From an uncultured Gammaproteobacteria bacterium (GTDB lineage Bacteria > Patescibacteriota > Microgenomatia > Levybacterales > GWA1-39-11): 64,000 nucleotides of DNA. The notes under the pieces are model-generated. The model made no database searches and was not told where the DNA came from. It saw only the letters and a program-made list of their open reading frames with translations. The translations under genes and the position numbers were made by a program. Below are positions 1-64,000 of this stretch, one piece after another (positions within the stretch are counted from its first letter, which is position 1; the number at the start of each line of letters is the position of its first letter). The stretch spans positions 106,137 through 170,136 of the forward strand of contig CAYRKM010000001.1 in assembly GCA_964425075.1 (NCBI GenBank), read 5' to 3'.

Positions 1-2
1 AT

Positions 3-614
3 ATTCTTATCACTCAAGACTTCAATGGTTTTTGCCTAACCGCAGTTGACTTCAAGCGAATTGGAGAATCAGAGGCATGTATTGATATCACAACCCCCAT
101 AACCGAAGACCTTTCATATAAGGACATTTTCCTACCACCAACCATAGGACTTTCCAAAAAAGTAATTAATGCAGGTGAAAACGCTGAGATTTATGGTTAT
201 ACAATGCCATTTGCCAAAGTTTATTTGAGCTTAAATGATGAAATTATTACGCTTACTGCTGACTCCACTGGATTTTATAGATATCTATTTAAAAATGTGC
301 CTGCAGGAAGTTATACATTTAGCGCAGCAGCCGAATTGAATGGTAAAAAATCATTGCCGCCCACGAAAAAAGTTACTCTAGAAGCGCGCTCCTTGGTTGG
401 AAGAATTTCTGAAATTCCTAAAGAAGCAGCCGCAAAATTGCCACTCTCTAATATTGGGCTTATTTTGTTGGCATTATTACTCCTAATTGCTATTGGGATT
501 TTGCTATATAAATTAAGATTTAAATTGTGGGTTATTATCGTTGATAAATTTAGAAAAAGACACCGAATGCACCACGATTGGTTCTTAGACGCATGGGATA
601 AAATGGGGAAATAG
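3..614 (+). CDS. 5'-partial CDS (runs off window start): C-terminally membrane-anchored surface-protein fragment
   Basis: Reading frame 3 is open from nt 3 through the ATG at 204 with no stop, so the listed 204..614 ORF is the tail of a longer gene. The C-terminus has a hydrophobic helix (LILLALLLLIAIGILLY) followed by a basic tail (KLRFK..KFRKRHRMHH), a positive-inside anchor. The preceding sequence is beta-rich and Ig-like. Confidence 0.5.
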   Translation: MLITQDFNGFCLTAVDFKRIGESEACIDITTPITEDLSYKDIFLPPTIGLSKKVINAGENAEIYGYTMPFAKVYLSLNDEIITLTADSTGFYRYLFKNVPAGSYTFSAAAELNGKKSLPPTKKVTLEARSLVGRISEIPKEAAAKLPLSNIGLILLALLLLIAIGILLYKLRFKLWVIIVDKFRKRHRMHHDWFLDAWDKMGK

Positions 615-810
615 AATTTAGAATATGGAATATTGAATTTAGAGAATGTGTTTTTGCAGTCAAACAATTTAACCATTTGCTTATAATTGTTCAAGAAAGC
701 CCCGACTGTGAAGTCGAGGATGAATTGAACGGTTACAGACTCGTCGAAGACGAAGTCTGAGAAAACCCCGACCGTAAGGTCGTGGGTTATTTATTTTCGA
801 ATTATGCTAA

Positions 811-2334
811 TTGCGTGAAAATATCTTGACATTAATCTTCAAATCTGGCTTAAATAGAAAAGACCATATCTTTATGTCTTTCTTATCAGGTGTGCAAAAA
901 ACGCTCTTTCCTGTTGTGCTTGTTGTTGGCGCATTATTTTTTTTGAGTGTAAAACAATCCGACGCCGCCTCATTTTCAAGCGCAAGTGCTACTCTTTCCA
1001 CCTCACGTCCTTCTGCCTCAAGCCCACTTAGTGCTGATGCAGCAAGTGGAGCATCTCAAGCTAGCATTTATAGTAATGGCTCAAGATATCTAGCTTCAGA
1101 CTCTGCCCAACTCTACAGAACCTCAAGTGGTGCGTATATTGATGCAGCGATTGTTGTAGCCTCTCAATCAGCAGCATTTACAACTGTTTACTTTGGTGAC
1201 ACAACTGGAGCAGCAGCTCAAAATGGAACAGATGTTCTCATGGTTCCGATCACTTCACTTCATACAATTCGATTTACTCTTACAACAGCACTTCCTGCAG
1301 GAGGCGATATTATTTTAAATTACCCAGGTAGCGCAAATAACACTGCGTCTCCTTCAGCAACTAGTTTTGCATTCAATAATTTAAATGGGACAGGAGGTTT
1401 ACCTGCAAATGTTGTCACAAATGGCATAACGTGTAACTCAAATTCCTATGTTACTTCTCCTCAAATTATGTGTGAAAGCACTGCTGGAGTAAGCGCCGGA
1501 ACAACTATTACTTTTCTTATTGGTTGTTCTGCCCAAAGCGGAGGTTCCTGTACAACCCAGGTTCCTAGAATGATAAATCCAACTAAATCAGCTGCTGCCG
1601 GAACTGCAGACGTTTGGAAAGTTGTTGTTCAATCTCGCGACTCTAGTGATGTGGTGCTAGATACTTCAACACTTGCTATGGGTGTTATTGAAACGGTTAC
1701 TATTCGAGCTACAGTTGACCCTAGTCTTACATTTACAATTGCAGGTATATCAAATGCCACTGCTGTAAATAATGGAAACACAACCGGATGTTTACAAACA
1801 GAAACTACAAATTCTGGTATTGCCTCAACTGCTACTGAGGTAGCATTAGGAGTTCTTGGACAAATTCCAGGCACTAATACCAAACTTCCAAATATTGCGG
1901 CCCAACTTCTGACAGTTAGTACAAATGGTGCGGCTGGATACTCACTTGTTGCAACATCAAGCGGAAAACTCAGAAATCCTGCAACAGGTTTTTCTATAAA
2001 TAGCTCAACTACCCCCCAAGCCTTCCCTGCTTCTACCCCCTTCTTTGGACTACATGCTTGTGGACTAGATAGTGACGTTACTTTCTGGAATTCTACGGGA
2101 AGCTCTGCGTGCAACAGCTATGTAACCGGCTCAACTGATCCAATTTGTCGTTATGGTTGGCCTACGACAACAGAACCAGTTCTTTTGTCTTCTGACTCTA
2201 CAGGACCAATTGGAAATAGCATTCTTGCAGGAAATGGGCTGACAAGCGTTTCATATGCATCTGCAATTGATGCAACCGTACCACCAGGCGAATACACGAC
2301 AGTTGTAACTTATGTTGCAACACCGTCATTTTAA
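811..2334 (+). CDS. secreted Ser/Thr/Gly-rich surface protein; paralog of 17819..18595 (shared C-terminal ...TYVATPS[FI] end); possibly a divergent WxL-like cell-wall-binding domain
   Basis: A signal peptide is visible if translation starts at the internal Met (MSFLSGVQKTLFPVVLVVGALFFLSVKQSDA, nt 874). The C-terminal half aligns by eye with 17819..18595 (LTVSTNGAAGYSLVATSSGKLRNPATG vs LTISNGSAYGYSVLASENHPLRVNPIG; ends TTVVTYVATPSF vs NVITYVATPSI). No TM anchor. Confidence 0.6.
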   Translation: MRENILTLIFKSGLNRKDHIFMSFLSGVQKTLFPVVLVVGALFFLSVKQSDAASFSSASATLSTSRPSASSPLSADAASGASQASIYSNGSRYLASDSAQLYRTSSGAYIDAAIVVASQSAAFTTVYFGDTTGAAAQNGTDVLMVPITSLHTIRFTLTTALPAGGDIILNYPGSANNTASPSATSFAFNNLNGTGGLPANVVTNGITCNSNSYVTSPQIMCESTAGVSAGTTITFLIGCSAQSGGSCTTQVPRMINPTKSAAAGTADVWKVVVQSRDSSDVVLDTSTLAMGVIETVTIRATVDPSLTFTIAGISNATAVNNGNTTGCLQTETTNSGIASTATEVALGVLGQIPGTNTKLPNIAAQLLTVSTNGAAGYSLVATSSGKLRNPATGFSINSSTTPQAFPASTPFFGLHACGLDSDVTFWNSTGSSACNSYVTGSTDPICRYGWPTTTEPVLLSSDSTGPIGNSILAGNGLTSVSYASAIDATVPPGEYTTVVTYVATPSF

Positions 2335-2429
2335 AAGAGTAGTAAGTATTAAGTAGCAAGTATTAAGGTTTGTCAGATGAAGACTGATATCTACTAGCTA
2401 CATACTACTTTCTACCCGATACCAAACAT

Positions 2430-3404
2430 ATGTCGACTGCCAAAATTTGTAAAACAAAATATTTTATAAAGTCATTCTTCATTACTTCTCTTTTTAGTTT
2501 GTTTTTGGTTTTAACTGCAAAATTTATATTTGCTCAGGAAAACCCCCGCACGATTACAATTGTACCCCCCACTGTTGAAAGAAGTGTGAATCCTGGAGAC
2601 AGGGCTGAAGGTACCCTAAAAATCGTAAATGATAGCAAGACTCCTATAACCTTTAAGGCATACGTGAGAGATTTTATAGTTGAGGATACAATTGGAACAC
2701 CAAAAATCTTAGCAGACGATATATTATCAAAAAAATATTCAGCCTCGTCCTGGATAGCCGTTGTTCCTGATGCTTTTATAGTTTCTCCAGGTACAAGCCA
2801 AACCCTTAATTACTACCTTCAAGTTCCACTTGATGCTCGTCCAGGCGGTAGATATGCAGCAGTTGTATACGAACCTCAAGAGTTAATAGGTGTTCAAGGC
2901 ACAGGTGCTGGTGTTGAAACTCGACTTGGTTCTCTTTTTATCCTAAGAGTGAGTGGAGATGTATTGGAAAACGCAACTGTCGAGAAATTTCAAGCTCCAG
3001 GTTTTGCCGAGTATGGTCCAGTGAGCTTAATAACAGAAATTAAGAACCTGAGCGATGTACACATAAAACCAAAGGGAATAATAACTATTAAAAATATGTT
3101 TGGACAAATTATGGAAACCCAACCTCTTCCTGAACATAATATTTTTCCTGAAGCGGTAAGAAAATTTGAAAATTCAGTTGGAAAAAAATATTTGGCCGGA
3201 AGGTATACTGCAGAGCTTCAAGCAACATATGGAATTAATAACAACCTTACTCTCTACGCAACGACTAACTTTTTTGTTTTTCCTTGGAAAATAGCCGGAA
3301 TTGTATTGCTTGCAGGAATTCTTGCCATTCTTCTTGTTCTTTATATCAAGAAAAGGAAGGAAGAAAAAAAGTCATCTTCAAGCCCCGACCACACAATACA
3401 ATAA
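2430..3404 (+). CDS. cell-surface protein with N-terminal signal peptide and C-terminal TM anchor + basic tail (CscA/DUF916-like architecture); paralog of 18996..19958
   Basis: N-terminal signal (FFITSLFSLFLVLTAKFIFAQ). C-terminal helix IAGIVLLAGILAILLVLYI followed by KKRKEEKK. Blocks of similarity to 18996..19958 (TITIVPPTVERSVNPG vs LSVSVYPPILEVQTTPP; the C-terminal anchors). Confidence 0.6.
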   Translation: MSTAKICKTKYFIKSFFITSLFSLFLVLTAKFIFAQENPRTITIVPPTVERSVNPGDRAEGTLKIVNDSKTPITFKAYVRDFIVEDTIGTPKILADDILSKKYSASSWIAVVPDAFIVSPGTSQTLNYYLQVPLDARPGGRYAAVVYEPQELIGVQGTGAGVETRLGSLFILRVSGDVLENATVEKFQAPGFAEYGPVSLITEIKNLSDVHIKPKGIITIKNMFGQIMETQPLPEHNIFPEAVRKFENSVGKKYLAGRYTAELQATYGINNNLTLYATTNFFVFPWKIAGIVLLAGILAILLVLYIKKRKEEKKSSSSPDHTIQ

Positions 3405-3479
3405 TATTACCAAAAAGTATTATAGTAATTTGACTGCTTAGATTTTTGCTGCTAAAATTCGTTGTGATTTGAACAGTTG

Positions 3480-4150
3480 AAGGTTGTTTGTGGGACCGAG
3501 AGTACTGCATTCTCGAACCCTTTATCCTTCTCTTTTCATCAGCCCATAAGCATTACTATTATGCTTTTGGTGCACATTGACAAATCCTGAGTGAAAATTC
3601 AGCTGCTCTTGAGCAGTTTTACCAACTAGAGGGGCTTGCCCCGCAAGATTTGGAGCGGCGAGGATGCCAAAAAGAAAACGGGCCAGGGGAAACCTAGGCA
3701 AACGGCTAACTACCGGGCAACTTGGGCTCTGGGAAAGCATGATGCGCGAGCCGGGTGTCCAACCGGACATCTACGAGGGCGTTATTGCCGATGTTGACGC
3801 CTCCGGGCGTCAGATCGTACCCCGTGACCGCGACGAGGAAGGAGAAGCGCATGTGGCAACTAATTAAATGGGTACCTGGAGGTCCCAACAAGGTTCTAGT
3901 CGAGGCTCTCGATGAACCAAGAGCTGCTTCTGCTTTCCGTAGCAGACGGGAGGGCCAGTACACCATACGGGTTATCCAGCCAACTGGAGAGGAAGTCCCA
4001 CTGGACTGGTACAATCTCGCGCTCGACCACGAGATCTAGCTCACTCAGGACGGGTGAAGAAAGAGAAACTACCCGCAAGGGAATTATTTGCCACGAATTG
4101 CTCGTGTCAACTGATTGGGCAGCGCCCTTTTCACTCTTTCTTCACCTTCG
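3480..4150. other. GC-rich ~670-bp island without a convincing CDS (only short mutually overlapping ORFs on both strands); candidate structured RNA or remnant of foreign DNA
   Basis: Abrupt composition shift relative to the AT-rich flanks. Several local hairpins (for example GGGGCTTGCCCC at ~3632, GTGTCCAACCGGACAT at ~3753). Six-frame ORFs are 60-100 aa and overlap each other. Confidence 0.3.
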
Positions 4151-4157
4151 TCCCAAA

Positions 4158-5882
4158 TTAATTTACAATTCTTTGGGACTTTTCTAAATCCACATTTCGA
4201 TCTTTTTTATTCTCAAGAATGCGAATAAATGGTAATGTGAACACAATTGATGTTCCTTCTCCAAATTTTGAATGAACAGAAATATTGCCTCCATGGCTCT
4301 CAATGATAGCTTTTGATATATATAGACCTAGTCCAGTTCCGCGTCTCCTATGAAGATTGGTTGCTTGAGAAAATGGTTGGAAAAGCTGTTTTATTTTTTC
4401 ATCCTCTATTCCTATTCCATTGTCTCTTACCTCAATTTCTATGTTATTTCCTTTTAATCTAGAAAAAATCTCAACTCTCCCTCCCCTATTTCCAAACTTA
4501 ATTCCATTAGACACCAAATTTGCCAAAACTTGCTCAATTCTAACGGGATCAAAGGCAAAGATGGGTACATCTACACCTTTGTACTTTTCTATCGTTATTC
4601 CCCTATTGTTGGCCTCGTACGTGAATGTTTGGACAAGCTTGTCGATAATTTCATTGATGTCTGACTGTTTGGGAATTATTTGCATTTTTCCTATATCGAT
4701 TTTGGCCGTGTCAAGAAGCTCTTGAATATCATTCAAAAGCCTTTCTGTTGAGTCATGAAGAATGTGCTTAAGCTTTAATTCATCATCTCTCTCTAATTTT
4801 TCTGCTAAAAGAAGCGAGGAAGCTCCCCTCATAGCTGTTAATGGCGCTCTAAGCTCATGAATGACCATATTTACAAATCCCTCACGTGTTTTATCAAGCT
4901 CTTTTTCAACAGTTATATCCTGCATCGTAACGGAAACCCCAATTATGGTTTCGTCATTTGAATCAAAAACAGGCGTAAGATAAATATTGAAGTGTTTTTC
5001 ACTTATCTCTACATTTCGGTAAAATGTACTTTTTTTCATAAGGATTACCTCTTTCATTTCGGTAATTAAGTTTGGGGAAAGTTTGAAGCTATTCAAAACC
5101 TGAACAAGCTCCAATTCTCCTGAAAGTTTCAAAAATCTTTTAGCTGCATTATTTATCGTAAACAGTTTCAAACTATTATTTTCTATAGTAAAAAGCATCG
5201 CTCCAGACGAAAGGCTTTTTATCAATGACTCAACTTTGCCCTTCTCTGTCTCAATTACATTCTCTAACCTACCGATTGCAAATTGAGCCTGATTTACGAT
5301 TTTATACAAAAGACTCATATCCTCGTCTTGATAAGCATGCGGAGTGCTTGATGATATATTTATAATTCCAATAAAGCGATTGTTAAGAACCAATGGAATA
5401 TTAAAATAAGACTGAGGAACCCCATCATAGGGAGTCAAACTATCAAGCAATGACTCATCTTCCTTGGAAATATGTGCTCCTGCGGACTTCTCAATAAGCG
5501 GAAAAGATTTTAGCGAATCATCTATTTCATAAACTGCCTGGAGCATGATTTGCTTAACACCCGAAAGATATGAAGGGCCCACCTTCTCTTTGGTTAAAGT
5601 TGTAAGTTCTAAATGCCCTTTATCAATTATCGTGAAAGAAACAGATGAAACTTTAAAAAGCTTTTCTATGGTTGAGGCCAAAGTTGTTGCTACATCTTTT
5701 ATGCTTAATGTGTATCCTGTTTTGTCTGAGATCTCCTTTAAAATGCTTAATTCAAATAGTTGCTGAGAATGTTTTTTTTCTTTTTTAAAAAGCTCTAGTT
5801 TGGTAGACTTGAGGCGAAAATACAAATAAACGGTCGTAAGACTCGTTATCAAAAATCCAAACATTGTAAAAGTCTCAAGCAT
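4158..5882 (-). CDS. sensor histidine kinase (N-terminal TM, GAF/PAS-like sensory region, HisKA + HATPase_c)
   Basis: H-box HELRAPLTAMRG. N/G1/G2 boxes (LVSNGIKFGNRGGRVEI.. DNGIGIEDEKIKQLFQPF.. GTGLGLYISKAIIESHGG). N-terminal hydrophobic segment. Confidence 0.85.
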   Translation of the reverse strand: MLETFTMFGFLITSLTTVYLYFRLKSTKLELFKKEKKHSQQLFELSILKEISDKTGYTLSIKDVATTLASTIEKLFKVSSVSFTIIDKGHLELTTLTKEKVGPSYLSGVKQIMLQAVYEIDDSLKSFPLIEKSAGAHISKEDESLLDSLTPYDGVPQSYFNIPLVLNNRFIGIINISSSTPHAYQDEDMSLLYKIVNQAQFAIGRLENVIETEKGKVESLIKSLSSGAMLFTIENNSLKLFTINNAAKRFLKLSGELELVQVLNSFKLSPNLITEMKEVILMKKSTFYRNVEISEKHFNIYLTPVFDSNDETIIGVSVTMQDITVEKELDKTREGFVNMVIHELRAPLTAMRGASSLLLAEKLERDDELKLKHILHDSTERLLNDIQELLDTAKIDIGKMQIIPKQSDINEIIDKLVQTFTYEANNRGITIEKYKGVDVPIFAFDPVRIEQVLANLVSNGIKFGNRGGRVEIFSRLKGNNIEIEVRDNGIGIEDEKIKQLFQPFSQATNLHRRRGTGLGLYISKAIIESHGGNISVHSKFGEGTSIVFTLPFIRILENKKDRNVDLEKSQRIVN

Positions 5883-6004
5883 AATTTAAGTATGAAATAA
5901 AAATTAACAGGTAGCAAGTAGTAGCGGACTTAAGGTATGGGGAATTATTAAGAGTGATTGGTGGGAGACGACGCGCGATGCGTCGCCCCCCACCGGTTGC
6001 AGAG

Positions 6005-6409
6005 CTACGAAGCAGCGAGTGCTTCCTCGACCTCGAACATGTCGCTGGATCGAAAGAAGAGGAATTTTTGTTTCCATGAGAGACGTTCCACATCAACTGC
6101 GTTGATGATTTCACGTCCCCGCTGGCTATCGTCCCGGACAATCCCTTGGATTTCCGAGAGGCTAATGGGCGCTCCTTCGATCTCGGCATCGTCAAGTTTG
6201 CCCGTGCGGGCATCCCTCAACCCTTCCGAGATGTTCTGGAGCTCTGCCATCAAGATGGCAAAAGCCCCCTCGTCGTACTCCCTGCGGGAGCAGACGACGA
6301 ACCCGAACAGTCGAACAGCCACGAAACACTTCCCTTCTCGGCATAGCCGAATTCGCTCTGCTATATGTCTTACCGAAAGTGACTTTTGAGAACGTGCAAC
6401 CGCGCTCAT
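6005..6409 (-). CDS. hypothetical protein encoded in a GC-rich island (likely horizontally acquired)
   Basis: 134-aa ORF that fills the GC-rich block ~5940-6410. Other-frame ORFs are shadows typical of GC-rich DNA. A CGACGC-GCGAT-GCGTCG hairpin lies just past its stop. Confidence 0.4.
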   Translation of the reverse strand: MSAVARSQKSLSVRHIAERIRLCREGKCFVAVRLFGFVVCSRREYDEGAFAILMAELQNISEGLRDARTGKLDDAEIEGAPISLSEIQGIVRDDSQRGREIINAVDVERLSWKQKFLFFRSSDMFEVEEALAAS

Positions 6410-6570
6410 ACATCACAAACAGTACCTACAATTTTACTCCTTTTGAACCCAAATGTCAAGCTATAGGATGTTTCTGCTACCCAGAAATAGGATAACTTTT
6501 TGAGCAATGACTAATGGTTAATAGCTAATAGTTTTTTTGTATTTCAAACTAATTTTTCTCTTTCGTCGTT

Positions 6571-6760
6571 TAGTACTGAACATATGAATAACCGAATGAA
6601 TGAGTGGCCGCGAAGCGGAAGAACTGAAAAGGCGAAGTCCGAGTTCTTAACGAATGAATGAGGTTTTGAATACGTGAAGGACTATTGACGAGAGCTTTTG
6701 CCTGCACTGAGTGAAACGAATGTGGTACTTTTCTCGGTAGAAAAGTACATGAGCTCGTTA
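6571..6760. repeat. intergenic repeat element, copy A (family shared with 43025..43130 and 61327..61510); contains a 9-bp-stem hairpin GTACTTTTC-tcggta-GAAAAGTAC
   Basis: Shared blocks with copy B: GTACYGAACATATGAA, CGAATGAG (x2), GAATACGTGARGRAC-ATTGACGAGAG-CTTTGC, then the hairpin followed by A(T/A)GAG. Confidence 0.6.
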
Positions 6761-7102
6761 TTTCGTGAGGCTTTCCAATCTATCCGCGGTTTTCTTACTC
6801 CCTATCACAATAATGTACGTTCCCAATACAAAACATACACCTTTTATCAAAAATACTCCAACGGAATAGACATTGCTATAACTTATCTGAAAATAGGAGT
6901 TAATTGCATCAATTATTATTCCCAAAGCCAAAAATAATACTCCTGTAGCAATTGTTTTAAAACCGTGAGCCAAAATTCCACTTCCAAATTTTTTTGTAAC
7001 CTGATACATAATAAGCGCGGCGGTAATTGCAGCAAATGCAGCCACAAAAGAAATTCCATTTACGATAATGGTTAAGAATTGAAGGTCATTAAATTCGTAC
7101 AT
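6758..7102 (-). CDS. small polytopic membrane protein (3-4 predicted TM helices), hypothetical
   Basis: Hydrophobic helices throughout (FLTIIVNGISFVAAFAAITAALIMY, ATGVLFLALGIIIDAI, VGVFLIKGVCFVLGTYIIVIG). Confidence 0.5.
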   Translation of the reverse strand: MYEFNDLQFLTIIVNGISFVAAFAAITAALIMYQVTKKFGSGILAHGFKTIATGVLFLALGIIIDAINSYFQISYSNVYSVGVFLIKGVCFVLGTYIIVIGSKKTADRLESLTK

Positions 7103-7155
7103 AATCTATTCTAGTCACAATAAAGATAAGATGTAAACCACCTATCTCAATTCAT

Positions 7156-7719
7156 TTACTTTTGAGCTGAATTCTCGGTTGATAATGGCGACTTTGAGAG
7201 TTCATCAAGAGCATGATTCAATTCGTCCAATTGGTTTTGAGAAAATTGTGGCGGCTCTATTTTTTCTTCAGTTTTATTTTCTTCTATAACTTGAGGTTGT
7301 GGATTTGCATTTATAATAGGTGGTTGATCCACTTTTATTGGAGTGGGTGAAAGAACTGAATTAAGAGGTACGGTTTCTTGGGGCATAACTTGAGGCTGAG
7401 ATGGAGAATACATGGGAGCTCCAAGGGTTACTGCAGACTGAGAAGCATTCCCCAATAACACTCCTGGATATGAAGTCAAAATCGACTCCATTGTCTTTTT
7501 CACAATCATTCCAGAAAGCTCAACGAATTGATTGATAAGTTGCTGCAAAAGTTGTTGAGGATCCCCCGTAATGGTTTGAACTACTCCCCCATTATCTACT
7601 GTAATCCCTTGTACGTTTTTGACCTTGGCAAGCGTAATATCGGGCCCCAAAACAAGCATTTGCTTTCGGATTAGCTCAGTAAAGATTGTTTTATAGTCTG
7701 TGTCGTTAGTGGGCAGCAT
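7156..7719 (-). CDS. hypothetical protein with low-complexity Pro/Gln-rich C-terminus, co-directional and immediately downstream of the response regulator
   Basis: ORF abuts 7726..8106. No recognisable motif. Confidence 0.4.
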   Translation of the reverse strand: MLPTNDTDYKTIFTELIRKQMLVLGPDITLAKVKNVQGITVDNGGVVQTITGDPQQLLQQLINQFVELSGMIVKKTMESILTSYPGVLLGNASQSAVTLGAPMYSPSQPQVMPQETVPLNSVLSPTPIKVDQPPIINANPQPQVIEENKTEEKIEPPQFSQNQLDELNHALDELSKSPLSTENSAQK

Positions 7720-7725
7720 ATGAAT

Positions 7726-8106
7726 TTATGATTGGTTATCTCCTAAAATTCCTTTTACCTTTTTCACCAAATCCTCATTTGAAATTTGATATTTCAAAAT
7801 ATAGTCAACTGCCCCAACTCCAAGGGACTCATTTACCATTTGGTCATTTGAAAAATTGGTTAGCATTGCAACTTTTACGTTATTCGTTAATGAATTACCT
7901 TTTAATTTCCTTAAAACCTCATTGCCAGATAAATCGGGCATCATTTGATCAAGCAAAACAAGGTCGTATGCAATATGTTGAGCCTTATCAAGCGCCTGTT
8001 GACCATTTTCCGCAATTGTTAACTCGTAGCCAGCTTGTTTTAAAACAGTTTCAAATACTGTCCGTGTCTCTGGCTCGTCATCAACCAACAAAATCTTTTT
8101 TGACAT
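7726..8106 (-). CDS. CheY-like single-domain response regulator (receiver domain only)
   Basis: KILLVDDEP..D..LLDQMMPDLSG..VAMLTN receiver signature (DD pair, phospho-acceptor Asp, conserved T and K). 126 aa, so no output domain. Confidence 0.8.
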   Translation of the reverse strand: MSKKILLVDDEPETRTVFETVLKQAGYELTIAENGQQALDKAQHIAYDLVLLDQMMPDLSGNEVLRKLKGNSLTNNVKVAMLTNFSNDQMVNESLGVGAVDYILKYQISNEDLVKKVKGILGDNQS

Positions 8107-8330
8107 AAAAACCTCCTAATATCAGGCTATCAACTCTGTAAAAAAATTGCAAGCCCTCCTACGTTAAAACTTCGGAGGGCACAGTCCACCTAAAATCATT
8201 CTTCAAACCGTGTTCAAAATTGAACTAAAAAAGTTTGAAGCAAGATATGGCGATCAAGGTTTCACCAACTTTCTTTTGAGGCTAATATAGTATAATTGCC
8301 AAACAAAAACTGTCATGCTAGTATGAATGC

Positions 8331-9245
8331 ATGAGTGAGAATATGAATGCAGAGATTGTAAATCCGGAAACGGTTCAAAAAAGTCCAGAAATTGCAGTCG
8401 TAACAGCCACATTCTATCCTCAGTGGCATGATACAAATACTGAAAGCGAGGCAACCTCTGATAAATTGAGGGGTGATTTGGCCCTTCAATCCGTTGATGC
8501 TGCCATAAACCAAGGATTTAGAGTGGCAATTGTAGATGGTGGGAGTTCTCAGGAATTTGTAGATACTTTAAAACTACGCGGTGTAGATTTTGAGGCACAA
8601 AAAGAACAAGGCGGGCAAGGACCCGCTCGGCGTCAGGCTCTAGAGATGGCAACTCGAGCTGAAGGAGTACAAGTAATTTGTCAAACTGAACCTGAAAAAG
8701 TTTCTATGGTCGCAGATTGTCTCCAAATCGCAGCCCAACCCATCTTAAATGGTGAAGCTGATATTGTGGTTCCAAAAAGAGGACCAGAAAGTTTTGCTAC
8801 TTACCCTGAGTATCAAGCTCTGCAAGAACAAAAATCTAATGCTTTATATAATAGGATTTTGCGCTCACGTGGACTATTAAAAGAGGAAGAACCTGATATT
8901 GATTTTTGGGTTGGTGTAAGGATATTTACCAATAAGCCTGAAGTTTTACAAGTTTTTACAGAAAAAGAAGAATTTGAACCCATTGATACAGAGCTGGATA
9001 AAAAGATAAGGATTGATATGTATTCAAATCCTCTTTTCTATCCTGTTGTAAAAGCTCTTTATAACGGTTTGCGAGTAAAATCAGTTGATGTGCCCTACGT
9101 TCATCCTGCCGCTCAAACCGAGCTGGAATCGGGAAATAAGGAGTTTGATAGAAAACGCGATACTCAAAGAAGAACTATTTTGACAGAATTAATACATCTT
9201 ATTCGAACAAAAGAAAACCCAAAAAAATCTCGCCTCAAACATTAA
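8331..9245 (+). CDS. hypothetical protein, possibly GT-A fold glycosyltransferase-like
   Basis: IAVVTATFYP ... RVAIVDGGSS loosely recalls the GT2 N-terminal and DxD region. Weak. Confidence 0.3.
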   Translation: MSENMNAEIVNPETVQKSPEIAVVTATFYPQWHDTNTESEATSDKLRGDLALQSVDAAINQGFRVAIVDGGSSQEFVDTLKLRGVDFEAQKEQGGQGPARRQALEMATRAEGVQVICQTEPEKVSMVADCLQIAAQPILNGEADIVVPKRGPESFATYPEYQALQEQKSNALYNRILRSRGLLKEEEPDIDFWVGVRIFTNKPEVLQVFTEKEEFEPIDTELDKKIRIDMYSNPLFYPVVKALYNGLRVKSVDVPYVHPAAQTELESGNKEFDRKRDTQRRTILTELIHLIRTKENPKKSRLKH

Positions 9246-9375
9246 TTCACCCAGAATTTAGCCCGTTCATTTAATATCCCAAATTAAATTGTAATAATTG
9301 ATCCCGTAGAAAAACAGTAAAAAAATGTCTTAGAACTTTCACTCACTTGAATTTGAAGATACTAAGCACTATTAT

Positions 9376-10110
9376 ATGGACATGAAAAAGATTGACGTAA
9401 TTATTCCTGCTGGAGGACCCGGTGGTGGTATGTATCCCTTCACTGCAGGAATGCCTAAATCTTTAATTCCAATTGATGATAAGCCGATGCTTATTCATAT
9501 ACTTGAAAATTTGGATCCAAACGTATTTAAGAGGATAATTATTGTTAGTGATAAGTTTTATCCAATGATAGTTGAATATGTAAATGCCTTTAAACACAAA
9601 ATCTCCATACCTATCGAGTTCAAGCAAATATTTCTACCCCCAACTCAAACCTTGCTAGAGCTTAGAGATGAACTTTCAGATGACTTTGCAATTCATTACT
9701 GCGATATCATAACAGGCAAGATAGCATGGAAAGATGCATATCAAAATTATTTAGATAAGAAAAAAACTGAGCCAGAACTAGCCGGAAATCTTTTTGTAAG
9801 CAAATACTACTATCTCCCTATTGGAATAGTAAGACAAGACTCAAAACAGCCTGAATATATCTCTGAATTTGTTGAAAAACCCGAAAGAATAATGCTCAAT
9901 TATGTAAATATGGCTGTTTCTATTTTTAGTAAAAAAATACTTGACGATATCAAACCATCACATATGAGTTTGTACGGAGAGTCAATTCCAAACTCAATAA
10001 CTAAAGGTAAAAAATTTATTTACGAGGAACATGGAAAATGGTATCACTTTCAAAGAATTGGAGAATGGTTTGATAACCAACACGATTTTTACGAAAACAG
10101 ATCTAAATAA
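9376..10110 (+). CDS. nucleotidyltransferase (sugar-phosphate nucleotidylyltransferase-like, NTP_transferase fold)
   Basis: N-terminal VIIPAGGPGGGMYPFTAGMPKSLIPIDDKPML resembles the G-x-G-x-R-L-x-P-L-T..PK..P-v motif of sugar nucleotidyltransferases, although GGMY replaces GTRL. Confidence 0.5.
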   Translation: MDMKKIDVIIPAGGPGGGMYPFTAGMPKSLIPIDDKPMLIHILENLDPNVFKRIIIVSDKFYPMIVEYVNAFKHKISIPIEFKQIFLPPTQTLLELRDELSDDFAIHYCDIITGKIAWKDAYQNYLDKKKTEPELAGNLFVSKYYYLPIGIVRQDSKQPEYISEFVEKPERIMLNYVNMAVSIFSKKILDDIKPSHMSLYGESIPNSITKGKKFIYEEHGKWYHFQRIGEWFDNQHDFYENRSK

Positions 10111-10112
10111 TC

Positions 10113-10955
10113 CTAATTCACCCAAAATTTAGTCCCGTCTGTAACAATTTCAATATCCCCTTTCTCATCAGTTCTTAAGTATTTTAGGTTATTTTGCTTT
10201 AAAACATCTAAAACTTCTTTATGGGGATGCCCATAGCGGTTGTTTTTGCCTGAAGAAATTATTGATAACTCCGGCTTTATGTGTGAGAAAGTTTCATTGT
10301 CCGTACCTGTATATGAGCCGTGATGGGAAAGTTTGAGAACATCAATATCTTTTTGAGTATCAATTATTGTATTCAAAATCTCTTTATCAAGATCTCCATC
10401 AAGTAGTAATTCAAAATTCCCAAACTTTACGATTTGAACTAAAGATAAATTGTTATCATCCGCCCCAACATTTTTTTCAAATTCCTTTGTTGGCCAAAGG
10501 GTAAGTATCTCGACTGAACTTGAGAATACAAATTTGTCTCCTTTGTAAATTATTTTATTTACAGAACCCTCTTTCTTGACTAATTCCTCCAAATACTCAT
10601 AGCTTTGGGCAGGAGAAGTATTGCTGCTTTTAGCATAATAAATTATTTTATAAGCCTCAAAAATACCACTTAAGCCACCATAATGATCAAGGTCAGCGTG
10701 AGTTGAGAAAACTATATCAATGGTTCTGTCCCAAAACGGCATGTGACGACTCAAGCACTCAAGCATTTTTTCATTTGCCCCTGCGTCCACTACAATATCT
10801 TTTTTGTCAGGAGTTCTTATGTAAATCCCGTCCCCCTGCCCCACGTCACAAAATACAATATGAAGCCTATTATCAGACGACTTTATGGCTTGATAAATAC
10901 TCATAGTCATTAAGACAAAAGTTGAAAATAATATTAATATGAGGTTTTTCTTCAT
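10113..10955 (-). CDS. ComEC C-terminal-type metallo-beta-lactamase-fold domain protein (separate ORF)
   Basis: HxHxDH motif (STHADLDHYGG), additional His/Asp ligands. ATGA start/stop overlap with the ComEC membrane ORF upstream. Confidence 0.7.
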   Translation of the reverse strand: MKKNLILILFSTFVLMTMSIYQAIKSSDNRLHIVFCDVGQGDGIYIRTPDKKDIVVDAGANEKMLECLSRHMPFWDRTIDIVFSTHADLDHYGGLSGIFEAYKIIYYAKSSNTSPAQSYEYLEELVKKEGSVNKIIYKGDKFVFSSSVEILTLWPTKEFEKNVGADDNNLSLVQIVKFGNFELLLDGDLDKEILNTIIDTQKDIDVLKLSHHGSYTGTDNETFSHIKPELSIISSGKNNRYGHPHKEVLDVLKQNNLKYLRTDEKGDIEIVTDGTKFWVN

Positions 10956-12142
10956 TTACCCTTTACTTTTATAATTACTGCAAGCAACAACAAATAGTAT
11001 CCTAACATCAATGGCAAAGGCAAATATGATGAATTTATACTCAAGTTTATACTGCTAAAAGTTTCGACAATTAGCCTGAAATAGAACAAAAATGGATAGG
11101 AAATTAAGAAAAACGGGTAGGAAAGCGCTGGAAATAGTAAGGAAATAAGACTACCAATCCCCGCTAGTCCCATAATCAACGGCACTGTCCATAGAATTAA
11201 AAAATTAACTGGAAAAGAAATTAGTGGAAAAGATCCAAAAGTACCAAGAAGAAGTGGAAATGTTGTGATTTGGGCAGAAACAGTTGTTGAAATATCATCT
11301 CTTATAATTGTAAACATAAAAAAGCGGTCTATGAGAGGTTTTATTACAAGAATTCCAAATGTTGCGGCAAATGAAAGTTGAAAAGAGATGTCCTCAATTA
11401 ATGTGGGTGAGAAAAGCACCATGAACCAACCTGAAAGGACCAGGAGCCAAACGCTCACCTGCTGTTTGCCCAAAAGCAATGCAGTATACGACAAAAATGC
11501 CATGATACTTGCCCTTACAATCGGCGGATCAAAACCTGCAAGAAGTGCGTAAAACAGTATAATTAAGCCTGTTGAGGCAACTGCAAACTTTCTTTTCATG
11601 AAGGATTGAAACACTGGCAACAAAAAGCCTGCAAGAATTGAAACATTTGCGCCGCTTGCCGCAACTACATGTAAAACCCCTACACTTCTAAGTTCCTCAT
11701 AATAACCTGGTGGGATTTTATCCCTAACCCCAAGTACGATTCCAAGTAATAATCCTGCTTCTTTTGCTGGCATTACTGCCATAACTGATGATGACACTCT
11801 CTGGCGGATGAATTTTGAGAGTGCTAGAAATGAACTTGAATTTTTGTATTTTGTAACCTTTGGGTTTTTTACCAACAAAAGGTCGCCATTTACTGACAAC
11901 TCTACTTCTCCTTCTAATTTTACCTTGTCTCCGTATTCAAATTTGGGAAATAGGGGTAAGGTTACCAAAACATTATCTGTGAAAAAGTATTGTGAAATAT
12001 CATTTTTTTTGGGTTCCTTAAGGAAAGTATAATCTTTAACAAAAGTCTCTCCAGGCTCAAATACGTGTCTTTCTGAATAAAAAAAGAGAAGTCTTATGGA
12101 AAGTACTATAAAAAGGATGATAAAAAGAAGAAATCGCTGCAT
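10952..12142 (-). CDS. comEC: DNA internalisation competence protein ComEC/Rec2, membrane (competence) domain
   Basis: Polytopic. LRSVGVLHVVAASGANVSILAGF matches the ComEC channel motif (..G..HL.A.SG.HV..L). Sits between comEA and the MBL-domain ORF. Confidence 0.7.
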   Translation of the reverse strand: MQRFLLFIILFIVLSIRLLFFYSERHVFEPGETFVKDYTFLKEPKKNDISQYFFTDNVLVTLPLFPKFEYGDKVKLEGEVELSVNGDLLLVKNPKVTKYKNSSSFLALSKFIRQRVSSSVMAVMPAKEAGLLLGIVLGVRDKIPPGYYEELRSVGVLHVVAASGANVSILAGFLLPVFQSFMKRKFAVASTGLIILFYALLAGFDPPIVRASIMAFLSYTALLLGKQQVSVWLLVLSGWFMVLFSPTLIEDISFQLSFAATFGILVIKPLIDRFFMFTIIRDDISTTVSAQITTFPLLLGTFGSFPLISFPVNFLILWTVPLIMGLAGIGSLISLLFPALSYPFFLISYPFLFYFRLIVETFSSINLSINSSYLPLPLMLGYYLLLLAVIIKVKGK

Positions 12143-12753
12143 TAAAAGGTGGAAATATTATCTTTTATAGCATCAAATGTTTTTTGGCCAAGCACTTTCT
12201 TCTCGATAAGCTCTTCAATTTTTACATATGGCCGATTATCTATTATTTTTTGAGCTGTAACAGGACCAATTTTTGGCAAACTTTCAAGTTGGGATGAGGA
12301 AGCTGAATTGATATTGATTAAACCCGAAAATGAGGTTGTGGAGTTCGAATTTGAGCCCGTAGAGACAATTCCAGCAACCTCCTCGCCCCTGGCTGGAATA
12401 TAAATTTTCAAACCATCGGTAACCGGTTGAGCTAGATTTAGGGCCTTTGAGATATATTCTCTATCAGCGTCAACCGAAAGTCCGCCCGCTGCAGATAAAG
12501 CATCTTGTATTCTTGAATTAGCTTTAAGCTCATAAACACCAGGTTTCTCTACACTACCTGCAACATCAATAAATATTTTTGAATTAGTATCATCTGCCTT
12601 AGCCTCTGAGGGAATAAATTCTATGTCATTTTTTGGAGGTGATAGATACTGAAATAATCCAAAAACTATTAAGATAATTGAAGCTGAAAAAAGACCAACG
12701 AAGAGAAGATTTTGACGGATAAATTTGAGTATGAATGGTTGTTCACCCTCCAT
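12142..12753 (-). CDS. comEA: ComEA-like DNA-binding competence protein (N-terminal TM anchor, C-terminal helix-hairpin-helix)
   Basis: C-terminal HhH region INSASSSQLESLPKIGPVTAQKIIDNRPY...LGQKTFDAIKD. N-terminal TM. Confidence 0.75.
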   Translation of the reverse strand: MEGEQPFILKFIRQNLLFVGLFSASIILIVFGLFQYLSPPKNDIEFIPSEAKADDTNSKIFIDVAGSVEKPGVYELKANSRIQDALSAAGGLSVDADREYISKALNLAQPVTDGLKIYIPARGEEVAGIVSTGSNSNSTTSFSGLININSASSSQLESLPKIGPVTAQKIIDNRPYVKIEELIEKKVLGQKTFDAIKDNISTF

Positions 12754-12869
12754 ACCACTAGACTAACAATAAATAGAAATGCTTGTAAAGAAGGAAAATA
12801 ACGATTTTCTTTTGCAGTTGAAACAAAAGCTTTTGGTACTTCTGGAGGTCAAAAAGACCAAATAGAAAA

Positions 12870-15869
12870 CTATTTAACCACTATATTGAGGATTTTTCCC
12901 TCTACGTATATAACTTTTACAACATCTTGCCCTTCTAAGTACTTTGAAAGTTGCTCTCTTGCCATTTTTTCTATCTTTTCCTTATCCTTTGCCTCAAGAG
13001 ACTTAACCTCAATAATAAGCCTCTTTTTACCGTTAACCTGCACTACAATATCAGCAGTTTCACTCTGAAGCATTGCGCTATCAAAGTCTGGCCATGAGCT
13101 TATGTGAATTGAGTTAGTATTTCCTAATTTCTGCCACAGCTCCTCTGTCATGTGAGGCGCAAATGGGGCCAAAAGCTTTAAATATGTCTCTTTTTCTTCT
13201 CTCATCAACCCTTCTTGAGTAGAAAGAAAGTTATACCATTCCATTAGTGAGGCTAAAGCAGTATTGTTTGTAAACTCTTCTACCTGTTTTGTTACCTTTT
13301 GAATTGTTCTGTGCATAAATCTTTTTGCTTCAATTGAAGCTTCGTTTGTCTCAGGTTTCTCGCTTATGAGTTTCCAAACTTTCTTAAGGAATCTATTCAT
13401 TCCCTCAATTCCACTATCTCTAAAGTCTCCACCCTCAGATAAAGGTGCGATAAACATTAAATAAGAGCGCAAAGTATCAGCCCCATATTTAGAGATATAT
13501 GCATCAGGAACTACCACATTGCCCTTAGACTTTGACATTTTCGCCCCATCTTTTATCACAAGGCCATTAGCAAAAAATCTGGAAAATGGTTCTTCGAAGT
13601 TCAAATATTTCAAATCGTGAAGCGCCATCGTGATAAAACGCGCATACAAAAGATGTAGCACTGAATGTTCAGCTCCGCCAATATACATATTCACAGGAAG
13701 CCATTTTTTAGTAATTTCTGTATCAAAAGGTGCGGTTTGTATATCAATTGATGGGTATCTTAAGAAATACCATGCGCTATCAAGAAACGTATCACTAACA
13801 TCAGTCTCGCGTTTAGCTGGCTTACCACACTTAGGACAATCAACTTCAAAAAACTCAGGATGGTTATCAAGGGGAGCTTTTCCTGTGCCCATTGGTTTCC
13901 AATCTTCTACATCCGGAAGCAAAACAGGCAATTTATCATCAGAAACACAATACCATCCGGGCATGTCATTACGCTCACCCTTATTGTTTGTTGCACAATT
14001 CTCACAATAAATCATCGGAATTGGTGGTCCCCAATAACGTTGTCTAGAGATAAGCCAATCTCTAAGGTGATACTGTATCTTTCTTTTGCCAATTTTCTTT
14101 GCCTCAAGCGAGCTCAAAATTTTATCAGCGTCTTCCGGCATGTGAAAACCATTCCATTCATCAGATCCTATAATTTCTCCTTTTCCCTCAAACGCTTCAC
14201 TTAATTCTCCATTCTTAATTCTTGACTCTTTATCTTGAATTACTTGGACAATCGGTAGATCATATTTCTTAGCAAACTCGAAGTCTCTCTGGTCATGAGC
14301 TGGAACTGCCATAATTGCACCCGTCCCATAGCCTGAAAGAACATAGTCTGCTACAAAAATTCGTATTTTTTTCTGATTGAGTGGATTTATGGCAAAAAGA
14401 CCAGTATCTACTCCAGTTTTTTCTTTTCCTTCTGCAGTACGCTCAATATCCGTCTTGCTCTTCGCCATTTCTATATACTCTTTAACTTCTTGACCATTGT
14501 TATTATTTGCTACTTGCTCCGCAAGCGGGTGCTCTGGTGCAATTACCATAAAAGTTGCCCCATATAATGTATCAGGCCTAGTTGTAAAGACTTTTAGGCT
14601 ATTTAGCAAAACTTCAAGTACCTTTGGCTCAATTTCTCCACAGATGTGATCATCTTTGGACTCAAAATCTATGATTTCTCCACCAATTTGTTCCTTTATG
14701 TAGTCTGCTCTCTCTTTTGGTACAGCAGTATCATTTTTAGCTCTTAACAGTACTATATTCGCCACATTTTTCTTTATGGTTTGTGTATCAAACTGTCCGA
14801 TTTGTTCCTCAAATGACTTATCATGATCTAAAAATCCTGGCTGCATAAATCCGGCTCCTAAAACTAAATTTTTAATAGGCTTTTCCAGCTTTTCAAGAAC
14901 TTTTAAGGCAACGACTGAACCAAGGCTATGCCCTAAAATTACCGTATTTTCATCAATTTGAGCATTTTTTAAAACAAATTCAGCCTGTTCATCTATATTA
15001 GGATTATCAGTATTGGGCAGGTTTTGAGCCCAAACTTTATTGCCCCTCTTTTCTAGTTCTTTCTTAAGCCATGGAAAGAAATTAGCCTCAACTGACCCAG
15101 TATATCCATGCAAAAGAACATAATTAGACTTTTCATCTACTTCAAACTCCACTTCTGCTCCTTCGCTTTTTCCTATCCAATTTCTTTGGGCAATTTTGAC
15201 CTTTTCAGTCCAATTGAGACTCTCAATATTATTTAAAAGTCTCTCAGCGTAATTTGTAATCCTAAAAAACCACTGCTCAAGCTCTTTCTTCTCCACTTTG
15301 CTTCCACATCTCTCACACTCTCCTGCTATAACCTGCTCGTCAGATAACACTGTTTGATCCTGAGGACACCAATTTACGGTCGCCTTTTTACGGTAAGCAA
15401 GGCCATTTTTAAAGAGTTGTGTGAAAAGCCATTGTGTCCATTTATAATATTCAGGGTCATAAGTTTCAATTGTCCTATTCCAATCAAATGAATTTCCAAT
15501 ACTTTTAAGTTGGCGGTAGAAGTTAGACTCTGCTATTTCAGCCTGAACTTTTGGATGACGGCCCACTTTCATGGCATAGTTTTCACTATGGATTCCAAAT
15601 CCATCAAGCCCAATTGGCTCGAAAACATCATTTCCCTTCATTCTCTGGTAACGCCCATATACATCAGCGCCTGTAAAAGCGTACATATTACCCACGTGAA
15701 GACCCTCAGCTGAAGGGTACAGGAACATCATGAGGTTGAAAAAAGGTTTTTTTGCGTTGATTATATTTGGAGAATACAATTTATCACTCTCCCAAACTTC
15801 CTGCCATTTGGCTTCAATTTCTGAGTGGTTATACTCCTTTTTTGAACTGTTTTGTTTATCTTGTGCCAT
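12870..15869 (-). CDS. leuS: leucyl-tRNA synthetase with an inserted alpha/beta-hydrolase (RBBP9/YdeN-type serine hydrolase) domain preceding the CP1 editing domain
   Basis: HIGH-type motif LHVGNMYAFTGADVYGRY. KMSKS motif (KMSKSKGN). CP1 editing signature TTRPDTLYGATFMVIAPEHP...GTGAIMAVPAHDQRD. Anticodon-binding and C-terminal domains present. About 175 extra residues (aa ~250-426) carry GHSLG plus Asp and His. Confidence 0.9.
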   Translation of the reverse strand: MAQDKQNSSKKEYNHSEIEAKWQEVWESDKLYSPNIINAKKPFFNLMMFLYPSAEGLHVGNMYAFTGADVYGRYQRMKGNDVFEPIGLDGFGIHSENYAMKVGRHPKVQAEIAESNFYRQLKSIGNSFDWNRTIETYDPEYYKWTQWLFTQLFKNGLAYRKKATVNWCPQDQTVLSDEQVIAGECERCGSKVEKKELEQWFFRITNYAERLLNNIESLNWTEKVKIAQRNWIGKSEGAEVEFEVDEKSNYVLLHGYTGSVEANFFPWLKKELEKRGNKVWAQNLPNTDNPNIDEQAEFVLKNAQIDENTVILGHSLGSVVALKVLEKLEKPIKNLVLGAGFMQPGFLDHDKSFEEQIGQFDTQTIKKNVANIVLLRAKNDTAVPKERADYIKEQIGGEIIDFESKDDHICGEIEPKVLEVLLNSLKVFTTRPDTLYGATFMVIAPEHPLAEQVANNNNGQEVKEYIEMAKSKTDIERTAEGKEKTGVDTGLFAINPLNQKKIRIFVADYVLSGYGTGAIMAVPAHDQRDFEFAKKYDLPIVQVIQDKESRIKNGELSEAFEGKGEIIGSDEWNGFHMPEDADKILSSLEAKKIGKRKIQYHLRDWLISRQRYWGPPIPMIYCENCATNNKGERNDMPGWYCVSDDKLPVLLPDVEDWKPMGTGKAPLDNHPEFFEVDCPKCGKPAKRETDVSDTFLDSAWYFLRYPSIDIQTAPFDTEITKKWLPVNMYIGGAEHSVLHLLYARFITMALHDLKYLNFEEPFSRFFANGLVIKDGAKMSKSKGNVVVPDAYISKYGADTLRSYLMFIAPLSEGGDFRDSGIEGMNRFLKKVWKLISEKPETNEASIEAKRFMHRTIQKVTKQVEEFTNNTALASLMEWYNFLSTQEGLMREEKETYLKLLAPFAPHMTEELWQKLGNTNSIHISSWPDFDSAMLQSETADIVVQVNGKKRLIIEVKSLEAKDKEKIEKMAREQLSKYLEGQDVVKVIYVEGKILNIVVK

Positions 15870-16216
15870 GTTTTAATTGTAAATTGCCCCCCTGGCGAGC
15901 CTCGCCTTTGGCGGGAAAACTGTGAATTAGCTTCGAAATTCAATACGACTTTATAATCGTTATATCCGACATTACTTTATTATAAGGCATATTTCATTGA
16001 AAATTGAAAATTGAAAAATGAAAATTGCACTCTAGTATACCAAATGAGGCTAAAAAAACACCATGCAATTTACTCCAGGATATATAATTATGGTATAATT
16101 ACTTCCTTAGCAACCCGGTTCTGACACGCAAAAAGCTTGCGCTTATTAGGACTGTGGATGCAGTTCTTTGACAGCGTAGGTTAACACCAACGATAACTCG
16201 CTATAGGAGGTAAAAC

Positions 16217-16489
16217 ATGCCGCTCCTGATTGCTCTGTGGCTGATGTCCTGCATCGGCATTGGAGTACGAACGTACTCCAATCCGAAGGACATTAAGGGC
16301 ATCGCAATTGCGTTTGGACTTTGTGCTGTCCCACTCACGTGGGCATTCGGCAACGGTCCGGCCGCAATCATCATTGCGGTCTCTTTCCTCGTCTGTATTC
16401 TCTTTGGAGCCTGGCTTCGAAGATATTACGGCGAGGAGATCAACCAGTTCTTGTGCAGGCTCGAGGAGAAATTCTACGAGCTGAAATAA
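16217..16489 (+). CDS. small membrane protein in a GC-rich island (hypothetical)
   Basis: Strong SD (TAGGAGGTAAAACATG). Two to three TM helices. GC-rich relative to flanks. Confidence 0.5.
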   Translation: MPLLIALWLMSCIGIGVRTYSNPKDIKGIAIAFGLCAVPLTWAFGNGPAAIIIAVSFLVCILFGAWLRRYYGEEINQFLCRLEEKFYELK

Positions 16490-16544
16490 TGCAGACTAGA
16501 AAACCCAGCGACCAATACCCAACCTGAAAGGAAGGGATGAACAG

Positions 16545-17084
16545 ATGCGACCAGGAAAAGAAACCGTCAAGAACGCAGGCTTTGTTACTATCGTGGCAAC
16601 GTTTACGATCATGATTGGGGTACTCTTTGTGGCTTCTGGAGAGAAACCAGAACCTGCAACGAGCTCCAGGGCCAAAGTTGACCTCCAGTTGTTGGCCTCG
16701 CCAACAACTGTACCAACACTGCTTCCTGCAGCTTCTCGCTGTTCTGAAGCAATATACATATACCCTCAAGGCGTAATTCTATTCCACAACTTGGATCCAT
16801 ATCCTGTCGATGGATTCGATTTCCAAGTCTGCACAACAGACAGGATGACGCCGATAACAGCTGCTGATATGATGGTCGCAGCTAACGAGGGGCAACTCGC
16901 AATGGAGGAAAGTCTCCTCTGGGATCCAGACCTTCTAATGAGAGTATTCTTAGAAGCGGCTGTCCCAAGGATATCGCAACTCCATCCCGAGCTAAGAGGG
17001 CTGCTTCTGGAGACATACTTCCAGTTCATACCTAAAGGAGGAGTCATCCCCACAGCGACAGCAACATCAAGACCCTCTACATAG
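16545..17084 (+). CDS. hypothetical N-terminally TM-anchored protein in a GC-rich island
   Basis: N-terminal TM (FVTIVATFTIMIGVLFVASG). Same GC-rich block as 16217..16489. Overlapping ORFs in other frames are treated as GC shadows. Confidence 0.45.
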   Translation: MRPGKETVKNAGFVTIVATFTIMIGVLFVASGEKPEPATSSRAKVDLQLLASPTTVPTLLPAASRCSEAIYIYPQGVILFHNLDPYPVDGFDFQVCTTDRMTPITAADMMVAANEGQLAMEESLLWDPDLLMRVFLEAAVPRISQLHPELRGLLLETYFQFIPKGGVIPTATATSRPST

Positions 17085-17124
17085 GGGCGGCACATCGATT
17101 GGCTAAGAAACCTACGCGACTAGA

Positions 17125-17165
17125 CTCCCGCTTTGCCCTAACCGGCTGAGCGGGAGAAACCCTTT
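17125..17165 (+). terminator. stem-loop (CTCCCGCT ... AGCGGGAG, 8-bp stem) followed by a short T-run; terminator-like, closes the GC-rich island
   Basis: Perfect 8-bp inverted repeat 17125-17132/17149-17156, then AAACCCTTTT. Confidence 0.35.
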
Positions 17166-17213
17166 TAAAGCCCCAAACTTGAACTTTCTATATAAATCCA
17201 CTACGATTAAATT

Positions 17214-17822
17214 ATGCCGCTACTCTTTCAATCAATATCAATTCTCTCATCCATATTCTTTGTTTATTTAGTACAAAACTCTGTATTTAGCAGTTATTCT
17301 TCGTATCTGCTAGCCCTCCTAATTATCTTTTCAATTATCTATACTACGCTCAAAAAACGCTCAAAATCAGCTAATACTCTTTTTTCTGGCACTCCTATGG
17401 AGTTGTTTGCTAGTAGCAGCATAATTCTTTTGATAATTAGCCTTACAGGCAATATTTCCTCCCCTCTCTTCTTCTTTCTATACTTTTTATTAATAATGCT
17501 TGTTTTTCTTTCAGGCCCAATTAGCACTCTCATATTTGCTTTGGGATTAACTCTATACTTTTTACCTGAAACCTTAAATAATCCTGTCCCTGAAAACATT
17601 GTAAAACTAGCTTCATTTATTCTTTTAGCTCCAATCGGATACTTTATAGGGCGGGAATTTGAAAACAGAAAGGTGCTTGATGAAAAAATTGAAGCTAAAA
17701 CTGAGGAAATTATACAAGAAGCTCAAAATCTTAAAGAAGCGTCAAAGCAGCCTGATGAAGAAGAAGCTTTGGACGAAATTATCGAAGAGGCAGAAAGTTT
17801 GAGGCAAGACAGTGAAAAATGA
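17214..17822 (+). CDS. polytopic membrane protein with acidic coiled-coil C-terminal tail, hypothetical; ATGA-overlaps the next gene
   Basis: Four to five hydrophobic helices. C-terminus EEEALDEIIEEAESLRQDSEK. Stop overlaps the start of 17819..18595. Confidence 0.5.
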   Translation: MPLLFQSISILSSIFFVYLVQNSVFSSYSSYLLALLIIFSIIYTTLKKRSKSANTLFSGTPMELFASSSIILLIISLTGNISSPLFFFLYFLLIMLVFLSGPISTLIFALGLTLYFLPETLNNPVPENIVKLASFILLAPIGYFIGREFENRKVLDEKIEAKTEEIIQEAQNLKEASKQPDEEEALDEIIEEAESLRQDSEK

Positions 17823-18595
17823 ATATGAAAACTGCTATTAAACACCTCTATTCTCCCATGGGCACAATTGCTTTCTTAAGCATAAACTTTGCCCTTTTTG
17901 CTCTATTTTATGCTCAGACTATTGATGCTCAAAGTCGAATGTCAAACGATAGGTTCATTATTAGGTTCGGAAATCTTAACACCGCAGCTGGAAATTCTTC
18001 CAATTCACAATATGGCTTGGGACAAACTGTTGGACAAATAGCCCCAGGCCTTTATAGTGGCACAAATTACAAGGTTCGCGCGGGTTTCCAGTACATACAT
18101 AGCATCATACCCTTTGCCTTCTCTATTTCGTCACAATTTGTTGATTTTGGGCCAATTACACCAGGCGCTGCAATTACCCGTACAAATGTACTTACAATTT
18201 CAAATGGCTCAGCTTATGGATACTCAGTTCTTGCTTCAGAAAACCATCCTTTGAGGGTAAATCCGATAGGCGTAGATATTCCCGACACAACGTGTGACTC
18301 TGGAACTTGTAACGAACAAACAGCCTCAGCCTGGACAAGTGTACTCACTTATGGCTTTGGCTACCGCTGCGATAACTTAGTCGGGGCTGACTGCCAATCT
18401 GGATTTTCATCAAGTGATAATTATCGTCAGTTTGCCTCAAGTAGTTCTGGAGAATTAGCATTTCCTGTAATGCGTGGTGTAAATGTAGGCAGAAACATCC
18501 AGTCACAGATTACATATAAGGTAAATATTTCCTCAACTCAGCCTGCGGGATTATATGAAAATGTCATTACATACGTAGCTACTCCCTCTATCTAA
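17819..18595 (+). CDS. secreted surface protein, paralog of 811..2334 (C-terminus ...ITYVATPSI); possibly a divergent WxL-like domain
   Basis: Signal peptide (IAFLSINFALFALFYAQTIDAQS). C-terminal half aligns with 811..2334, see above. Confidence 0.6.
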   Translation: MNMKTAIKHLYSPMGTIAFLSINFALFALFYAQTIDAQSRMSNDRFIIRFGNLNTAAGNSSNSQYGLGQTVGQIAPGLYSGTNYKVRAGFQYIHSIIPFAFSISSQFVDFGPITPGAAITRTNVLTISNGSAYGYSVLASENHPLRVNPIGVDIPDTTCDSGTCNEQTASAWTSVLTYGFGYRCDNLVGADCQSGFSSSDNYRQFASSSSGELAFPVMRGVNVGRNIQSQITYKVNISSTQPAGLYENVITYVATPSI

Positions 18596-18995
18596 ATTTA
18601 TAAGTGAAAAGTTGCATCTTCGGAGTTAAAAGTCGCAATTTGAGCTTGGATTTGTATAATTGTAGTATATTTTGTGCGTAGTAAAGGCTAGGAATTTAAA
18701 AAACGTTGATATATCAATCCAAAGTCTATACTCTACTTGTTATCACTTTGACCATCTTTTTGCCATTTGCAATTTTGAAAACCAAGCAAACTAAATGATA
18801 TACTTTGATATATATATTTTCACAGAGTGCTTTTCACACTTAATCTCGGAAGTAAAATAAATCTATTACCGCATAACTCGAAAAATAATACAAACTTGGG
18901 CTTATATATAACTCCGCTAGAATACTACTTCTGTGAAACATAAACCCGGGAACATAAAACTTTAACTTTTAGATTATTTACAGTAGTATGAATAT

Positions 18996-19958
18996 ATGAA
19001 GCGGTTGTTTTTTATTCTTTCTTTAAGCTTATTCTTTTGCATCATTTCTTCGCAAAATGTTAGCGCCCAAGCTCTTTCTGTTAGTGTTTATCCACCCATT
19101 CTTGAAGTTCAAACTACACCTCCATCCTCACCAACGGCTCCAATTACAATTCAAAACCTAGGGGAAACAGATATTGCACTTTCAATTCAACTAATTCCCC
19201 TCAAAATGAACCCAAACGGAACAGGGGACGTTTTATTTTTCCCCGATGCACTAAATCAAGGCTTTTATGGCTACTACAAGGGTAGGATTCAATTCTTAGT
19301 TGATGACGTAAAAACTGAAAAAGTAACACTTCAAGCTCAAGAATCTAAGCAAGTAACCCTTAACATTAATCTTAAAAAGGGAGATCCTCCAGGAGACTAT
19401 TACTATGGAATTGTTTTCCTTAGCGAAGGAAAAACACTTGAGGACACATCTTTAACCTCACTTCCTGCAGGGATTTCTACCAATCTTCTACTCTCAGTTG
19501 GACCCAAAAAACCGTCGGTTGGAGGCATAACTGAATTCAGTACTTCAGCTTTTAAGAACAATGGACCGGTTGAATTTACTCTAAAGCTTCATAACGGCAG
19601 CGAGCACCTTATCAGTCCAACTGGAAAAGTATCAATAAATAATATGCTTGGTAAAAAGGTTGCCTCAATTGACATTCTACCCCAATATATTCTTGCTCAA
19701 AGCGATCGTTACTTAATAAATCAATCTTCATCAACCTCTGCTACTTTAAGCACAAATGAGACTCCAAAGGTTATTTGGAATGAAAAATTTCTTTTAGGAT
19801 TTTATACTGCAACAGCCAATATAAGGCTTGAAGAAAATGGAAATATCTTAACAGAAAAAACCTACTTCTTTGCTTTTCCTATTTATCTCTTCTTTGGTGT
19901 CGCAATTGTATTCTTTGTTCTTGCTGGAATTTATCTTAGAGTGAAGAAAAAGATGTAA
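18996..19958 (+). CDS. cell-surface protein with signal peptide and C-terminal TM anchor (CscA/DUF916-like architecture); paralog of 2430..3404
   Basis: Signal LFFILSLSLFFCIISSQNVSAQA. C-terminal FAFPIYLFFGVAIVFFVLAGIYL followed by RVKKKM. Confidence 0.6.
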   Translation: MKRLFFILSLSLFFCIISSQNVSAQALSVSVYPPILEVQTTPPSSPTAPITIQNLGETDIALSIQLIPLKMNPNGTGDVLFFPDALNQGFYGYYKGRIQFLVDDVKTEKVTLQAQESKQVTLNINLKKGDPPGDYYYGIVFLSEGKTLEDTSLTSLPAGISTNLLLSVGPKKPSVGGITEFSTSAFKNNGPVEFTLKLHNGSEHLISPTGKVSINNMLGKKVASIDILPQYILAQSDRYLINQSSSTSATLSTNETPKVIWNEKFLLGFYTATANIRLEENGNILTEKTYFFAFPIYLFFGVAIVFFVLAGIYLRVKKKM

Positions 19959-20613
19959 AGCCCCCAATACTCTTTTGCATCTTTATAGTTTCCTCGAATA
20001 ATCCTGTGTCATCTCTCAATATTCTCCAATGTATTAATTTATCCTTACATAATATGACTAAATTTAAATGGACAATTCTGTCACATCTCAATTTAATTTG
20101 CTAATATACGTCCTATAAATGATGAGTAAGCCATTTCTACTCCAGGATTTTTGGAATATATAGTAAATTAAGACACTCTACTCCTCCTTTTTTTGTAATT
20201 ATTTTACACGGGAATACAATTTATCTCCGCATAATATCAAAGTGTATCAACAATAAAAAGAACAGTTTGTTATATTTTGATATATTATTTTTTGAGCAAA
20301 ATATTTTTTTTATATATATAGGAAATTGTGAAAATTTAAAAATTAGATTTTCGCAGGATTTTGGTCAAAATTGCTAATGATGTAATCAGTATCTTAATGC
20401 ATCAAAGAAGTGCTTCCTTTTCACACACCTATTGACACCAATTACCTACTTTATTTACGCTTAGTATTAGCTATGTATAATCGATATAATCAGTATAATT
20501 TTGAGCTTATCTTCTTATCTTTCGGTAATAGTTTTTTGGCACTTTCACACACCCAAAAAATATCACATGAAAATAATATTTCTTGTTTTTCACACCCTTT
20601 CTAATATTTCACC

Positions 20614-23600
20614 ATGGAATTCCTTGAACTATTCAAAAGACAACTTACACAAACTTCAAATGGTATTTCAAAAATAAGCCTGAAGAACTATCTTTCTGAT
20701 ATTCGTCACTTTATTAACTGGTTTGAGTACACCACAGGGAACACTTTTTCACCAAAAAATATTACCGCAGAGGTAATTGAGCTATATATTGCATCCCAGG
20801 GAGCAGTAATTTCAGACGGAAACCTTTCAACCCAAGACAAACTTTCGCCAAGCTCTATGAAAAGACATCTTTCCTCGCTTCGAAAGTTTGTCTCGGTGCT
20901 CAAAAAAGAAAACCTACTTGAAGAAAATCCGTTTGAGGAAATTAACCAGACAAATGAAGAACAGAATTACGATTATTGGCACTTTGATTCATTTAAAGAT
21001 TATTTGCTCCAAAATAATGCCTCAAAATTAACCGTAAAAAATTATCTTTCTGATATAAAAGGTTTTGCAAGTTGGTACGAACAGGCAATATTACCTACGC
21101 TTATTTCCCCTCTCACCTCAACTAATGGTGCTTATCGGATCTCTCAAGAAATAGTTCAGGAATATAAAGACAGATTGTTTAATATACAATCATCAGCTCC
21201 ACGCACAATTAACCGCAAACTGTCTTCACTCCGCCGATATTTGGAGTTTGGAACGAATAAGGGCTTTATTAATCCTGGAGAAATAGTTCTACCTTCTATC
21301 CAAATAGGGAAAGAGGAGGCAGAACCTGTAAAGATTCAGCTAAAAGATCTTAATCAAACTCAAACTTTAGAAACAAAAAGCTATTCTTCCTTTCCTCCAG
21401 CAAGACTTCTTCAAAAGCTAGTTATTTTCCCTTATTTACTTCTTGAAGATGCCGTTGCCTCAAAAGTCGCAACAATTATGACTGGAAAAGAAATGATTGC
21501 AGGAATTGCACTTTCTCAATTAGATAAAGTGAAAATGAGCACTCGCGCTATAGTCAATGCTCAAAATCAATCAATTGACGCGATTTTGGGCGTAAGAAAT
21601 GTAAAAAAGGAATTCTATGCTCCTCACCAAGTACAATTATCTGGACTCCCTTTCCACAAAAAATTACTTTATCATGCACGATATACTAGACCAAAATGGT
21701 ATAAAACATATCATAGTTATCCATTTGTACATTATGCCCATTTTGCACTCCTTATAATCTTTGCAGTTGGAGTTGGGGTTGCAGCTTATCAGAATTTGGT
21801 AGGAAAAAATCAAAGACCAACCTTTGCCGCCCCCACGGCTCCACCGAGAATACTTTCATTTCAGGGAAGACTAACTGACGCAAGTGATAACCCAATTACA
21901 AGTGCAACGGATATCCGGTTTGCAATTTATAATGATCTTTCAGCATCAGGCGCTGCTCTTTTGTGGCAAGAAGTTCACTACGTTGTAACCCCTGACCAAG
22001 ATGGAATATTCTCCGTACTTTTGGGAACAAATGATGCAATACCTTCAACTGTATTTTCAGATAATGCAGGAACTTATCTTGGTGTTACAATCAACCAAAC
22101 ATCAGAACTTACGCCACGTCAAAGAATTGCCGCAGTTGCATACGCTACTAATTCTGAACAGCTTCAAGGAATGCCTCCTATTACCGCAGGTGGGGCTGGA
22201 ACCTCAAATGTTGTACTAGCACTTGATTCATCAGGTAATCTAACCATTGGTGGAAGCGCAGCTCCAACCTTTACAGCCTCGGGGGGTCAATTCAGACTAT
22301 CGGGTCAGCCTCTTGTTCTAAATACAAATTCAAGTTCAAATGGAAATATCGTTCTTGCTCCTGATGGACTTGGAAGGATAGATCTTCAAAAACCACTAGT
22401 AAATAGTGGAACTTCAGGGAACATTACTCCAGGGGGAGTTGAGGTAAATGATAAATTTGGAGTTCTTGCAACAGAATCGGGAGTCGCATCATTTGTTATC
22501 AACAACAATGGTTCAAGCGACATTTTTACAGCCTCATCATCGGGATCTCCTCGCTTTACTATCTCAACAACAGGCGCTCTTACTATTCCAACATATAACA
22601 CAAATGGTGGAATCTTCTATGCAAATGGTTCGGGAGTTGTTGCACAGACAACTGCAGGAAGCTCGGGGGAATGTTTGCAGTCAATTGGAGGAGGAACACC
22701 AACTTGGGGATCTTGCGGAAGCGGCAGCGGAAGTCTTTGGAGATTATCAAGTGGCGCTTTATCTCCCATAAATGATACTGCGGATGTATTGATTGGAAGT
22801 AATGCTACAGCAAGCGCGAAATTCGCATTCATAAATGTTGCTGGGGGAACACCAACAGCTTCAATCTCTGCAAGTAGCGGAAACAATTGGACAACATTAA
22901 GCGGAGATGGAATTTTGGGAACAACAAACAAACAAACACTTTCTATAGGAAACAGCTCGACAGGAATTATTGCAATTAATTCTCCCGAGAACAGTAAAAC
23001 CTCAATTGGAACAGGCTCAACACTTGGAACACTTAAGATTTCAGGTCAGTCTCCGGGAAAAGCTTTAGTAAACCTCCAATATCTAGGGTCTGGTCAAAAT
23101 ATTTTGGTTGCATCAAATTCCGCCGGAACCAATGTCTTTACTATCGAGGAGGACGGAGACATTATTGTGGGAAATGCGGGTGCAGGCAAATTGACAGCTG
23201 CAATAATTGACCCTTATCTAATCCAAAATCAATACACGTCAGTTACTCCCGAACTTATTTTCCAAACAATGGCAGCTACAAGTGGAGACTTTATATATAA
23301 AAACCAATCAACCGAGCTTGCACGCCTTGCCCAAGCCGGACAATTTCAACTTCCAATAACAGGCTCTTCAGGAGGACTTGTAATTGGAGCTGACACACAG
23401 CTTTTTAGAGGCTCTGCCGATAGGCTTGATTTAGCATCAGGCGACTCATTTAATCTTGTTTCGGGTAGCATTCAAATTGGCGGAACTACGGTTATTGACT
23501 CCTCACAAAATGCAACATTCAGCAGCCTAACTGTTACTGGTGGATGTACGGGTTGTGTAAGCGCATCAGATTCACCTTTTAAGGTATTAAGTGGTGCAAT

Positions 23601-26600
23601 TGTACCACTCAACTCAACGCTTGACTTCACTCTTGGTGGTCAATCAAGCGCATCAGCAAAATTTGCAGTACTTAATATCGGCACAGGAACACCCACAGCT
23701 TCAATCTCTGCAAATTCTGGAGATAATGCTCTATATATAACAGGAGACGGTTCTCTTGCAACAACCAATAGACAAAGCCTAACAATTGGAAATTCATCAA
23801 CATATAACACAACGGGAAATGTGCTGATAAATTCTAATGCAACCGGCAATGTTGGGTTAAGAACCGCAACGCCTACAAGTTTCAACGTAGAATTTGCGGG
23901 AAGCCTTGGACCAGCAGTAGATAATTCCTCTGTTCTTGGATCTGCATCAAGGAGATTAAATTCTATATATTTAGGTGACGGTGGTCTCCAAGCTGTAGGC
24001 AATGCCGGAACTTCCGGATCTGTAAATATCAATACAGCTGCAAGTGCTGTTACGGTCACTAGATACGGACAAAGGATATTGAATAATACGTTAAATACTA
24101 CAACAGACGGAATTGATAAATATGGACTTTATATCAACAACACAGGTTCTTTTACAGGACTGACAGGAACTTCTACCAATAACTACTCTTTATACATCTC
24201 TACACCTTCAGGTGCTGATAACAATTATTCTATATATTCAGCGGGTGGAACAAATTACCTTGCAGGAAATACAGGACTTGGTACAACAACACCGACAGCT
24301 CTTCTTGATGTAGCAGGTACTGCTTCTGTTTCAGGGGCTTTGAAGCTATATGGAACTCCTACCATCCAATCTACTGCAAATCAAACATTGACACTAGGTG
24401 GAGATACAACTGGAAGTATTGTGCTTTCACCTCTCAATGGTTCGGGGACAATTCAACTTACAAATTTTACTACAAACGGTGGCTTAATATATACTAATGG
24501 ATCAGGTGTACTGGCTCAAACCGGTGCAGGAAGCGCTACTCAATGTTTGCTTGGAGGCACTACTCCTACTTATGGCAGTTGTGCAACTGGAACAACCGTA
24601 ACACCTTTCCAAGAATTAACTGGTGCAATAGTACCAAATAATTCAACTCTGGACTTCCTAATTGGAGGGCAAGCAACAGCAAGTGCTAAATTTGGAATAT
24701 TAAATATAGCCGGAGGAACACCAACCGCCTCAATTAGTGCAAATAATGGGAATATAGCAACTTACCTTGCCGGTGACGGGACTCTTGCAACTACAAATAG
24801 GCAAACTTTAACTATTGGTAATTCCTCTACATACAACACAACGGGAGAAGTACTAATAAATCCTAATGGAACTGGAAATGTAGGCGTCGGGACAACAAGC
24901 GCAAGGTCAAAATTCCATGTTGCCAATGCTTACTCAGGCCAAGCAACACCTAATGCCTCTTCTATCTTAACAATTGAAAACAATGCTAATGCATATTTAA
25001 GTTTTCTTACACCGGCCAATGTTCAGAGCGGTATCCTTTTTGGAAGTCCTACAAATTCAGCTCAAGGACAAATTACCTACAATCATTCTTCAAATTATTT
25101 AAATTTTTATACAGGAGGAGCTGATAGGGCTAGAATTACAAGCACGGGTTTTGGAATCGGCATGACTTCACCAATATCTCAACTTCATGTTTCAAGAAGT
25201 GCAGCGGCTACGGGCAAAGCATTGGCTGTTTTTGATCAAACGGAAAGTCAAGATATAATAACAGCTTCTGCTTCTGGTATTACAAAGTTTGCAATTACAA
25301 ACAGTGGGGTTTTGCAACTTGTTGGTGGACAAACTTCAGATATTGATACTTTAACAAATGCTACTCTAAATATTGGGGCGACAAATGCCACCACTATTTC
25401 TATTGGTCGATCAAGCCAAGGTATTACACTTCCTGGATTTACTGGTCAAAATGGAATACTTTATGGAACTTCAGGAACTGGAGTATTAGCTCAAGCGACT
25501 ACTGCCTCTACTGGTCTTTGTCTACTCTCAGGAGCCGCAAATCCAGCTTGGGGAACTTGTCCAACAACAGGAAATTCAAGCTCAAACTGGACACTGAACT
25601 CAACAGATGGAACTCTTTATCCAATAAATAGTACTCTTGATGTATTAATAGGTAATACTGCATCAACTTCTGCCAAATTTGCATTCTTAAATGTTGCTGG
25701 AGGAGTACCCACAGCTTCAATTTCTGCAAATACAGCTGATAACAATACTTTCTTAACAGGAGCTGGTAACCTTGCAACAACCAACAAACAAACCCTAACA
25801 CTTGGGGGCAGCACAACAGGAGGAATAGTTATTGATTCAGGAAGCTCCTCAATAAATCTTGCGGATGATACCTCTATAACAGGTAATATTACTGGCTCAG
25901 GTACAACTGGACTTACTCTCACGGGTGCTGGAGCTGGAATTACCTTCTCAGGAAGTGGACTTCATGAAATAGGTGCCTCATCAGGAACTCTTCGAATTGG
26001 AACACACACACTAACCGGCGCAATAACCGGAGGAAATCAAAATATCAGCTCAATTGGTAACATCTCAGCGAATTCTTCCTCAAATACATTAACTGGTTTT
26101 GGAACAATTGGAACTTCTGGAACTACTGCTTTCGTTGGCACCAACCTAACCCTAGCAGGTGCTGCAACTGATATAACTTCAGGTGCCAATCAAGACTTGG
26201 CAATAACTGCAAATGGTACAGGAAACCTAATACTTACCACAGATTTTGATACTAGCGTAAAAGTTGGTACATCAAATAATATCATGGCACCTCTTTCGGT
26301 ATCTGGAGGTATCGGATCTAATGCTGGATTTATCCTAGATCAACTTAATGATGGGGACTTATTCACTGCCTCTGCTGCTGGGGTTACTAAATTTACTTTC
26401 ACAAACGGCGGGTCGCTTAACCTTACAGGTGGTCAAACAATAGATACTTTAGCTTCCGGAACTCTAGGAATTGGCACTACAACAGCTACTACTCTTACGT
26501 TGGGCAGAAGTGGACAAGGGATTACACTTCCAGGCTTTACGGGTCAAAATGGAATACTTTATGGAACTTCAGGAACTGGAGTACTTGCACAGGCCACGAC

Positions 26601-29577
26601 TGGCACTCCTAGTCTTTGTCTTCTCTCAGGAGCCTCAAATCCAACCTGGAGCACTTGCCCAACCTCAGGAAGTTCTAATTGGACTCTTGATACAGCTGCT
26701 GGTGTGATACGTCCAAACAACAATACAGTTGATTTTCTATTAGGTGGAACAGCAACTGCAAGCGCTAAATTTGCAGTTCTAGGGATTAATGGAGCTACAG
26801 TTCCAACTGCATCACTTTCTGCAACAACCGCTTCCGGCGGCGATGGAAATGGTATTACTCTAAGTGGAGATGGATCAATACAAAGCTTGAGAAATAATAC
26901 ATTAACGCTAGGAGGAGCCACAACTGGAAGTATCCAATTCAAACCAGGCAATATTTCAACTCCTTCACTCTACCTTGCAACCGGCGGAAATGTGGGAATT
27001 GGAATAGCAGCTCCAACAGAACTTCTTCATTTGTATAAAACAACTGGTAATTATGCAACATTACGGTTTGATTCAGGAACTACCCAAGGATATGCCTTCT
27101 CATATGACGGAGATAATAGTGTAAATATAGGAGCAAATAGTAGCAGTCTATTGCACTTAAGAACGAGTAATGCAGCAAGAGCAACAATCCTTGCAAGCGG
27201 AGAATTCGGTATTGGTACTACGACCCCTGTCTCTCAATTACATGTAACAAGGGCGCTCTCCCTTGGAGCAACTGGAAAAGCCTTGGGGATATTTGACCAG
27301 ATAGAGAACCAGGACATCTTTACGGCCTCCTCTGCAGGTATCACGAAGTTTGTTATGGGAAATGATGGAAGAATTGGCATAAATACTGCTGCCTCACCTA
27401 CAGGAGTTAACCCACTTGCAATGCTTCAGGTTTACTCAAGTCTTGGCACTACTCCAGCAGCTTCAATTTCAGCTACAACTGCTAACGCTGTCCTTAGAGT
27501 AGACCAGAATGGAGTTGGGGATTTCATAGTTGCTTCAAAAGCTGGTCAAACATATTTCAAGATAACTGCAAGTGGAGATGCAGAAATTGGAGTTAATGCG
27601 GGTGGAAAACTTAATGCAGGAACCGTTGACCCTCCTTATACTATTGATGGAGAAGGATATGCTACTTATATGCCTTCAATGATAGGTGTAAAGGAAGAAT
27701 ATGCAGGAAAAGCCGTCCTTTCTTATGATTCTCGTGCAGGTGCTTACGTATATAAATTAGACTTCAATAACTTTGAGAGACAATCTGACCAGTGGGTTTA
27801 TAACCGCATTATCGATCCTGATATTTCCAATGTTTCGGTTTTGATGACTCCAAATTCAGCAGCGCGCACATGGTACAAAAAAGATGGTACAAATCGCACC
27901 ATAACTCTATATGCAGATAGACCTGTTGAAATTTCTTATAGATTAACTGCTCCAAGATTTGATCATGATAAATGGAAAACTTATACAGGTATTCCAAAGG
28001 GACATATTGCTCCACCGCCAACAATTAACGGTAGTTCAGAAAACGACAACAACATGGAGGTTGATCCTTACTTTGCAACTCTTTCTATAAATGAAGAAAA
28101 CGGACAATATGTTCTAAAAGATTCATACAATAACAAAGTGAATCATATTGATGCATTCTCAAAAACAATTTCTGCCAAGATTGAGGCGGGATGGGTACAA
28201 GCCAAAAAGATAACTTCTGACACAATTTCTGCAGGAAGTGCTAATTTCAACAACCTTACAGCCTCAACTCTTGCGCTAACGAGTGACTCAATAACAATTA
28301 GTGGCCAAAATCTTCGCGACTTTATAGTTGCGACAGTTCAAAATGCAGGCTTAACTCAAAATGGCAATGAAATTATCTCCCCTCTTGCATCAATTGACAT
28401 GATAAAAACAAATGTAATTTCACCACTTGCTGAAGAAGGTTCAGTTGCTCTTCACATAAATCCAAACGACCTTACTCTTAAAAATACGCAGACAGGTGAA
28501 ACGGTTGCAAAGATTGATAATCAGGGTAATTTAAATGCCCGAAGCGCGAGCTTCTCAGGAACACTTGAATCAGAAGTTGCCTTATTTGACAGTGCAAGCG
28601 TATCAGGCAATTTAGCAACCAACACTCTTCAAGCCAATAATGCTTCAGTTGCTGGAACTTTGAGGGCTGACAAGATTATCGCAAATGATATTGAAGGCAT
28701 TGATAACCGCATCTCATCAATTGCAAACAACCTCATCAATACAGCCTCAGGCTCAGGCAGCTTTACAGATGGAGGCAATTTGGCAGTTGGTTCTCTTAAT
28801 GCCCAATTTGGATTATTTGAGCAAGGAATAGTATCTCTTGGTTCAGGAACATTTACTCAACTTACTGCAATGGACTCTATCTCTATTGGTCAAGGATTTA
28901 TTTTAGGCAATAATTCAATTAATACATTGGGTGCAGATCTAGAAATCCAACCGCTTCGCCAGGGAAATATTTCATTCATGGCGGGACGAGTCACGATTGA
29001 CACCGATGGAAATATGGCGGTAGACGGAAATATTAGCATACAGGGTAATTTGGCTGCCGCACGCGGAATATTTAGCGACACTATAGAATCCCGTGCATTA
29101 GTTACTAACATAATCTCACCACTTGCTGATAAAGATTTGGTGTTCAAGCTTAATGGTGAAAGTTTTGCCTCAAATTCAGGTAAACTTCAAATTCAAAATA
29201 CCCAAGGAAACCAGGTATTGGCAATTAATAACAAGGGAGATATTATCTCTTCCGGATCTGCAAGGTTTGGCAAGCTTAACCTTTCCCTAGTGGGTAAGGC
29301 TGAGGCTATAAATGAAAACGAAGCAGTTGCAACAGGAAGCGCAGGATTTGCAACCCTAAAGAGAGGAAGAACTGAGCTTACTATCATTAATCCAAATGTT
29401 ACTAAGGACTCACTTATTTACGTTACTCCATTTGGGGACACAAGCAACAAGGTCATATATTTATTGCGCCAAACTCCAAATGAACCTGAGAATGGTATAC
29501 AAGGATCATTTACGGTCGGGGTTTCGGGAACTACTACGACACAGGACTTACAATTTAACTGGCTTGTTGTGAATTAA
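20614..29577 (+). CDS. giant (2987 aa) single-pass membrane protein: cytoplasmic N-terminus with two tandem tyrosine-recombinase N-terminal SAM-like (core-binding) domains, one TM helix (~aa 374-396), huge extracellular region with >=5 tandem ~130-aa Cys-pair repeat modules and a C-terminal Gly/Asn/Ser-rich fibre-like region
   Basis: aa ~15-110 and ~135-225 each match the integrase SAM-like/core-binding pattern (LKNYLSDIRHFINWFE..ITAEVIELYIA..MKRHLSSLRKFVSVLKKENLLEENPFEEI; and LTVKNYLSDIKGFASWYE..ISQEIVQEYKDRL..RKLSSLRRYLEFGTNKGFINPGEI). TM is YAHFALLIIFAVGVGVAAYQNLV, preceded by the basic stretch HARYTRPKWYKTYH. Repeat consensus ..NG(I/L)(L/F)YxxGSGVLAQ(A/T)T(A/T)GSxxxCLLSG..NP.WG.CP...(N)WTL....G.(I/L).P.N.T.D.L(I/L)GG.A(T/S)ASAKFA.LN(V/I)AGGTPTASISAN.(G/A)(D/N)N....(L/T)G.G.LATTN(K/R)Q(T/S)LT(I/L)G.S(T/S)T. 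Confidence 0.8.
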   Translation: MEFLELFKRQLTQTSNGISKISLKNYLSDIRHFINWFEYTTGNTFSPKNITAEVIELYIASQGAVISDGNLSTQDKLSPSSMKRHLSSLRKFVSVLKKENLLEENPFEEINQTNEEQNYDYWHFDSFKDYLLQNNASKLTVKNYLSDIKGFASWYEQAILPTLISPLTSTNGAYRISQEIVQEYKDRLFNIQSSAPRTINRKLSSLRRYLEFGTNKGFINPGEIVLPSIQIGKEEAEPVKIQLKDLNQTQTLETKSYSSFPPARLLQKLVIFPYLLLEDAVASKVATIMTGKEMIAGIALSQLDKVKMSTRAIVNAQNQSIDAILGVRNVKKEFYAPHQVQLSGLPFHKKLLYHARYTRPKWYKTYHSYPFVHYAHFALLIIFAVGVGVAAYQNLVGKNQRPTFAAPTAPPRILSFQGRLTDASDNPITSATDIRFAIYNDLSASGAALLWQEVHYVVTPDQDGIFSVLLGTNDAIPSTVFSDNAGTYLGVTINQTSELTPRQRIAAVAYATNSEQLQGMPPITAGGAGTSNVVLALDSSGNLTIGGSAAPTFTASGGQFRLSGQPLVLNTNSSSNGNIVLAPDGLGRIDLQKPLVNSGTSGNITPGGVEVNDKFGVLATESGVASFVINNNGSSDIFTASSSGSPRFTISTTGALTIPTYNTNGGIFYANGSGVVAQTTAGSSGECLQSIGGGTPTWGSCGSGSGSLWRLSSGALSPINDTADVLIGSNATASAKFAFINVAGGTPTASISASSGNNWTTLSGDGILGTTNKQTLSIGNSSTGIIAINSPENSKTSIGTGSTLGTLKISGQSPGKALVNLQYLGSGQNILVASNSAGTNVFTIEEDGDIIVGNAGAGKLTAAIIDPYLIQNQYTSVTPELIFQTMAATSGDFIYKNQSTELARLAQAGQFQLPITGSSGGLVIGADTQLFRGSADRLDLASGDSFNLVSGSIQIGGTTVIDSSQNATFSSLTVTGGCTGCVSASDSPFKVLSGAIVPLNSTLDFTLGGQSSASAKFAVLNIGTGTPTASISANSGDNALYITGDGSLATTNRQSLTIGNSSTYNTTGNVLINSNATGNVGLRTATPTSFNVEFAGSLGPAVDNSSVLGSASRRLNSIYLGDGGLQAVGNAGTSGSVNINTAASAVTVTRYGQRILNNTLNTTTDGIDKYGLYINNTGSFTGLTGTSTNNYSLYISTPSGADNNYSIYSAGGTNYLAGNTGLGTTTPTALLDVAGTASVSGALKLYGTPTIQSTANQTLTLGGDTTGSIVLSPLNGSGTIQLTNFTTNGGLIYTNGSGVLAQTGAGSATQCLLGGTTPTYGSCATGTTVTPFQELTGAIVPNNSTLDFLIGGQATASAKFGILNIAGGTPTASISANNGNIATYLAGDGTLATTNRQTLTIGNSSTYNTTGEVLINPNGTGNVGVGTTSARSKFHVANAYSGQATPNASSILTIENNANAYLSFLTPANVQSGILFGSPTNSAQGQITYNHSSNYLNFYTGGADRARITSTGFGIGMTSPISQLHVSRSAAATGKALAVFDQTESQDIITASASGITKFAITNSGVLQLVGGQTSDIDTLTNATLNIGATNATTISIGRSSQGITLPGFTGQNGILYGTSGTGVLAQATTASTGLCLLSGAANPAWGTCPTTGNSSSNWTLNSTDGTLYPINSTLDVLIGNTASTSAKFAFLNVAGGVPTASISANTADNNTFLTGAGNLATTNKQTLTLGGSTTGGIVIDSGSSSINLADDTSITGNITGSGTTGLTLTGAGAGITFSGSGLHEIGASSGTLRIGTHTLTGAITGGNQNISSIGNISANSSSNTLTGFGTIGTSGTTAFVGTNLTLAGAATDITSGANQDLAITANGTGNLILTTDFDTSVKVGTSNNIMAPLSVSGGIGSNAGFILDQLNDGDLFTASAAGVTKFTFTNGGSLNLTGGQTIDTLASGTLGIGTTTATTLTLGRSGQGITLPGFTGQNGILYGTSGTGVLAQATTGTPSLCLLSGASNPTWSTCPTSGSSNWTLDTAAGVIRPNNNTVDFLLGGTATASAKFAVLGINGATVPTASLSATTASGGDGNGITLSGDGSIQSLRNNTLTLGGATTGSIQFKPGNISTPSLYLATGGNVGIGIAAPTELLHLYKTTGNYATLRFDSGTTQGYAFSYDGDNSVNIGANSSSLLHLRTSNAARATILASGEFGIGTTTPVSQLHVTRALSLGATGKALGIFDQIENQDIFTASSAGITKFVMGNDGRIGINTAASPTGVNPLAMLQVYSSLGTTPAASISATTANAVLRVDQNGVGDFIVASKAGQTYFKITASGDAEIGVNAGGKLNAGTVDPPYTIDGEGYATYMPSMIGVKEEYAGKAVLSYDSRAGAYVYKLDFNNFERQSDQWVYNRIIDPDISNVSVLMTPNSAARTWYKKDGTNRTITLYADRPVEISYRLTAPRFDHDKWKTYTGIPKGHIAPPPTINGSSENDNNMEVDPYFATLSINEENGQYVLKDSYNNKVNHIDAFSKTISAKIEAGWVQAKKITSDTISAGSANFNNLTASTLALTSDSITISGQNLRDFIVATVQNAGLTQNGNEIISPLASIDMIKTNVISPLAEEGSVALHINPNDLTLKNTQTGETVAKIDNQGNLNARSASFSGTLESEVALFDSASVSGNLATNTLQANNASVAGTLRADKIIANDIEGIDNRISSIANNLINTASGSGSFTDGGNLAVGSLNAQFGLFEQGIVSLGSGTFTQLTAMDSISIGQGFILGNNSINTLGADLEIQPLRQGNISFMAGRVTIDTDGNMAVDGNISIQGNLAAARGIFSDTIESRALVTNIISPLADKDLVFKLNGESFASNSGKLQIQNTQGNQVLAINNKGDIISSGSARFGKLNLSLVGKAEAINENEAVATGSAGFATLKRGRTELTIINPNVTKDSLIYVTPFGDTSNKVIYLLRQTPNEPENGIQGSFTVGVSGTTTTQDLQFNWLVVN

Positions 29578-29611
29578 CGAAGTCAATTTAATGATAAATG
29601 CTAAATGATAT

Positions 29612-29995
29612 ATGGTAAACAATAATACAAACAAGTATGCAAATGTAGAGGAATTACCTGTATGGCAAAAGGCTCATGAATTTACTCTCCTAATCTATAA
29701 GCATTCCTCCGTGTTTCCTTCTTCTGAAGTATATGGTCTCACATCTCAAATCAGAAGATCTACCTCATCCATTCCTGCAAATATAAGCGAAGGATTTTAT
29801 AGAAAAAGTACCAAAGAACTTATTCAATTTATTTATAATGCACGTGGCTCTCTTGGAGAGACTCTTTATCACATTCGATTGGCGAAAGATCTAAAATATT
29901 TAGATGAAAAAACATTTTTATTACTTCGTTCAGAAGCTGAAGATATCAGCAAGCAAATGAACGGCTGGTTAAAAAGCTTAAAATCCAAACTCTAA
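29612..29995 (+). CDS. four-helix-bundle protein of the 23S-rRNA-intervening-sequence / Avd (DGR accessory variability determinant)-like family
   Basis: LPVWQKAHEFTLLIYKHSSVFPSSEVYGLTSQIRRSTSSIPANISEGFYRKSTKELIQFIYNARGSLGETLYHIRLAKDLKYL matches the family signature as I recall it (VWQKAH.L.L.IYK....FPK.E.YGLTSQ(I/L)RRAA.SI.(A/S)NIAEG..R.S.KE...FL.IA.GS..E...). 127 aa. Confidence 0.75.
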   Translation: MVNNNTNKYANVEELPVWQKAHEFTLLIYKHSSVFPSSEVYGLTSQIRRSTSSIPANISEGFYRKSTKELIQFIYNARGSLGETLYHIRLAKDLKYLDEKTFLLLRSEAEDISKQMNGWLKSLKSKL

Positions 29996-30052
29996 TTTTA
30001 CTCCTTCATTTACCATCCACCCACTTATTTACCATTCACCATCAACCATTTA

Positions 30053-32185
30053 TCATTTAATTATGTAGCTTATTTCAATTGCTGTAAAACCAGAGCGTAC
30101 AATGGGGTCAAAAACAGGTGGTTTGGGTGAAAGGCTTGGCTTAGTTTCAAACTGTTCAATGTAAAAAACGATGTTTCGGTAAGTATCGGGTTGACGACTA
30201 AAATAAATCGGTAAAATTTGTTTTGATAAACTGTTGTCATAAAAAGATAAAAATACATAAGGCGAATTAATATGATTTTTAGCGAAATTCACGGCGTCTT
30301 CAGTTTCTCTTTGATTTAAACCAAAATTTATTGCATATTCACGAATTGTTTTATCAATACTTGAGGCATCTATAACTTTTCCATATGCAGGCCGCTCAAG
30401 TTTCATATCTGGATTGTAGTTAAAAGATATATTCTCAACGGATTTTCCGTTTGCAACAAAGGAGCCATTATTGCCTAAAGTAATTTTGAAACCTTCCTCA
30501 GGATTGTAGGCAGTATTTACGGAATAAATTGGTATTCCAACGGACACCTTCAAATTTGTTCCCTCTTCTCCGTACAAATATAACGGGCATGTTCCTGAGC
30601 ACATATTTGTAGCATTGTTTACGCAAGAAGCTTGCTCAGCACCATCAGTAAGAGTTCCACAGGCTTGTGCTGCTGCTGTTTGTGTACAGTCCAATTGAGA
30701 AGTATTATTTGCGTTCGTTGATGAAGGGAAATTATTCCTTGCGATTCTTACAGGTGCAAGCGTTGGTTTTACAACAAATGTATCAAGTTGCAATTGTTCT
30801 CTTTGCGGTTTGACTGCGTTTCTACCCAAAACTGCTGAATCAAAAAAATTTGCATCTGTTAGTGCTATGAATTGTATAAAAGAATCATTATGATTTACAG
30901 CTACACGCTCACCTGTTTTTTGGTCAAAAATGGATACCGCACTAAGAGACTGTTCGTATCTTGCTCCAAGATTTCCCATAGCAGATTGACCGGTAGCAAC
31001 GCTTGTTAGTAAGAGTTTTCCGTTAGATAAAGAGGTTTTAATGGTGTTTACAGATGTTTTAGATGAATCATCATACGCAATGTCAAAATCTATCTTTTTT
31101 GAAGAATTTTGACTAAATGAATAGCTGTGTGTTTCAAGAGATTTCGTTGTAGAGTTTACAACTTGGTATAGAATGTCTCCTGTTGTTAAATCAAAAGTAG
31201 CTGAAGTAAAGACATCATCTCCTTGAGCTGTTATTAATTTTGTCCTGCTTTTTGTTGTAACATCTAATGTTTCTATGGTATTTGCAACCGAAAATACTCT
31301 TTTTGCTCCATTCACAATTTGAGTTCCGTCACCTCTCGCCCCATCATAACCCACAAAAACAAATTTTGATTCATCCTCTGAAAGCGTGGGTTGATTAGCA
31401 TAGGTCCCATCTTGCATAGAAGTAAGATCCCCCCTGCTTGTTCCTGTAAAATTAGAAACGCTCATGCCATATGACCATCCCATGCCAGCGTTTGGTATAA
31501 ATTTATTAACATAAATTTCACCACTACTTGTAATTGCAATGGGATAGCGAATTGTGTTTCCGGGAGTTGCAACCTCGTCATAAATTAAGTTTTTTTGTCC
31601 AGGATTTTGTATATCAATGCTATAAATCCTTGATTTTGCGTCTATAAGCTGAGGGGAATCTGAGGCTAGACTTAATTCCCAGGTTGTTATATATCTACCG
31701 TTTTTAGACACAAAGTAGTCATCTATTCCAAAATTCTCTTCTGCAGTTACAATCACTGTTTCTTTTTTAGAAGAAATATCATAAAGAACAAGAGACTTTG
31801 CATAGTCTCGCGCATCTGTATCTTTTAGAAATAAAAGCTCGTTATTCGATAGAACTTTTACGTTCTTAATATTGGTTGGTAGAGTTGCAAGTGTGGCAGC
31901 TGTATTTGTTGAAAGATCCGTAACTTCAATCACAGAGGAGCTTCCTGCCCAATATCCATACACTAAAGCATTATCGGACAAAAATTTTTTTTCAACTGTC
32001 TGTTTTTGTTGGTTTTGAGAAGACTTGCTATTGTTTTGACGGGCTGAATTCCATGCAAACGCGCCTCCAAATAAAATAATCACAACTAGCAAAACCACTA
32101 CTCCTTTTATATTGGTTCTAGGATCTACTTTCTGAAACCAAGAACTTTGGTTGACTTGTACCTGGGGCTGATTATTTTCTTCCAC
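30053..32185 (-). CDS. N-terminally TM-anchored beta-propeller (TolB/WD40-like) protein with Cys-containing conserved C-terminal domain; tandem paralog of 32235..34370
   Basis: N-terminal TM (GVVVLLVVIILFGGAFAW). Repeated propeller-blade-like segments. C-terminal ~110 aa nearly identical to the paralog. Confidence 0.55.
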   Translation of the reverse strand: MEENNQPQVQVNQSSWFQKVDPRTNIKGVVVLLVVIILFGGAFAWNSARQNNSKSSQNQQKQTVEKKFLSDNALVYGYWAGSSSVIEVTDLSTNTAATLATLPTNIKNVKVLSNNELLFLKDTDARDYAKSLVLYDISSKKETVIVTAEENFGIDDYFVSKNGRYITTWELSLASDSPQLIDAKSRIYSIDIQNPGQKNLIYDEVATPGNTIRYPIAITSSGEIYVNKFIPNAGMGWSYGMSVSNFTGTSRGDLTSMQDGTYANQPTLSEDESKFVFVGYDGARGDGTQIVNGAKRVFSVANTIETLDVTTKSRTKLITAQGDDVFTSATFDLTTGDILYQVVNSTTKSLETHSYSFSQNSSKKIDFDIAYDDSSKTSVNTIKTSLSNGKLLLTSVATGQSAMGNLGARYEQSLSAVSIFDQKTGERVAVNHNDSFIQFIALTDANFFDSAVLGRNAVKPQREQLQLDTFVVKPTLAPVRIARNNFPSSTNANNTSQLDCTQTAAAQACGTLTDGAEQASCVNNATNMCSGTCPLYLYGEEGTNLKVSVGIPIYSVNTAYNPEEGFKITLGNNGSFVANGKSVENISFNYNPDMKLERPAYGKVIDASSIDKTIREYAINFGLNQRETEDAVNFAKNHINSPYVFLSFYDNSLSKQILPIYFSRQPDTYRNIVFYIEQFETKPSLSPKPPVFDPIVRSGFTAIEISYIIK

Positions 32186-32234
32186 AGTTAAATAGTAGAC
32201 TTAAAGATATATTCATGTCAAGAAAATTTAATGA

Positions 32235-34370
32235 TTACCTAACGATGGAGCTTATCTCGATTGCTGTAAAACCAAAACGCACAATGGGGTCAAAGACAGG
32301 AGGTTTGGGTGAAAGGTTTGGCTTAGTTTCAAACTGTTCAAAATAGAACACAATGTTTCGATATGTATCAGGATGTATCGAAAAGTATAGAGGTAGGATT
32401 TGTTTTGAGAGATTATCATCATAAAATGAAACGTACACATAGGGGCTTGTAATTTCTTTTGCAAACATCACACTATCTTCTGTTTCCTTTTGATTAAATC
32501 CTAATTTTTCAGAATATTCCTTAATGGTTTGCTTGAGATCTGAAAGTTTTACAATTTTTCCGTAAGAAGGTCTAGATAATTTTCTGATGGCAGATGTGTA
32601 ATCAAAGGAGATACTTTCAACTACACTTCCATTTGCCCGAAACTTCCCATCCGATAAAAGCGTAATATCAAATCCATTTTGAGGTAAATATAAAACATTT
32701 GTAGAAAAAATTGGAGTACCTACAGATACATTTAAACTAACTCCCTGTTGTCCATATAAATATAACGGGCTTCTATAACACGACCCCGATGTTCCATCTG
32801 CATCTGTCCATGATTGAATAAAACACCCGTCTTTTGTGTCAAGACCCGCACACTGCTGCTGCAAAAGATCACTTCCACAACCCCTGTCTATTGGGGTATT
32901 TTGTATAGGACCTTGTTGAGGCGGTTGACTTTGGTTTATTTCTCGCACTGGAGCAAGTGTAGGTTTTACTGCAAATGTTTCCAATTGAAGCTGCTTTCCC
33001 TGAGAATTAATTGATTTATTTGCCTGCTTGTTTGCATTTAAATTAGAAGTTTTAAAGTATTTAGAACCTTTTAAGGCTATAAATTGCACGTACCCACCAT
33101 TTAGGCTAACTCGTTCACTGCTTCCTGATTTTGGAGTAAAAACTGACAAACTACTTATTGATGGTTCATAACTAAAACCTAGATTCCCAAGCGCTGAGTC
33201 CGAAAGAACACTTTCTGATAACAATAAACTCCCTCCCTGAAGAGATGACCGCACCGATCCTCTATTACCTTCCGGAAGGTCAACTTTTTTAGAGGAATGA
33301 GTGTCAAAATAATATTTATTTATGTCCCTGCCAGTTTTATCATCATAAGAAGCGTAAATTATATTTCCGTCTTGTAAATCCCATTGCGCCTTCTGGTAAA
33401 TTCCGTCAATACCCGAAACCAATTTGGTTCTGATTTTTGTATTTGTATCAAAAACTTCAATAGTATTAGGAGTAACAGACGCTCTTCTGTAACCATTCAC
33501 AATTTCCACACCATCCCCTTTACTACCATCATAGCCTATAAAAAGTATTTTTCCCCCGTCCGGTGATATTATTGGTTGGCTTGAATATGTTCCGTTGGCC
33601 ATTGAAGCAATTTCTGACTTAACTGAACCTGTAAAATTGCTCATACTCATACCATAAGCCCAACCCACACCCGAATTTGGCAAAAATTTATCCATAAAAA
33701 TCTCACCATTATCCGTTATTCCAACAGGATAATGCACTGCAATACCTACGGGCGCAGCCTCATCATAAATTAAATTTTTACTTCCTGGTTTTGAAATATC
33801 AACACTATAAACTCTTGAACGACCTCCCGATAGTATTGATGAATTTGGTGCTGGGCTTATTTCCCATATGGCAATATATTTACCATTTGGTGAAACCACA
33901 TATAAATCAATTCCATACCCTGAATCTGTAGTGGATATAACATTCTCAGTACTATCACTAATCCTATAACTAACAACGCTCTTCCCATAGTCAGATGCGT
34001 CAGTATCTTTTATAAAAATTAAATTGTCATCTGAAACAACACTAACCTGCTTGATGTTATTTGGCAAAACGGCAAGTGTGCTGTTTGTGCTTGTTGATAG
34101 ATCTACTGACTCAATAACTGAATTTTTATCAACCCAATAACCATATACTACTGAATTGTCTGCAAGAAATTTTGTCTCTGTAGACTGCTTTTGTTGTTCT
34201 GTCTCTTTTTTTGAAGAATTTCTCTCAGAATTCCATGCAATCGCACCTCCAAACAAAATAATCACAACTAGCAAAACCACTACTCCTTTTATATTGGTTC
34301 TAGGATCTACTTTCTGAAACCAAGAACTTTGGTTCACCTGAACCTGATGAGGCTGATTATTTTCTTCCAT
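32235..34370 (-). CDS. N-terminally TM-anchored beta-propeller protein; tandem paralog of 30053..32185
   Basis: Same architecture. The first ~45 aa and last ~80 aa are nearly identical to the paralog at protein and DNA level. Confidence 0.55.
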   Translation of the reverse strand: MEENNQPHQVQVNQSSWFQKVDPRTNIKGVVVLLVVIILFGGAIAWNSERNSSKKETEQQKQSTETKFLADNSVVYGYWVDKNSVIESVDLSTSTNSTLAVLPNNIKQVSVVSDDNLIFIKDTDASDYGKSVVSYRISDSTENVISTTDSGYGIDLYVVSPNGKYIAIWEISPAPNSSILSGGRSRVYSVDISKPGSKNLIYDEAAPVGIAVHYPVGITDNGEIFMDKFLPNSGVGWAYGMSMSNFTGSVKSEIASMANGTYSSQPIISPDGGKILFIGYDGSKGDGVEIVNGYRRASVTPNTIEVFDTNTKIRTKLVSGIDGIYQKAQWDLQDGNIIYASYDDKTGRDINKYYFDTHSSKKVDLPEGNRGSVRSSLQGGSLLLSESVLSDSALGNLGFSYEPSISSLSVFTPKSGSSERVSLNGGYVQFIALKGSKYFKTSNLNANKQANKSINSQGKQLQLETFAVKPTLAPVREINQSQPPQQGPIQNTPIDRGCGSDLLQQQCAGLDTKDGCFIQSWTDADGTSGSCYRSPLYLYGQQGVSLNVSVGTPIFSTNVLYLPQNGFDITLLSDGKFRANGSVVESISFDYTSAIRKLSRPSYGKIVKLSDLKQTIKEYSEKLGFNQKETEDSVMFAKEITSPYVYVSFYDDNLSKQILPLYFSIHPDTYRNIVFYFEQFETKPNLSPKPPVFDPIVRFGFTAIEISSIVR

Positions 34371-34501
34371 ACTTCTATACTAGAAGTTTTTAACCTATTG
34401 TGTCAACTTTTTGACTTTACCCCGACTAGATCGTGGTTGACCCCGTTAGAAATTTTGAGAAATATTTCCTTTGATTTTTCAAACCAGTTTTTTTAACGGG
34501 G

Positions 34502-35089
34502 TTGACAAATATATTTACCTCCTTCTACTATATATGTATGGAACAGAACGTTGAAGTGCCCACAACTGCTAGCTCCACATCATTCCTCTCACGATATGTA
34601 ATGATTACATCTATTCTTGTTATCATCGGCGTTGCAGGAATTGCTATTTATTTACTTTTAAATAAAGGATCAATAAAACCTACCTCAAATAATCAAACTC
34701 TCGCCTCCTCCCCAAATTGCACGAATGAAAAAATTTATACTGATGTAAAAGAAGCGTTGCTTTTAGAAGGGCAAAAAATTTGCTACATTGATGCAAAAGC
34801 CCCAGACAAAGAATATGTTTTTCCTAGTGATATTGTCAAACATGCAAATACCCGAAATCTAGTCTATCTTTCACTTGATGGATATAACTTATCAGCTATG
34901 AGAGATTCACTTGAAGTTTTACAGGATTTAGAAGTTCTTAAACTCAAAAATGCACATTTGTCCGCACTTCCAAGGGGAATAGACAAACTTACAAAACTTA
35001 AAGAGCTCGATCTTTCAGGTAACGAATTCACTGAAACAGGAAAAAACGAAATCCACCAGAAATTCCCAAATGTAAAAATCAGCTTCTAA
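34502..35089 (+). CDS. TM-anchored leucine-rich-repeat (LRR) protein
   Basis: TM ITSILVIIGVAGIAIYLLL. LRR units LVYLSLDGYNLSAM / LEVLKLKNAHLSALPRGIDKLTKLKELDLSGNEF. The true start may be the internal Met (MEQNV.., nt 34538). Confidence 0.55.
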   Translation: MTNIFTSFYYICMEQNVEVPTTASSTSFLSRYVMITSILVIIGVAGIAIYLLLNKGSIKPTSNNQTLASSPNCTNEKIYTDVKEALLLEGQKICYIDAKAPDKEYVFPSDIVKHANTRNLVYLSLDGYNLSAMRDSLEVLQDLEVLKLKNAHLSALPRGIDKLTKLKELDLSGNEFTETGKNEIHQKFPNVKISF

Positions 35090-35202
35090 AGGAATCCGCA
35101 TTAAGTATTAAGATAGGTATTGAGTTTTGGTTTCAGGGATTCGGCTTGAACTTTTTTTAAACCCCACCGGACATACTACATACAATATACTTATATACCA
35201 AC

Positions 35203-38200
35203 CTATCTGCAGCCCAACAATTCTGTAGTTCCAACACTATCGCTGAAGCGGTATTTTACCGGAGAAAGCGCTTGTGAACAATTAGAGCTGCTGTAAAGAG
35301 TTCTAACAACTGTAGAACCACATGTTGTTGAAGTTGTTACATCACCGGTTACACTTCCAACATACGTATCCCCCCCCCAACAATTTGTAAGTGACTGATT
35401 TGAATATGCAGTGCAAGAGGCGCTGTAATCTTTGTAATACCATCCCTGACAACTTCCCGTTGTAGTACCGTTGGTTGCAGAAGTATATGAACTCTGATCA
35501 TTTACAACGGTAGAATCTCTTGTATAGCTTGAGCCGCCAACGCAATCATAGTCAAAACTACCATCTCCCCTATTAGTCGAGAAGTATGCCGTCTGTCCGG
35601 GTTTTGCATTTGAATTACTGTCATAACAATCTGCTGTACTTTGTGTTCCTCGAGAATTTGCAGCACCACAGTAAGTATAGGAAGTAGCAGAAGCTAAATA
35701 ACCATCTCCATCTGCATCAGCTCCTGTATATCCTGAGCTTGTAGTTGAATTCGTAGAATTACTATCTGCATCGTTACAATCAGTTGTGTTACTTGCATAC
35801 CCTGCAGGAGGACTGCCGGCCCCACATACAGAACTTGACCCATCCCCTGAATAAATTGTTATCTTGATTCCATCAATGCTTGCCGTTCTTGATGATCCAC
35901 TTGTATTCTTATAAGAAACAACAACTCCAAAGCCAGATGCATTTACGTCACTTGAAGTTAGTGTTGTTCCCCACAAATCATTTGCCCTACCATACACCTT
36001 ATTAGTATCAGAACCTGTTAATCTAGAACTTCCTACATCAGCCCTCTCCTCACCTACGATAGACCCACCCTTTACTAACTTTACGCTGTAATCACCTATA
36101 CTACTCGTAGCACTCGCTTTACTCTCAACTTCAACTATTACACCATTTATAGTGCCACTTACATTAAATCCAAAATTGGTAGCTTTTAAGTATCGTGATA
36201 ATGAACCTGCACCAATAGAAGCTGTTGCATATATATTATCTGATGCTCCAACATTTGTTGCATTTGTCCAGCTAACAGAACCTACGCTGTTATCGGTTGC
36301 CGCGGTCTGTGGGAAGGTTGCACTTGATATATTTGATGCAACTCCTTTAGTATCAGCATCACTGTCGGGATAATAAGTGTCAGAAGTCCAACAAGTTGAA
36401 GAGGCCGATACTCCATCGCTACAAAGCCCAGTATCAGCACAATCAGTTGAACCTCCTCCAAGAACAGCAGCCGAAGCTAGTCTAGTATAAGCTCCTGCTG
36501 AATCTTTATAGTAAGTTCTTGTATTTATAACAGAGGTTGCTCCAACACACTGGTCTGAAGCCGCAGCTGAAGTTTTGTACCCATCATTATCACTATCTGT
36601 TACAAGACTTGTAATTGTTTGATAAATATTTGCATTTGCGCTATTACAATCAAATGTATTTACTGCGCGAAGAAGTGAATAATAAGGATATGTACTTGAA
36701 AAACCATTTCTTCTTACAAATCCTGCACCCGGAGAAGTCGCACTCACTGCTCTTGTACCGTCATCAACTACTCCATCTGCATCTGCATCTTTTACCCAAA
36801 CCCCACCCCTAATAAGACTTCCACCACTTGCAAGAATAAGAGTACCACCACTTAATGCAATACTTCCTCTTCCAATTTTTTGGCCTGAATTCAGAGTAAG
36901 AGATGCGCCTGTGCTAAGAGTAAGACTTGCAGTATTTGAAGTTCCAGCTCCTAAATCAACTCCATCATTATCATCATCAAAACTACATGATTCAGAGATT
37001 GTTAGATTGCCAGATGTAGCCGGATCGCAAGGACTTACTTGTCCTGAAGTCGTAGTAAATGCTTGCGGAGTTGTAGAAGTGGTAGTTCCTGCTGAATTCG
37101 TAGCATAAGTACAATACCAATAATTTGTGCTTGGTGTAAGCCAGCTTGGATTCCCATAACCGGTAGTTATGCTTTTCTGTTGTGTTACAGCATTAGTAGT
37201 AAGAGCTATATCGTTTCCGGACAAAAGAGGGACTCTCGTTCCTCCTGTATCATTAGTTGCACAGGTTCCGGGGTCTGACGTAAGTACTCTAAAATGCATT
37301 GTAGTGGCCAAACTATTAGGATTTGCGCTTCCGTTAAGAGTTACCTTGAAGGAGCCTACATTTGTCTCTGCATCTGCAGTAACTGAGTTTGGGGCATTTG
37401 AGGCAGTTGTAAAAGTATCATCCGTTGTATAGCTCGTACCAACTGCATTTGTCGCATATGCTCTATAGTGATATAAAGTGTCTGCGTTTAAGCCAGTTGC
37501 ACTGACTGTAAATACACCTGTTGTTCCAGTTGTACTAAAACATGTTCCTCCAAGAGCAGGATTGGAACTAGTACCAACACATACCCCTCTTCCGGTTATG
37601 CTTGAGCCTCCATTTGAGGTCACATTACCACCTAGGGTTGCGCCACTTGAAGTAATACTTGTGTTGGTAGGGGTTGTAATTGTTGGAGCATCAGGAGGTG
37701 GTACTACAATAGTAAATGCGCGAGATGTCTGAATAGCTCCACTTAACGTAAATGCTCCTGGATTTTCAGAGGAAGCATTCAGCTGTCTGTATGCAGAACC
37801 TGCCAATTGTTGAGAGATACCTCCGGTCTGATTTGAAGGTGTTGTGCTTGTATAGTCAGTTGGATATGTTGAGATAGTACGTGTAGTACCAAAAAGATGA
37901 CCATGTAAATCATAAGCTATCCAAAGCCAATCTTTTGCACCCCCAGTAGGAGTAAACGTTCCGGGATCAACAGAGGAAGTATTAGATCCACTTACTATAC
38001 TACTAACCTGGCTAGCAGATGAAGGATGAGAACCGGTAATAAGATATACCTGGGTTGCCCAACCACCACTCGTGTCTTGGGTAAAGGTTACCGAACCAGA
38101 GCTTTCACTCCCTGAAGCTATTTTTTCATAAACAGAAACATATTGGTTATCATCATATATTCGAGTCCAACCAGAGGGAGCTGAACCCCCACCTCCTCCA

Positions 38201-38829
38201 CCCGATGTAAAAAATGCGGCAACAAGACGGTCACCCGCAGTAACTGCAGGAACTGAAACAGAAAGAGAGGTTTGACTTGAGTTGCTACCATTATTCGTTA
38301 CTGAAGACACAGCAGGAAAAGAAGAACTATCATGAAGTTCAAAAGTATAAATTTGGGTACCGCAATTTCCTGCACTTCCAAGACCGGTTATTTTCCAATA
38401 TTGTGCAGAGGCTGATGTCAGACTTACCAAACCAGTATCTCCCCCTGTTAAATTAGTGGGACTTGTGTAACGGTTTGTCCAATTGCTATCGTCTGTACTT
38501 GATTCAATTTTATACTGAGTCATCCTATGACATTCATTTGATGGCTCTAGCAATCTAAAACCTGTAATAGTTCTTGCTGACCCAAGATTTACTTTTAACC
38601 ATGGAGATGCATTCGTCAATGTAGTAGACATCCAGGCTGTTGAATCATTTACATCAATCGCATCAGCTGGTGTGCCAGAGTAATTATCAATTCCCGTAGC
38701 CGATGCTCCATTTGCAGATGTTGCCCGATTTGCAGCATGTACATTATTTGTAAAAGCAATTTGAAGAAAAATTACAAAAAACAAAATAGCTATACTTTTT
38801 GTAATGTATGATTTTATATATCTATCCAT
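35203..38829 (-). CDS. large (1208 aa) secreted adhesin-like protein: signal peptide, F5/8 type C (discoidin)-like domain, at least two FN3-like modules, Cys-rich C-terminal region
   Basis: Signal AILFFVIFLQIAFTNNVHA. Discoidin-like GIDNYSGTPADAIDVNDSTAWMS..ASPWLKVNLGSARTITGFRLL...YKIESSTDDSNW. FN3-like TGLNADTLYHYRAYATNAVGTSY and NYWYCTYATNSAGTT. Confidence 0.6.
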   Translation of the reverse strand: MDRYIKSYITKSIAILFFVIFLQIAFTNNVHAANRATSANGASATGIDNYSGTPADAIDVNDSTAWMSTTLTNASPWLKVNLGSARTITGFRLLEPSNECHRMTQYKIESSTDDSNWTNRYTSPTNLTGGDTGLVSLTSASAQYWKITGLGSAGNCGTQIYTFELHDSSSFPAVSSVTNNGSNSSQTSLSVSVPAVTAGDRLVAAFFTSGGGGGGSAPSGWTRIYDDNQYVSVYEKIASGSESSGSVTFTQDTSGGWATQVYLITGSHPSSASQVSSIVSGSNTSSVDPGTFTPTGGAKDWLWIAYDLHGHLFGTTRTISTYPTDYTSTTPSNQTGGISQQLAGSAYRQLNASSENPGAFTLSGAIQTSRAFTIVVPPPDAPTITTPTNTSITSSGATLGGNVTSNGGSSITGRGVCVGTSSNPALGGTCFSTTGTTGVFTVSATGLNADTLYHYRAYATNAVGTSYTTDDTFTTASNAPNSVTADAETNVGSFKVTLNGSANPNSLATTMHFRVLTSDPGTCATNDTGGTRVPLLSGNDIALTTNAVTQQKSITTGYGNPSWLTPSTNYWYCTYATNSAGTTTSTTPQAFTTTSGQVSPCDPATSGNLTISESCSFDDDNDGVDLGAGTSNTASLTLSTGASLTLNSGQKIGRGSIALSGGTLILASGGSLIRGGVWVKDADADGVVDDGTRAVSATSPGAGFVRRNGFSSTYPYYSLLRAVNTFDCNSANANIYQTITSLVTDSDNDGYKTSAAASDQCVGATSVINTRTYYKDSAGAYTRLASAAVLGGGSTDCADTGLCSDGVSASSTCWTSDTYYPDSDADTKGVASNISSATFPQTAATDNSVGSVSWTNATNVGASDNIYATASIGAGSLSRYLKATNFGFNVSGTINGVIVEVESKASATSSIGDYSVKLVKGGSIVGEERADVGSSRLTGSDTNKVYGRANDLWGTTLTSSDVNASGFGVVVSYKNTSGSSRTASIDGIKITIYSGDGSSSVCGAGSPPAGYASNTTDCNDADSNSTNSTTSSGYTGADADGDGYLASATSYTYCGAANSRGTQSTADCYDSNSNAKPGQTAYFSTNRGDGSFDYDCVGGSSYTRDSTVVNDQSSYTSATNGTTTGSCQGWYYKDYSASCTAYSNQSLTNCWGGDTYVGSVTGDVTTSTTCGSTVVRTLYSSSNCSQALSPVKYRFSDSVGTTELLGCR

Positions 38830-38840
38830 ATATTAATATG

Positions 38841-39839
38841 TCATCTAACTGTTAACCTTTTAGTTAATGTGTTTCCCGCACTGTCATTTGCTGTTATATC
38901 CATCCCGTATTGTGTGTTGTAAGTATCAGTTACTTGCCATGTTCCGGTCCATATTCCGCTTGTTTCCGTTCCGCTTGTCCTAGTCAACGTAAATTCTCTT
39001 GCTTCATTATCAGAATACAAAACCAAAGAGACATTTGCAGAAATTGGGGCTTCTGTATCATCAATCTTTACTTGAACTTGCTGAGCATTTCCAATAGTCT
39101 GCCACAATGGCATCATGGTTAATTCATAGATGTCAGGATTGGTACCTGCTGGATTTCCAATCGCGTAAGTGACTGAACCATCAGGAAGTGGAGTTGGTGT
39201 TGGTGTTCCCGTTAAACCAATTGTTGGAGCAGCTGAGGTGGGAGTTGGCGTTGTTGTTTGGTATGTCTCCTCTCCTCCAAGCAAACTTGAGGCCGAAAGA
39301 CTACTACAATTTACAGAACCTGAAAGTGTACAAGCCCAATTTCCTTCCGAATAGCCTTCGGGAGCACAGTTGGAAAGAGACGAAAGCGGACAAGCGTTAG
39401 TTATTTGCGTTTCACTGGATAATTTGGCAAAAACCACATTCCACTGAGGACAAGTAGTTCCACTTTCTGTTCTATAGCGATAACAACTCCCACTTCCACC
39501 ATCACAGGTTGGATCCTGGGGCACTTTTTTCATATACACAGTGTTTCCAACTCTCCATTCATCTCCAAAAGGAAGTTGAGTTGGATAGCAATGAGTATCG
39601 TTATAATAAGCATCAGCTGCTATTCGGATTTGGGAAATGTCTGATTGTCTCTGAGCATCTCTGCTTTTATTAATTTGTCTTATTGGATTTAGGGTCAAAA
39701 TTACTCCACCACCAAGAGTCGCAAGAATTGTAACTGCAATAAGAACCTCAACAAGAGTAAAGCCTCTTTCTCTTCCTATATATATGCGGGCAGTTCTCAT
39801 TTTTATAAAATAATTTCTATTGAATAATAATTGTTCCAA
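38841..39839 (-). CDS. type IV pilin / pseudopilin-like protein with prepilin (class III) signal peptide; unusually large (about 320 aa mature)
   Basis: RERG|FTLVEVLIAVTILAT is a canonical prepilin peptidase site (G followed by F-T-L-V-E plus a hydrophobic helix). The start is probably the internal Met (MRTARIYIGRERG, nt ~39800). Cys pairs in the C-terminal region. Confidence 0.7.
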   Translation of the reverse strand: MEQLLFNRNYFIKMRTARIYIGRERGFTLVEVLIAVTILATLGGGVILTLNPIRQINKSRDAQRQSDISQIRIAADAYYNDTHCYPTQLPFGDEWRVGNTVYMKKVPQDPTCDGGSGSCYRYRTESGTTCPQWNVVFAKLSSETQITNACPLSSLSNCAPEGYSEGNWACTLSGSVNCSSLSASSLLGGEETYQTTTPTPTSAAPTIGLTGTPTPTPLPDGSVTYAIGNPAGTNPDIYELTMMPLWQTIGNAQQVQVKIDDTEAPISANVSLVLYSDNEAREFTLTRTSGTETSGIWTGTWQVTDTYNTQYGMDITANDSAGNTLTKRLTVR

Positions 39840-40332
39840 CCAAATTTGTACCTTTTACTTTATATGTATAAGTTCCAGGATTGGTAAATTTAACGTCCTT
39901 TGCATCAGCTACAGCAACTGTAAAATTCAAAAAACTACTTTTTGAGTCTGCTCCTTCAATTACAACTGAATCAGTTCCTATATTAAAAAAGCTAATATTA
40001 TTCCCTGCCTTAATTGTGACGCTTTGGGGATTTAGTCTTCTTGCGTTAATCATTACAGTCATATCCTTTATGGGTGGAATTGTGGGATATGGAGTTGTGT
40101 TTACTCTTTGTGTGGGAAGTGTTGTTACGGGGGTGGATGGTGAAGTCACTTGACTCCCTTTTCCAAAAAGCAAAATAACTGAAAGAATAAGAAAAATTAC
40201 TATTCCGCCTACGAGAACACCCATAATTATCTTTTCATTTCTACTCATAATTCTTTTGAGGTCTGTTGATATGTACCCTTGCTCATCTGCATGAGCATGT
40301 TTTTTGTGGGCATTTTTTCTGTGAGCTTTCAT
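39817..40332 (-). CDS. membrane-anchored protein with a cupredoxin-like beta-sandwich domain lacking copper ligands
   Basis: N-terminal His/Lys-rich stretch, TM (IIMGVLVGGIVIFLILSVILLF), then SVTIKAGNNISFFNIG..VVIEG...FTNPGTYTYKVKG resembling the cupredoxin fold. No Cys/His/Met ligand set. Confidence 0.4.
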   Translation of the reverse strand: MKAHRKNAHKKHAHADEQGYISTDLKRIMSRNEKIIMGVLVGGIVIFLILSVILLFGKGSQVTSPSTPVTTLPTQRVNTTPYPTIPPIKDMTVMINARRLNPQSVTIKAGNNISFFNIGTDSVVIEGADSKSSFLNFTVAVADAKDVKFTNPGTYTYKVKGTNLVGTIIIQ

Positions 40333-40648
40333 TTTTCATTCAAACTAATCACAGAGCAATAAAAAGCTCTTTAACCCAGTATAGATATATCTGAAAAATA
40401 ATGTCAATACCTCAAATGAAGCTACTAAATTTGTCTAGAAAATTTAACCACCCTACTAATAATTTTAAAATATTCTTGCATTGTCCTTAATTAGTGCTTA
40501 ATGTATCAATCTATAAAACAATATCATATTACCTAACAAAAAAATATCCTCCTTCCTATATATACTCTATTTTTCTCAACAGTTTGTTGACAGGAACTTT
40601 AAAACTTTGTTACAGTAAACTATATCCTAATTTGAATTTTGATTCGAT

Positions 40649-42769
40649 ATGAAGAACAACGGAGCTACTACATACATAAATTCAGTTGCAACGATACTAA
40701 TCGCTACAACCTACCTCCTTTTGCCTGTTTTCTTTTTAAATGTTACAACTGACTTTTTTACATTTCCCAAACAAGCTCTTATTGTTGGTTCTTCTCTGCT
40801 TTTATTTGTGTTATGGGGAATACGTAGTTTGGTTGAACGCAAGGTAACCTTACTCCTCAACCCACTAAATCTTCCTGTATTATTATTTGGAGTTGTTACA
40901 ATTCTATCAACTGCTTTCTCTGTTTCTTTTCAAGATTCAATTATTCTCTCTGTGCCCATTGCTCTTCTTTGTCTATTTTTCTTTCTTACGGTAAATTTTG
41001 TACAAGAAAAATCTACTTTTTCAGTTGTTCTGGTCTCTCTTATAATAGGAAGCGCTATTTCTACCGCAATAAGTATTCTTTCCTACTTCAAGATTTATAT
41101 ATTACCTATTGTTCAAACTCACTCTCCAGAATTTAATACCTTTGGAGCACCCATCCAATATATTGCTTTTCTTACCCCTCTTTTTGTAATTTCCACGGCG
41201 TCCCTTGCTACCATTCTAAAAAGTGGCAAATTAGGCTCAATCACACGCAACTATAATAATCTTCTTGAAAGTGCAACAACCCTTATTTTTGGAGGGGGAC
41301 TTATTCTTGCTGCGATCCAAATAATAAATTTGCCTCAAAAACCTATTCTTTTACCCTTCAACTATGGTTTTCAAATTGCGTTTGCAACTATAAGCCAAGA
41401 ATCGACCCGACTCGTGCAAAACTTATTATTGGGTTCTGGATACGGCACTTTTGCGCATGATTTTACTAGATATATAACACCAAGCTTTAATTCATATCCA
41501 TTCTGGAGTTTGCCATTCTCATTTTCATCATCATATGTACTTGAGATTCTTGCAACAACTGGAGTTTTGGGACTTTTTGCTTTTGCTTTTATATTTGTGA
41601 ATTTCCTTCGCACTCGCCGCTCATTTACCAATCCTATCTTTTTAGGAGTTCTTTCAACCTTTATCCTTTCTCTTATTATTCCTTTCTCCTTTGCCTTGAG
41701 CTTCCTTCTTTTTGGACTTCTTGCTTTATATGTTTCACAGCTTACTATCTTAAGAAGTCGCCACACTGACAATGTATCAATCAACTTTATGGCTACTAAC
41801 CAAGGGCTCTTCTCGGTTGCTGATGAATCAAAAAGAACCAGAGAAAACATTGTCCTTCCGTTAACAGTATTTCTTCTAAGCGTTGCTGTTGCAGTTTTTG
41901 TTCTATTTTTCCTTACTGGTGGAGCTGGGGGCACAAGGAAAGGATATATAGCACTTATCAGCTCTGATATTAAATTTGCAAAGTCATTCGCTCCTACTTC
42001 TCTTCAAAGTGGGGTTGAAACTTACAATCTCCAAACACAAGCTATAGCAGAATATCCATACAGAAGCGACTACTACCGAGTCTTCTCTCAAGTGAATCTT
42101 GCGCTTGCATCAAACATTTTGCAGGCTCAACAACCAAATACTCAACCCACTCAAGAAGTTCAACAAAATATCCTAGGACTTTTACAGCAAAGCATAAATA
42201 GTGCCCGACAGGCTGTAACTCTTTCCCCAATGACCTCAGCAAATTGGCAGAATTTAGGTCAAATTTACAGAAATCTTATAGGTGTTGGGGAGAATGCTGA
42301 ACAGTTCGCTATTGCGTCCTACAATCAGGCAATTACCCTGAACCCCTCAAATCCAGGACTTAGGGTTGAACTTGGAGGTATTTATTACCAACTAAAACAG
42401 TGGGATATGGCACAACAACAATTCTTAATCGCTTCTCAGCTTAAGAATGACTATGCAAATGCTTATTACAATTTAGGTAAATCATTTGAGCAAAAAGGTG
42501 AGCTTACCACTGCCCTTCAGCAATTCCAAATCGTAAAACAATTGGTAGCCAATGACAAAAACAATCTTGATATTATCAGTAAAGAAATAGCTGCACTTGA
42601 ATCTAAAATTGGTGAGCAAGCAAAGGTAACTGAGGAAAATCGAACCCCAACTGATGACAAAAGCCCACTTGAAGTACCTCAACCAGCAGCCGATTTTCCA
42701 GACCAGGATCCAAAAATTACAATTCCCAAACCTCCAGTAGATGAAAGCGCCACCAAATCTGCACAGTAA
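40649..42769 (+). CDS. O-antigen ligase (Wzy_C)-like polytopic membrane protein with C-terminal TPR repeats
   Basis: At least ten hydrophobic helices, then TPR-like units (AYYNLGKSFEQKGELTTALQQFQIVKQL; ASYNQAITLNPSNPGLRVELGGIYYQLKQWDMAQQQF). Confidence 0.5.
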   Translation: MKNNGATTYINSVATILIATTYLLLPVFFLNVTTDFFTFPKQALIVGSSLLLFVLWGIRSLVERKVTLLLNPLNLPVLLFGVVTILSTAFSVSFQDSIILSVPIALLCLFFFLTVNFVQEKSTFSVVLVSLIIGSAISTAISILSYFKIYILPIVQTHSPEFNTFGAPIQYIAFLTPLFVISTASLATILKSGKLGSITRNYNNLLESATTLIFGGGLILAAIQIINLPQKPILLPFNYGFQIAFATISQESTRLVQNLLLGSGYGTFAHDFTRYITPSFNSYPFWSLPFSFSSSYVLEILATTGVLGLFAFAFIFVNFLRTRRSFTNPIFLGVLSTFILSLIIPFSFALSFLLFGLLALYVSQLTILRSRHTDNVSINFMATNQGLFSVADESKRTRENIVLPLTVFLLSVAVAVFVLFFLTGGAGGTRKGYIALISSDIKFAKSFAPTSLQSGVETYNLQTQAIAEYPYRSDYYRVFSQVNLALASNILQAQQPNTQPTQEVQQNILGLLQQSINSARQAVTLSPMTSANWQNLGQIYRNLIGVGENAEQFAIASYNQAITLNPSNPGLRVELGGIYYQLKQWDMAQQQFLIASQLKNDYANAYYNLGKSFEQKGELTTALQQFQIVKQLVANDKNNLDIISKEIAALESKIGEQAKVTEENRTPTDDKSPLEVPQPAADFPDQDPKITIPKPPVDESATKSAQ

Positions 42770-42934
42770 AGAGAAGAATTAAAAAGAAAGTATTAAATTG
42801 GAATTTTGCATTAGAAAAGCTCCCTCTTCCTCATTTTGGAAATCAAGCATGAAGTTTCTTTTCTTTTTAAGCTTTTATTTTGCAATTGAAACAAAGAGCG
42901 TAAAGATTTTGTGACCGAAGCACAGCCGGGGGAA

Positions 42935-43130
42935 TCCTCGTCCCGATGCATATCGGGATCGAGGAGGGGGTGATATCCCACACTGTGCGAGGGAACAAAA
43001 TTAGCTCGACTTTCATTGCAAATTCTTTTTGGTACTTTTGTTAAGACAAAAGTACAAGAGTAAACATTGACCAGAGCTTTTGGTACTTTTGGCGGTTCAA
43101 AAGTACAAGAGAAAACAGCGACAAAAAAAC
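42935..43130. repeat. intergenic structured repeats: perfect palindrome CCTCGTCCCGAT-gcat-ATCGGGATCGAGG plus two tandem copies of the family hairpin (GTACTTTTG-n6-CAAAAGTAC-AAGAG)
   Basis: 43025-43063 and 43073-43112 each hold a 9-bp stem/6-nt loop hairpin. The second is preceded by ATTGACCAGAGCTTTTGG and followed by AAGAGAAAAC, as in copy B at 61468. Confidence 0.55.
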
Positions 43131-43190
43131 AAGCCACAAGTAAGTATAAAATTGCAAAATAAATCGCCCTTTGCTAAACTGTAACCTCTT

Positions 43191-44339
43191 ATGCGGCATC
43201 ACAAAGCTTCTTTTGTAGTGGCAAAAAAATACATTTCAGCAATTAACCAAGCACATATTTTCCTCAAAAAAGAATTCGCAAGTTTTTTAATTTTTCTATC
43301 AACATATCTTAAAGATAAGATTATGTTCTTCTCCACTAAATTCGAAAAAAATAAAAATGTTGTGGTTAAGTCTGTTCTTATAAAAAGAGGTAAAAGGAAT
43401 CGCTTCTTTCTTCATGTTAGCGCTATGGCTGTACTTAGCATAGGAGTCCTCATATCTCCCTTCATTACTGAATCAAACCCCTTTACACACCAAGAAAACC
43501 TTCTGACCTTTGCTCAAGAGTTATCTGAAGAAAATCAAAGCCTTGCACCAAATGACGTATTTGAGACCCAATTATCCGATAAGCCTAGAGCAGAAATTAT
43601 TGAATATACTGTACAAAAGGGAGATACAGTGTCTGGAATTGCAAAGAGATTTGGAATATCAGATGACACAATCCGTTGGGAAAATGGCCTTAGAGGCGAC
43701 AATATAACTGTTGGGGATACTCTAAAAATCCTACCGGTTACGGGTATTGCTCACAAAGTAAGTTCTGGAGACACAATTTATACAATTGCTAAAAAATATG
43801 ACTCAAATGCTCAGGCTATCGTTGATTTTCCCTTTAACGACTTTGCAGACCCTCAAACCTTCTCACTTGTTACCGGTCAAACAGTTATTGTGCCAGATGG
43901 GGTTAAACCTGAAGTTCAGCCAACATATATAAGACGCCAACCCTTTATTGCAACAGGGCCGACAGTTGTTTCGGGTGCTGGGTTTACTTGGCCAGTTAGA
44001 GGTAGCCTCAATCAGTACTTCTCTTGGTATCATAGAGCAATTGACATAGGTGCACCAGTTGGTACCCCAATCGTTTCAGCTCAAAGCGGCGTTGTTTCTC
44101 AGGTGTATGTAGGTGGATGGAATGGTGGATATGGAACCCACGTTATTATTTCTGGCGACAATGGCTATTCTACTCTTTATGCTCACATGTCAGGCGTTAA
44201 TGTTTCCCCTGGTCAAAAAGTAAGCGCAGGCTCAAGCCTTGTGGGTTGGGTGGGGCTAACAGGAAGAACTACAGGTGCACATCTTCACTTTGAAATTCGA
44301 GGCTCAGGCGGACTATATAATCCACTTAGTTTCTTATAG
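43191..44339 (+). CDS. LysM-domain M23 family peptidoglycan endopeptidase
   Basis: Two LysM motifs (YTVQKGDTVSGIAKRFGISDDTIRWENGL; HKVSSGDTIYTIAKKYDSNAQAI). M23 catalytic HRAIDIGAPVGTPIVSA ... GYGTHVII ... GAHLHFEI. Confidence 0.85.
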   Translation: MRHHKASFVVAKKYISAINQAHIFLKKEFASFLIFLSTYLKDKIMFFSTKFEKNKNVVVKSVLIKRGKRNRFFLHVSAMAVLSIGVLISPFITESNPFTHQENLLTFAQELSEENQSLAPNDVFETQLSDKPRAEIIEYTVQKGDTVSGIAKRFGISDDTIRWENGLRGDNITVGDTLKILPVTGIAHKVSSGDTIYTIAKKYDSNAQAIVDFPFNDFADPQTFSLVTGQTVIVPDGVKPEVQPTYIRRQPFIATGPTVVSGAGFTWPVRGSLNQYFSWYHRAIDIGAPVGTPIVSAQSGVVSQVYVGGWNGGYGTHVIISGDNGYSTLYAHMSGVNVSPGQKVSAGSSLVGWVGLTGRTTGAHLHFEIRGSGGLYNPLSFL

Positions 44340-44395
44340 GAAAATCTATCATTTGAGGCTAATTTCTATTTTCTGCTTTCTAACTCTCTAAAACC

Positions 44396-45616
44396 CTATT
44401 CCTTCCCCAATCCATTGAGGAATTCTTCGTTAGTCTCAGTCTGTGAGATACGTTCAATTAGAATTTGGGTACGCTCATCTGGACCCAAAACGTCCATCAT
44501 GCGTCTCATGGTGGCAATCTTCCTATATGTAGTCTCTCCCAACAATAATTCCTCTTTTCGAGTACCAGAACGCTCAATATTTATTGAAGGGAATATTCTT
44601 CTCTCAGCAAGTCTTCTATCAAGATGAAGCTCCATGTTTCCTGTTCCCTTGAATTCCTCATAAATAAGATCGTCCATTCTTGAACCTGTATCAACCAAAG
44701 CTGTTCCGATTACTGTCAAAGATCCACCCTCTTCACAATTTCTTGCAGCTCCAAAAAAACGTTTTGCAGGATAAAGAGCTGCAGGATCAAAACCTCCAGA
44801 CAATGTCCTTCCCGAAGGATCAATAGCCAAATTGTAAGCGCGGGCAAGACGAGTAATTGAGTCTAGAAGAATAACAACATCCTCCCCATTTTCAACCAAT
44901 CTCTTAGCTCTATCTAGAGCAATTTCGGCTGCATTTGTTTGAGCTTCAGGTGGTTCATCAAAGTTTGAAGCCACTACTTCACCCTTAACAGAACGCGAAA
45001 TATCAGTTACCTCCTCAGGCCTCTCTCCTATAAGAACAGCCATCAAATGAACTTTAGGGAAATTAGCTGCAATTCCAGCTGCCAAATCTTTAAGAATAGT
45101 CGTTTTTCCTGCTTTTGGAGGGGATACAATCATTCCTCTTTGTCCAAATCCAATTGGTGAGGCGATATCAATGATTCTAGTTGAAAGGGGTGTTTTCTTG
45201 GTTGAAAGAACTAATTGCTTATCTGGGTAAATTGAAGTGAGATCTTCAAAATAAACTCTTTTAGTTGCCTCTTCTGCTTTTTTACCATTTACTTTCTCTA
45301 TCTTTAAAAGTCCATAGTAACGCTCATTATCTTTCGGAGGGCGACCCTGTCCCTCAACAAAATCACCATTTCTAAGCCAAAATCTACGGATTTGGGATGA
45401 AGAAATGTAAATATCTTTCTCAGAAGGTCTAAATTTTGGTCTTAAAAATCCATGGCCTTCGGGTTTTATGTCCAAAATTCCTGCAACTTCCTCGGTTGCT
45501 TGATCATCACGTTGCATACGACCTTGCTCGTATGAATTAGATTCGGCCACATGAGTACTCTCCTCCTGCTCGGAAGCTAAATCCATATCTGTCTGAGATT
45601 TACGAATTGGGCTCAT
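44396..45616 (-). CDS. rho: transcription termination factor Rho
   Basis: Walker A GQRGMIVSPPKAGKTTIL. LIGERPEEV. Q- and R-loop regions. N-terminal RNA-binding domain. Confidence 0.9.
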   Translation of the reverse strand: MSPIRKSQTDMDLASEQEESTHVAESNSYEQGRMQRDDQATEEVAGILDIKPEGHGFLRPKFRPSEKDIYISSSQIRRFWLRNGDFVEGQGRPPKDNERYYGLLKIEKVNGKKAEEATKRVYFEDLTSIYPDKQLVLSTKKTPLSTRIIDIASPIGFGQRGMIVSPPKAGKTTILKDLAAGIAANFPKVHLMAVLIGERPEEVTDISRSVKGEVVASNFDEPPEAQTNAAEIALDRAKRLVENGEDVVILLDSITRLARAYNLAIDPSGRTLSGGFDPAALYPAKRFFGAARNCEEGGSLTVIGTALVDTGSRMDDLIYEEFKGTGNMELHLDRRLAERRIFPSINIERSGTRKEELLLGETTYRKIATMRRMMDVLGPDERTQILIERISQTETNEEFLNGLGKE

Positions 45617-45867
45617 ATTTTCCTCTTATTGAGGCGACTTTTAGTGTATTCTGGAAAATGAGAACGAAGCTTTGAAGTTGTCACTTTTTTGCGTTCGTTT
45701 TCCTAATTAAACCACTCACCAATACAAAAGTCAAGGACTCTTTACGCATAAAACTTTCAATATACAACCAAACACATCTTATAAGAAACTGCATCTAATC
45801 ATTACTATGAGTTTTATATATTTGATAATCACACCTTCCTAATCGTTACCAATGCGTCCTATAGCAC

Positions 45868-45896
45868 TTGACATCGAATGATTGCATTGATATAAT
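45868..45896 (+). promoter_or_regulatory. near-consensus sigma70-type promoter (TTGACA-17 bp-TATAAT) giving a very short leader for 45909..46607
   Basis: TTGACA at 45868-45873, a 17-nt spacer, TATAAT at 45891-45896. The ATG at 45909 lies only ~12 nt past the -10 box. Confidence 0.45.
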
Positions 45897-45908
45897 GCTC
45901 ATCAATAT

Positions 45909-46607
45909 ATGAAAAAGTCAGTAATTGCACTTTGTGCATCACTTCTTTTCGCAACAAGTACAGCAATGGCAAGCGCCGCTGGTACCGGATATGGACAAAG
46001 TAATTGTCAAATGATCTACGGTGGGGGAGAAGTTTGTAGCGATAAAATAGAATTTACTATTGATAAGAAAGTACTTACTCCAAACAATAGCGGTTTCGTC
46101 GACAATCTTGGTTCAAACGACGCAAAATTTCAACCTGGACAGCAAGTTACATTTAAAATCATTGTTAAAAATACCGGAAACAAGAAAATTGAAAGGCTTG
46201 ATGTAAGAGATACTCTTCCATCATATATAACATTTGTTTCAGGCGTTGGTACATATGATAAAAACGCAAATGTTATAAGTTACACTATTTCAAACCTTGA
46301 AAAAGGAGCAACCAATGAGCAGTCTTTTATTGGAGCAATTGCTTCAGCTGATAAGCTTCCACAAAATCAAAACGTTGTATGTCTTACAAACCATGCACAG
46401 GCAACCGACAATAATGGCATAGTTGCGAAGGACGATGCAGGTCTTTGTGTGGAAAAAGGAATTATCGTAAAAAAACCAACTCCACAAGTATTTGAAAGTG
46501 TTCCTGTGAAGAAAATTCCTGAAACAGGACCTGAAGCACTCTCTCTTATCGCATTAATTCCTGCAGGACTTGCAGGATTTGCACTACGAAAGAAAAAATT
46601 TAATTAA
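45909..46607 (+). CDS. secreted DUF11-like repeat-domain protein with LPXTG-type sortase sorting signal (IPETG + hydrophobic + RKKK)
   Basis: Signal peptide (VIALCASLLFATSTAMASAA). KIIVKNTGNKKIERLDVRDTLPSYITFVSGVG resembles the DUF11 repeat. C-terminal KKIPETGPEALSLIALIPAGLAGFALRKKKFN. Confidence 0.6.
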   Translation: MKKSVIALCASLLFATSTAMASAAGTGYGQSNCQMIYGGGEVCSDKIEFTIDKKVLTPNNSGFVDNLGSNDAKFQPGQQVTFKIIVKNTGNKKIERLDVRDTLPSYITFVSGVGTYDKNANVISYTISNLEKGATNEQSFIGAIASADKLPQNQNVVCLTNHAQATDNNGIVAKDDAGLCVEKGIIVKKPTPQVFESVPVKKIPETGPEALSLIALIPAGLAGFALRKKKFN

Positions 46608-46699
46608 CTTATATACAATTGAGGTTAGAGAAGGCAGCTTTTCTCACACACTCTTCTATTCTTCCCAAGTTTTAGACCTCACCCCAAAAAAGCTCCCTT

Positions 46700-46730
46700 C
46701 CCTAACTTTAAGTTAGGGGTTTTTGTTTGG
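46700..46730 (+). terminator. rho-independent terminator (CCCTAAC-tttaa-GTTAGGG then GTTTTTGTTTGG)
   Basis: Perfect 7-9 bp inverted repeat followed by a T-run, ~90 nt after the stop of 45909..46607. Confidence 0.6.
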
Positions 46731-47181
46731 AAACATCGCCGTTTTGCATGGCAAATATCCAACTCACAAAAACCTTGTTCTTTGACAAGGTAACAGGAAA
46801 AAGGCATTTTTGGTGCCGGGCACAGCGTACCATATTGAACCAAAAGGTTCATATGTCCGATTTCACAATCGGTCATAACAAGCTGCTACGAAGGGGTAAA
46901 ACCTGACGTATAAATATGGTGCGCGCTGTCCGGCGCCAAATGAGCGTGGAAAAACGGGTTTAGAGAAAGGAGGCCAATAATGGCCTATTGCTTGAACTTC
47001 TGCATACTCCTGCTCGACTCCCTTTGGGGAGCGAACAGGATCCGTGCAGGCCCGTTTATTTGAAACGGAAACATCAACCCAGTAGCATAGTAATGACTAA
47101 GCCTTCGCGCAAGCGGAGAGGCAGGTAACTCTGCTAAACCATGCATGCCGGCAAAGTCCGGTTAGCAAAAGGGAGATCACC

Positions 47182-47913
47182 GTGAGGTGGTATTCGTACA
47201 TTGGCCTGGGAGCCGCCGTGATCTTCATGGCTGGATTCTTCAGTGCCTGCTCGGACGACAGTGGAGCCACTGCTGACGAGATCGCTGCTGCGATCATCGC
47301 CGCCCAAGCGACTGCAACCCCAGCAGCAACGGCGGCAGCAACGGCAACGGCTAGCGCACTCACGCCCGACCAAATTCGCCAGATCGTTCTGGACGAAATG
47401 GCCAAGGCGGGGCTGCCAGAGCCGACCAGCGCACAGCTGCAAGAGATCCTCAAGAGCCTCACTGAGGCCCTGAAGGGCTCGACCCAGACTGCAGATCAGT
47501 TCCGCGGTGCCGTCAAGGTCTGGCTGACTTCTAACCAGAAGGTCCAGGCTGGCGTCGTGCCCGCCTATAACCCAGCAGCGTTCCCCAAGAGCGCCGCTGA
47601 GGCAGCAGCCATCTTCGGAGGCGACGCTTCCCGTTGGGAGCCGACGGCTGACTGCTGTGGTTGGCATCTGCGCGAGGAGGCGTTCACCACTCTCATCCAG
47701 CCGAAAGGTTTCCTGGGTGAGGGCTACAACGACACCAAGCCTGGGAAGAATCCGGACTGCTACACGTTCGTTGCGCCAACTTCGGTCCAGGGCGCCACGA
47801 TCTGGCAAGAGGCCGGCACCTACCCGAACGCCGTCGCGCTTCAGAAGAAGATGGCCATCCCCGTCTGGGATGATGGCAAGCAGCACGCTTGCCAGGTACT
47901 CGCAACGCCATAA
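47182..47913 (+). CDS. putative lipoprotein (GTG start) encoded in a GC-rich island; likely horizontally acquired
   Basis: GGGAG SD 7 nt before the GTG. Signal plus lipobox-like AGFFSAC. Ala/Thr-rich linker. Strongly GC-rich versus flanks. A ~280-bp GC-rich leader lies upstream. Confidence 0.55.
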   Translation: MRWYSYIGLGAAVIFMAGFFSACSDDSGATADEIAAAIIAAQATATPAATAAATATASALTPDQIRQIVLDEMAKAGLPEPTSAQLQEILKSLTEALKGSTQTADQFRGAVKVWLTSNQKVQAGVVPAYNPAAFPKSAAEAAAIFGGDASRWEPTADCCGWHLREEAFTTLIQPKGFLGEGYNDTKPGKNPDCYTFVAPTSVQGATIWQEAGTYPNAVALQKKMAIPVWDDGKQHACQVLATP

Positions 47914-48008
47914 GCGCTTAGCTTCTCGCATGGGAGGGGGGTCCGATACGTCGGCCCCCCTCAAATACTTTCACTGGGACATTCCTGTTACCTTGTCCCC
48001 TTTGCCCG

Positions 48009-49382
48009 ATGTGTATCGGGCCTGATGAGTCCAAAAGGACGAAAAGGAAAATGAAGAATTTATTCAAAAAATACAATACACTTGACACTTTGATAGTTAT
48101 CTCTAGCTACCCAAAAAAACAGGAGATATATAGCAAGGGTGTATGCGCTGTGGCCTCATTTACCAAAAACACCATTAGGCCACTTATTAAGAAAGGTCAA
48201 TATAAAAAAATTGTTGTTCTGACAATGATTGTTGATAAAGAAGAAGTCTACGAAGAGGATGGTATTTTAGTAGTAAGATGTTTTAAACGCAATAACCCTC
48301 TGTCTTATTTTTCCCTTTTAAAAAAACTTTTACATTTCTCTCTTGCAAAAAGAGTGCTTATAGAATTTGAGTTTGCCTCTTTTGGAGATACAAAAGCTAC
48401 TCTTGCCATTCTTCCTCTAATTTGGTCGCTTTTTTTCTTGGGAAAAAATGTAACTCTTGTTATTCACCAAGTCGTTATCGACCTTCAAAAATTAAGTGGG
48501 CATATCGGAATAAATTCAAAGGAACTTATCTCACTACTCTTCAATCCAGGACTAAAACTTTATTACAAACTATTATCTTTTCCTGTCTCGTCAATTATAG
48601 TTCTCGAAGATAGCCTTAAAGAATCGCTTTCAACCATCGTAAATAAAGACAAAATAACTGTTATTCCTCATGGTGTACCAATTGTTAATAAAATATTTTC
48701 AAAAAATAAAGCCAAACAGAAATTGGGTGCAAAAAATGAAGTTGTGATTTTGTATTTTGGCTACCTTACATGGTATAAAGGCGTTGATTTCCTTATAAAG
48801 TCGCTTCTTAACCAAAAAACTTTTAAAGGTAAAAAAATTCGCTTGATAATTGCAGGTGGACCAAGTTTTACTCAGGAAGAGAAGTCTCACTACAAGAAAT
48901 TTCTTGCAAAAATCTATAACCTTATAAATAAAGCCCCCGATAGAATAACTATTACTGGATTTGTGAAGGAAGAAGACATACCAGTCTATTTTGCCGCTGC
49001 TGACCTTGTCGTATTTCCATATCGTACTTTTATTTCCTCTTCTGGTCCTCTCTCATTTGCTCTTGCTTACAACAAACCTTTTCTTATTTCCTCTAGATTA
49101 GAAACCATTTTGGACAGCATTGACGCAAAAAAATCGCTGCAAAGAGCGGGAATTACTAAAAATGATGTTGTGTTTAACTTTAACTCAAAAGATTTATTGA
49201 CAAAAATATCAAACTCTCTATCAAAAGAACAATTAAAGAAACTTGAAAGATTCAGCTTATATTTATCAAAAGAAAGGTCATTTGGCAATTTGTCTGCATC
49301 TTATCAAGAAGTACTCTCAAGAAATGTTACGAGAAAAATTCCTTTAATTCCATATCCTACATATCAGTTCCACCATGAATAA
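48009..49382 (+). CDS. glycosyltransferase family 1 (GT-B, GT4-like)
   Basis: C-terminal GT1 signature region ..ITITGFVKEEDIPVYFAAADLVVFPYR... Probable true start MKNLFKK at nt 48051. Confidence 0.65.
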   Translation: MCIGPDESKRTKRKMKNLFKKYNTLDTLIVISSYPKKQEIYSKGVCAVASFTKNTIRPLIKKGQYKKIVVLTMIVDKEEVYEEDGILVVRCFKRNNPLSYFSLLKKLLHFSLAKRVLIEFEFASFGDTKATLAILPLIWSLFFLGKNVTLVIHQVVIDLQKLSGHIGINSKELISLLFNPGLKLYYKLLSFPVSSIIVLEDSLKESLSTIVNKDKITVIPHGVPIVNKIFSKNKAKQKLGAKNEVVILYFGYLTWYKGVDFLIKSLLNQKTFKGKKIRLIIAGGPSFTQEEKSHYKKFLAKIYNLINKAPDRITITGFVKEEDIPVYFAAADLVVFPYRTFISSSGPLSFALAYNKPFLISSRLETILDSIDAKKSLQRAGITKNDVVFNFNSKDLLTKISNSLSKEQLKKLERFSLYLSKERSFGNLSASYQEVLSRNVTRKIPLIPYPTYQFHHE

Positions 49383-52300
49383 AAAACACTTCCTTCCCTT
49401 ATTAACAATTGCACTAGCATTTGTTGTTGTTTTTATTACAAATGTTTCGTTTGGAAAATTTCTAGTTGGTTGGGACAATTTATTGCCTGAGTTAGACTTC
49501 GGACTCAATATCAAACGCTCTATTTTTTCTGTCTGGGAAGAATACCAAAGCTTTGGACTACTTGCAGGCAATGGCCATGGTGCTAATATTATCCATCAAA
49601 TATTTCTTTACATAACCTCACTAATCATCCCTACAAACTTTCTAAGGCAAATCTATGTTTTCCTTACGCTCTTAGTAGGCACTCTGGGGGCCTATGCCCT
49701 GTGTTATTTTGTCCTAAATTATCATTCAAAAAAAATACCTACGCTTGAATCTAGAAATATACTTGCAAGTATTTCAGCTTCACTTTTCTATTTACTTAAC
49801 CTTGCCACAGTACAGAATTATTTTGTCCCATTCGAGCCTTTTGTAACTCACTTTGCCTTCTTGCCTTGGCTACTTTTTAGTGCCCTTTATTATATTTACA
49901 ATAGGTCGAAAAAAGCCCTGTTATTGCTTATTGGAATAAATATTCTTTCCCTTGGACAAGGACAAGTACCTACAGTATTTATAGTTTATTTTTGTGCCTT
50001 GGCAATGATTCTTCTCTTTACGGGTTTTAGAACTAAACAACTAAAAGCAAACGTAAAAGTACTTCTTTTAACACTAATTATTAATGCTTTTTGGTTACTT
50101 CCCTTTCTCTACTTTGCAATTACAAATTCCTCTATTGCGCTTACTGCAAAAATAAATCAGATGTCGACAGAAACAGTAATCGCTCAAAACAAGGAATTTG
50201 GAAATCTGCTTGACGTTATTCTCCTAAGGGGATTTTGGTTCAATAATCTTGATCCCGATATGTCGGGAAGGTTTAGATTCATGCTTGAACCATTTAGAGA
50301 ACATTTACAAAATCCGTTAGCTGTAGTTACCGGCATATCTCTTTTCAGTGTAATTTTGCTAGGTGTAATTGTAAGCTTTCTAAAGCGAAGTAGATTATCG
50401 GGCGCATTTTTTTTACTTTTCTTAAGTGTTTTTTCATTACTTGCTCTTAATGTATTCCCATTTTCATTCTTTGACAGTGTCTTGCGAAAACTTCCCCTTA
50501 TCAATGAAGTGCTTCGTTTTCCCTTTACAAAATTCTCAATATTGGCTGCCCTTATCTATTCTGTCTTTTTTGCCTTCGGGATACGGTTTTTAATTGCATG
50601 GGTATCATTGTACTCAAAAAAGGCAATATACGCTGTGCCAACAATATTTATCGCTTTGCTTATATTTTTTGTTTGGCCAATTTTTAAAGGAAATCTTATT
50701 TACGAAAATGAAAAGATTGTAATTCCCAATGAGTATCATCAAACCTTTGATTTCTTTAAAAATCAGGACAAAAACACACGCATAGCTACTCTTCCACTCC
50801 AATCATTTTGGGGATGGAATTATTATGAATGGGGATATGGAGGCTCAGGATTTTTGTGGTATGGAATAAAACAACCAATCGTTGACCGAGCATTTGATGT
50901 ATGGTCTAAAAATTCTGAAGGAAGTTATTATGAACTCTCCAATGCTCTCTACTCTAACAACGCATTGGCCTTTGAGAAGACTTTAAATAAATTTGATATC
51001 ACATGGCTAATTTTGGATAAAAATGTTTACTCCCCCTCTTCTCCAAAGTCTTTACGCTTTGAAGAAACAGAAGAACTCTTGAAAAAAGTCCCATCTATAA
51101 AAAAGGCTGCAGAATATGGAAATATTGTAATTTATAAAACCTCAATAAATGATGCTACTAAAAATTACTTGGACTCAAAACCAATTCTTCCAAGTGTAAA
51201 TTCCTACAACTATTCAACAGCGGATCTTCATTATGAAAATTTTGGAGATTATAAATCAAACTCGCAAAATTCATATTTCTATCCTTTCAGAACCCTTTTT
51301 TCAAATAAAAAACAGGTGGACAAAGAATTTGTAGTTTTTAAAAGTGGAAAATCATATATTTTTGAGAGAGAGATTCAAAACATCAAAGAGGACGATGAAC
51401 TTACAATACCAAGCTTGCTTAAGGAAAATATCATACCAGTTGAAATAGTTTCTGAAAAAGGAGCTGATGAGACTGTAATTATCTCAGCTAAGATTCTTAC
51501 TCCTAAGGTCATTATTAATAATAATGTCGTGTACGGCAACACACCCATTTATTTTCCTTTATTTGTAATTCCCAATGGAATTATAGAAGATTTAAGCATA
51601 AGTCTTAATGGAAATATTATTTCAAATATTACATCCCCATCATCTACATTTATTTCAACTCAAAATTCAAATTACTTTGTGCTTGAGAATAAAGCAAAAA
51701 CAATACTTGCATCACAAAGCATTGAGCCTGATTATCTTGCCACTCTACCTGAACTTAGTGAGAAAAAAATAAAAGTTGAAAAAGAAAATATTAAAATTAG
51801 CATCCAAGTTCCTGAAGTATTTGATAATACCAATAGTATTGCTTTTAAACCTAGTCAACTTAATACTACTGAAAAATGTAATCTCTTTAAGCAAGGTTCT
51901 TCAAAAAATATATTAAAAGATGGTTACAAAGAATTAAGCTCTATTAATTCCACATTATGTACGTCAGTATACGCAGGAGAATTAGCTCACAGCCAAGGAT
52001 ATCTGATTGCGGCAAACGTAAAGAACATAAAAGGACGTGGAATCCATTTCTGGGTCTTAAATGAAAATCAGGGCCAAGCACCAATTGATACATATTTTGA
52101 GAAGGAAGACACAAGCATTAACATAATCCTTCCTCCTCAAGAATCATATGCCAAAGGCTATTCTCTTCATTTTGACAACATTTCAATTGGCAATGATGAG
52201 GTAAAAAATCAACTTGGAGATTTTTCAATTTCTGTAATCCCCTATAAGTTTCTGACAAATATTGTAGCCAAAAATGATAATTCTAACTTACCTAATAAGT

Positions 52301-52743
52301 TTACCTTTACTTCAACTCATCCAAATGAAAGCTTATATCGTATATCAGATATAGTTTCACAAAACGCCAATCAAGCAACACTTACATTATCTCAAAGCTA
52401 CGATAAAGGCTGGGCTGCATATGTGGTCAACAGAGACAGCAAGTTTGCTTCATTTCTTCCATTTGTTTTTGGAAAAAAACTTAATGAACATGTAAAGATT
52501 AATAACTGGGCTAACGGATGGGAAGTATCCCCTTCTGAAGTTGAAGGTAAAGATGTAGTTATTGTTTTTCTACCTCAATATCTCCAATATTTTGGGTTCC
52601 TGCTTCTTGGCATATTGCTTTCTATTTTATTGCTTCGTCCTCTTCATCCTGCTTTTGCAAGTATATACAAAACAATCAACAATTACTTTGAGACAAAGTC
52701 TTTACATATGAAACATAAAGTATCAACTCTTCTAACAACCTAA
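49375..52743 (+). CDS. large (1122 aa) polytopic membrane protein, putative GT-C/YfhO-like membrane glycosyltransferase with big extracytoplasmic domain and C-terminal TM
   Basis: At least ten N-terminal TM helices, a ~600-aa soluble domain, and a final TM (FGFLLLGILLSILLL). 8-nt overlap with the GT1 gene. Confidence 0.35.
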   Translation: MNKKHFLPLLTIALAFVVVFITNVSFGKFLVGWDNLLPELDFGLNIKRSIFSVWEEYQSFGLLAGNGHGANIIHQIFLYITSLIIPTNFLRQIYVFLTLLVGTLGAYALCYFVLNYHSKKIPTLESRNILASISASLFYLLNLATVQNYFVPFEPFVTHFAFLPWLLFSALYYIYNRSKKALLLLIGINILSLGQGQVPTVFIVYFCALAMILLFTGFRTKQLKANVKVLLLTLIINAFWLLPFLYFAITNSSIALTAKINQMSTETVIAQNKEFGNLLDVILLRGFWFNNLDPDMSGRFRFMLEPFREHLQNPLAVVTGISLFSVILLGVIVSFLKRSRLSGAFFLLFLSVFSLLALNVFPFSFFDSVLRKLPLINEVLRFPFTKFSILAALIYSVFFAFGIRFLIAWVSLYSKKAIYAVPTIFIALLIFFVWPIFKGNLIYENEKIVIPNEYHQTFDFFKNQDKNTRIATLPLQSFWGWNYYEWGYGGSGFLWYGIKQPIVDRAFDVWSKNSEGSYYELSNALYSNNALAFEKTLNKFDITWLILDKNVYSPSSPKSLRFEETEELLKKVPSIKKAAEYGNIVIYKTSINDATKNYLDSKPILPSVNSYNYSTADLHYENFGDYKSNSQNSYFYPFRTLFSNKKQVDKEFVVFKSGKSYIFEREIQNIKEDDELTIPSLLKENIIPVEIVSEKGADETVIISAKILTPKVIINNNVVYGNTPIYFPLFVIPNGIIEDLSISLNGNIISNITSPSSTFISTQNSNYFVLENKAKTILASQSIEPDYLATLPELSEKKIKVEKENIKISIQVPEVFDNTNSIAFKPSQLNTTEKCNLFKQGSSKNILKDGYKELSSINSTLCTSVYAGELAHSQGYLIAANVKNIKGRGIHFWVLNENQGQAPIDTYFEKEDTSINIILPPQESYAKGYSLHFDNISIGNDEVKNQLGDFSISVIPYKFLTNIVAKNDNSNLPNKFTFTSTHPNESLYRISDIVSQNANQATLTLSQSYDKGWAAYVVNRDSKFASFLPFVFGKKLNEHVKINNWANGWEVSPSEVEGKDVVIVFLPQYLQYFGFLLLGILLSILLLRPLHPAFASIYKTINNYFETKSLHMKHKVSTLLTT

Positions 52744-52779
52744 TTTTTACACAACATCCAAAACACGTATAATGAAATC

Positions 52780-53781
52780 GTGTCTTTAAAACGTATCACC
52801 AAACAACACATCCAAATTGTAATTATTGCCCTTTTAAGCATTCTTATTATTGTTTTGGGGGGAATTTATCTTACTCAAAAAAGAAACTTACCATCAGTAA
52901 AACTTACGGCCGAAGAACTCATTTGGAGTAATAAAATCAAAGAACTGGGTGGAAAGAAAGCCTATCAAGAATTAAGTAAAAAAATAAAAAATCTCAATCC
53001 CATAGATCAGCATCTTCAGGCTCATAATTTTGGAAAAGCACTTTATCAAAGCCTAGGAATTGAAGGTGTTGTTGTGTGTGATTCCAAATTTAGCTATGGC
53101 TGCTATCATGAATTTTTAGGAACTGCAATTTTCCATGAAGGCATCGGTGTAGCAAAAAAACTTAATGAATATTGCAAAAAAGAGGATAAAAACCAAACTT
53201 TAGCCTGTCAACACGGAATTGGACATGGAATTGTAAGTTATTCTGGGTATACATATGAACATCTTCTGAACTCCCTTGATATCTGTAGCACCCTATCAAA
53301 CAGCGATGCAATTGGTGGCTGCCCCGGCGGTGTTTTTATGGAATACAACTTCCAAACTATGCTTGCAGAAAATGGCAAGATACGAATATTTGACGAGAAA
53401 AACCCTTATTACCCTTGCAATATAATTCCTGAAAAATATAAAAAATCCTGCTATTATTGGCAAAATCAGTGGTGGAGAACAGCCCTACCCGGTAGTGAGG
53501 AAGAAAAATTCAAACAAATGGGAATTCTCTGCTCTACTCTTAAAGAAAAGAGAGAATGCTATAAAGGAACTGGAAATATCGTAGCGCAAGCCTCAGATTA
53601 TAATGTCAATAAAAGTATTCTATTGTGTAACAAGCTCAATAGTATGGAAGGTGAATTGTACTGCAGGTCTACAGCAGTAGTTACCTTTCTTTCAATTCCC
53701 CAATATGAAAGTTCTGCCTGGGATATATGTAATTACCCAACAGAAAAACAAACAATATCATGCGTAAGCCTAGTTAGATAA
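52780..53781 (+). CDS. N-terminally TM-anchored Cys-rich extracellular protein, hypothetical
   Basis: TM IVIIALLSILIIVLGGIYL. About 18 Cys, many in CxxC-like spacing. Confidence 0.4.
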   Translation: MSLKRITKQHIQIVIIALLSILIIVLGGIYLTQKRNLPSVKLTAEELIWSNKIKELGGKKAYQELSKKIKNLNPIDQHLQAHNFGKALYQSLGIEGVVVCDSKFSYGCYHEFLGTAIFHEGIGVAKKLNEYCKKEDKNQTLACQHGIGHGIVSYSGYTYEHLLNSLDICSTLSNSDAIGGCPGGVFMEYNFQTMLAENGKIRIFDEKNPYYPCNIIPEKYKKSCYYWQNQWWRTALPGSEEEKFKQMGILCSTLKEKRECYKGTGNIVAQASDYNVNKSILLCNKLNSMEGELYCRSTAVVTFLSIPQYESSAWDICNYPTEKQTISCVSLVR

Positions 53782-54499
53782 ATAACCCACGACCCTTACG
53801 ATCAGGGCTTTCTTGAACAATTGTAAGTATTTAATCCCCACCAAGTTAATACATTTCCCTCATACCCCTCTTACGCTACCTCTCCACACTATAGTTGTCT
53901 TTGAAGTGCACTTTGGACATTAAAATTTCAATAATCGAAAAATAGTGTTTTAAGAAAAAAGTTGTAGACATGGTTATCCACATTTTTTATTTATTTTAAA
54001 AAACGTTGATATATCAATCTATTTTGTTAATCCAAAAACTCTAGGGTTATATAAAACCATATCAGTTTTGTTATAGGTTGAAGATGTTGACAGCATGTGC
54101 TATACTTTTCTTTAACTTGTATTTTGGATGTTTTATAAACATCCTCATATATGGGCATACAACATGAAACTTTTCTCTTTCACTAAGAAATCACAACAAA
54201 AGAGTCTTCGTAGAAGAAGAATTATCTCCGATTATTATCAAGAATCCATTAACACTTACGGGAAAAAGCAATTGATATCACTCATTGACAGAGGCCTTAA
54301 CCCTCAGTGGTAAATAGTACTTACCATAGGGTTGGATCTTTTGAGTTCATGAGGATCTTTTACAAGAAGTTACAGAAAAATTCCTGGCTATGCTAGGAGA
54401 AAGAAAAAGAGCATCGCTTTCGCTACTACAAAGATAAGTTCAAGTACGAAAAGCAATGCTCTTTTAACTGTTAGCTTTTAGTCTTTTAGGCAGGGTAAG

Positions 54500-55017
54500 A
54501 CTATGCTATAGAACAAAGTAGCAAAAGTAATTTCTCTTGTCAAGAAAACTATGTGAGGCAAATTTTGGCGGTTTGGACTGTCGGATAGGCCTTTTTTTAG
54601 AAAAAAAACTAGATTCTTTGGAAGCTCGTTCTGTCGGTTTGTTTGTAGGTTTTGTTGAGGTAGTAGTGTTGGGCACCATGCCCGCTTTGCCTTTAACCGG
54701 CGGAGTTTGTAAGTTTACTTGGAGGTAGGAGTGTTGGGCAGGCATTCTTACTTCCAATTAAGCATATAAATTTTCGGTGCTTAATTGGAAGGAAGCTCGT
54801 CTTACCTTCAATTAAGAATAGAAGCTTTGGCAGGCGGGGGCATTATTACCTCTATAAAGTTTATAAGCATAGCTTGCGGACTTTGTTCCTAAAGCAAAGC
54901 TTCATTTTCTCGTTCTACTTCAAAAATAGGCAAAGCTTGCGGACTTTGTTCCTAAAGCAAAGCTTGCGAACTTCGTTCTAAAGCAAATTTTCAGTCATTT
55001 GGGCAGAACCCTAACTA
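54500..55017. repeat. hairpin-dense repeat tract downstream of pyruvate kinase: 14-bp perfect inverted repeat CTTCCAATTAAGCA..TGCTTAATTGGAAG and three copies of AGCTTGCG(G/A)ACTT(T/C)GTTC(C)TAAAGCAA
   Basis: Direct repeats at ~54868, ~54928 and ~54958. The 14-bp inverted repeat is at ~54757-54797. The overlapping 83-aa ORF is not credible. Confidence 0.5.
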
Positions 55018-56499
55018 TTAATTACTTGGGGGAATTACCTTAACTGTTGAAACGTGACCCTCTTCCATCCAGTTATCTCCGTATAGAAGAATATAATATT
55101 TATCCGCATCAAAATACTTTTCTTCTCGAAGATAGGAAATGGCATTTTGCATATCCTCAAGTCTCACAGGTTGCCCTTTTTTGAAGATTTTCGGTTGCAA
55201 GAGCGGTACTACTCCGTAATTTACGGTTAGACTGTCTCTCACTCTCTCATTTGGTGCAAAAACATAAATTGGAGCTTTTGGACGATATCTAGAAAGTTTC
55301 CTTGCTGTTCTGCCTGTTTCTGTAAATACAACAAAGCCACCGAAGTTAAAGTCTTTTTTCTTGAACTGATTGAAAAGATTGTAGGCAGTATCACAAAGCA
55401 TTTCCTCAGCGTCCACTATGTCAAAGTTGAAAAGTGTTCGTGTATCTTGAGGTAAAACGTGCTTCTCATTGAAAACAATCGTTCGTTTCATTGCCTCAAC
55501 TGCCTCAACAGGATACTGTCCTGCTGCGGACTCTTCGGAAAGCATTACCATATCAGTCATGTCATATGTTGCGTTGGCAATATCTGAAATCTCAGCTCTT
55601 GTTGGATATGGCTTATCAAGCATTGATTGAATCATCTGAGTAGCAGTAATTACGGGAAAACCTCGTTCGAGGCATTTTTTTATCATGATTTTTTGGTAAT
55701 GTGGCACTTGCTCCAAAGGCAGCTCTACTCCAAGGTCACCTCGTGCCACCATAATTCCTTCTGAAACATCAATAATTTCGTCTAAATTATCTATTGCTAG
55801 TTTGGTTTCAATTTTTGAAATAACTCTTGAGGTAAAATTCACTTTTGACATGTATTTCTTTAGATCCAAAACATCCTGAGCAGTCCTAACAAATGAAAGC
55901 GCAACAAAATCAACCTGAGAATCCGATAATCCTCGAATTGCATCTTTATCTCTTTCAGTTATTGCGTCAAGTGGAAAATATACTCCGGGGACATTGAAAG
56001 TTTTTCGGGTTTTAAGAATTCCATTTGAATTTGAAATTAAAACAGCTCCAGAACTTGATGAATTCTTAACTTCAAACTGGAATTTTCCATCATCGACTAC
56101 TATTTTTTGTCCCGACCTAAGATATTCAAGAACTTTATCATTTGTTAAATAAAATCTCTCGCTGTCCTTTTTTACACCAATGTTTATTTCCTGACCCTTG
56201 GTAAGAGTTATGTCTTGCGTTTGAGGCGTAATAAGCCTAATTTCGGGTCCTTGAAGATCAATCAGCGTTCCAATTGCTTTGTCTAATTTAGATGCCACAT
56301 CCTTAACTCTTTGAATTCTTTCCTTGTGCCATGAAAGTTCATTGTGCTTTAGGTTAAAACGAAAAACATCAACTCCGGTCTCTATAAGTTTCTTTATCAT
56401 CTCCTCACTCTCAGAAGATGGGCCAATTGTGGCAATAATCTTTGTATGGTCTGTATGGTGCATAAACAAAAAAAACCGGTACCAAAATGATACCGCCAA
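55018..56499 (-). CDS. pyk: pyruvate kinase
   Basis: N-terminal TKIIATIGPSS..E.....G.DV.RFN.SH. MVARGDLGVE. C-terminal regulatory domain. Probable start at the internal Met (MHHTDHTKII, nt 56463). Confidence 0.85.
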   Translation of the reverse strand: MAVSFWYRFFLFMHHTDHTKIIATIGPSSESEEMIKKLIETGVDVFRFNLKHNELSWHKERIQRVKDVASKLDKAIGTLIDLQGPEIRLITPQTQDITLTKGQEINIGVKKDSERFYLTNDKVLEYLRSGQKIVVDDGKFQFEVKNSSSSGAVLISNSNGILKTRKTFNVPGVYFPLDAITERDKDAIRGLSDSQVDFVALSFVRTAQDVLDLKKYMSKVNFTSRVISKIETKLAIDNLDEIIDVSEGIMVARGDLGVELPLEQVPHYQKIMIKKCLERGFPVITATQMIQSMLDKPYPTRAEISDIANATYDMTDMVMLSEESAAGQYPVEAVEAMKRTIVFNEKHVLPQDTRTLFNFDIVDAEEMLCDTAYNLFNQFKKKDFNFGGFVVFTETGRTARKLSRYRPKAPIYVFAPNERVRDSLTVNYGVVPLLQPKIFKKGQPVRLEDMQNAISYLREEKYFDADKYYILLYGDNWMEEGHVSTVKVIPPSN

Positions 56500-56540
56500 G
56501 TGAATATTTTACTATAAATGAAGCTATTTGTGAAGAGGAA

Positions 56541-57335
56541 TTAATTTACTACTTTTCCAAAAAAGATACGGCCAACGTCGGTTTGAATAACTCGCGAAAC
56601 AAGAACCTTCACGGTTCTACCGATTAGAACTTCCCCATCCTCTACCACAATCATTGTTCCGTCGGGCAAATAACCTACCCCTTGATTCTCCCCTTTCCCC
56701 TTCTGAACCACCTTTATAAAAAACACCTCACCTGGAAGCGCTGTAGTTTTTAGCACATTGGCCACCTCATACATATCAATTGCAGTGACTTTTGAAATTT
56801 GGGCTTTTTTTGCGAGATTGAAGTCGCAAGTTATAATTTTTCCCTTATTTTTCTTAGCTGATGCAATTATCCTCTCGTCCACTGGTTTTTTAATGGAGGA
56901 ATCATCATATGTTTCAAACTTTATCCCTTTTTCGCGTCGCAATGTCTCTAGCTGAGTAAGCCCCTTTCGTCCACGTTCCTTCTTAATCTCATCTTTGGAA
57001 TCAGCTATGTGCTTTAGCTCATCCAAAACACCTTCAATTGCAATAAATGTTCCCGTAAATATTCCAAGTTTTATTAGCTCAAACACACGGCCGTCAATAA
57101 TTGCCGAGGTATCCAAAAATAATGGGTTTTCAAGCTTTTGAGCTGGCTTAGATTTTTTTCTTCCAGTACCCCTTCTCAATTGCTTAGTTACCATACTGGC
57201 AACTTCTTCTGCTATTTGGCTTACTACCCTTTGCGGAAGCCTTATTTGCTCAAGAAGTCTTCTTGCTTCATGTTCTGGATGTGATCTAACAACAGTTAGG
57301 GCAGGTTGTTTTTTTTCTGTGGATTTTTTTGCCAT
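56541..57335 (-). CDS. PIN/TRAM-domain protein (YacL-like), downstream of radA as in Firmicutes
   Basis: PIN core FLDTSAIIDGRV. C-terminal TRAM-like GEVLIGRTVKVLVSRVIQTDVGRIFFGKVV. Confidence 0.6.
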   Translation of the reverse strand: MAKKSTEKKQPALTVVRSHPEHEARRLLEQIRLPQRVVSQIAEEVASMVTKQLRRGTGRKKSKPAQKLENPLFLDTSAIIDGRVFELIKLGIFTGTFIAIEGVLDELKHIADSKDEIKKERGRKGLTQLETLRREKGIKFETYDDSSIKKPVDERIIASAKKNKGKIITCDFNLAKKAQISKVTAIDMYEVANVLKTTALPGEVFFIKVVQKGKGENQGVGYLPDGTMIVVEDGEVLIGRTVKVLVSRVIQTDVGRIFFGKVVN

Positions 57336-57342
57336 AATTTGT

Positions 57343-58731
57343 TTATCGCTTATTCAATAATCGTAATGCCTCTTTTAGATATGGAGCATTTTTTGCTGAA
57401 AGTAGGTTTGTATATCCTAGTTTTTTGGCTTCTTTGAGGCGTTTTTCAAGGTTTATGACAGTTTTTGTTTCACCCAAGAGGCCAACTTCAGCAATTGCAA
57501 CAGCAGAATTTAATGGAATATCCCTAATGCTTGATGCGACAGCAAGACATACTGCCAAGTCCGATGCTGTTTCTGTAATTTTCAATCCGCCTACAATATT
57601 TACAAAAATATCGTATTTATCTACAGGTATTGTACCATGGCGCTTCAGGACTGCCAAGAGAAGCTCCATTCTTTTCTCTACAATCCCAGACGAAACGCGT
57701 CTTGGAAACGCAAGAGTGGATGGAACTGATAAAGCTTGAACCTCAACCAAAAGAGGACGGGAACCCTCCATAACAACAGTCACACATGAACCGGGAACAT
57801 TTTTCCCACTGTTTCCCAAGAAAAAGTCTTTAACATTGGATATTTCAACCAACCCCTTTTCCTGCATTATAAAAATTCCAACTTCATTAGTATCCCCAAA
57901 CCTATTCTTAAGAGAACGTAGAATTCTTGTCCCAGTAAGTGCCTCCCCTTCAAGATATAATACGCAATCAACCATATGAGCCAACAGCTGAGGACCCGCA
58001 ACCGAACCCTCTTTCGTAACGTGCCCAATGAAGAAAACCGGAACATTATTTCCTTTTGCAAAATTTACCAACTTCATCGTGGAGTATCTTATTTGAGGAA
58101 GAGAACCTGCAAACCCTGTTGCGTCATTTGACGCCATTGTTTGTATCGAATCAATTATTAAAAGATCAACTTTCTCCTTCTCAGCAACTTGCACAGCCTG
58201 ATCAATATCTGTACTTGAAAATACAATTAATTCAGACTGGGAAAGTATTTTTTCACTTACAATTCTCTCAGCCCTTATCTTAATTTGGGATTCACTTTCC
58301 TCTCCTGAAACATAAAGCACTTTTTTCTTTTTCAAAGAAATCGCAAGTCCTATCTGAAGACATATGGTGGACTTTCCAATTCCGGGGTCGCCTGATATTA
58401 AAATTACTTCTCCAGGAACTATACCCTGATACCCCTCTTCCCCACCAAGAACTCTATCAAATTCTACAATTGTTGTTGAGTAACGCTGTAAAGAAGCACT
58501 CTTTACCTGGCCAATTTTTTTTATTTGAGTAGGTAATTCAGTCTGTGAAGTACTGCCTCCAAAGCCTTTTTTAGGCTTATCAGGGATTATCATCTCCTGA
58601 AATGTATTCCAATTTTGACACTCAGGACATAATCCCATCCATTTTGCAGATTCATTTCCACAGTTATTACATACGAATATTTTCTTTGACATCTCGGATT
58701 TCACTGTACCATTGAAAGGGCTAAAATTCAA
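57343..58731 (-). CDS. radA: DNA repair protein RadA/Sms
   Basis: N-terminal C4 zinc finger (CNNCGN..CPECQNW). Walker A GDPGIGKSTI. KNRFG motif. Lon-protease-like C-terminal domain. Confidence 0.9.
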   Translation of the reverse strand: MNFSPFNGTVKSEMSKKIFVCNNCGNESAKWMGLCPECQNWNTFQEMIIPDKPKKGFGGSTSQTELPTQIKKIGQVKSASLQRYSTTIVEFDRVLGGEEGYQGIVPGEVILISGDPGIGKSTICLQIGLAISLKKKKVLYVSGEESESQIKIRAERIVSEKILSQSELIVFSSTDIDQAVQVAEKEKVDLLIIDSIQTMASNDATGFAGSLPQIRYSTMKLVNFAKGNNVPVFFIGHVTKEGSVAGPQLLAHMVDCVLYLEGEALTGTRILRSLKNRFGDTNEVGIFIMQEKGLVEISNVKDFFLGNSGKNVPGSCVTVVMEGSRPLLVEVQALSVPSTLAFPRRVSSGIVEKRMELLLAVLKRHGTIPVDKYDIFVNIVGGLKITETASDLAVCLAVASSIRDIPLNSAVAIAEVGLLGETKTVINLEKRLKEAKKLGYTNLLSAKNAPYLKEALRLLNKR

Positions 58732-58752
58732 TGAACTTGGAAGAATTTATGG

Positions 58753-59817
58753 CTATCGGTAGCCGATGAATTTACTTTTTAGAACTGGGGAAACATTTAT
58801 GAGTCGTTTTCTTGAATCAAAATCAACAACTTCAACCTCAACTGAATCATCAACTGCATAAGTTGTTCCTGTTGGGATTTTTGAAGAATTAATAAATGCC
58901 ATTACACCGGGCTCAATTTCTAGGGTAATTCCTCTAGTCTTTACGTCTTTAACGACTGCTTTTACAACTTGCTCTGCTTTGTATTTCTCTTTTACCTCAT
59001 CGAATGTATCTTTTTCAAGGCGCTTCAATGAAACATTTACTCTCTTGTTTTCTCTATCAATATCAATAATCTCAGCTTCCAAAGTCTGACCAATTGAGAA
59101 TTTACCTTCAAGTCCCTCTACTCTTTGATGAGAAACTTCTGAGATATGAATAAATGCCTCAGCAAGTTTTCCTTTTTCAAGCTCAATTTCTCCGTACATT
59201 CCATATGAAGTTACAAATTTCACAGTAACTTTTACTTTGGCATTTTTCTTTGCCAGTTTTTCAAGTTCTGAAACATTCATTACATATTTCGTAGCTTTTT
59301 GGGAAATTATTACCCTCTTTTTCTCCCTGTCATACTCAATAACTTTTACCTCAATTGTGTCTCCAATATTTGGTTTGTCATTTAATAGTTGTGAGTTTGG
59401 TAAAAATCCCTTAATTCCCTCAGCGGTTTGAATGAAATATCCACCTCGAGTGGACTCTACGATTTGTGCTCTGAAGGTTTCGTTCCCCTCATAAAATTTA
59501 TCAAGTGAGGTATATACCTTGTCTTCAAGCATTCTTCGCAATGAAACTACAGGAAAACCATCTTCACTTTCAGGGGAAATTACGCTTGCAGTTACACTAT
59601 CTCCTACTTTTAGAATACTTAAAAGATTCTCAAGATTTTGCTTGTCATACTCAATTACTAAAGCGTCGGACTTATATCCAATGTCAAGTAAAATTTCTTG
59701 AGGTGTGAGTTTTTTGACCGTGCCTTTTACTGCCTGGCCCTTTTTCAATGACTCAAACTGAGTTGATTGGCGAGCCATTAGCTCGGCCATGCTAGTTGCT
59801 TTCGATGCGGTTGGCAC
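58753..59817 (-). CDS. ribosomal protein S1-like protein with four S1 RNA-binding domains
   Basis: Four repeated S1 OB-fold units (G..V.G.V.........V.L..G..GF(L/I)...). 354 aa, shorter than E. coli S1. Confidence 0.65.
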   Translation of the reverse strand: MPTASKATSMAELMARQSTQFESLKKGQAVKGTVKKLTPQEILLDIGYKSDALVIEYDKQNLENLLSILKVGDSVTASVISPESEDGFPVVSLRRMLEDKVYTSLDKFYEGNETFRAQIVESTRGGYFIQTAEGIKGFLPNSQLLNDKPNIGDTIEVKVIEYDREKKRVIISQKATKYVMNVSELEKLAKKNAKVKVTVKFVTSYGMYGEIELEKGKLAEAFIHISEVSHQRVEGLEGKFSIGQTLEAEIIDIDRENKRVNVSLKRLEKDTFDEVKEKYKAEQVVKAVVKDVKTRGITLEIEPGVMAFINSSKIPTGTTYAVDDSVEVEVVDFDSRKRLINVSPVLKSKFIGYR

Positions 59818-59908
59818 AATTATTAGATCCTTTCATAGTAGATTGATCAATTTTACCAAATTTTAGGCTAACTTGCAAAGTGAGAGTACATATGAGTAGA
59901 ATTAAGGA

Positions 59909-60514
59909 ATGGAAACAGAAAACCCACAACAACCAACATCTACGCCACAGCCCTCTAATCCCACCCCAGTAGCACCAAATCCAGCAAAGAATTCTAGTAA
60001 AATTATAATTATTCTTCTATTTGTTATTATCACACTGCTTTTGGGCGTAATTGGCTATTTTTATTTCATGAATAACACCAAAGAAACAGCCACAACAACT
60101 CCTACCCCAACAGTAACTCAGGCCATTGCAACTCCTTCTCCCTCTATTTCCCCTACTCAAGCTATAAATATTGATGAAAATACACAGGCTGCAATTGAAA
60201 GCAAAAATTATGCTGCTCTTGAAGGATACATGACTCCTTCAGTAAGTGTTCTTCTATATGCTTCTGAATGTTGTGGTCCCCAAACACCAACGCAAGCATT
60301 AGCCCAGCTTGACTACTTTAATGAAGCAAAAGCACCATGGAATTGGAACCAGGAAAGCGAAACAATAAAACAAATCAAAGCTGAGCACCCTACAACTTTT
60401 GGTAAAGGTACTATTGGTATAGCTGACAACGAATATACAGTGTCATACGAAGTTGTGAATGGGAAAATTAACGCTCTTTATATCTCTGCAAGCTACAAGC
60501 TACTTATTCCCTAA
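59909..60514 (+). CDS. N-terminally TM-anchored hypothetical protein (Pro/Thr-rich linker)
   Basis: TM IIIILLFVIITLLLGVIGYFYF followed by a Thr/Pro-rich linker. Confidence 0.4.
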   Translation: METENPQQPTSTPQPSNPTPVAPNPAKNSSKIIIILLFVIITLLLGVIGYFYFMNNTKETATTTPTPTVTQAIATPSPSISPTQAINIDENTQAAIESKNYAALEGYMTPSVSVLLYASECCGPQTPTQALAQLDYFNEAKAPWNWNQESETIKQIKAEHPTTFGKGTIGIADNEYTVSYEVVNGKINALYISASYKLLIP

Positions 60515-60672
60515 CGTCCGTCTCGAGGAATTCTTCTCATTGAACGCCTAATAATATGTTGCTGCACCTTGGATAAACCCTGCTCTCAGAGGCAAAAACA
60601 AGGCGCAATACGCAATTTAGAAAGTTTTTTTATCATCTGGTATGATACTATAACTACTAATAAAACAGCTCA

Positions 60673-61278
60673 ATGGAACATTTGCTCTTAGGAATCATCG
60701 TTCTTCTTTTCTCAGCTATACTGCATGAAATTGCACATGGCTATGTTGCCGATAGGCTCGGCGACCCAACTGCTCGCCATGCAGGACGACTAACCCTAAA
60801 TCCTATTCCTCACATTGACCCAATTATGAGTATCGCAGTCCCTGCAATTCTCATTATTTCAGGCTCACCAATCATATTCGGAGCGGCAAAACCGGTACCG
60901 GTTAATCCGATTATGCTAAAGGAAGGAAGAAAAGATCTTGCGCTTGTAGCTCTTGCAGGGCCATTAACTAATATACTACTAGCTCTTTTAGCTTCAGGGA
61001 TTTTAAAAGCATTCTCACTTGACTCAACTATAACTACATTTTTAGCGTTGGTAGTTTTTTATAATTTAGCTTTAGGATTTCTTAACTTAATCCCTATCCC
61101 CCCACTTGATGGTTCTAAGTTTTTCTCCATTATTCTACCTGAAAGAATTGCTCAGCAATACTTCATGCTTGCCCCATTTGGTATTTTTATTCTATTTTTC
61201 CTTCTTCTTACCTCCCCACTTGGAGATATTCTTTCCTCATTGATATTTAACACTATTACCCTTCTGGGATTAAGATAA
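60673..61278 (+). CDS. site-2-protease family (peptidase M50) membrane metalloprotease
   Basis: HEIAHG (HExxH) in the first TM. NLIPIPPLDGSK matches the M50 NxxPxxxLDG motif. Four TM helices. Confidence 0.7.
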   Translation: MEHLLLGIIVLLFSAILHEIAHGYVADRLGDPTARHAGRLTLNPIPHIDPIMSIAVPAILIISGSPIIFGAAKPVPVNPIMLKEGRKDLALVALAGPLTNILLALLASGILKAFSLDSTITTFLALVVFYNLALGFLNLIPIPPLDGSKFFSIILPERIAQQYFMLAPFGIFILFFLLLTSPLGDILSSLIFNTITLLGLR

Positions 61279-61326
61279 GAACTTCTATAATTCTGAATGA
61301 TTAATTTCGCCATTTTGTACCGAACA

Positions 61327-61510
61327 TATGAACCAGTAAGCGAATGAGGGATTCTGAGCTTTGTGAAGAAGAAAGATGTAAAGGCTGAACGAAGTGAACT
61401 GCCGAATCTTTCAGCGAATGAGCGAAACCGGTGAATACGTGAGGAACAATTGACGAGAGGCTTTGCTACTTTCGCCGGTACGAAAGTAGAAAGAGAAAAC
61501 CTGCTGTTGA
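61327..61510. repeat. intergenic repeat element, copy B (same family as 6571..6760); hairpin CTACTTTCG-ccggta-CGAAAGTAG then AAAGAGAAAAC
   Basis: See copy A. Relative to A and C the stem is changed on both arms (GTACTTTTC/GAAAAGTAC to CTACTTTCG/CGAAAGTAG), which preserves pairing. Confidence 0.6.
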
Positions 61511-61549
61511 ATTTTAGTTCTCTAAACTCTAGTTTCCAGCCTCAAGCTA

Positions 61550-62806
61550 GTGTATACTAGTTCTATGAAAATCAAAGATATTAAAGCTTTAGAAATCCTT
61601 GATTCCCGCGGCAATCCAACTATTCGCACATTCGTAACTCTAGAGGACGGCTCTATTCACTCCGCCTCTGTGCCATCTGGCGCTTCAACTGGTAGCCATG
61701 AAGCAACAGAACTTAGAGATGGAGATAAATCTCGATATATGGGAAAAGGGGTTATGAAGGCAGTTGAGAATGTGAATACGGTTATTAAAAATGCTCTTGT
61801 TGGAATGACTGCTGATCCTACTACTATCGACTCGAAACTTCTCGAACTTGATGGGACCCCAAATAAAACCAGTCTAGGAGCCAACTCTATCCTTTCAGTA
61901 AGCATGGCTGTAGTCAGGGCTGCAGCTCACTCTAAAAAACAGCCTCTCTGGAAATTTATGAATGATTATTTCTTTGAAGGTAAATCTGCTGGTTTTCCTC
62001 GATTATTAGTAAATATTATTAACGGCGGCAAACATGCTTCCTGGAATTTTGACATTCAGGAATTTATGATAGTACCAAATGCAACACAACCCTCTGAGGC
62101 TATAAGAGTTGCTTCTGAAATTTTTCATTCTTTAGAAAATCTTTTAAAAGAAAAAGGGTTTTCCACTCTTTTGGGTGATGAAGGGGGTTATTCTCCAAAT
62201 TTAGGCTCAAATGAGGATGTTTTGGACAATATAATTGAAGCCGCAAAGAAAGCCGGATACGAAAATGTAAAAGACTATCGTCTCTCTCTGGATGTTGCCT
62301 CCACTGAATTTTACAAAGACGGAAAATATGAATTTAAAAAGCAAAACAAATGGCTTACTCCAGAAGAATTAACGCAATACTACTCGGAAATTGGCCAGAA
62401 ATACTTCATTCTATCTTTTGAGGATGCTTTTGCTGAAGATGATTGGGAATCTTGGAAAAACTTTTCTGATATGGCAGACCGTTTCCAATTCATTACAATC
62501 GGGGACGACCTTTTTGTGACAAACCCTGAACGTATTAAGCGTGGGATTGATGAAAAAGCAGCTAACGCAGTGCTTATTAAGCCAAACCAAATTGGTACTA
62601 TTAAAGAAACCGTTGAGGCAATAAATATGACACATAAGGCCGGATGGAAAACAGCTATCTCGCACCGCTCAGGTGAAACAGAAGACTCATTTATCGCAGA
62701 CCTTGCCTATGCTTGTGGCAGTGAATTTATTAAAACGGGCAGCATGGCCCGATCCGAACGCCTTTCAAAATATAATAGATTGCTAGAGATTGAACACAAT
62801 CTCTAA
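61550..62806 (+). CDS. eno: enolase (phosphopyruvate hydratase)
   Basis: IKALEILDSRGNPT. SHRSGETED. IKPNQIGT(I/V). KYNRLLEIE. Confidence 0.9.
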   Translation: MYTSSMKIKDIKALEILDSRGNPTIRTFVTLEDGSIHSASVPSGASTGSHEATELRDGDKSRYMGKGVMKAVENVNTVIKNALVGMTADPTTIDSKLLELDGTPNKTSLGANSILSVSMAVVRAAAHSKKQPLWKFMNDYFFEGKSAGFPRLLVNIINGGKHASWNFDIQEFMIVPNATQPSEAIRVASEIFHSLENLLKEKGFSTLLGDEGGYSPNLGSNEDVLDNIIEAAKKAGYENVKDYRLSLDVASTEFYKDGKYEFKKQNKWLTPEELTQYYSEIGQKYFILSFEDAFAEDDWESWKNFSDMADRFQFITIGDDLFVTNPERIKRGIDEKAANAVLIKPNQIGTIKETVEAINMTHKAGWKTAISHRSGETEDSFIADLAYACGSEFIKTGSMARSERLSKYNRLLEIEHNL

Positions 62807-62904
62807 ATTACTAATTGAACTAATTTCTAATTTCTAAAAAATTAGAGAGTTAGGATTTGATTAGATTAATTAGGTTAATTAGAATAATTAGAAATTAATT
62901 TAAT

Positions 62905-63534
62905 ATGGCAACACTAGTTTTAGTCAGACATGGAAAAAGTGAATGGAATGAATTGAATCTTTGGACTGGCTGGCGAGATATTCCGCTTGCTCAAAGCGGT
63001 TATGAGGAAGCAAAAGTAACAGGCGAACAGCTTAAAGACATTCACTTTGACTTTGCTTATACCTCTGCTCTTTCTCGTGCTCAGCAAACATTGGATGAGA
63101 TACTAAAAGTAATTGACCAAAATCCTCCAATTATTCGCGATAAAGCTCTTGATGAGCGTGATTATGGTGACTACACCGAAAAGAACAAGTGGGATATCAA
63201 AAGAGAAGTTGGTGAGGAAGAGTTCCAGAAAATACGAAGAAGCTGGGATTACCCTCCTCCAAACGGTGAAAGTCTGAAAATGGTATACGAGCGGGTTTTA
63301 CCCTATTATGAATCTGAGATTCTTCCAAAGCTTAAAGAGGGAAAAAATATATTAGTCTCTGCTCATGGCAATAGCCTTCGTGCTCTTGTTAAATACCTTG
63401 AAAATATTTCAGATGAGAACATTGCTCTTCTTGAAATTGGTACAGGCGAGGCGTACGTGTATCAAATTGATGAAAATGGGAATATAACAAATAAAGAAGT
63501 GAGAGGAAATAACCCCAATACTGGCAAAAAGTAA
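62905..63534 (+). CDS. gpmA: phosphoglycerate mutase, histidine-phosphatase superfamily (dPGM-like)
   Basis: LVLVRHGKSEWNELNLWTGWRDIPL (RHG.SEWN..N.FTGW.D). C-terminal HGNSLRAL. Adjacent to eno. Confidence 0.7.
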   Translation: MATLVLVRHGKSEWNELNLWTGWRDIPLAQSGYEEAKVTGEQLKDIHFDFAYTSALSRAQQTLDEILKVIDQNPPIIRDKALDERDYGDYTEKNKWDIKREVGEEEFQKIRRSWDYPPPNGESLKMVYERVLPYYESEILPKLKEGKNILVSAHGNSLRALVKYLENISDENIALLEIGTGEAYVYQIDENGNITNKEVRGNNPNTGKK

Positions 63535-63535
63535 C

Positions 63536-64000
63536 CTATCTTGATTGATCCGATGTCTTTGGTAAAGGCTTGTAAGTCAACCCTGACACATAAACATCAA
63601 TAGGCTTTCCATTCTCCATTCCTTGCATTTTAAGCCACGTACTTAATTCTAGTCCATCTACTGCGCTTTCCCCACCCACATGACCACCATATACTACAAT
63701 TCCTTTTACCTTTTTCGGGTCTATATTAACATCCTTAAGCTCTTTTCTTTCCCCGCCCTGAGAAGGTTCAGTTCTAACAAATATCGGCATTTCGTTTCCT
63801 TTGGAATCTATAACCGGAATTAACTCTGCTTCTATTATTTCCCCATCATTAATTGGCTTTCCCATAAGAGACCTTTCTTTCCATCCTTCCTGCGCTTCCT
63901 CTGAAAAGAGTGCATCTTTAACTGTTTCTGCGGCATCTTCACCAGCATCTTTAATTTTACCTGCAACTCCCTCTGCAGCATCATTTATGCCTCCTGCTAC
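63536..64000 (-). CDS. 5'-partial CDS (start lies beyond window end), hypothetical protein
   Basis: The minus-strand frame is open from nt 64000 through the listed Met at 63865 with no stop (..AGGINDAAEGVAGKIKDAGEDAAETVKDALFSEEAQEGWKERSLMGKPINDGE..). Confidence 0.45.
   Translation of the reverse strand, partial: VAGGINDAAEGVAGKIKDAGEDAAETVKDALFSEEAQEGWKERSLMGKPINDGEIIEAELIPVIDSKGNEMPIFVRTEPSQGGERKELKDVNIDPKKVKGIVVYGGHVGGESAVDGLELSTWLKMQGMENGKPIDVYVSGLTYKPLPKTSDQSR

What the first reader, a model, noticed from the sequence alone, without database searches (positions are those of the whole stretch)
30053..34370. Tandemly duplicated 710/711-aa TM-anchored beta-propeller proteins with homogenised termini
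Two adjacent same-strand paralogs share nearly identical DNA at their 5' ends (~100 bp, for example GCACCTCCAAACAAAATAATCACAACTAGCAAAACCACTACTCCTTTTATATTGGTTCTAGGATCTACTTTCTGAAACCAAGAACTTTGGTT at 32000-32100 and 34250-34350) and at their 3' ends. The central propeller regions have diverged. The pattern suggests a recent duplication with diversification of the central domain, or ongoing gene conversion at the ends. The conserved Cys-containing C-terminal ~110-aa domain (..SPYV(F/Y)(L/V)SFYD..LSKQILP(I/L)YFS..PDTYRNIVFY(I/F)EQFETKP.LSPKPPVFDPIVR.GFTAIEIS) is not a domain I recognise. They sit directly downstream of the giant-protein/Avd pair on the opposite strand.
Basis: seen in the sequence. 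Interest (0 to 1): 0.5.

Follow-up and report, generated by a model that had tools for sequence, protein, structure and literature searches.

The report
Tandem surface-protein paralogs with gene-converted ends
Two neighbouring, anciently diverged copies of an uncharacterised membrane-anchored beta-propeller protein, in a genome whose named relatives are Candidatus Levybacteria, have had their first ~150 and last ~95 bases made alike by recombination; this is real, but it is a familiar way for surface-protein families to evolve.

Summary
ORFs A (30053-32185, 710 aa) and B (32235-34370, 711 aa) are same-strand tandem paralogs, 53% identical. Synonymous divergence is saturated through the body (dS>1). 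It is only ~0.3 in codons 1-47 and in 31 codons near the 3' end (A 676-706, B 677-707), and the 5' block holds an 80-nt perfect match.

A syntenic relative (L001) carries only the B ortholog. B groups with L001 in the body, but A groups with B at both ends. The ends were therefore homogenised after that lineage split. This is gene conversion, not a recent duplication with a fast-diverging centre.

The same 3'-end homogenisation recurs in other tandem arrays of the family (L011, L017). A ~1-kb central segment has been replaced between close orthologs in two independent lineage pairs.

Each protein has an N-terminal signal-anchor, a beta-propeller of the seven-bladed class, a four-Cys helical linker and a 184-aa C-terminal domain. 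That domain has no Pfam, NCBIfam or PDB match, yet it has about 4,400 cluster representatives; the named ones listed are Patescibacteria.

The neighbouring 'Avd' is a 23S-rRNA-IVP four-helix-bundle protein. No retroelement signature was found.

Verdict: a genuine but ordinary concerted-evolution and mosaic pattern, in an uncharacterised surface-protein family.

The parts
30053..32185 (-). Paralog A, 710 aa (GTG start). TM anchor aa 26-45, beta-propeller about aa 71-439, Cys-rich helical linker about aa 445-529, C-terminal domain aa 530-710.
   Evidence: ORF. 53% identical to B. Domain limits transferred from the B model through the A/B alignment.
32235..34370 (-). Paralog B, 711 aa (ATG start). 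It is the positional ortholog of the single copy in the syntenic locus L001.
   Evidence: The AF2 model has pLDDT 83.3.
32045..32199 (-). 5' homogenised tract in A: about 15 nt upstream of the start plus codons 1-47 (cytoplasmic tail and TM helix).
   Evidence: 92-98% nucleotide identity to B, dS 0.28, an 80-nt perfect run, and A=B sites 22 vs 3 and 4.
34227..34384 (-). 5' homogenised tract in B: about 15 nt upstream of the start plus codons 1-48.
   Evidence: Same evidence as for A. B vs L001 here has dS 0.88, so there is no nucleotide-level constraint on this stretch.
30068..30160 (-). 3' homogenised tract in A (codons 676-706, the last strands of the C-terminal domain).
   Evidence: 91% nucleotide identity, dS 0.36, A=B sites 22 vs 4 and 2.
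32250..32342 (-). 3' homogenised tract in B (codons 677-707).
34233..34292 (-). B signal-anchor/TM helix (aa 27-46), preceded by R/K residues. This implies N-in, C-out topology.
   Evidence: AF2 helix at 27-46. One hydrophobic segment (19-residue window, mean Kyte-Doolittle score above 2) preceded by K/R is found in 38 of 40 family members examined.
33066..34157 (-). B beta-propeller (aa 72-435).
32790..33050 (-). B helical linker, with four Cys columns that are conserved across the family.
32238..32789 (-). B C-terminal domain (aa 528-711), a member of a large uncatalogued superfamily.
32538..33584 (-). Central segment of B (aa ~263-611) that is not orthologous to L001 although its flanks are. 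It is a replaced cassette covering the later propeller blades, the linker and the first half of the C-terminal domain.
   Evidence: B-L001 pN steps from about 0.05 to 0.3-0.5 and back, and pS rises from about 0.45 to 0.7-0.8. The same breakpoints are seen in L011_2633 vs L017_10156.
32192..32221 (-). Promoter-like TTGACA-N18-TACTAT that ends 6 nt before the GTG start of A. A leaderless mRNA is inferred.
34377..34406 (-). Promoter-like TTGACA-N18-TAGTAT that ends 6 nt before the ATG start of B. It is conserved in L001.
34502..35089 (+). Divergent neighbour: a TM plus leucine-rich-repeat protein (true start probably the ATG at 34538). It has the same promoter architecture as A and B and is syntenic in L001.
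29612..29995 (+).
   Evidence: PF05635 E 4e-37 and TIGR02436 E 1.7e-35; the Avd models score below their cutoffs. The PHROG Avd match is at superfamily level only.

Best explanation
A and B are old tandem paralogs of a surface-protein family whose named members are all Candidatus Levybacteria. Their bodies diverged long before this genome split from its nearest sampled relative. Homologous recombination between the two copies (non-reciprocal gene conversion) later overwrote two short tracts. One is about 150 nt at the 5' end: the -10 region and start codon through the cytoplasmic tail and TM helix. The other is about 95 nt near the 3' end: the last strands of the C-terminal domain. The result is two genes with shared ends and different centres.

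Shown:
- The tracts and their low dS.
- The switch in phylogenetic signal along the gene.
- The absence of nucleotide-level constraint on the tracts in the ortholog comparison.
- Recurrence of 3'-end homogenisation in other arrays.
- Replacement of a ~1-kb central cassette between close orthologs in two lineage pairs.

Inferred:
- The recombination machinery. RadA, ComEA and ComEC are encoded in the window; recA was not seen.
- Why the tracts stay short. Conversion of the centre would erase two distinct binding specificities and would be selected against, whereas shared anchor and terminal segments are tolerated or favoured.
- What the proteins do. I infer a type-II membrane-anchored extracellular protein. 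The propeller would be a variable ligand-binding head. The C-terminal domain would be a surface module shared by many Patescibacteria proteins (VWA, ankyrin and Cys-rich fusions), probably involved in envelope or host-surface interaction.
For: 1. dS is 0.28 (codons 1-47) and 0.36 (31 codons near the 3' end), against 2 or more, or saturated, elsewhere. The codon-identity Fisher tests and the 80-nt run exceed every shuffle.

2. L001 is syntenic, 70-75% nucleotide identity across the F5/8-type-C gene, the LRR gene and B. Informative sites: in propeller aa 48-265, B=L001 at 195 vs 38 and 31. In the 5' tract, A=B at 22 vs 3 and 4. In the 3' tract, A=B at 22 vs 4 and 2. Tract dS (about 0.3) is lower than ortholog dS (about 0.8), so the ends were homogenised after the lineage split.

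3. B-L001 dS within the 5' tract is 0.88, the same as the neighbouring body (0.81). The N-terminal 48 aa are the least conserved part of the family, with 19% mean identity. Between-locus nucleotide identity there has a median of 0.37, against 0.94 for A/B.

4. The 3' ends of tandem copies are also homogenised in L011 (0.92) and L017 (0.83-0.88), against a between-locus median of 0.49 and a 95th percentile of 0.62. Their bodies are no more alike than unrelated members.

5. Diverged tandem arrays of 2-3 copies are common in the family: L002, L005, L011, L017, L033.

6. Both copies are intact, keep all family-invariant residues and each has its own promoter-like element.
Against: - Only one close outgroup (L001) is available. 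It is a single metagenomic contig and could itself be chimeric.
- The two tracts have similar dS, which would also fit a single event (see the first rival).
- The direction of conversion is not resolved.
- Two of the four independent lineages with intact arrays (L002, L033) show no homogenisation, so it is not a constant property of the family.
- No read-level or population data were available.
- The function of the proteins and of the C-terminal domain is entirely inferred.
Confidence: 0.72

Rival explanations
1. A more recent tandem duplication of B took place after the split from L001. The ~1.9-kb centre of one copy was then replaced in a single double-crossover with a divergent allele or paralog, for example DNA taken up from another strain. 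On this view the ends are alike by descent and the centre is foreign.
For: - Both tracts have nearly the same dS, 0.28 and 0.36.
- A's 5' tract resembles L001 (77-84% nucleotide identity) far more than its body does.
- Replacement of a central cassette demonstrably occurs in this family: B vs L001, and L011_2633 vs L017_10156.
- ComEA and ComEC are encoded in the window.
Against: - The demonstrated cassette replacements have breakpoints at about aa 263 and 600-612, next to conserved motifs, not at aa 47 and 677.
- Other arrays show 3'-only homogenisation among copies whose 5' ends are diverged, so end-specific conversion exists.
- Upstream of the -10 box the two promoter regions are not alike, while B's matches L001's.
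- No donor for A's centre was found. The best match is 44-55%, to B or L001.
Confidence: 0.2
2. A recent duplication followed by very fast divergence of the centre, through positive selection or targeted hypermutation. A diversity-generating retroelement linked to the neighbouring Avd-like gene would be one such mechanism.
For: - The centre is the most variable part, with pN up to 0.5-0.6.
- An Avd-superfamily four-helix-bundle gene lies next door.
Against: - Synonymous sites in the centre are saturated (pS about 0.7-0.8). Selection on the protein cannot produce that.
- Where B can be compared with its ortholog, dN/dS is about 0.1, i.e. purifying selection.
- Mismatches are not adenine-biased.
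- No reverse transcriptase among the 28 further window ORFs scanned, and no template/variable repeat pair.
- The Avd family models score below their cutoffs.
- The divergent span is about 1.9 kb, far larger than a retroelement's variable region (general knowledge).
Confidence: 0.02
3. The ends are kept alike by selection on the nucleotide sequence itself, for example a regulatory RNA structure, an sRNA target, an internal promoter or a recombinase site. No sequence exchange would then be needed.
For: - The 5' tract starts at the promoter and start codon of what look like leaderless mRNAs.
- 3'-end similarity recurs in other arrays.
Against: - The ortholog comparison B vs L001 shows ordinary or saturated synonymous divergence in both tracts: dS 0.88, and pS 0.80.
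- Between-genome nucleotide identity in these segments is the lowest or merely average for the gene.
- No Rfam match reached a family's gathering score; the only hit at E<=1 is RefA1, 20.5 bits against a gathering score of 94.
- The tandem pairs in L002 and L033 lack the pattern.
Confidence: 0.04
4. An assembly artefact: a collapsed or chimeric duplicate created by the assembler.
For: None from the sequence.
Against: - The copies differ at 39% of aligned nucleotides and have different lengths and indels.
- The shared tracts are themselves 2-10% diverged, and the longest perfect match is 80 nt.
- Both are complete ORFs that keep all family-invariant residues.
- Diverged tandem arrays are seen in five independent assemblies.
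Confidence: 0.02

Closest known systems
Helicobacter pylori babA/babB/babC (Hop-family outer-membrane adhesin paralogs)
   Same: [quoted passage not shown] Intragenomic homologous recombination (gene conversion) at the 5' and 3' regions generates chimeras (PMC4552749, read). The window pair shows the same end/centre/end pattern and the same inferred mechanism.
   Different: - There is no sequence or fold relationship. The bab products are outer-membrane proteins (PMC4552749), whereas these proteins have an N-terminal membrane anchor, a propeller and a new C-terminal domain.
- The bab loci are dispersed, while A and B are tandem.
- The homologous end regions are much longer in bab.
- No dinucleotide-repeat phase switch is seen here.
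- No function or host is known here.
Cassette-type antigenic-variation systems (Anaplasma msp2/p44, Neisseria pilE/pilS, Borrelia vlsE) - from general knowledge
   Same: Conserved flanks bracket a variable centre, and the centre is exchanged by segmental recombination. Here a ~1-kb centre has been replaced between close orthologs in two lineages.
   Different: There is no single expression site and no silent or partial donor cassettes. Both copies are full-length and have their own promoters. Only two copies are in the window, and only these two family hits in the database come from the 835,411-bp source contig. There is no evidence of switching within a population.
PD40/TolB-like and peptidase-S9 N-terminal beta-propellers
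   Different: Sequence identity is 5-13%. No Pfam propeller family reaches its cutoff. There is no attached peptidase or other catalytic domain. The partner domains (Cys linker and C-terminal domain) are unrelated to those of the matched proteins.
Diversity-generating retroelement accessory protein Avd, and the 23S-rRNA intervening-sequence four-helix-bundle proteins
   Same: The neighbour at 29612-29995 belongs to the same four-helix-bundle superfamily (PF05635 E 4e-37; PHROG 'Avd' 1.9e-10).
   Different: It fails the Avd-specific models. No reverse transcriptase, template/variable repeat or adenine-biased substitutions were found. It is not functionally tied to A or B by any evidence, and it is absent from the syntenic locus L001.

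Membership tests
Interlocus gene conversion / concerted evolution between paralogs | Two or more paralogous copies in one genome | tested here: met
   A and B are tandem, on the same strand and 49 nt apart.
Interlocus gene conversion / concerted evolution between paralogs | Discrete tracts whose divergence, including at synonymous sites, is significantly lower than in the rest of the genes | tested here: met
   dS is 0.28 and 0.36 against 2 or more; Fisher p = 2e-6 and 1e-3; an 80-nt run against a maximum of 37 in 5000 shuffles.
Interlocus gene conversion / concerted evolution between paralogs | Phylogenetic incongruence: within the tracts paralogs group by genome, outside them by orthology | tested here: met
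   Site patterns with L001 as third taxon. Within-locus vs between-locus identity distributions.
Interlocus gene conversion / concerted evolution between paralogs | Tract similarity is not explained by sequence-level constraint | tested here: met
   B-L001 dS in the tracts is 0.88 or saturated. No Rfam match reached a gathering score. The pattern is absent from L002 and L033.
Interlocus gene conversion / concerted evolution between paralogs | Direct observation of the exchange (population variants, experimental recombination) | not testable with these tools
   No reads, no strain series and no culture were available.
Beta-propeller fold (PD40/TolB-like class) | A closed toroid of four-stranded blades, by structure comparison | tested here: met
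Beta-propeller fold (PD40/TolB-like class) | Sequence-family membership (Pfam PD40, PF07676) | tested here: not met
   15.6 bits against a cutoff of 20.9 in B; no hit in A.
Diversity-generating retroelement | Avd accessory protein by its family model | tested here: not met
   NF033474 scores 28.5 against a cutoff of 80; PF22296 scores 27 against 40. The best family is PF05635 23S_rRNA_IVP.
Diversity-generating retroelement | A reverse transcriptase gene nearby | tested here: not met
   No RT family among the 28 further window ORFs scanned against Pfam. ORFs shorter than 120 aa were not scanned.
Diversity-generating retroelement | A template/variable repeat pair with adenine-specific differences | tested here: not met
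   The only repeats are the A/B tracts and the internal repeats of the giant ORF. Their mismatches are spread over all four bases.
Cassette-type antigenic variation (expression site plus silent donors) | Conserved flanks around a variable centre that is exchanged by recombination | tested here: met
   End tracts. Centre replaced between close orthologs in two lineage pairs.
Cassette-type antigenic variation (expression site plus silent donors) | Truncated or promoterless donor cassettes feeding one expressed gene | tested here: not met
   Both copies are full-length and each has a promoter-like site. There are no further copies or fragments in the window. The rest of the genome could not be read.
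C-terminal domain superfamily (uncatalogued; named members listed are Patescibacteria) | Profile-level homology over the whole domain, including the P-x-[IL]-Y-L-Y, LGLN..E, P.PD, FYF and R.GFT.[VI]E motifs | tested here: met
   hhalign of A4 vs A6 gives 99.8%, E 3.5e-30 over 181 columns. A broad-family HMM hits A and B at about 1e-23. 4,425 representatives.

The most novel reading that the evidence does not exclude
The family is a modular variation system for a surface protein of Patescibacteria, whose cultivated members are all episymbionts (abstract of PMC11623550). Conserved end blocks and two internal motif blocks (around GYDGSKG at aa ~280 and LGLNxKET at aa ~625) would serve as recombination anchors. 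Through these anchors a ~1-kb cassette (later propeller blades, Cys linker, first half of the C-terminal domain) would be swapped among paralogs and strains, re-tuning what the cell binds. The C-terminal domain would be a structurally new surface module used across much of the Patescibacteria.
Probability: 0.2. Interest if true: 0.6.

Novelty: new member of a known kind. Interest (0 to 1): 0.33.

Why it matters
Gene conversion between tandem paralogs with shared ends and different centres is textbook behaviour for bacterial surface-protein families, so the mechanism itself is not news.

Three things are worth keeping. First, it documents concerted evolution and cassette-like mosaicism in an ultra-small-genome lineage whose cell-surface biology is almost unknown. 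Second, it defines the architecture of a family with no annotation: signal-anchor, propeller, four-Cys linker and C-terminal domain. Third, the 184-aa C-terminal domain is confidently predicted and has about 4,400 cluster representatives, yet it has no Pfam, NCBIfam or solved-structure counterpart. That makes it a reasonable candidate for family curation and a structure determination.

If the central cassette does set binding specificity, these genes would be candidates for host-recognition determinants.

Tried and rejected
- Pfam, NCBIfam, PADLOC and PHROGs scans of A and B gave nothing above threshold.
- PDB sequence-profile searches with the full family, the C-terminal domain and the wider C-domain family gave nothing.
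- An Rfam scan of 29.4-35.3 kb found nothing above a gathering score.
- The retroelement reading was rejected.
- The genome-contig scan returned only one distant locus and not the source genome. An exact look-up of B's encoding contig failed, so the rest of the 835-kb genome could not be searched for further copies or fragments.
- The search for a donor of the replaced central cassettes found none. Best matches were 30-47%.
- The direction of conversion could not be resolved from the site patterns; with only 31-47 codons per tract the numbers are too small.
- The literature search found no description of this family.

Full report

Yes. The window carries two same-strand ORFs 49 nt apart. A is 30053..32185 (-, GTG start, 710 aa). 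B is 32235..34370 (-, ATG start, 711 aa). They align end to end at 53% amino-acid identity.

Repeat finding gives 137 nt at 90% at the 5' ends, continuing about 15 nt upstream of the start codons. It gives 205 nt at 78% at the 3' ends, with a 97-nt core at 90.7%. No third copy or fragment is present in the window.

**2. Is it more than chance or protein conservation?**

A codon alignment gives 61% nucleotide identity overall, with dS 1.75 and dN 0.41. The figures are 94% and dS 0.30 for codons 1-30, and 91% and dS 0.37 for codons 677-706.

With refined segments, dS is 0.28 (codons 1-47) and 0.36 (31 codons near the 3' end). It is 2 or more, or saturated, everywhere else.

Among codons that encode the same residue, the same codon is used 36 times against 7 in the 5' tract and 22 against 6 in the 3' tract. 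In the rest it is 138 against 164 (Fisher p = 2e-6 and 1e-3). The longest perfect match, 80 nt, exceeds the maximum of 37 seen in 5000 shuffles of codon columns.

**3. What produced it?**

Homology searching found 63 relatives. None has a function name, and the named ones are Candidatus Levybacteria. A and B are the only two from the 835,411-bp source contig.

The closest relative (P0002, 65% to B) lies on contig L001. L001 is syntenic with the window: an F5/8-type-C giant gene, an LRR gene, then a single family member. Nucleotide identity is 70-75%. L001 has an IS200-like Y1 transposase where the window has A and the four-helix-bundle gene.

Segment by segment:
- B and L001 are 86-89% identical in aa 48-262, with dS 0.81 and dN 0.08.
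- A is only about 54% identical to either of them there.

Three-taxon informative sites make the point:

| Segment | B=L001 | A=B | A=L001 |
|---|---|---|---|
| Propeller, first half | 195 | 38 | 31 |
| 5' tract | 3 | 22 | 4 |
| 3' tract | 4 | 22 | 2 |

So A is the older, deeper paralog in the body, yet it is B's nearest relative at both ends. Tract dS (about 0.3) is also below the B-L001 ortholog dS (about 0.8). The ends were therefore homogenised after the split from the L001 lineage. This is gene conversion, or concerted evolution.

The alternative of a recent duplication with a fast-diverging centre is excluded by the saturated synonymous divergence of the centre.

Sequence-level constraint is also excluded:
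- B-L001 dS inside the 5' tract (0.88) equals that of the adjacent body.
- The N-terminal 48 residues are the least conserved part of the family, with 19% mean identity.
- No Rfam match reached a gathering score.

**4. Is this a property of the family?**

A scan of JGI metagenomes returned 64 loci. Tandem arrays occur in L002 (2 copies), L005 (2, one frameshifted), L011 (2), L017 (3) and L033 (2).

For the last 31 codons, between-locus nucleotide identity has a median of 0.49 and a 95th percentile of 0.62. Within arrays it is 0.90 (window), 0.92 (L011) and 0.83-0.88 (L017). It is 0.51-0.54 in L002 and L033. Body identity within arrays (0.48-0.56) is no higher than between loci. 5'-end homogenisation is seen only in the window pair, at 0.94 against a median of 0.37.

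So 3'-end conversion recurs in at least two independent lineages, which favours end-specific conversion over a one-off event.

**5. A second layer of mosaicism.**

B and L001 are close in aa 1-262 and 612-676, but as far apart as unrelated members (about 43%) in aa ~263-611. There pN steps from about 0.05 to 0.3-0.5, and pS rises from about 0.45 to 0.7-0.8.

The positional orthologs L011_2633 and L017_10156 show the same thing with the same breakpoints. Their flanks are 84-88% identical with pN 0.06. Their centres are at most about 30% identical with pN 0.5. The neighbouring ortholog pair, L011_453 and L017_7979, is uniform. No donor was found.

The replaced segment covers the later propeller blades, the Cys linker and the first half of the C-terminal domain. 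It is bounded by family-conserved motif blocks. This looks like recombinational replacement of a central cassette. L001 is a single metagenomic contig, so some caution is due.

**6. What are the proteins?**

The AlphaFold2 model of B, built with 51 homologs, has pLDDT 83.3. It shows:
- a helix at aa 27-46;
- a beta-propeller at aa 72-435;
- a helical linker at aa 441-523;
- an alpha/beta domain at aa 536-711.

In 38 of the 40 family members examined there is one hydrophobic segment (19-residue window, mean Kyte-Doolittle score above 2) preceded by Lys/Arg. This fits an N-in signal-anchor. The linker carries four conserved Cys columns, which suggests that the bulk of the protein is extracytoplasmic (inference).

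**7. The C-terminal domain.**

A profile search of 1.84 billion cluster representatives found 4,425 proteins at E<=1e-3 and 1,783 at E<=1e-10. In the proteins listed the domain is usually C-terminal. It follows propellers, VWA domains or Cys-rich regions, and occurs three times in one ankyrin-repeat protein. The named sources among the relatives listed are Patescibacteria, including Saccharimonadales. hhalign confirms homology over the whole domain, at 99.8% and E 3.5e-30.

Other C-domain proteins sit next to family members in L007 and L051, and a few kb away in L021.

Its role is unknown. My working inference is a shared surface, envelope-interaction or assembly module.

**8. Neighbourhood.**

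The 'Avd' at 29612-29995 is a 23S-rRNA-IVP four-helix-bundle protein (PF05635 E 4e-37, TIGR02436). It falls below the Avd-specific cutoffs. PHROG 'Avd' matches at superfamily level only.

None of the 28 further window ORFs scanned against Pfam is a reverse transcriptase. No template/variable repeat exists. Mismatches in the repeats are not adenine-biased. There is no retroelement here.

The surrounding genes encode surface proteins: a 2,987-aa repetitive giant, a 1,208-aa F5/8-type-C protein, a pilin-like protein and a TM-LRR protein. Housekeeping genes are also present, so this is a chromosomal region. ComEA, ComEC and RadA are encoded in the window, so DNA uptake and recombination functions are present.

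**9. Comparison with what is known.**

The closest analogue is the H. pylori bab (Hop) adhesin family. [quoted passage not shown] The resemblance is in how the genes evolve, not in descent. The proteins are unrelated, the genes here are tandem, and the tracts are much shorter.

Cassette-type antigenic variation shares the 'conserved flanks, exchanged centre' logic. Its defining silent donor cassettes were not found.

I therefore file this as a new member of a known kind (concerted evolution and mosaic recombination in a surface-protein family), carried by an uncharacterised protein family with an uncatalogued C-terminal domain.

**10. Verdict.**

The recent-duplication alternative, the 'Avd' label and the ~110-aa domain extent are not. 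Interest is moderate to low for the mechanism. The widespread unannotated domain and the recurrent central-cassette replacement add some value.

Noticed in passing
window 29570-29622 and 30025-30077: The only inverted repeat of 45 nt or more in the whole 64-kb window brackets the four-helix-bundle (23S-rRNA-IVP family) gene. It is 53 nt, 72% complementary, with the arms 402 nt apart. The left arm overlaps the stop of the giant ORF. The right arm overlaps the last 8 codons of A. The syntenic locus L001 lacks this gene. It could be a cassette-like insertion or a bidirectional terminator.
   Followed up: partly
window 32183-32221 (-), 34368-34406 (-), 34502-34540 (+): The pattern TTGACA-N18-TA(C/G)TAT-N6-start codon occurs exactly three times in the window (0.16 expected by chance). 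It sits in front of A, B and the divergent TM-LRR gene. With 6 nt between the -10 box and the start codon and no Shine-Dalgarno sequence, leaderless and possibly co-regulated mRNAs are implied. B's version is conserved in L001.
   Followed up: partly
L011 2633-4873 vs L017 10156-12408; window 32538-33584 vs L001: In two independent pairs of close orthologs, a ~1-kb central segment (B aa ~263-611) is as diverged as in unrelated family members, while the flanks are 80-89% identical. The breakpoints are the same in both pairs. No donor was found.
   Followed up: yes
window 12870-15869 (-): The leucyl-tRNA synthetase ORF (999 aa) carries a Ser_hydrolase/alpha-beta-hydrolase match (PF06821, E 1.4e-11, aa 250-404). 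It sits between the N-terminal catalytic-core match (PF00133, aa 21-226) and the editing domain (aa 423-588), which is an unusual insertion.
   Followed up: no
L001 7600-8061: The syntenic relative has an IS200-like Y1 transposase where the window has paralog A and the four-helix-bundle gene. This is consistent with loss of A, or a rearrangement, in that lineage.
   Followed up: partly
L005 4328-6539: In GCA_964531275.1 the copy upstream of P0006 is split into 589-aa and 158-aa ORFs that overlap by about 30 nt. This is a frameshifted family member, either a pseudogene or a sequencing error. As in L002, the array is followed by a dCTP deaminase gene.
   Followed up: no
P0145 (1120 aa; representative protein, no locus): An ankyrin-repeat protein carries three internal copies of the C-terminal domain. 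The domain is therefore not restricted to C-termini or to propeller proteins.
   Followed up: partly
L007 4771-5865, L051 1283-2419, L021 3-1352, L060 1186-3804: Other proteins that share only the C-terminal domain (Cys-rich or unrelated N-terminal parts) are encoded next to propeller family members in L007, L051 and L060, and about 4.5 kb away in L021. This hints at a functional link between C-domain proteins.
   Followed up: partly
window 43027-43122: Two 45-nt direct repeats (80% identical, 51 nt apart) each contain the hairpin GTACTTTTG...CAAAAGTAC. They lie between the TPR gene and the LysM/M23 peptidase gene.
   Followed up: no
window 22752-26675: The 2,987-aa giant ORF contains internal repeats of about 1 kb period, 65-83% identical at the DNA level. 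Their mismatches are not adenine-biased.
   Followed up: partly

Follow-up and report, generated by a model that had tools for sequence, protein, structure and literature searches.

The analysis of the 64,000-nucleotide stretch of DNA studied here (the window) revealed three genes in the same orientation on the minus strand, encoding in the order of reading a small membrane protein, a pilin and a large adhesin-like protein (Table 1). The first-pass annotation had already listed three co-directional genes, and its open reading frames were recovered at the same coordinates. These are real genes and not chance open reading frames, because all three proteins have conserved homologues. The longest open reading frame of the pilin (38841-39839, 332 aa) begins with TTG at 39839, which places its first 23 nt within the upstream gene. 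N-termini of homologues and a gene call on record (P0001) back the ATG at 39800. With this start the gene for the 171-aa protein is separated from the pilin gene by a 16-nt gap, and an 11-nt gap precedes the gene for the 1208-aa protein, in place of the overlapping and 12-nt junctions described earlier. In relatives, the corresponding genes are spaced by 1-6 nt or overlap by 4 nt. The first gene is closely preceded by the best-scoring promoter-like site of the region; this site is a consensus match only, and the total count of promoter-like sites in the region was not above the shuffle expectation. The three-gene unit is probably co-transcribed.

Table 1. Genes and sequence features of the locus, in positions of the window.
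Feature	Position	Strand	Remarks
Membrane-anchored leucine-rich-repeat (LRR) protein, convergent neighbour	34502..35089	plus	LRR_8 E=1e-7, one TM
Large adhesin-like protein gene	35203-38829	minus	1208 aa
Cys-rich C-terminal tail, residues 996-1208 and stop codon	35203..35844	minus	no TM segment, no sortase motif
Jelly-roll, CBM/lectin-like beta-sandwich, about residues 840-995	35845..36312	minus	
Conserved core, residues 596-800	36430..37044	minus	short beta-solenoid, then DxDxDG motifs and conserved Cys
Two FN3-like modules, residues 371-595	37045..37719	minus	start of the part conserved across relatives
Domain without assigned family, residues 167-370	37720..38331	minus	no Pfam match
F5/8 type C (discoidin, CBM32-like) domain, residues 40-166	38332..38712	minus	profile match above cut-off
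Sec-type signal peptide, residues 1-32, ...NNVHA/AN	38734..38829	minus	read from sequence; cleavage site inferred
Pilin gene	38841-39800	minus	319 aa
C-terminal Ig-like beta-sandwich of pilin, residues 199-319 and stop codon	38841..39206	minus	pLDDT about 95 (AF2)
Pro/Thr-rich linker, residues 166-198	39207..39305	minus	pLDDT <50, predicted disordered
Pilin module, residues 14-165	39306..39761	minus	hydrophobic alpha1 helix and small beta head
Pilin leader peptide, residues 1-13, MRTARIYIGRERG	39762..39800	minus	predicted prepilin-peptidase site G/F at its end
Small membrane protein gene	39817-40332	minus	171 aa
Promoter-like site TTGACA-18-TATACT	40407-40378	minus	upstream of first gene of the unit; 11/12
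Polytopic membrane protein with C-terminal TPR repeats, divergent neighbour	40649..42769	plus	about 11 hydrophobic segments

The 171-aa protein has a His/Lys-rich cytoplasmic N-terminus, a single TM helix at about residues 31-55, an invariant TPYPTIPP motif, and a cupredoxin-like beta domain of roughly 90 aa that lacks copper ligands. Its matches to PF13473 (14.2 bits, cut-off 27) and to the plastocyanin model TIGR02656 (E=0.002, 18.5 bits, cut-off 87.85) are sub-threshold. Cys is absent from the protein, and an alignment of 22 homologues revealed no His or Met conserved in the beta domain; the resemblance to cupredoxins is therefore at most one of fold, and a copper site is lacking. Assignment of the protein as a cupredoxin or blue copper protein was rejected, as the type 1 ligands (His, Cys, His, Met) are missing and the scores are sub-threshold. 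Of the first-pass label "cupredoxin-like membrane protein", the TM helix and the resemblance of fold stand, but there is no copper site and the matches stay below threshold. In 15 related loci the gene directly preceding that of the pilin encodes a homologue.

The N-terminus of the pilin reads MRTARIYIGRERG/FTLVEVLIAVTILATLGGGV and has the form of a class III signal peptide with the prepilin peptidase site G/FTLVE, as had been proposed. Matches above cut-off were obtained with PF07963 (N_methyl; E=4.7e-7, 29.6 bits, cut-off 21.2) and TIGR02532 (23.7 bits, cut-off 16.3). Across 45 pilin homologues F14 (+1) and E18 (+5) never vary, and at least 90% of the homologues retain G13. The N-terminus can be aligned with chains of geopilin, pilin and GspG and is GspG/T2SSG-like; the match to the GspG-type model TIGR01710 (E=9e-7) is below cut-off, and PF08334 is recorded in homologues. 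In the AF2 model a helix spans residues 16-69 and strands lie within residues 82-161, giving the "lollipop" shape. The head contains eight conserved Cys, with the motifs CPQWNVVF and CPLSSLSNC, and all eight Cys of the pilin fall within it (residues 71-165). The Pro/Thr tract that follows is present in all pilin homologues and varies in length. On the grounds of sequence and predicted structure, the middle gene encodes a type IV pilin.

The C-terminal part of the pilin is a Cys-free Ig-like module of 120 aa. It gave only generic structural matches to Ig, CBM21 and MG domains (E about 2e-3) and a sub-threshold match to CBM_48 (E=0.0011). The model of the globular part, for which a structure prediction had been suggested, comprises a head, a disordered linker and a confident beta-sandwich. 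The "~320-aa Cys-containing globular part" of the first-pass annotation has its Cys in the head, but 319 aa is the length of the whole pilin, the remainder being linker and Cys-free sandwich. Given the alpha1 helix, the eight-Cys head, the Pro/Thr linker and the confidently modelled Ig-like module (AF2), the protein is a modular pilin: a pilin module and a linker are joined to an extra folded module that is also seen on non-pilin proteins. This same module sits on separate small proteins, membrane-anchored or secreted, in four related loci (L027, L035, L013 and L043). In L027, L035 and L043 a membrane-anchored small protein carries it in place of the pilin, so that the module need not be displayed on a pilus. 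Its occurrence without a pilin in some relatives complicates a simple "pilus tip adhesin" picture.

The 1208-aa protein had been described as Sec-secreted with a discoidin domain, and both the signal peptide and an F5/8-C match above cut-off (PF00754, residues 48-155, E=2.2e-14, 54.1 bits, cut-off 28.2) bear this out. The best PDB sequence matches of this domain are CBM32 chitosan-binding discoidin domains of a Paenibacillus chitosanase/glucanase (4zxe/2rv9, E=1e-5). Residues 167-370 are 65% identical in one relative (P0063) and only weakly similar in another (L013, 26%). The FN3-like modules are 46-51% identical to those of relatives. Their first-pass name is backed by the homologues, which carry PF00041/PF16656 on record over the aligned stretch, but the protein's own sequence stays sub-threshold (fn3 E=0.42, PhoD_N E=0.012). 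The whole protein contains 24 Cys and four DxDxDG motifs. The Cys-rich tail, also recognized earlier, is partly conserved in relatives and its structure prediction is of low confidence. Beyond the signal peptide, which is the single hydrophobic segment, no TM segment was found in the protein and no LPXTG motif, so that it has no anchor of its own. On these sequence grounds it is a secreted, lectin-domain, adhesin-like protein, with glycan binding predicted for its modules.

Comparison with related loci in Levybacteria MAGs revealed that the N-terminal modules of the large protein vary (F5/8-C, LamG/DUF2341/TLD, RCC1), while residues 371-800 stay 41-59% identical across relatives. One relative of 69% identity carries its F5/8-C module at another position. 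A kept scaffold with exchanged binding modules, as read from these alignments, is the pattern expected of a ligand-recognition protein. In all 18 of the informative related loci the pilin is followed by a large gene with this core. The loss of synteny between adhesin and pilin in relatives, which the first-pass annotation had named as a refutation, was therefore not observed. The flanking genes take part as well: the LRR gene closes the locus at the same position in relatives, and the TPR membrane protein, whose membrane domain matches no family, is co-conserved with the unit. We consider that there is about an even chance that the unit is a conserved, probably co-transcribed, pilus-linked surface-adhesion module of a Levybacteria-like (Microgenomates/CPR) bacterium.

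The same arrangement could be explained by neighbours without physical coupling, that is, an ordinary minor pilin with a priming, twitching or other role beside an independent secreted or cell-wall-associated glycan-binding protein. The two genes would then be adjacent because cell-envelope genes cluster and the lineage conserves gene order. In most relatives synteny extends over the region Rho-M23-TPR-unit-LRR-IVP-giant protein, and adjacency is therefore explained in part by shared ancestry. The surroundings (Rho, M23 peptidase, TPR protein) are retained as a whole at most related loci and the context is broken only in L032 and L043; synteny at that depth is thus weak evidence of functional coupling. 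None of the 61 pilin and 293 adhesin homologues showed a pilin module fused to the adhesin, and in some relatives the Ig-like module works without a pilin, both of which suit uncoupled neighbours. Against them stand the tight spacing or overlap of the genes at all loci and the persistence of the triad where the surroundings differ. In L032 the triad is kept beside the ATP synthase operon with a pilin identity of about 29-35%, and in L043 the same components occur together in a different gene order, with the TPR membrane protein beside them. Moreover, whichever protein carries the Ig-like module, it is always encoded adjacent to or one gene from the core-bearing large gene. Uncoupled neighbours are on this evidence rather unlikely, and a pilus-linked adhesion module is preferred.

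No genes for the type IV pilus machinery (PilD, PilB, PilC, PilM/N/O) and no other pilins were found within the 64-kb window. In relatives a complete PilB-PilT-PilC-pilin-PilD-pilins-PilM-PilO operon, including the prepilin peptidase, is present in 13 related loci, and one MAG holds both such an operon (L021) and a pilin-adhesin locus (L035). The PilD-adjacent pilin of relatives is the closest paralogue, 42-48% identical to the pilin module (head) described here. The position of the unit outside the type IV pilus operon would also fit a pilin-like anchor that is not a pilus subunit, its class III signal peptide serving only for processing by PilD and for anchoring in the membrane or a pseudopilus. 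A short stalk or pseudopilus of this kind might retain, position or help to release the large protein at the cell surface, by analogy with T2SS pseudopilins or the archaeal bindosome, in which sugar-binding proteins carry class III signal peptides. The N-terminus is indeed closest to GspG-type pseudopilins, and the interchange of pilin-borne and TM-helix-borne Ig-like modules between genomes fits an anchoring role. However, the closest paralogue of the pilin module belongs to a canonical operon with the retraction ATPase PilT, and neither a dedicated assembly ATPase nor a platform gene was found in or near the unit. CPR bacteria are not known to have an outer membrane, and a T2SS-type function would therefore not be needed. 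We regard such an anchor as improbable beside a pilus-borne subunit. A component of a DNA-uptake (competence) pilus is most improbable: CPR bacteria are naturally competent, ComEA and ComEC genes are present in the window at 10113-12753 and the pilin N-terminus is weakly similar to ComGE and ComGF (sub-threshold), but the com genes are 26 kb away and unlinked to the unit in relatives, the ComG similarity is limited to the generic N-terminal motif, and the partner gene has lectin-type and not DNA-binding domains.

The pilus-linked adhesion module can be compared with several known systems. Modular type IV pilins have been described in Streptococcus sanguinis, in which a vWA module is attached to PilB and a lectin module to PilC (Raynaud et al. 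2021, PMC8179133; PMC9934059), and are widespread, with CPR examples included (PMC8179133). The pilin described here shares with them the class III signal peptide, small pilin module, linker and extra non-pilin module, the architecture by which modular pilins are defined (PMC8179133). It differs from those of S. sanguinis in that the extra module is a small generic Ig-like sandwich of no recognizable ligand-binding family, that the obvious binding domains belong to a separate neighbouring protein exported by Sec, and that the Ig-like module shifts to a membrane-anchored protein in some relatives.

The large protein resembles the non-pilin adhesins PilY1/PilC in being a large non-pilin protein linked to pilins, with a conserved "carrier" and variable N-terminal modules (concept: PMC8179133). 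Its identification as PilY1/PilC was rejected, as searches of Pfam and NCBIfam with E up to 0.1 gave no match to the PilY1/PilC beta-propeller. Instead, the conserved part was modelled as a beta-solenoid and jelly-roll without sequence similarity to these proteins, and the gene of this putatively pilus-associated protein lies outside any minor-pilin operon. PilY1 has a calcium site, and calcium-type DxDxDG motifs occur in the conserved part of the 1208-aa protein too.

In the Saccharibacteria strain TM7x, PilX1 and PilX2 are minor pilins, and PilX2 is needed for efficient host binding (PMC11623550). Common to both systems are the setting of CPR type IV pili and the kinds of accessory domain: the lectin-like jelly-roll and RCC1 beta-propeller of TM7x (PMC11623550) have counterparts on the large proteins of this locus in relatives. 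In TM7x the binding domains are on pilin-like proteins within type IV pilus loci, whereas here a separate secreted protein bears them; its gene lies outside the type IV pilus operon, next to that of a pilin whose PilD site is canonical. With the tapirins of Caldicellulosiruptor (bioRxiv 10.1101/359786; PDB 4wa0, 6n2b) there is no sequence homology and the other domain composition differs; the match covers about 90 residues of the common beta-helix fold, and autotransporter beta-helices score similarly.

Pam pili are a CPR-specific surface filament system of Saccharimonadia and Microgenomatia, characterized by Ig-like domains, accessory proteins anchored in the membrane and a location near ATP synthase genes (bioRxiv 10.64898/2026.03.03.709456). 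Their pilins have Sec signal peptides, an N-terminal beta-sandwich and a truncated Ig-like CTD and use donor-strand exchange, and their chaperones have a C-terminal TM helix (bioRxiv 10.64898/2026.03.03.709456). An Ig-like domain, membrane-anchored proteins and, in L032, proximity of the triad to ATP synthase genes are shared. Compared by published description, the present pilin differs in its class III signal peptide and the small proteins in their N-terminal TM helices.

For a pilus-linked surface-adhesion module the following course of events can be proposed. The pilin module may descend, by duplication, from the pilin next to PilD in the type IV pilus operon of the lineage. Cleavage by prepilin peptidase would be followed by insertion of the pilin into pili, most probably as a tip subunit or one of low abundance; the genes for the machinery required would lie in another part of the genome. 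The 1208-aa protein would be exported by Sec and would present its putative glycan-binding modules (the CBM32-like discoidin domain and the jelly-roll) on a scaffold of the FN3-like pair, the beta-solenoid/DxDxDG core and the Cys-rich tail. Once secreted, it could be held on the cell surface or the pilus by non-covalent binding to partners from the locus; candidate tethers, singly or together, are the Ig-like module and the two membrane-anchored proteins, cupredoxin-like and LRR. We infer physical coupling of pilin and adhesin, and likewise recognition of a host by the unit. Overall, the domain assignments and models make plausible an attachment system assembled from known kinds of parts, which would allow the bacterium to attach to a surface that bears glycans, for instance that of a host cell.

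Three minus-strand open reading frames form the unit under study (see the table), as the first-pass annotation had described. The overlapping and 12-nt junctions that it reported were revised. The longest form of the pilin ORF begins with TTG and overlaps the upstream gene; translation from the ATG at 39800 gives the N-terminus MRTARIYIGRERG/FTLVE, in agreement with homologues and with the 319-aa recorded product (P0001). With this start the junctions are gaps of 16 nt and 11 nt. Of the sigma-70-like matches in the region, the best is placed just 5′ of the first gene; in number, these matches do not exceed those in shuffled sequences. No convincing terminator was found in the interior of the unit, and RNA genes and tandem repeats play no part in it; tRNA and Rfam searches of the window gave zero matches.

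Features of the window, of the proteins of the unit and of related loci (residue numbers refer to the proteins of the unit)
Feature	Location	Strand	Remark
ComEA and ComEC ORFs	10113-12753	minus	
ComEC metallo-beta-lactamase domain	10113-10955	minus	
ComEC Competence domain	10952-12142	minus	
Leucyl-tRNA synthetase	12870-15869	minus	999 aa
Very large protein	20614-29577	plus	2987 aa
23S-rRNA-IVP/bAvd-like gene	29612-29995	plus	four-helix bundle
First tandem paralogue	30053-32185	minus	710 aa
Second tandem paralogue	32235-34370	minus	711 aa
Large protein ORF	35203-38829	minus	1208 aa
Pilin ORF, longest form	38841-39839	minus	332 aa
171-aa membrane protein	39817-40332	minus	
Sigma-70-like match	40407-40378	minus	TTGACA-18-TATACT
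G+C-rich region	46600-48000		
ORF in G+C-rich region	47182-47913	plus	243 aa
Pilin helix	residues 16-69		AF2
Pilin small beta head	to about residue 161		AF2
Pilin disordered Pro/Thr tract	residues 165-198		AF2
Pilin beta-sandwich	residues 199-319		AF2, pLDDT about 95
F5/8 type C domain of large protein	residues 40-166		E=2e-14; N-terminal module in the window
DUF2341/LamG/TLD	N-terminal modules of large protein		L003, L007
RCC1/WD40-like propellers	N-terminal modules of large protein		an ENA contig, L006
Small-protein/pilin/adhesin triad	1002-7197 of L032	plus	
Collagen-like protein	129-2699 of L043	plus	856 aa
T4P gene set	4558-16490 of L025		

Both PF07963 and TIGR02532 score above their cut-offs on the pilin. 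The nearest model for its N-terminus is that of GspG-type pseudopilins, which scores below its own cut-off. We collected 61 pilin homologues, and in an alignment of 45 of these F+1, E+5 and eight Cys, with the motifs CPQWNVVF and CPLSSLSNC, are invariant or nearly so. The assignment as a pilin with a prepilin peptidase site was therefore upheld. Structure prediction, proposed for the pilin in the first-pass annotation, was carried out with AF2 (mean pLDDT 78.8) and divided the protein into four parts: a helix, a small beta head, a disordered linker and a confidently modelled beta-sandwich. A Foldseek search of the PDB for a specific function of the sandwich returned matches to Ig-like, CBM21 and macroglobulin domains (E about 2e-3), all of them generic, and we therefore describe the extra module as an Ig-like sandwich with no assigned specificity. 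Judged by sequence profiles and the predicted fold, the protein is a type IV pilin and a modular one. It shares the architecture of modular pilins, a widespread class that includes CPR examples (Raynaud et al., PMC8179133).

The only hydrophobic segment of the 1208-aa protein is its Sec-type signal peptide, with the end VHA/AN; a second transmembrane segment is absent. The protein contains 24 Cys and four DxDxDG motifs, and LPXTG is absent. The best solved relatives of its F5/8 type C domain are chitosan-binding CBM32 discoidin domains. The signal peptide and this domain bear out the earlier description of a Sec-secreted discoidin protein. The FN3-like modules also claimed are recorded in homologues as PF00041, and FN3 models stay below threshold on the window protein. 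Residues 371-800 are common to relatives at 46-51% identity, and invariant Cys and DxDxDG positions fall within residues 596-775 of the alignment, inside the beta-solenoid/DxDxDG core (residues 596-800).

The 171-aa protein consists of a His/Lys-rich cytoplasmic start, one transmembrane helix, an invariant TPYPTIPP motif and a beta domain of ~90 aa. It had been called cupredoxin-like; as a copper protein this does not hold, since it has no Cys or conserved copper ligands and its cupredoxin/plastocyanin matches are far below threshold. Profile-profile comparison gave no signal of kinship between its domain and the Ig-like module of the pilin. In relatives, the small membrane proteins found 5′ of large genes share a superfamily with the 171-aa protein.

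Co-conservation was analyzed by context look-ups, a scan of species-representative genomes and tblastn/ORF analysis. One orthologous locus type was found in relatives. A divergent TPR membrane protein stands at its start, ahead of the cupredoxin-like membrane protein and the bimodular pilin, after which some loci have another small membrane protein; then follow the core-bearing large protein, in some loci one more small-plus-large pair, and last a membrane-anchored LRR protein in convergent orientation. The unit genes of relatives are joined by 4-nt overlaps or gaps of a few nt, and in the nearest relatives (74% pilin identity) the three genes follow one another directly, as they do in the window. 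The core-bearing gene lies 3′ of the pilin in 18/18 loci that extend far enough, so the synteny of pilin and adhesin genes withstood the comparison that the first-pass annotation had named as one way to refute its reading. In 15 loci the cupredoxin-like gene directly precedes the pilin. For the co-conserved 706-aa TPR membrane protein, only the TPR part gave matches, and an identity as glycosyltransferase or O-antigen ligase was not supported.

Related records that name an organism are those of Candidatus Levybacteria/Levyibacteriota. Many MAG records titled 'uncultured Gammaproteobacteria bacterium' (L008, L010-L014, L016-L022 and others) contain this Levybacteria-type locus and the T4P operon as well; gene content and order are alike under both names, and the 'uncultured Gammaproteobacteria' titles look like placeholder taxonomy.

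The genes might be neighbours and no more, with no physical coupling of their products, and we consider this rather unlikely. Most related loci also share Rho and an M23 peptidase, so that synteny alone is weak evidence in them. The unit's genes nevertheless stay together in L032 and L043, the only two loci that break the shared context. The triad of L032, a locus from a distant relative, comes immediately after an operon for F-type ATP synthase. In L043 the membrane-anchored Ig-like protein comes first and is followed by the adhesin, the Cys-rich-head pilin and the TPR membrane protein. Directly 5′ of this rearranged unit L043 also encodes a protein in which collagen-like GPTGATGVT repeats (PF01391, E=6e-19) are combined with a C-terminal part resembling tail fibres. 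A reciprocal search of metagenome contigs with the adhesin core returned six loci only, mostly short, of which L043 and L045 were informative.

While the scaffold of the large protein is conserved, its N-terminal modules differ among genomes (see the table), and in a 69%-identical relative F5/8-C is placed after the first FN3-like module and is not N-terminal. The Ig-like module is likewise mobile. The pilins of L027 and L035 are without it, and there it sits on a TM-anchored protein that has a Pro/Thr linker of its own; L013 has an extra secreted copy, and in L043 the TM-anchored copy lies directly 5′ of the adhesin. In every arrangement the gene with this module adjoins the core-bearing gene or is one gene off. 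L045 has an ORF in which the module and the beta-solenoid core are apparently fused; this carries little weight, given a TAA stop immediately before it, no signal peptide and no clear start.

That pilin-borne and TM-borne modules are interchangeable would suit a pilin-like anchor or pseudopilus in place of a pilus subunit, a reading that we regard as improbable. A role in a competence pilus is very improbable indeed.

Pfam scans of ORFs found no PilB, PilC, PilD, PilM, PilN or PilO in the window, tblastn with PilB/T/C/D/M/O from a relative found no T4P genes there, and a six-frame prepilin-motif scan gave only the pilin of the unit. A pilin-profile search identified a second class of loci, in which a pilin-module-only paralogue is followed by several small pilins. 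Locus L025 encodes PilB (T2SSE plus MshEN), PilT, PilC (T2SSF), a 189-aa pilin, PilD (A24 peptidase), the paralogue, pilins, PilM and PilO. This set is present in 13 loci (L025, L021-L024, L026, L028-L031, L034, L036 and L037), and the order of the Levybacteria operon is fixed: PilB-PilT-PilC-pilin-PilD-Cys-rich-head pilin-several small pilins-PilM-PilO. One MAG holds both the T4P operon (L021) and the pilin-adhesin locus (L035). The paralogue after PilD is 42-48% identical to pilin residues 13-173 and has a C-terminal Pro/Thr linker with a short Cys-rich tail. From this identity and the shared linker, the unit's pilin looks like a duplicate of the core operon pilin in which the C-terminal module differs.

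Pfam scans of the other ORFs showed a CPR-type, small-genome gene set including ComEA, split ComEC, LeuRS, Rho, RadA, enolase, pyruvate kinase, glycosyltransferases and several very large family-less proteins. ComEA (HHH_3/SLBB) is followed by ComEC as two overlapping ORFs. In LeuRS an alpha/beta-hydrolase insert (PF06821 Ser_hydrolase, E=1.4e-11, residues 250-404) separates the catalytic core from the editing domain. The sole Pfam matches of the 2987-aa protein are N-terminal Phage_int_SAM domains; at this position its counterparts in relatives measure 4027-4279 aa and have Kelch-type propellers. The bAvd-like gene comes after it. The ORFs scanned included no reverse transcriptase, and a DGR link for this pair is accordingly not established. 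The tandem membrane-anchored paralogues between the LRR and IVP genes are 53% identical; their C-terminal domain contains Cys, and the PD40/beta-propeller signal in them is weak. By tblastn they have no counterpart in any related locus and thus look like a lineage-specific insertion. The G+C-rich region (49% vs 35-40% for the genome), where long ORFs on both strands overlap the 243-aa ORF with its lipoprotein-like signal start (…FFSAC), may be foreign DNA.

Overall, the first-pass observation is confirmed with small corrections and its interpretation is partly supported. Of the readings considered, that of a pilus-linked adhesion module has the most support, with chances that appear evenly balanced. 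In such a module the modular pilin would be processed by PilD and incorporated into a pilus, and the anchor-less giant would be Sec-exported and bind glycans through exchangeable recognition modules. The candidate tethers are the membrane-anchored cupredoxin-like and LRR proteins and the Ig-like module. More speculatively, and on balance unlikely, the locus could be a previously undescribed adaptor-based display system. There, a small Ig-like module on a type IV pilin or membrane anchor, together with the cupredoxin-like membrane proteins encoded before each large gene, would dock anchor-less giants via their conserved beta-solenoid/DxDxDG core, and interchangeable lectin/propeller modules would be shown on pili or the surface for host recognition.

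The large protein resembles PilY1/PilC-type adhesins in its conserved carrier with variable N-terminal modules. It also recalls the lectin-like and RCC1-propeller PilX proteins of Saccharibacteria T4P (PMC11623550) and tapirins, which are encoded beside T4P genes (10.1101/359786). We judged the large and 171-aa proteins to be outside the PilY1 and cupredoxin families, respectively, and the large protein is probably not a tapirin. Judged from their recent description, the Pam pili of CPR bacteria, which are Sec-dependent and use donor strands, differ from the unit in signal-peptide type and anchor topology; pam operons adjoin ATP synthase genes in CPR (10.64898/2026.03.03.709456), and the similar position of the L032 triad may be a coincidence. 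The parts of the locus are of known types. A literature search of limited coverage, which does not prove novelty, found no paper on the Levybacteria pilin-adhesin locus.

To our knowledge, the way in which CPR/Patescibacteria locate and keep hold of partner cells is understood mainly from a few cultivated Saccharibacteria, and we know of no cultivated model for Microgenomates such as Levybacteria. The locus is a well-defined, conserved candidate attachment system in an uncultivated lineage, offering a pilin with a canonical PilD site, a giant secreted protein whose putative glycan-binding modules vary among close relatives, and possible small tethers. If the coupling is not real, it is one more modular pilin beside one more large CPR surface protein, both of known kinds. 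If it is real, one could use the variable modules in metagenomes to predict glycans of the host or substrate, and the pilin- versus membrane-borne Ig-like module would show evolutionary rewiring of surface display.

Follow-up and report, generated by a model that had tools for sequence, protein, structure and literature searches.

A GC-rich, highly structured gene cassette with a predicted hammerhead ribozyme at its 3' edge in a Candidatus Levybacteria-type genome

Why should a single gene and its leader be so much richer in GC than the genes on either side of them? The stretch of DNA analysed here (64 kb, hereafter the window) has a mean GC content of 0.384. The open reading frame at 47182..47913 on the + strand (gene X) has a GC content of 0.622 and a GC3 of 0.717, compared with GC3 values of 0.215-0.287 in five flanking genes, and GC in 100-nt windows across 46850-47200 amounts to 0.48-0.55. 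The island is one of four segments in the 64 kb in which 200-nt GC stays >=0.5 over >300 nt, and it lies far outside chance expectation. A preliminary description of this DNA read it as a lipoprotein gene from a high-GC donor, with a long untranslated leader, perhaps a riboswitch, carried over with the gene. Both the island and the open reading frame are real, and the sequence items listed there are all present, including the GC3 contrast with the flanking genes that it had proposed to examine. The island exists as described, but its borders do not: the structured region begins further left, at ~46777, and reaches further right, to 48047. Three elements come in addition, namely a hammerhead at the 3' edge, a helix that brackets the cassette, and a co-varying leader hairpin. 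The reading that we modestly favour is that ~46777-48047 constitutes a native, self-contained cassette of Candidatus Levybacteria (CPR), which would specify a structure-selected X mRNA and a ribozyme that separates this mRNA from that of the glycosyltransferase gene downstream.

Gene X and its neighbours

Gene X follows a DUF11/CLIPPER surface protein gene (45909-46607) whose product ends in a C-terminal sorting signal (IPETG, a hydrophobic stretch and RKKK). A terminator-like hairpin with a T run lies 3' of that gene (46699-46719), in keeping with the earlier placement of X behind the terminator of an LPXTG protein. On the other side lies a GT1 glycosyltransferase gene (48051..49382, + strand; Pfam Glycos_transf_1), whose start agrees in alignment with the ortholog starts MKNLF, MSLF and MEKLI. 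The GTG start codon of X is preceded, 5 nt upstream, by the Shine-Dalgarno sequence GGGAG (47172-47176).

The predicted product of 243 aa begins with MRWYSYIGLGAAVIFMAGFFSAC, i.e., one basic residue, a hydrophobic core and F-S-A-C, which, read by eye, we take to agree with the PROSITE-type lipobox rule; the signal peptide would then be MRWYSYIGLGAAVIFMAGFF-SAC, with Cys23 as the lipobox cysteine. Most homologs carry an uncleaved transmembrane anchor in place of the lipobox. An Ala/Thr-rich linker (AAAIIAAQATATPAATAAATATASA) precedes a conserved domain of approximately the last 115 aa, and the CC pair highlighted previously lies in TADCCGWH. The AF2 model reaches a pLDDT of 81, and X found no match in Pfam, in the PDB or by fold. 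The pN/pS ratios of 0.19-0.35 support X as a real protein-coding gene under selection, and its features point to a membrane-anchored extracytoplasmic protein with a lipoprotein-type signal, belonging to an orphan, lineage-restricted family of envelope proteins.

A hammerhead motif directly upstream of GT1

Between X and GT1, positions 47999-48047 (+ strand) match the core and the three stems of a type III hammerhead ribozyme with predicted cleavage after U48003. Stem III (CCUU 47999-48002 / AAGG 48044-48047; 4 bp) is open, whereas stem I (48004-48021, GCCCGAU-GUGU-AUCGGGC; 7 bp, GUGU loop) and stem II (48029-48040, GUCC-AAAA-GGAC; 4 bp, AAAA loop) are closed by loops, which is the topology of type III. 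The core CUGAUGA occupies 48022-48028, and GAA at 48041-48043 reads GAAA together with A48044. The conserved catalytic core (C3-U4-G5-A6-N7-G8-A9 and G12-A13-A14) is thus complete, including both core-flanking pairs, G48029:C48040 (G10.1:C11.1) and A48044:U48002 (A15.1:U16.1). No other convincing core match exists in the 64-kb window, and the motif is present in a single copy and a single polarity. Judged by its sequence, this appears to be a complete, canonical type III hammerhead, overlooked until now, 3 nt ahead of the GT1 start codon.

The same core recurs in related loci, which we number with the prefix L, at L007, L009, L011 (with N7=C) and L018. Across the resulting five variants, which were compared by a scripted structural parse rather than a covariance model, compensatory and G.U changes occur in all three stems: stem I reads GCCCGAU/AUCGGGC, GUCCGAU/AUCGGGC (with G.U), UACCGCU/GGCGGUA or UGCCAGU/GCUGGUA; stem II GUCC/GGAC, GUUC/GGAC or GUUC/GAAC; and stem III CCUU/AAGG, UCCUU/AAGGA, CCCU/AGGG or UUCCU/AGGAA. 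Between the window and L007, the segment 47976-48048 is 92% identical and the adjoining coding sequence 71%. The cleavage triplet conforms to the NUH rule (UUU in the window, CUU in L011 and L018), and the cleavage-site nucleotide H17 is U in all five variants. U is allowed at this position but unusual, and typically makes for slower cleavage; self-cleavage after U48003 is predicted nonetheless.

Rfam returned no hit in the 64 kb at gathering thresholds. With E<=10, a scan of 46600-48150 gave spurious miRNA/lncRNA models, a 16.8-bit SAM-IV match inside the coding sequence and a weak Hammerhead_3 match (RF00008). The latter scores 18.8 bits in the window (local, model positions 7-48) and 21.4 bits in L007 (full length), both under the gathering threshold of 48.5 bits, which is a database criterion and not a biochemical one; the scores are low because loops and stems are very short.

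The AUG of the downstream gene lies 4-6 nt past GAAA in four of the five hammerhead-bearing loci. The purine-rich 3' strand of stem III ends only 2-3 nt from the GT1 AUG, closer than the Shine-Dalgarno spacing of 5-6 nt seen for X, for a small leader open reading frame and for GC island 3, so that a classical Shine-Dalgarno role of this strand is doubtful. Upstream of the motif, a GC-rich hairpin (47936..47960, + strand; GGGGGG-U-CCGA-UACG-UCGG-CCCCCC) sits in the 3' UTR of X, and similar hairpins stand ahead of the right repeat arm (described below) in L007 and L009.

We detected the same minimal type III design in seven IMG/VR viral contigs, where it also stands between co-directional genes. 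All seven share an identical CCUGAUGAGUCCAAAAGGACGAAA segment, and in each a local hairpin directly abuts stem III. A looser pattern of repeat arm plus hammerhead gave 28 hits among viral contigs, all attributable to chance and none with a ribozyme. In the leader of L010, the string CUGAAAAGGACGAAA resembles a hammerhead but was rejected on inspection, as it has neither G8 nor the proper order of stems. No second ribozyme was found in the leader or near the left edge of the cassette when 46600-48150 and four related loci were scanned with Rfam at E<=10, and a full-text literature search turned up no paper in which hammerhead ribozymes are mentioned alongside the Candidate Phyla Radiation.

A bracketing inverted repeat and a structured leader

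The cassette is bracketed by a perfect inverted repeat. Its left arm (46784..46799, + strand; GACAAGGTAACAGGAA) is, over 16 nt, 100% complementary to the right arm (47982..47997, + strand; TTCCTGTTACCTTGTC), and 1182 nt lie between the two. By our estimate, a perfect 16-nt inverted pair would arise somewhere in 1.5 kb by chance with a probability of ~3e-4. From the end of the right arm it is 1 nt to stem III and 6 nt to the cleavage site, and among lineages the latter distance is fixed at 5-7 nt. Perfect inverted repeats of 12-16 nt surround all five cassette types (window, L007, L009, L002/L010 and L011), and the two arms change in concert, including a 1-nt deletion in both arms of the window. 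The pairing is retained both in the whole-cassette minimum free energy structure and in a two-piece cofold. For the window, L007 and L011, terminal helix and canonical hammerhead both form in the cofold; folded by itself, the 3' piece of L007 or L009 adopts a wrong structure. In L002/L010, the inverted repeat is kept and the hammerhead is absent.

No lineage has a G.U pair in this terminal helix, which is therefore indistinguishable from a repeat that acts at the level of DNA. One alternative is that the cassette can be inverted or exchanged and that recombination or transposition takes place at the repeats, with arms kept identical by recombination and the hammerhead a mere neighbour. Perfect Watson-Crick complementarity in five lineages would fit this explanation, as would the cargo between the arms, which varies from 1.2 to 3.3 kb and from one to seven open reading frames (one gene in the window, seven open reading frames in L002/L010), and the left arm overlaps a -35-like TTGACA, reminiscent of promoter-switching invertons. 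GC islands 1 and 3 have short bracketing repeats of their own directly after TTGACA; a search of the other GC islands for the repeat motif of the present cassette did not find it there. Furthermore, the X of L011 is closest to that of L010 (77%), though their GT1 genes are only 50% identical. This similarity hints at an exchange of cassettes between lineages, which the other host genes do not support. Among the hallmarks of invertons, the flanking inverted repeats are present, but all independent two-ended assemblies (window, L007, L009, L010/L002 and L011/L014/L015) show one and the same orientation, and no recombinase, transposase or RT is encoded within +-10 kb. Moreover, the right arm holds its fixed position before the cleavage site exactly where viral hammerheads have their local hairpin, and the cofold gives a coherent helix-plus-hammerhead structure. 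We consider a purely DNA-level element unlikely, and the arms are more probably the strands of a terminal RNA helix.

Such a helix would require transcription to start upstream of the left arm. The motif GTTCTTTGACA at 46777..46787 (+ strand) contains the TTGACA and overlaps the left arm by 4 nt. It occurs in two exact copies in the 64 kb, the second at 16163-16173 on the left edge of GC island 3, and TTGACA or TTAACA is conserved at the left edge in L007, L009, L010 and L011. Each of the four GC islands begins at TTGACA, which in island 2 is part of a consensus TTGACA-17-TAAAAT. If TTGACA were the promoter of the cassette, the left arm would remain untranscribed and the RNA helix could not form. 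A scan for the sigma-70 consensus gave no convincing -10 element downstream of the TTGACA at 46782, and one internal promoter-like site at 47060-47088. Transcription from this box is disfavoured because the co-varying leader hairpin begins too near to it, 24 nt after TTGACA in the window and 21 nt in L009. The motif may be a promoter -35 or an RNA element. The open reading frame of island 3, queried for homologs to gauge how general such cassettes are, is an orphan.

The leader is strongly structured, as the preliminary description of a GC-rich leader would suggest: 46784-47190 folds at -166.7 kcal/mol, compared with -117.5+-5.1 for shuffled sequences (z -9.7; 0/100 as stable). It is not entirely untranslated in appearance, since it contains a small open reading frame (46980-47063, + strand; 27 aa, MAYCLNFCILLLDSLWGANRIRAGPFI) with a perfect AGGAGG 6 nt upstream (46968-46973); its product has no Pfam match. 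The part of the leader conserved between lineages is a long hairpin at 46809..46940 (+ strand), with an outer stem GGUGCCGG/CCGGCGCC and an inner stem GCGUACCAUAU/AUAUGGUGCGC, whose apical loop is enlarged in the window by ~80 nt of extra helices (~46836-46912). In an alignment of five lineages, 12 of its 26 pairs show double compensatory changes, compared with 5.7+-1.7 in shuffles (0/500 with as many) and 0-3 in slid registers, and G.U pairs occur at several positions. The remaining ~240 nt (46941..47181, + strand) are genome-specific, without counterpart in the leaders of L007, L009, L010 and L011.

These features raise the question of whether 46809-47181 is a ligand- or protein-responsive element, riboswitch-like or autoregulatory, that controls translation of X. 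The very strong structure, the small upstream frame with its perfect Shine-Dalgarno sequence and the hairpin with its GAAAGCUGC apical loop, conserved with compensatory changes in four other lineages just 5' of the first Shine-Dalgarno sequence, would all suit such a role. On the other hand, the leader matches no Rfam family even at E<=10, the sole element shared across lineages is a single hairpin and not a multi-helix aptamer, and this hairpin could just as well stabilise the 5' end, be cut by RNase III or bind a protein. The riboswitch proposed earlier is thus not borne out, and we regard a responsive leader in the broader sense as unlikely, although it is compatible with the native, structure-selected cassette and does not exclude it.

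Structure, ancestry and possible function of the cassette

The structure of the cassette extends well beyond the leader. Against dinucleotide shuffles, the predicted fold of its RNA is more stable by 105 kcal/mol (z -9.5), compared with z values of +1.4 and -0.9 in flanking control segments. Related cassettes behave alike (L007, -12.7; L009, -10.6; L011, -8.0), in contrast to compact orthologs (+0.6 and +1.4), and the + strand is more structured than the - strand in every case. All four GC islands of the window are hyper-structured (z -3 to -7.7) and transcription-unit-like. When codons were shuffled synonymously, five of six GC-type coding sequences retained a signal (z -9.0, -7.5, -6.9, -2.6 and -2.2), as opposed to -1.0 to +1.6 in AT-type orthologs and neighbours. 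The signal in the coding sequence of the window is modest (z -2.2 to -3.1); synonymous codon placement in X is nevertheless structure-biased. The GC richness is best understood as the mark that sustained selection for a structured or stable RNA has left on the composition of an otherwise AT-biased genome, much as at rRNA and tRNA genes. This explains it only in part: the coding regions of L002/L010 have a GC3 of 0.65 yet no excess structure (z ~-0.5 to -0.7), so that structure selection cannot account for all of the GC richness.

Could the island instead have been acquired horizontally, as first proposed, with X and its leader slowly ameliorating after transfer from a high-GC donor? Its sharply atypical composition, the GTG start with GGGAG, the variable cargo at the locus and the unstructured GC-rich coding regions of L010 are what such an origin would predict. 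However, X has homologs at the corresponding locus of related AT-rich genomes, to which they are native, and no known RNA family passes its threshold in the leader; these are the two outcomes that the preliminary description had named as refuting its reading. Candidatus Levybacteria-like relatives share a slot order of DUF11/CLIPPER surface protein, X, GT1 and GT-C-like membrane protein. This order was found in L002-L008, L009-L015, L019 and L020, and all retrieved contexts show it with the exception of one short contig, L017. Some of the X orthologs in this slot are compact and AT-like, others are GC-rich cassettes as in the window, and the site is occupied in every relative retrieved. X diverges in parallel with Rho, the M23 peptidase, GT1 and the GT-C-like protein (identities to L009/L010/L011 of 86/78/78% for Rho and 76/67/67% for X). 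Synonymous sites between cassette lineages are near saturation (pS 0.57-0.77), and GC3 nonetheless remains at 0.53-0.77 in each of them, compared with 0.27-0.38 at identical residues of AT-type orthologs. The search for a donor lineage yielded no candidate: X relatives with retrievable context all belong to Levybacteria-type loci, and the wider set comprises 54 representatives at E<=1e-10 without taxonomy. An integrase, transposase, RT, recombinase or other mobility gene is absent within +-10 kb, a scan of the 64 kb revealed no tRNA or tmRNA, and the terminal repeats are inverted rather than direct. Together with the hyper-structured nature of all four islands, this makes a horizontal origin very unlikely, and it cautions that GC-rich islands in CPR genomes need not mean horizontal transfer.

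For the native cassette, we infer co-transcription, the transcription start site and cleavage from sequence, and a possible sequence of events is as follows. The cassette would be co-transcribed with GT1 and the GT-C-like gene. The 16-bp helix would unite the first and last nucleotides of the cassette RNA, with the hammerhead following directly, and by stacking on the short 4-bp stem III it could aid folding of the ribozyme. Cleavage after U48003 would free an X mRNA whose 2',3'-cyclic-phosphate 3' end is duplexed with its own 5' region, and which may thereby be end-protected and long-lived. The downstream product, with GT1 as its first gene, would begin with a 5'-OH and carry two hairpins as a compact cap. 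Cleavage would also melt stem III and so free the GT1 initiation region from the pairing that hides it; in this way, the ribozyme could insulate GT1 translation from the hyper-structured RNA upstream.

There is precedent for hammerheads that cut polycistronic RNAs, and in haloviruses HF1/HF2 a hammerhead for which the 5' end has been mapped lies 13 nt ahead of a start codon (PMC3088659), but mRNA processing was put forward as only one possible role for hammerheads (Perreault et al. 2011, PMC3088659). Like other bacterial and phage examples, the motif described here has a canonical core between co-directional genes, directly upstream of a start codon, and would be expected to process a long transcript into mRNAs of gene length. 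Unlike them, it belongs not to a prophage but to a locus of housekeeping and cell-envelope genes on the chromosome of a CPR bacterium, occurs as a single copy and not as a flanking pair, has U as cleavage-site nucleotide in all variants, and follows a GC-rich, hyper-structured unit, while its stem III is abutted by a 1.2-kb long-range helix in place of a local hairpin. To our knowledge, the role of chromosomal and phage hammerheads in bacteria is still unsettled. The locus occurs in three forms, with ribozyme (window, L007, L009, L011 and L018), with the bracketing helix alone (L002/L010) and with neither (L003, L006 and L020), and hence offers an unusually clean natural experiment on bacterial hammerhead function. 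A ribozyme 3 nt from a start codon, with a weak stem III extended by a long-range helix, further leads to testable predictions of mRNA end protection and insulation.

Both predictions have counterparts in known systems. In synthetic insulators of the RiboJ type, a hammerhead is placed between 5' UTR and ribosome-binding site. The present motif likewise stands directly before a ribosome-binding region and would strip the upstream context, leaving a structured 5'-OH end; it is, however, natural and separates two cistrons, and insulation is here a prediction. Pairing between 5' and 3' UTRs and 5'-terminal stabiliser hairpins (B. subtilis hbs, S. aureus icaR and the E. coli ompA leader) are tied to nuclease protection or translational control. 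Like these mRNAs, the cassette RNA would have ends that pair with each other over a long range, and it has a long hairpin close to its 5' end. It differs in that its 3' end would come from a ribozyme and not a terminator, in a pairing that is perfect over 12-16 bp and co-varies across deep lineages, and in structure selection across the whole coding region.

A further, very unlikely explanation is an integrated or domesticated viroid-, retrozyme- or Obelisk-like unit, a ~1.26-kb RNA excised by the hammerhead and possibly circularised: the 1264 nt hold one large open reading frame of ~240 aa (X, besides the 27-codon leader frame) in a highly structured, Obelisk-sized RNA, the type III hammerhead has a short stem III that needs extension as in those agents, and joining 48047 to 46784 would turn the terminal repeat into a 20-bp stem III with, by inspection, the geometry of viroid and retrozyme hammerheads, but several assemblies carry the unit in their chromosomal DNA, at a syntenic position that is conserved, the single ribozyme of one polarity means that a unit-length RNA is not excisable by ribozymes alone, no second ribozyme was found in the leader, the fold is branched and not rod-like (only 28 pairs span >500 nt), X is a secreted host-type protein with ordinary AT-type cellular orthologs, and L010 has seven open reading frames between the arms.

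A broader generalisation of the native cassette is tempting and, in our estimation, improbable: the four GC islands and the equivalent Levybacteria cassettes might form a distinct class of cellular genes, protein-coding units under viroid-like selection on global RNA structure, with paired 5' and 3' ends, a hammerhead-made 3' end in the present case, and a stable, closed, possibly RtcB-circularised mRNA. If so, they could represent long-lived or exported messages of a minimal-genome episymbiont, or the domesticated descendant of a ribozyme-bearing RNA element.

In AT-rich genomes, genes for rRNA, tRNA and ncRNA stand out as GC-rich islands, which is the basis of ncRNA screens by GC content. 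The four islands of the window resemble them in being discrete, GC-rich and thermodynamically over-stable. The island studied here is, in contrast, protein-coding and under purifying selection, and its structure signal reaches into the choice of synonymous codons, which is unusual for a cellular mRNA. Unusual, too, is the combination of strong synonymous structure selection with a GC3 40-45 points above that of the genome, maintained over long evolutionary times.

The ribozyme and the bracketing repeat

The GC-rich island noted at 46880-47990 in the preliminary description is present, but the structured region is wider (about 46777-48047). At the level of sequence and predicted folding, the analysis directly supports a native cassette with a covarying hammerhead, a complementary pair that brackets the cassette, a leader hairpin that also covaries, and an excess of RNA structure that includes synonymous sites. 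By reading of the sequence, a complete type III hammerhead occupies 47999-48047, between gene X (47182-47913, + strand, 243 aa) and the glycosyltransferase gene GT1 (48051-49382, + strand). Its stem III (CCUU, 47999-48002; AAGG, 48044-48047) encloses the cleavage-site nucleotide U48003, stem I (GCCCGAU-GUGU-AUCGGGC, 48004-48021), the first part of the core (CUGAUGA, 48022-48028), stem II (GUCC-AAAA-GGAC, 48029-48040) and the second part of the core (GAA, 48041-48043), with cleavage predicted after U48003. The core is the single convincing match within 64 kb. Comparative sequence evidence for the predicted hammerhead is strong: the surrounding 73 nt are 92% identical between the window and L007, a related Levybacteria-like locus, vs. 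71% for adjacent coding sequence; every core nucleotide is kept in all five variants (window, L007, L009, L011, and L018); and stems I, II and III carry compensatory or wobble substitutions among them. In the L011 and L018 copies stem I differs and stem II is longer. Matches to the Rfam type III model are weak (18.8 bits in the window, 21.4 bits full-length in L007; gathering score 48.5), and these far-below-gathering scores are those of Levybacteria members of a minimal design. The GT1 AUG (48051) lies 3 nt past stem III in the window, an AUG follows GAAA by 4-6 nt in four of the five hammerhead loci, and no ribozyme was found at the compact AT-type loci.

The minimal design between co-directional genes also occurs in seven IMG/VR viral contigs (L049-L055). 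These share an identical CCUGAUGAGUCCAAAAGGACGAAA segment, each has a GC hairpin adjoining a 4-5-bp stem III, and they form a coherent hammerhead sub-family; in L053 the ribozyme follows a gene that is ArdC-like by sequence inspection. Prophage hammerheads between co-directional genes have been described, as has one from a halovirus that precedes a start codon by 13 nt and whose cleavage site lies no more than three nucleotides from the mapped mRNA 5' end (PMC3088659); the present ribozyme shares with them its placement between co-directional genes and near a start codon. Hammerhead class and intergenic placement are already known. New are the occurrence at an envelope-gene locus of a CPR chromosome, the long-range helix in place of a local hairpin beside the hammerhead, and the tie to a persistently GC-rich, structure-selected protein-coding unit.

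Where the viral contigs have a local GC hairpin beside stem III, the cassettes have a bracket helix. The left arm, GACAAGGTAACAGGAA (46784-46799), is the perfect reverse complement of the right arm (47982-47997), which ends 1 nt before stem III; by our own estimate, chance would yield about 3e-4 perfect 16-nt inverted pairs per 1.5 kb. Perfect 12-16-nt equivalents bracket every cassette with both ends retrieved, and both arms change together (GACAAGGTA-ACAGGAA in the window, GACAAGGTATACA in L007, GACAAGGTATACAAA in L009, AAAGGTATACAGGA in L002/L010, AAGGTATACAGG in L011), with one T missing from both window arms. The helix is retained in the MFE of the whole cassette, and two-piece cofolds (window, L007, L011) place it directly beside a canonical hammerhead fold; without its partner, the 3' piece misfolds in L007 and L009. 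GUUCUUU, immediately left of the arm, can pair with GT1 codons 2-3 in cofolds of the window and L009, a pairing not conserved in L007 or L011.

Related loci L002 and L010 keep the bracket and have a 19-bp hairpin and AT-rich repeats instead of the ribozyme. Here the repeat (L010 3514-6836, equivalent to L002 4277-7597) brackets 3.3 kb of GC-rich cargo. X is one of its roughly seven ORFs, and two others encode a TM protein of 173 aa and a lipoprotein-like protein of 183 aa; the glycosyltransferase downstream has acquired a GT2 domain at its N-terminus.

In the model that we propose, X would be co-transcribed with GT1, and the terminal bracket helix would stabilise the 4-bp stem III. Cutting after U48003 would leave the X mRNA with paired ends and a terminal cyclic phosphate; the GT1 mRNA would carry a 5'-OH and have its initiation region freed. 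The strongest alternative, possible but unlikely, is a DNA-level invertible or exchangeable cassette. TTGACA stands at the start of all four GC islands of the window, and if it served the cassette as its -35 box, the left arm would belong to the promoter spacer and the bracket would have its role in DNA. However, no credible -10 follows TTGACA at any cassette locus, and the co-varying hairpin begins 24 nt (window) and 21 nt (L009) after it, a distance too short for transcripts started from that box to include the hairpin. Both observations favour a transcription start further upstream, which would place the left arm in RNA; the -35 might then be a conserved upstream TTGCATG element, at about 46744-46750 in the window.

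Structured leader and excess RNA structure

The stretch upstream of X (GC 0.48-0.55 at 46850-47200) had been described as a GC-rich untranslated stretch that could be a regulatory leader or riboswitch. Its segment 46784-47190 folds at -166.7 kcal/mol vs. -117.5±5.1 for shuffles (z -9.7, 0/100). The core, a long hairpin at 46809-46940 just upstream of the first Shine-Dalgarno sequence, is common to L007, L009, L010, and L011; 12 of its 26 pairs show double compensatory changes (shuffles 5.7±1.7, 0/500; slid registers 0-3), and several positions are G.U, which implies a + strand RNA. The other ~240 nt are specific to the window genome relative to these four loci. No Rfam family matches the leader. 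Its description as structured was right, but a riboswitch is without support. Nor is it wholly untranslated, since it holds a 27-codon ORF (46980-47063, MAYCLNFCILLLDSLWGANRIRAGPFI, 27 aa) with a perfect AGGAGG 6 nt upstream. L010 carries a 51-aa TM-peptide ORF after the conserved hairpin, with no sequence similarity to the 27-aa ORF. A regulatory leader would fit the fold and is compatible with the cleavage model; as the explanation of the unit it is doubtful, and the excess of structure extends over the entire cassette.

The cassette RNA has an MFE of -570.5 vs. -465±11 for shuffles (z -9.5), compared with z +1.4 and -0.9 for GT1 and rho segments of equal length. Cassettes of L007, L009, and L011 give z -12.7, -10.6, and -8.0, and compact orthologs +0.6 and +1.4; the + strand is more structured than the - strand in all cases folded. 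When synonymous codons were shuffled among identical amino acids, keeping protein and codon usage, five of six GC-type X genes beat all 20 shuffles (z -9.0, -7.5, -6.9, -2.6, and, in the window, -2.2), and AT-type orthologs and neighbours ranged from -1.0 to +1.6. The exception, X of L010, is GC-rich without excess structure; structure selection is thus real, yet explains only part of the GC richness.

Native origin of gene X

Inspection confirmed the described features of X: a GTG start with GGGAG 5 nt upstream, the N-terminus MRWYSYIGLGAAVIFMAGFFSAC, an Ala/Thr-rich linker and a CC pair inside the C-terminal domain. Two nearly invariant cysteines (C193, C237) and the signal/anchor are consistent with an extracytoplasmic location. 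The neighbours, glycosyltransferases and a sortase-substrate surface protein (DUF11/CLIPPER, IPETG sorting signal, 45909-46607, with a terminator-like hairpin at 46699-46719), suggest a cell-envelope role.

Import from a high-GC donor had been proposed, and the composition is indeed striking: in an AT-rich window (GC 0.384), X has GC 0.622 and GC3 0.717 vs. GC3 0.215-0.287 in five flanking genes. A first protein search found ten relatives, alike over the C-terminal ~110 residues only, and an exhaustive profile search 93 family representatives (54 at E<=1e-10); every member sampled is secreted or carries a membrane anchor, and Pfam domains are absent from all of them. The order M23/LysM peptidase, Rho, DUF11/CLIPPER, X, GT1, large GT-C-like membrane protein recurs in every retrieved context except the short contig L017, where an AsnC-type regulator gene lies upstream of X; two of the contigs bear the name Candidatus Levybacteria. 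X is compact in three lineages (L003-5, L006, L020), abutting its neighbours without spacers at host-like GC3 (0.27-0.38), and GC-rich (GC3 0.55-0.72) in the window, L007/8, L009, L002/L010/L013, L011/14/15, L017/18 and L019, most with long non-coding flanks. Identities to the window in L009, L010, and L011 are 86, 78, and 78% for Rho, 71, 62, and 67% for the M23 peptidase, 47, 44, and 42% for the GT-C-like protein and 76, 67, and 67% for X, whose divergence thus roughly parallels that of host genes. X is under purifying selection (pN/pS 0.19-0.35). Between cassette lineages, synonymous differences approach saturation (pS 0.57-0.77), and GC3 at ortholog-identical residues is 0.53-0.77 in cassette genes vs. 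0.27-0.38 in AT-type genes. No tRNA, integrase, transposase or reverse transcriptase was found near X, and no tRNA/tmRNA gene or gathering-level Rfam match anywhere in the window (1-64000). Relatives at the same locus, AT-type orthologs included, together with co-divergence, retained GC3 and the lack of mobility genes, contradict a foreign origin; X is native, and horizontal import is very improbable. Least probable of all is an integrated viroid-like unit, which would accommodate the ribozyme.

The MAG contig L009 (CAZVGS010000009.1) is labelled 'uncultured Gammaproteobacteria', yet has the Levybacteria-type locus, gene order, cassette and hammerhead, and a Rho 86% identical to the window's. 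An error of binning or classification seems to lie behind this label.

Other structured segments of the window

A scan along the whole window gives an excess of structure for each of the four GC islands (z -3 to -7.7; median -0.3). Island 3 (16001-17200, z -3.6 to -6.6) begins with the 11-mer GTTCTTTGACA (16163-16173), identical in island 4, the cassette, and found only these two times in 64 kb. A 9-bp repeat, GCGTAGGTT (16174-16182) and AACCTACGC (17110-17118), brackets ORFs for a 90-aa membrane protein (16217-16489, AGGAGG SD) and a 179-aa TM protein (16545-17084) for which the search found no homolog outside its own genome; a terminator-like hairpin (about 17127-17158) lies past the right repeat. 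Island 1 (3540-4170, z -3.3 and -5.2) starts with CACATTGACA (3574-3583), resembling the left edge of L011, and has a bracketing repeat (3589-3606 / 4119-4136, 18 nt, 78%); its sole ORF with a hint of coding (3755-4039, 94 aa) has no Pfam match. A consensus promoter, TTGACA-17 nt-TAAAAT (6457-6429, - strand), immediately precedes the start of island 2 (5900-6460, - strand, z -4.0). This island carries a 134-aa ORF (6409-6005, - strand) for which Pfam gives no match, and a strong hairpin (about 5990-5955, - strand) forms its end.

Three segments that are not GC-rich also exceed shuffles: 34201-34600 (z -4.7), 42801-43200 (z -5.3), just upstream of the M23/LysM gene, and 54401-55000 (z -5.1 to -6.2). 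They have no Rfam match and may be unannotated structured RNAs. Elsewhere in the window, the leucyl-tRNA synthetase (12870-15869, - strand) contains an alpha/beta serine-hydrolase domain (Ser_hydrolase PF06821, E 1.4e-11, residues 250-404) inserted between catalytic core and editing domain.
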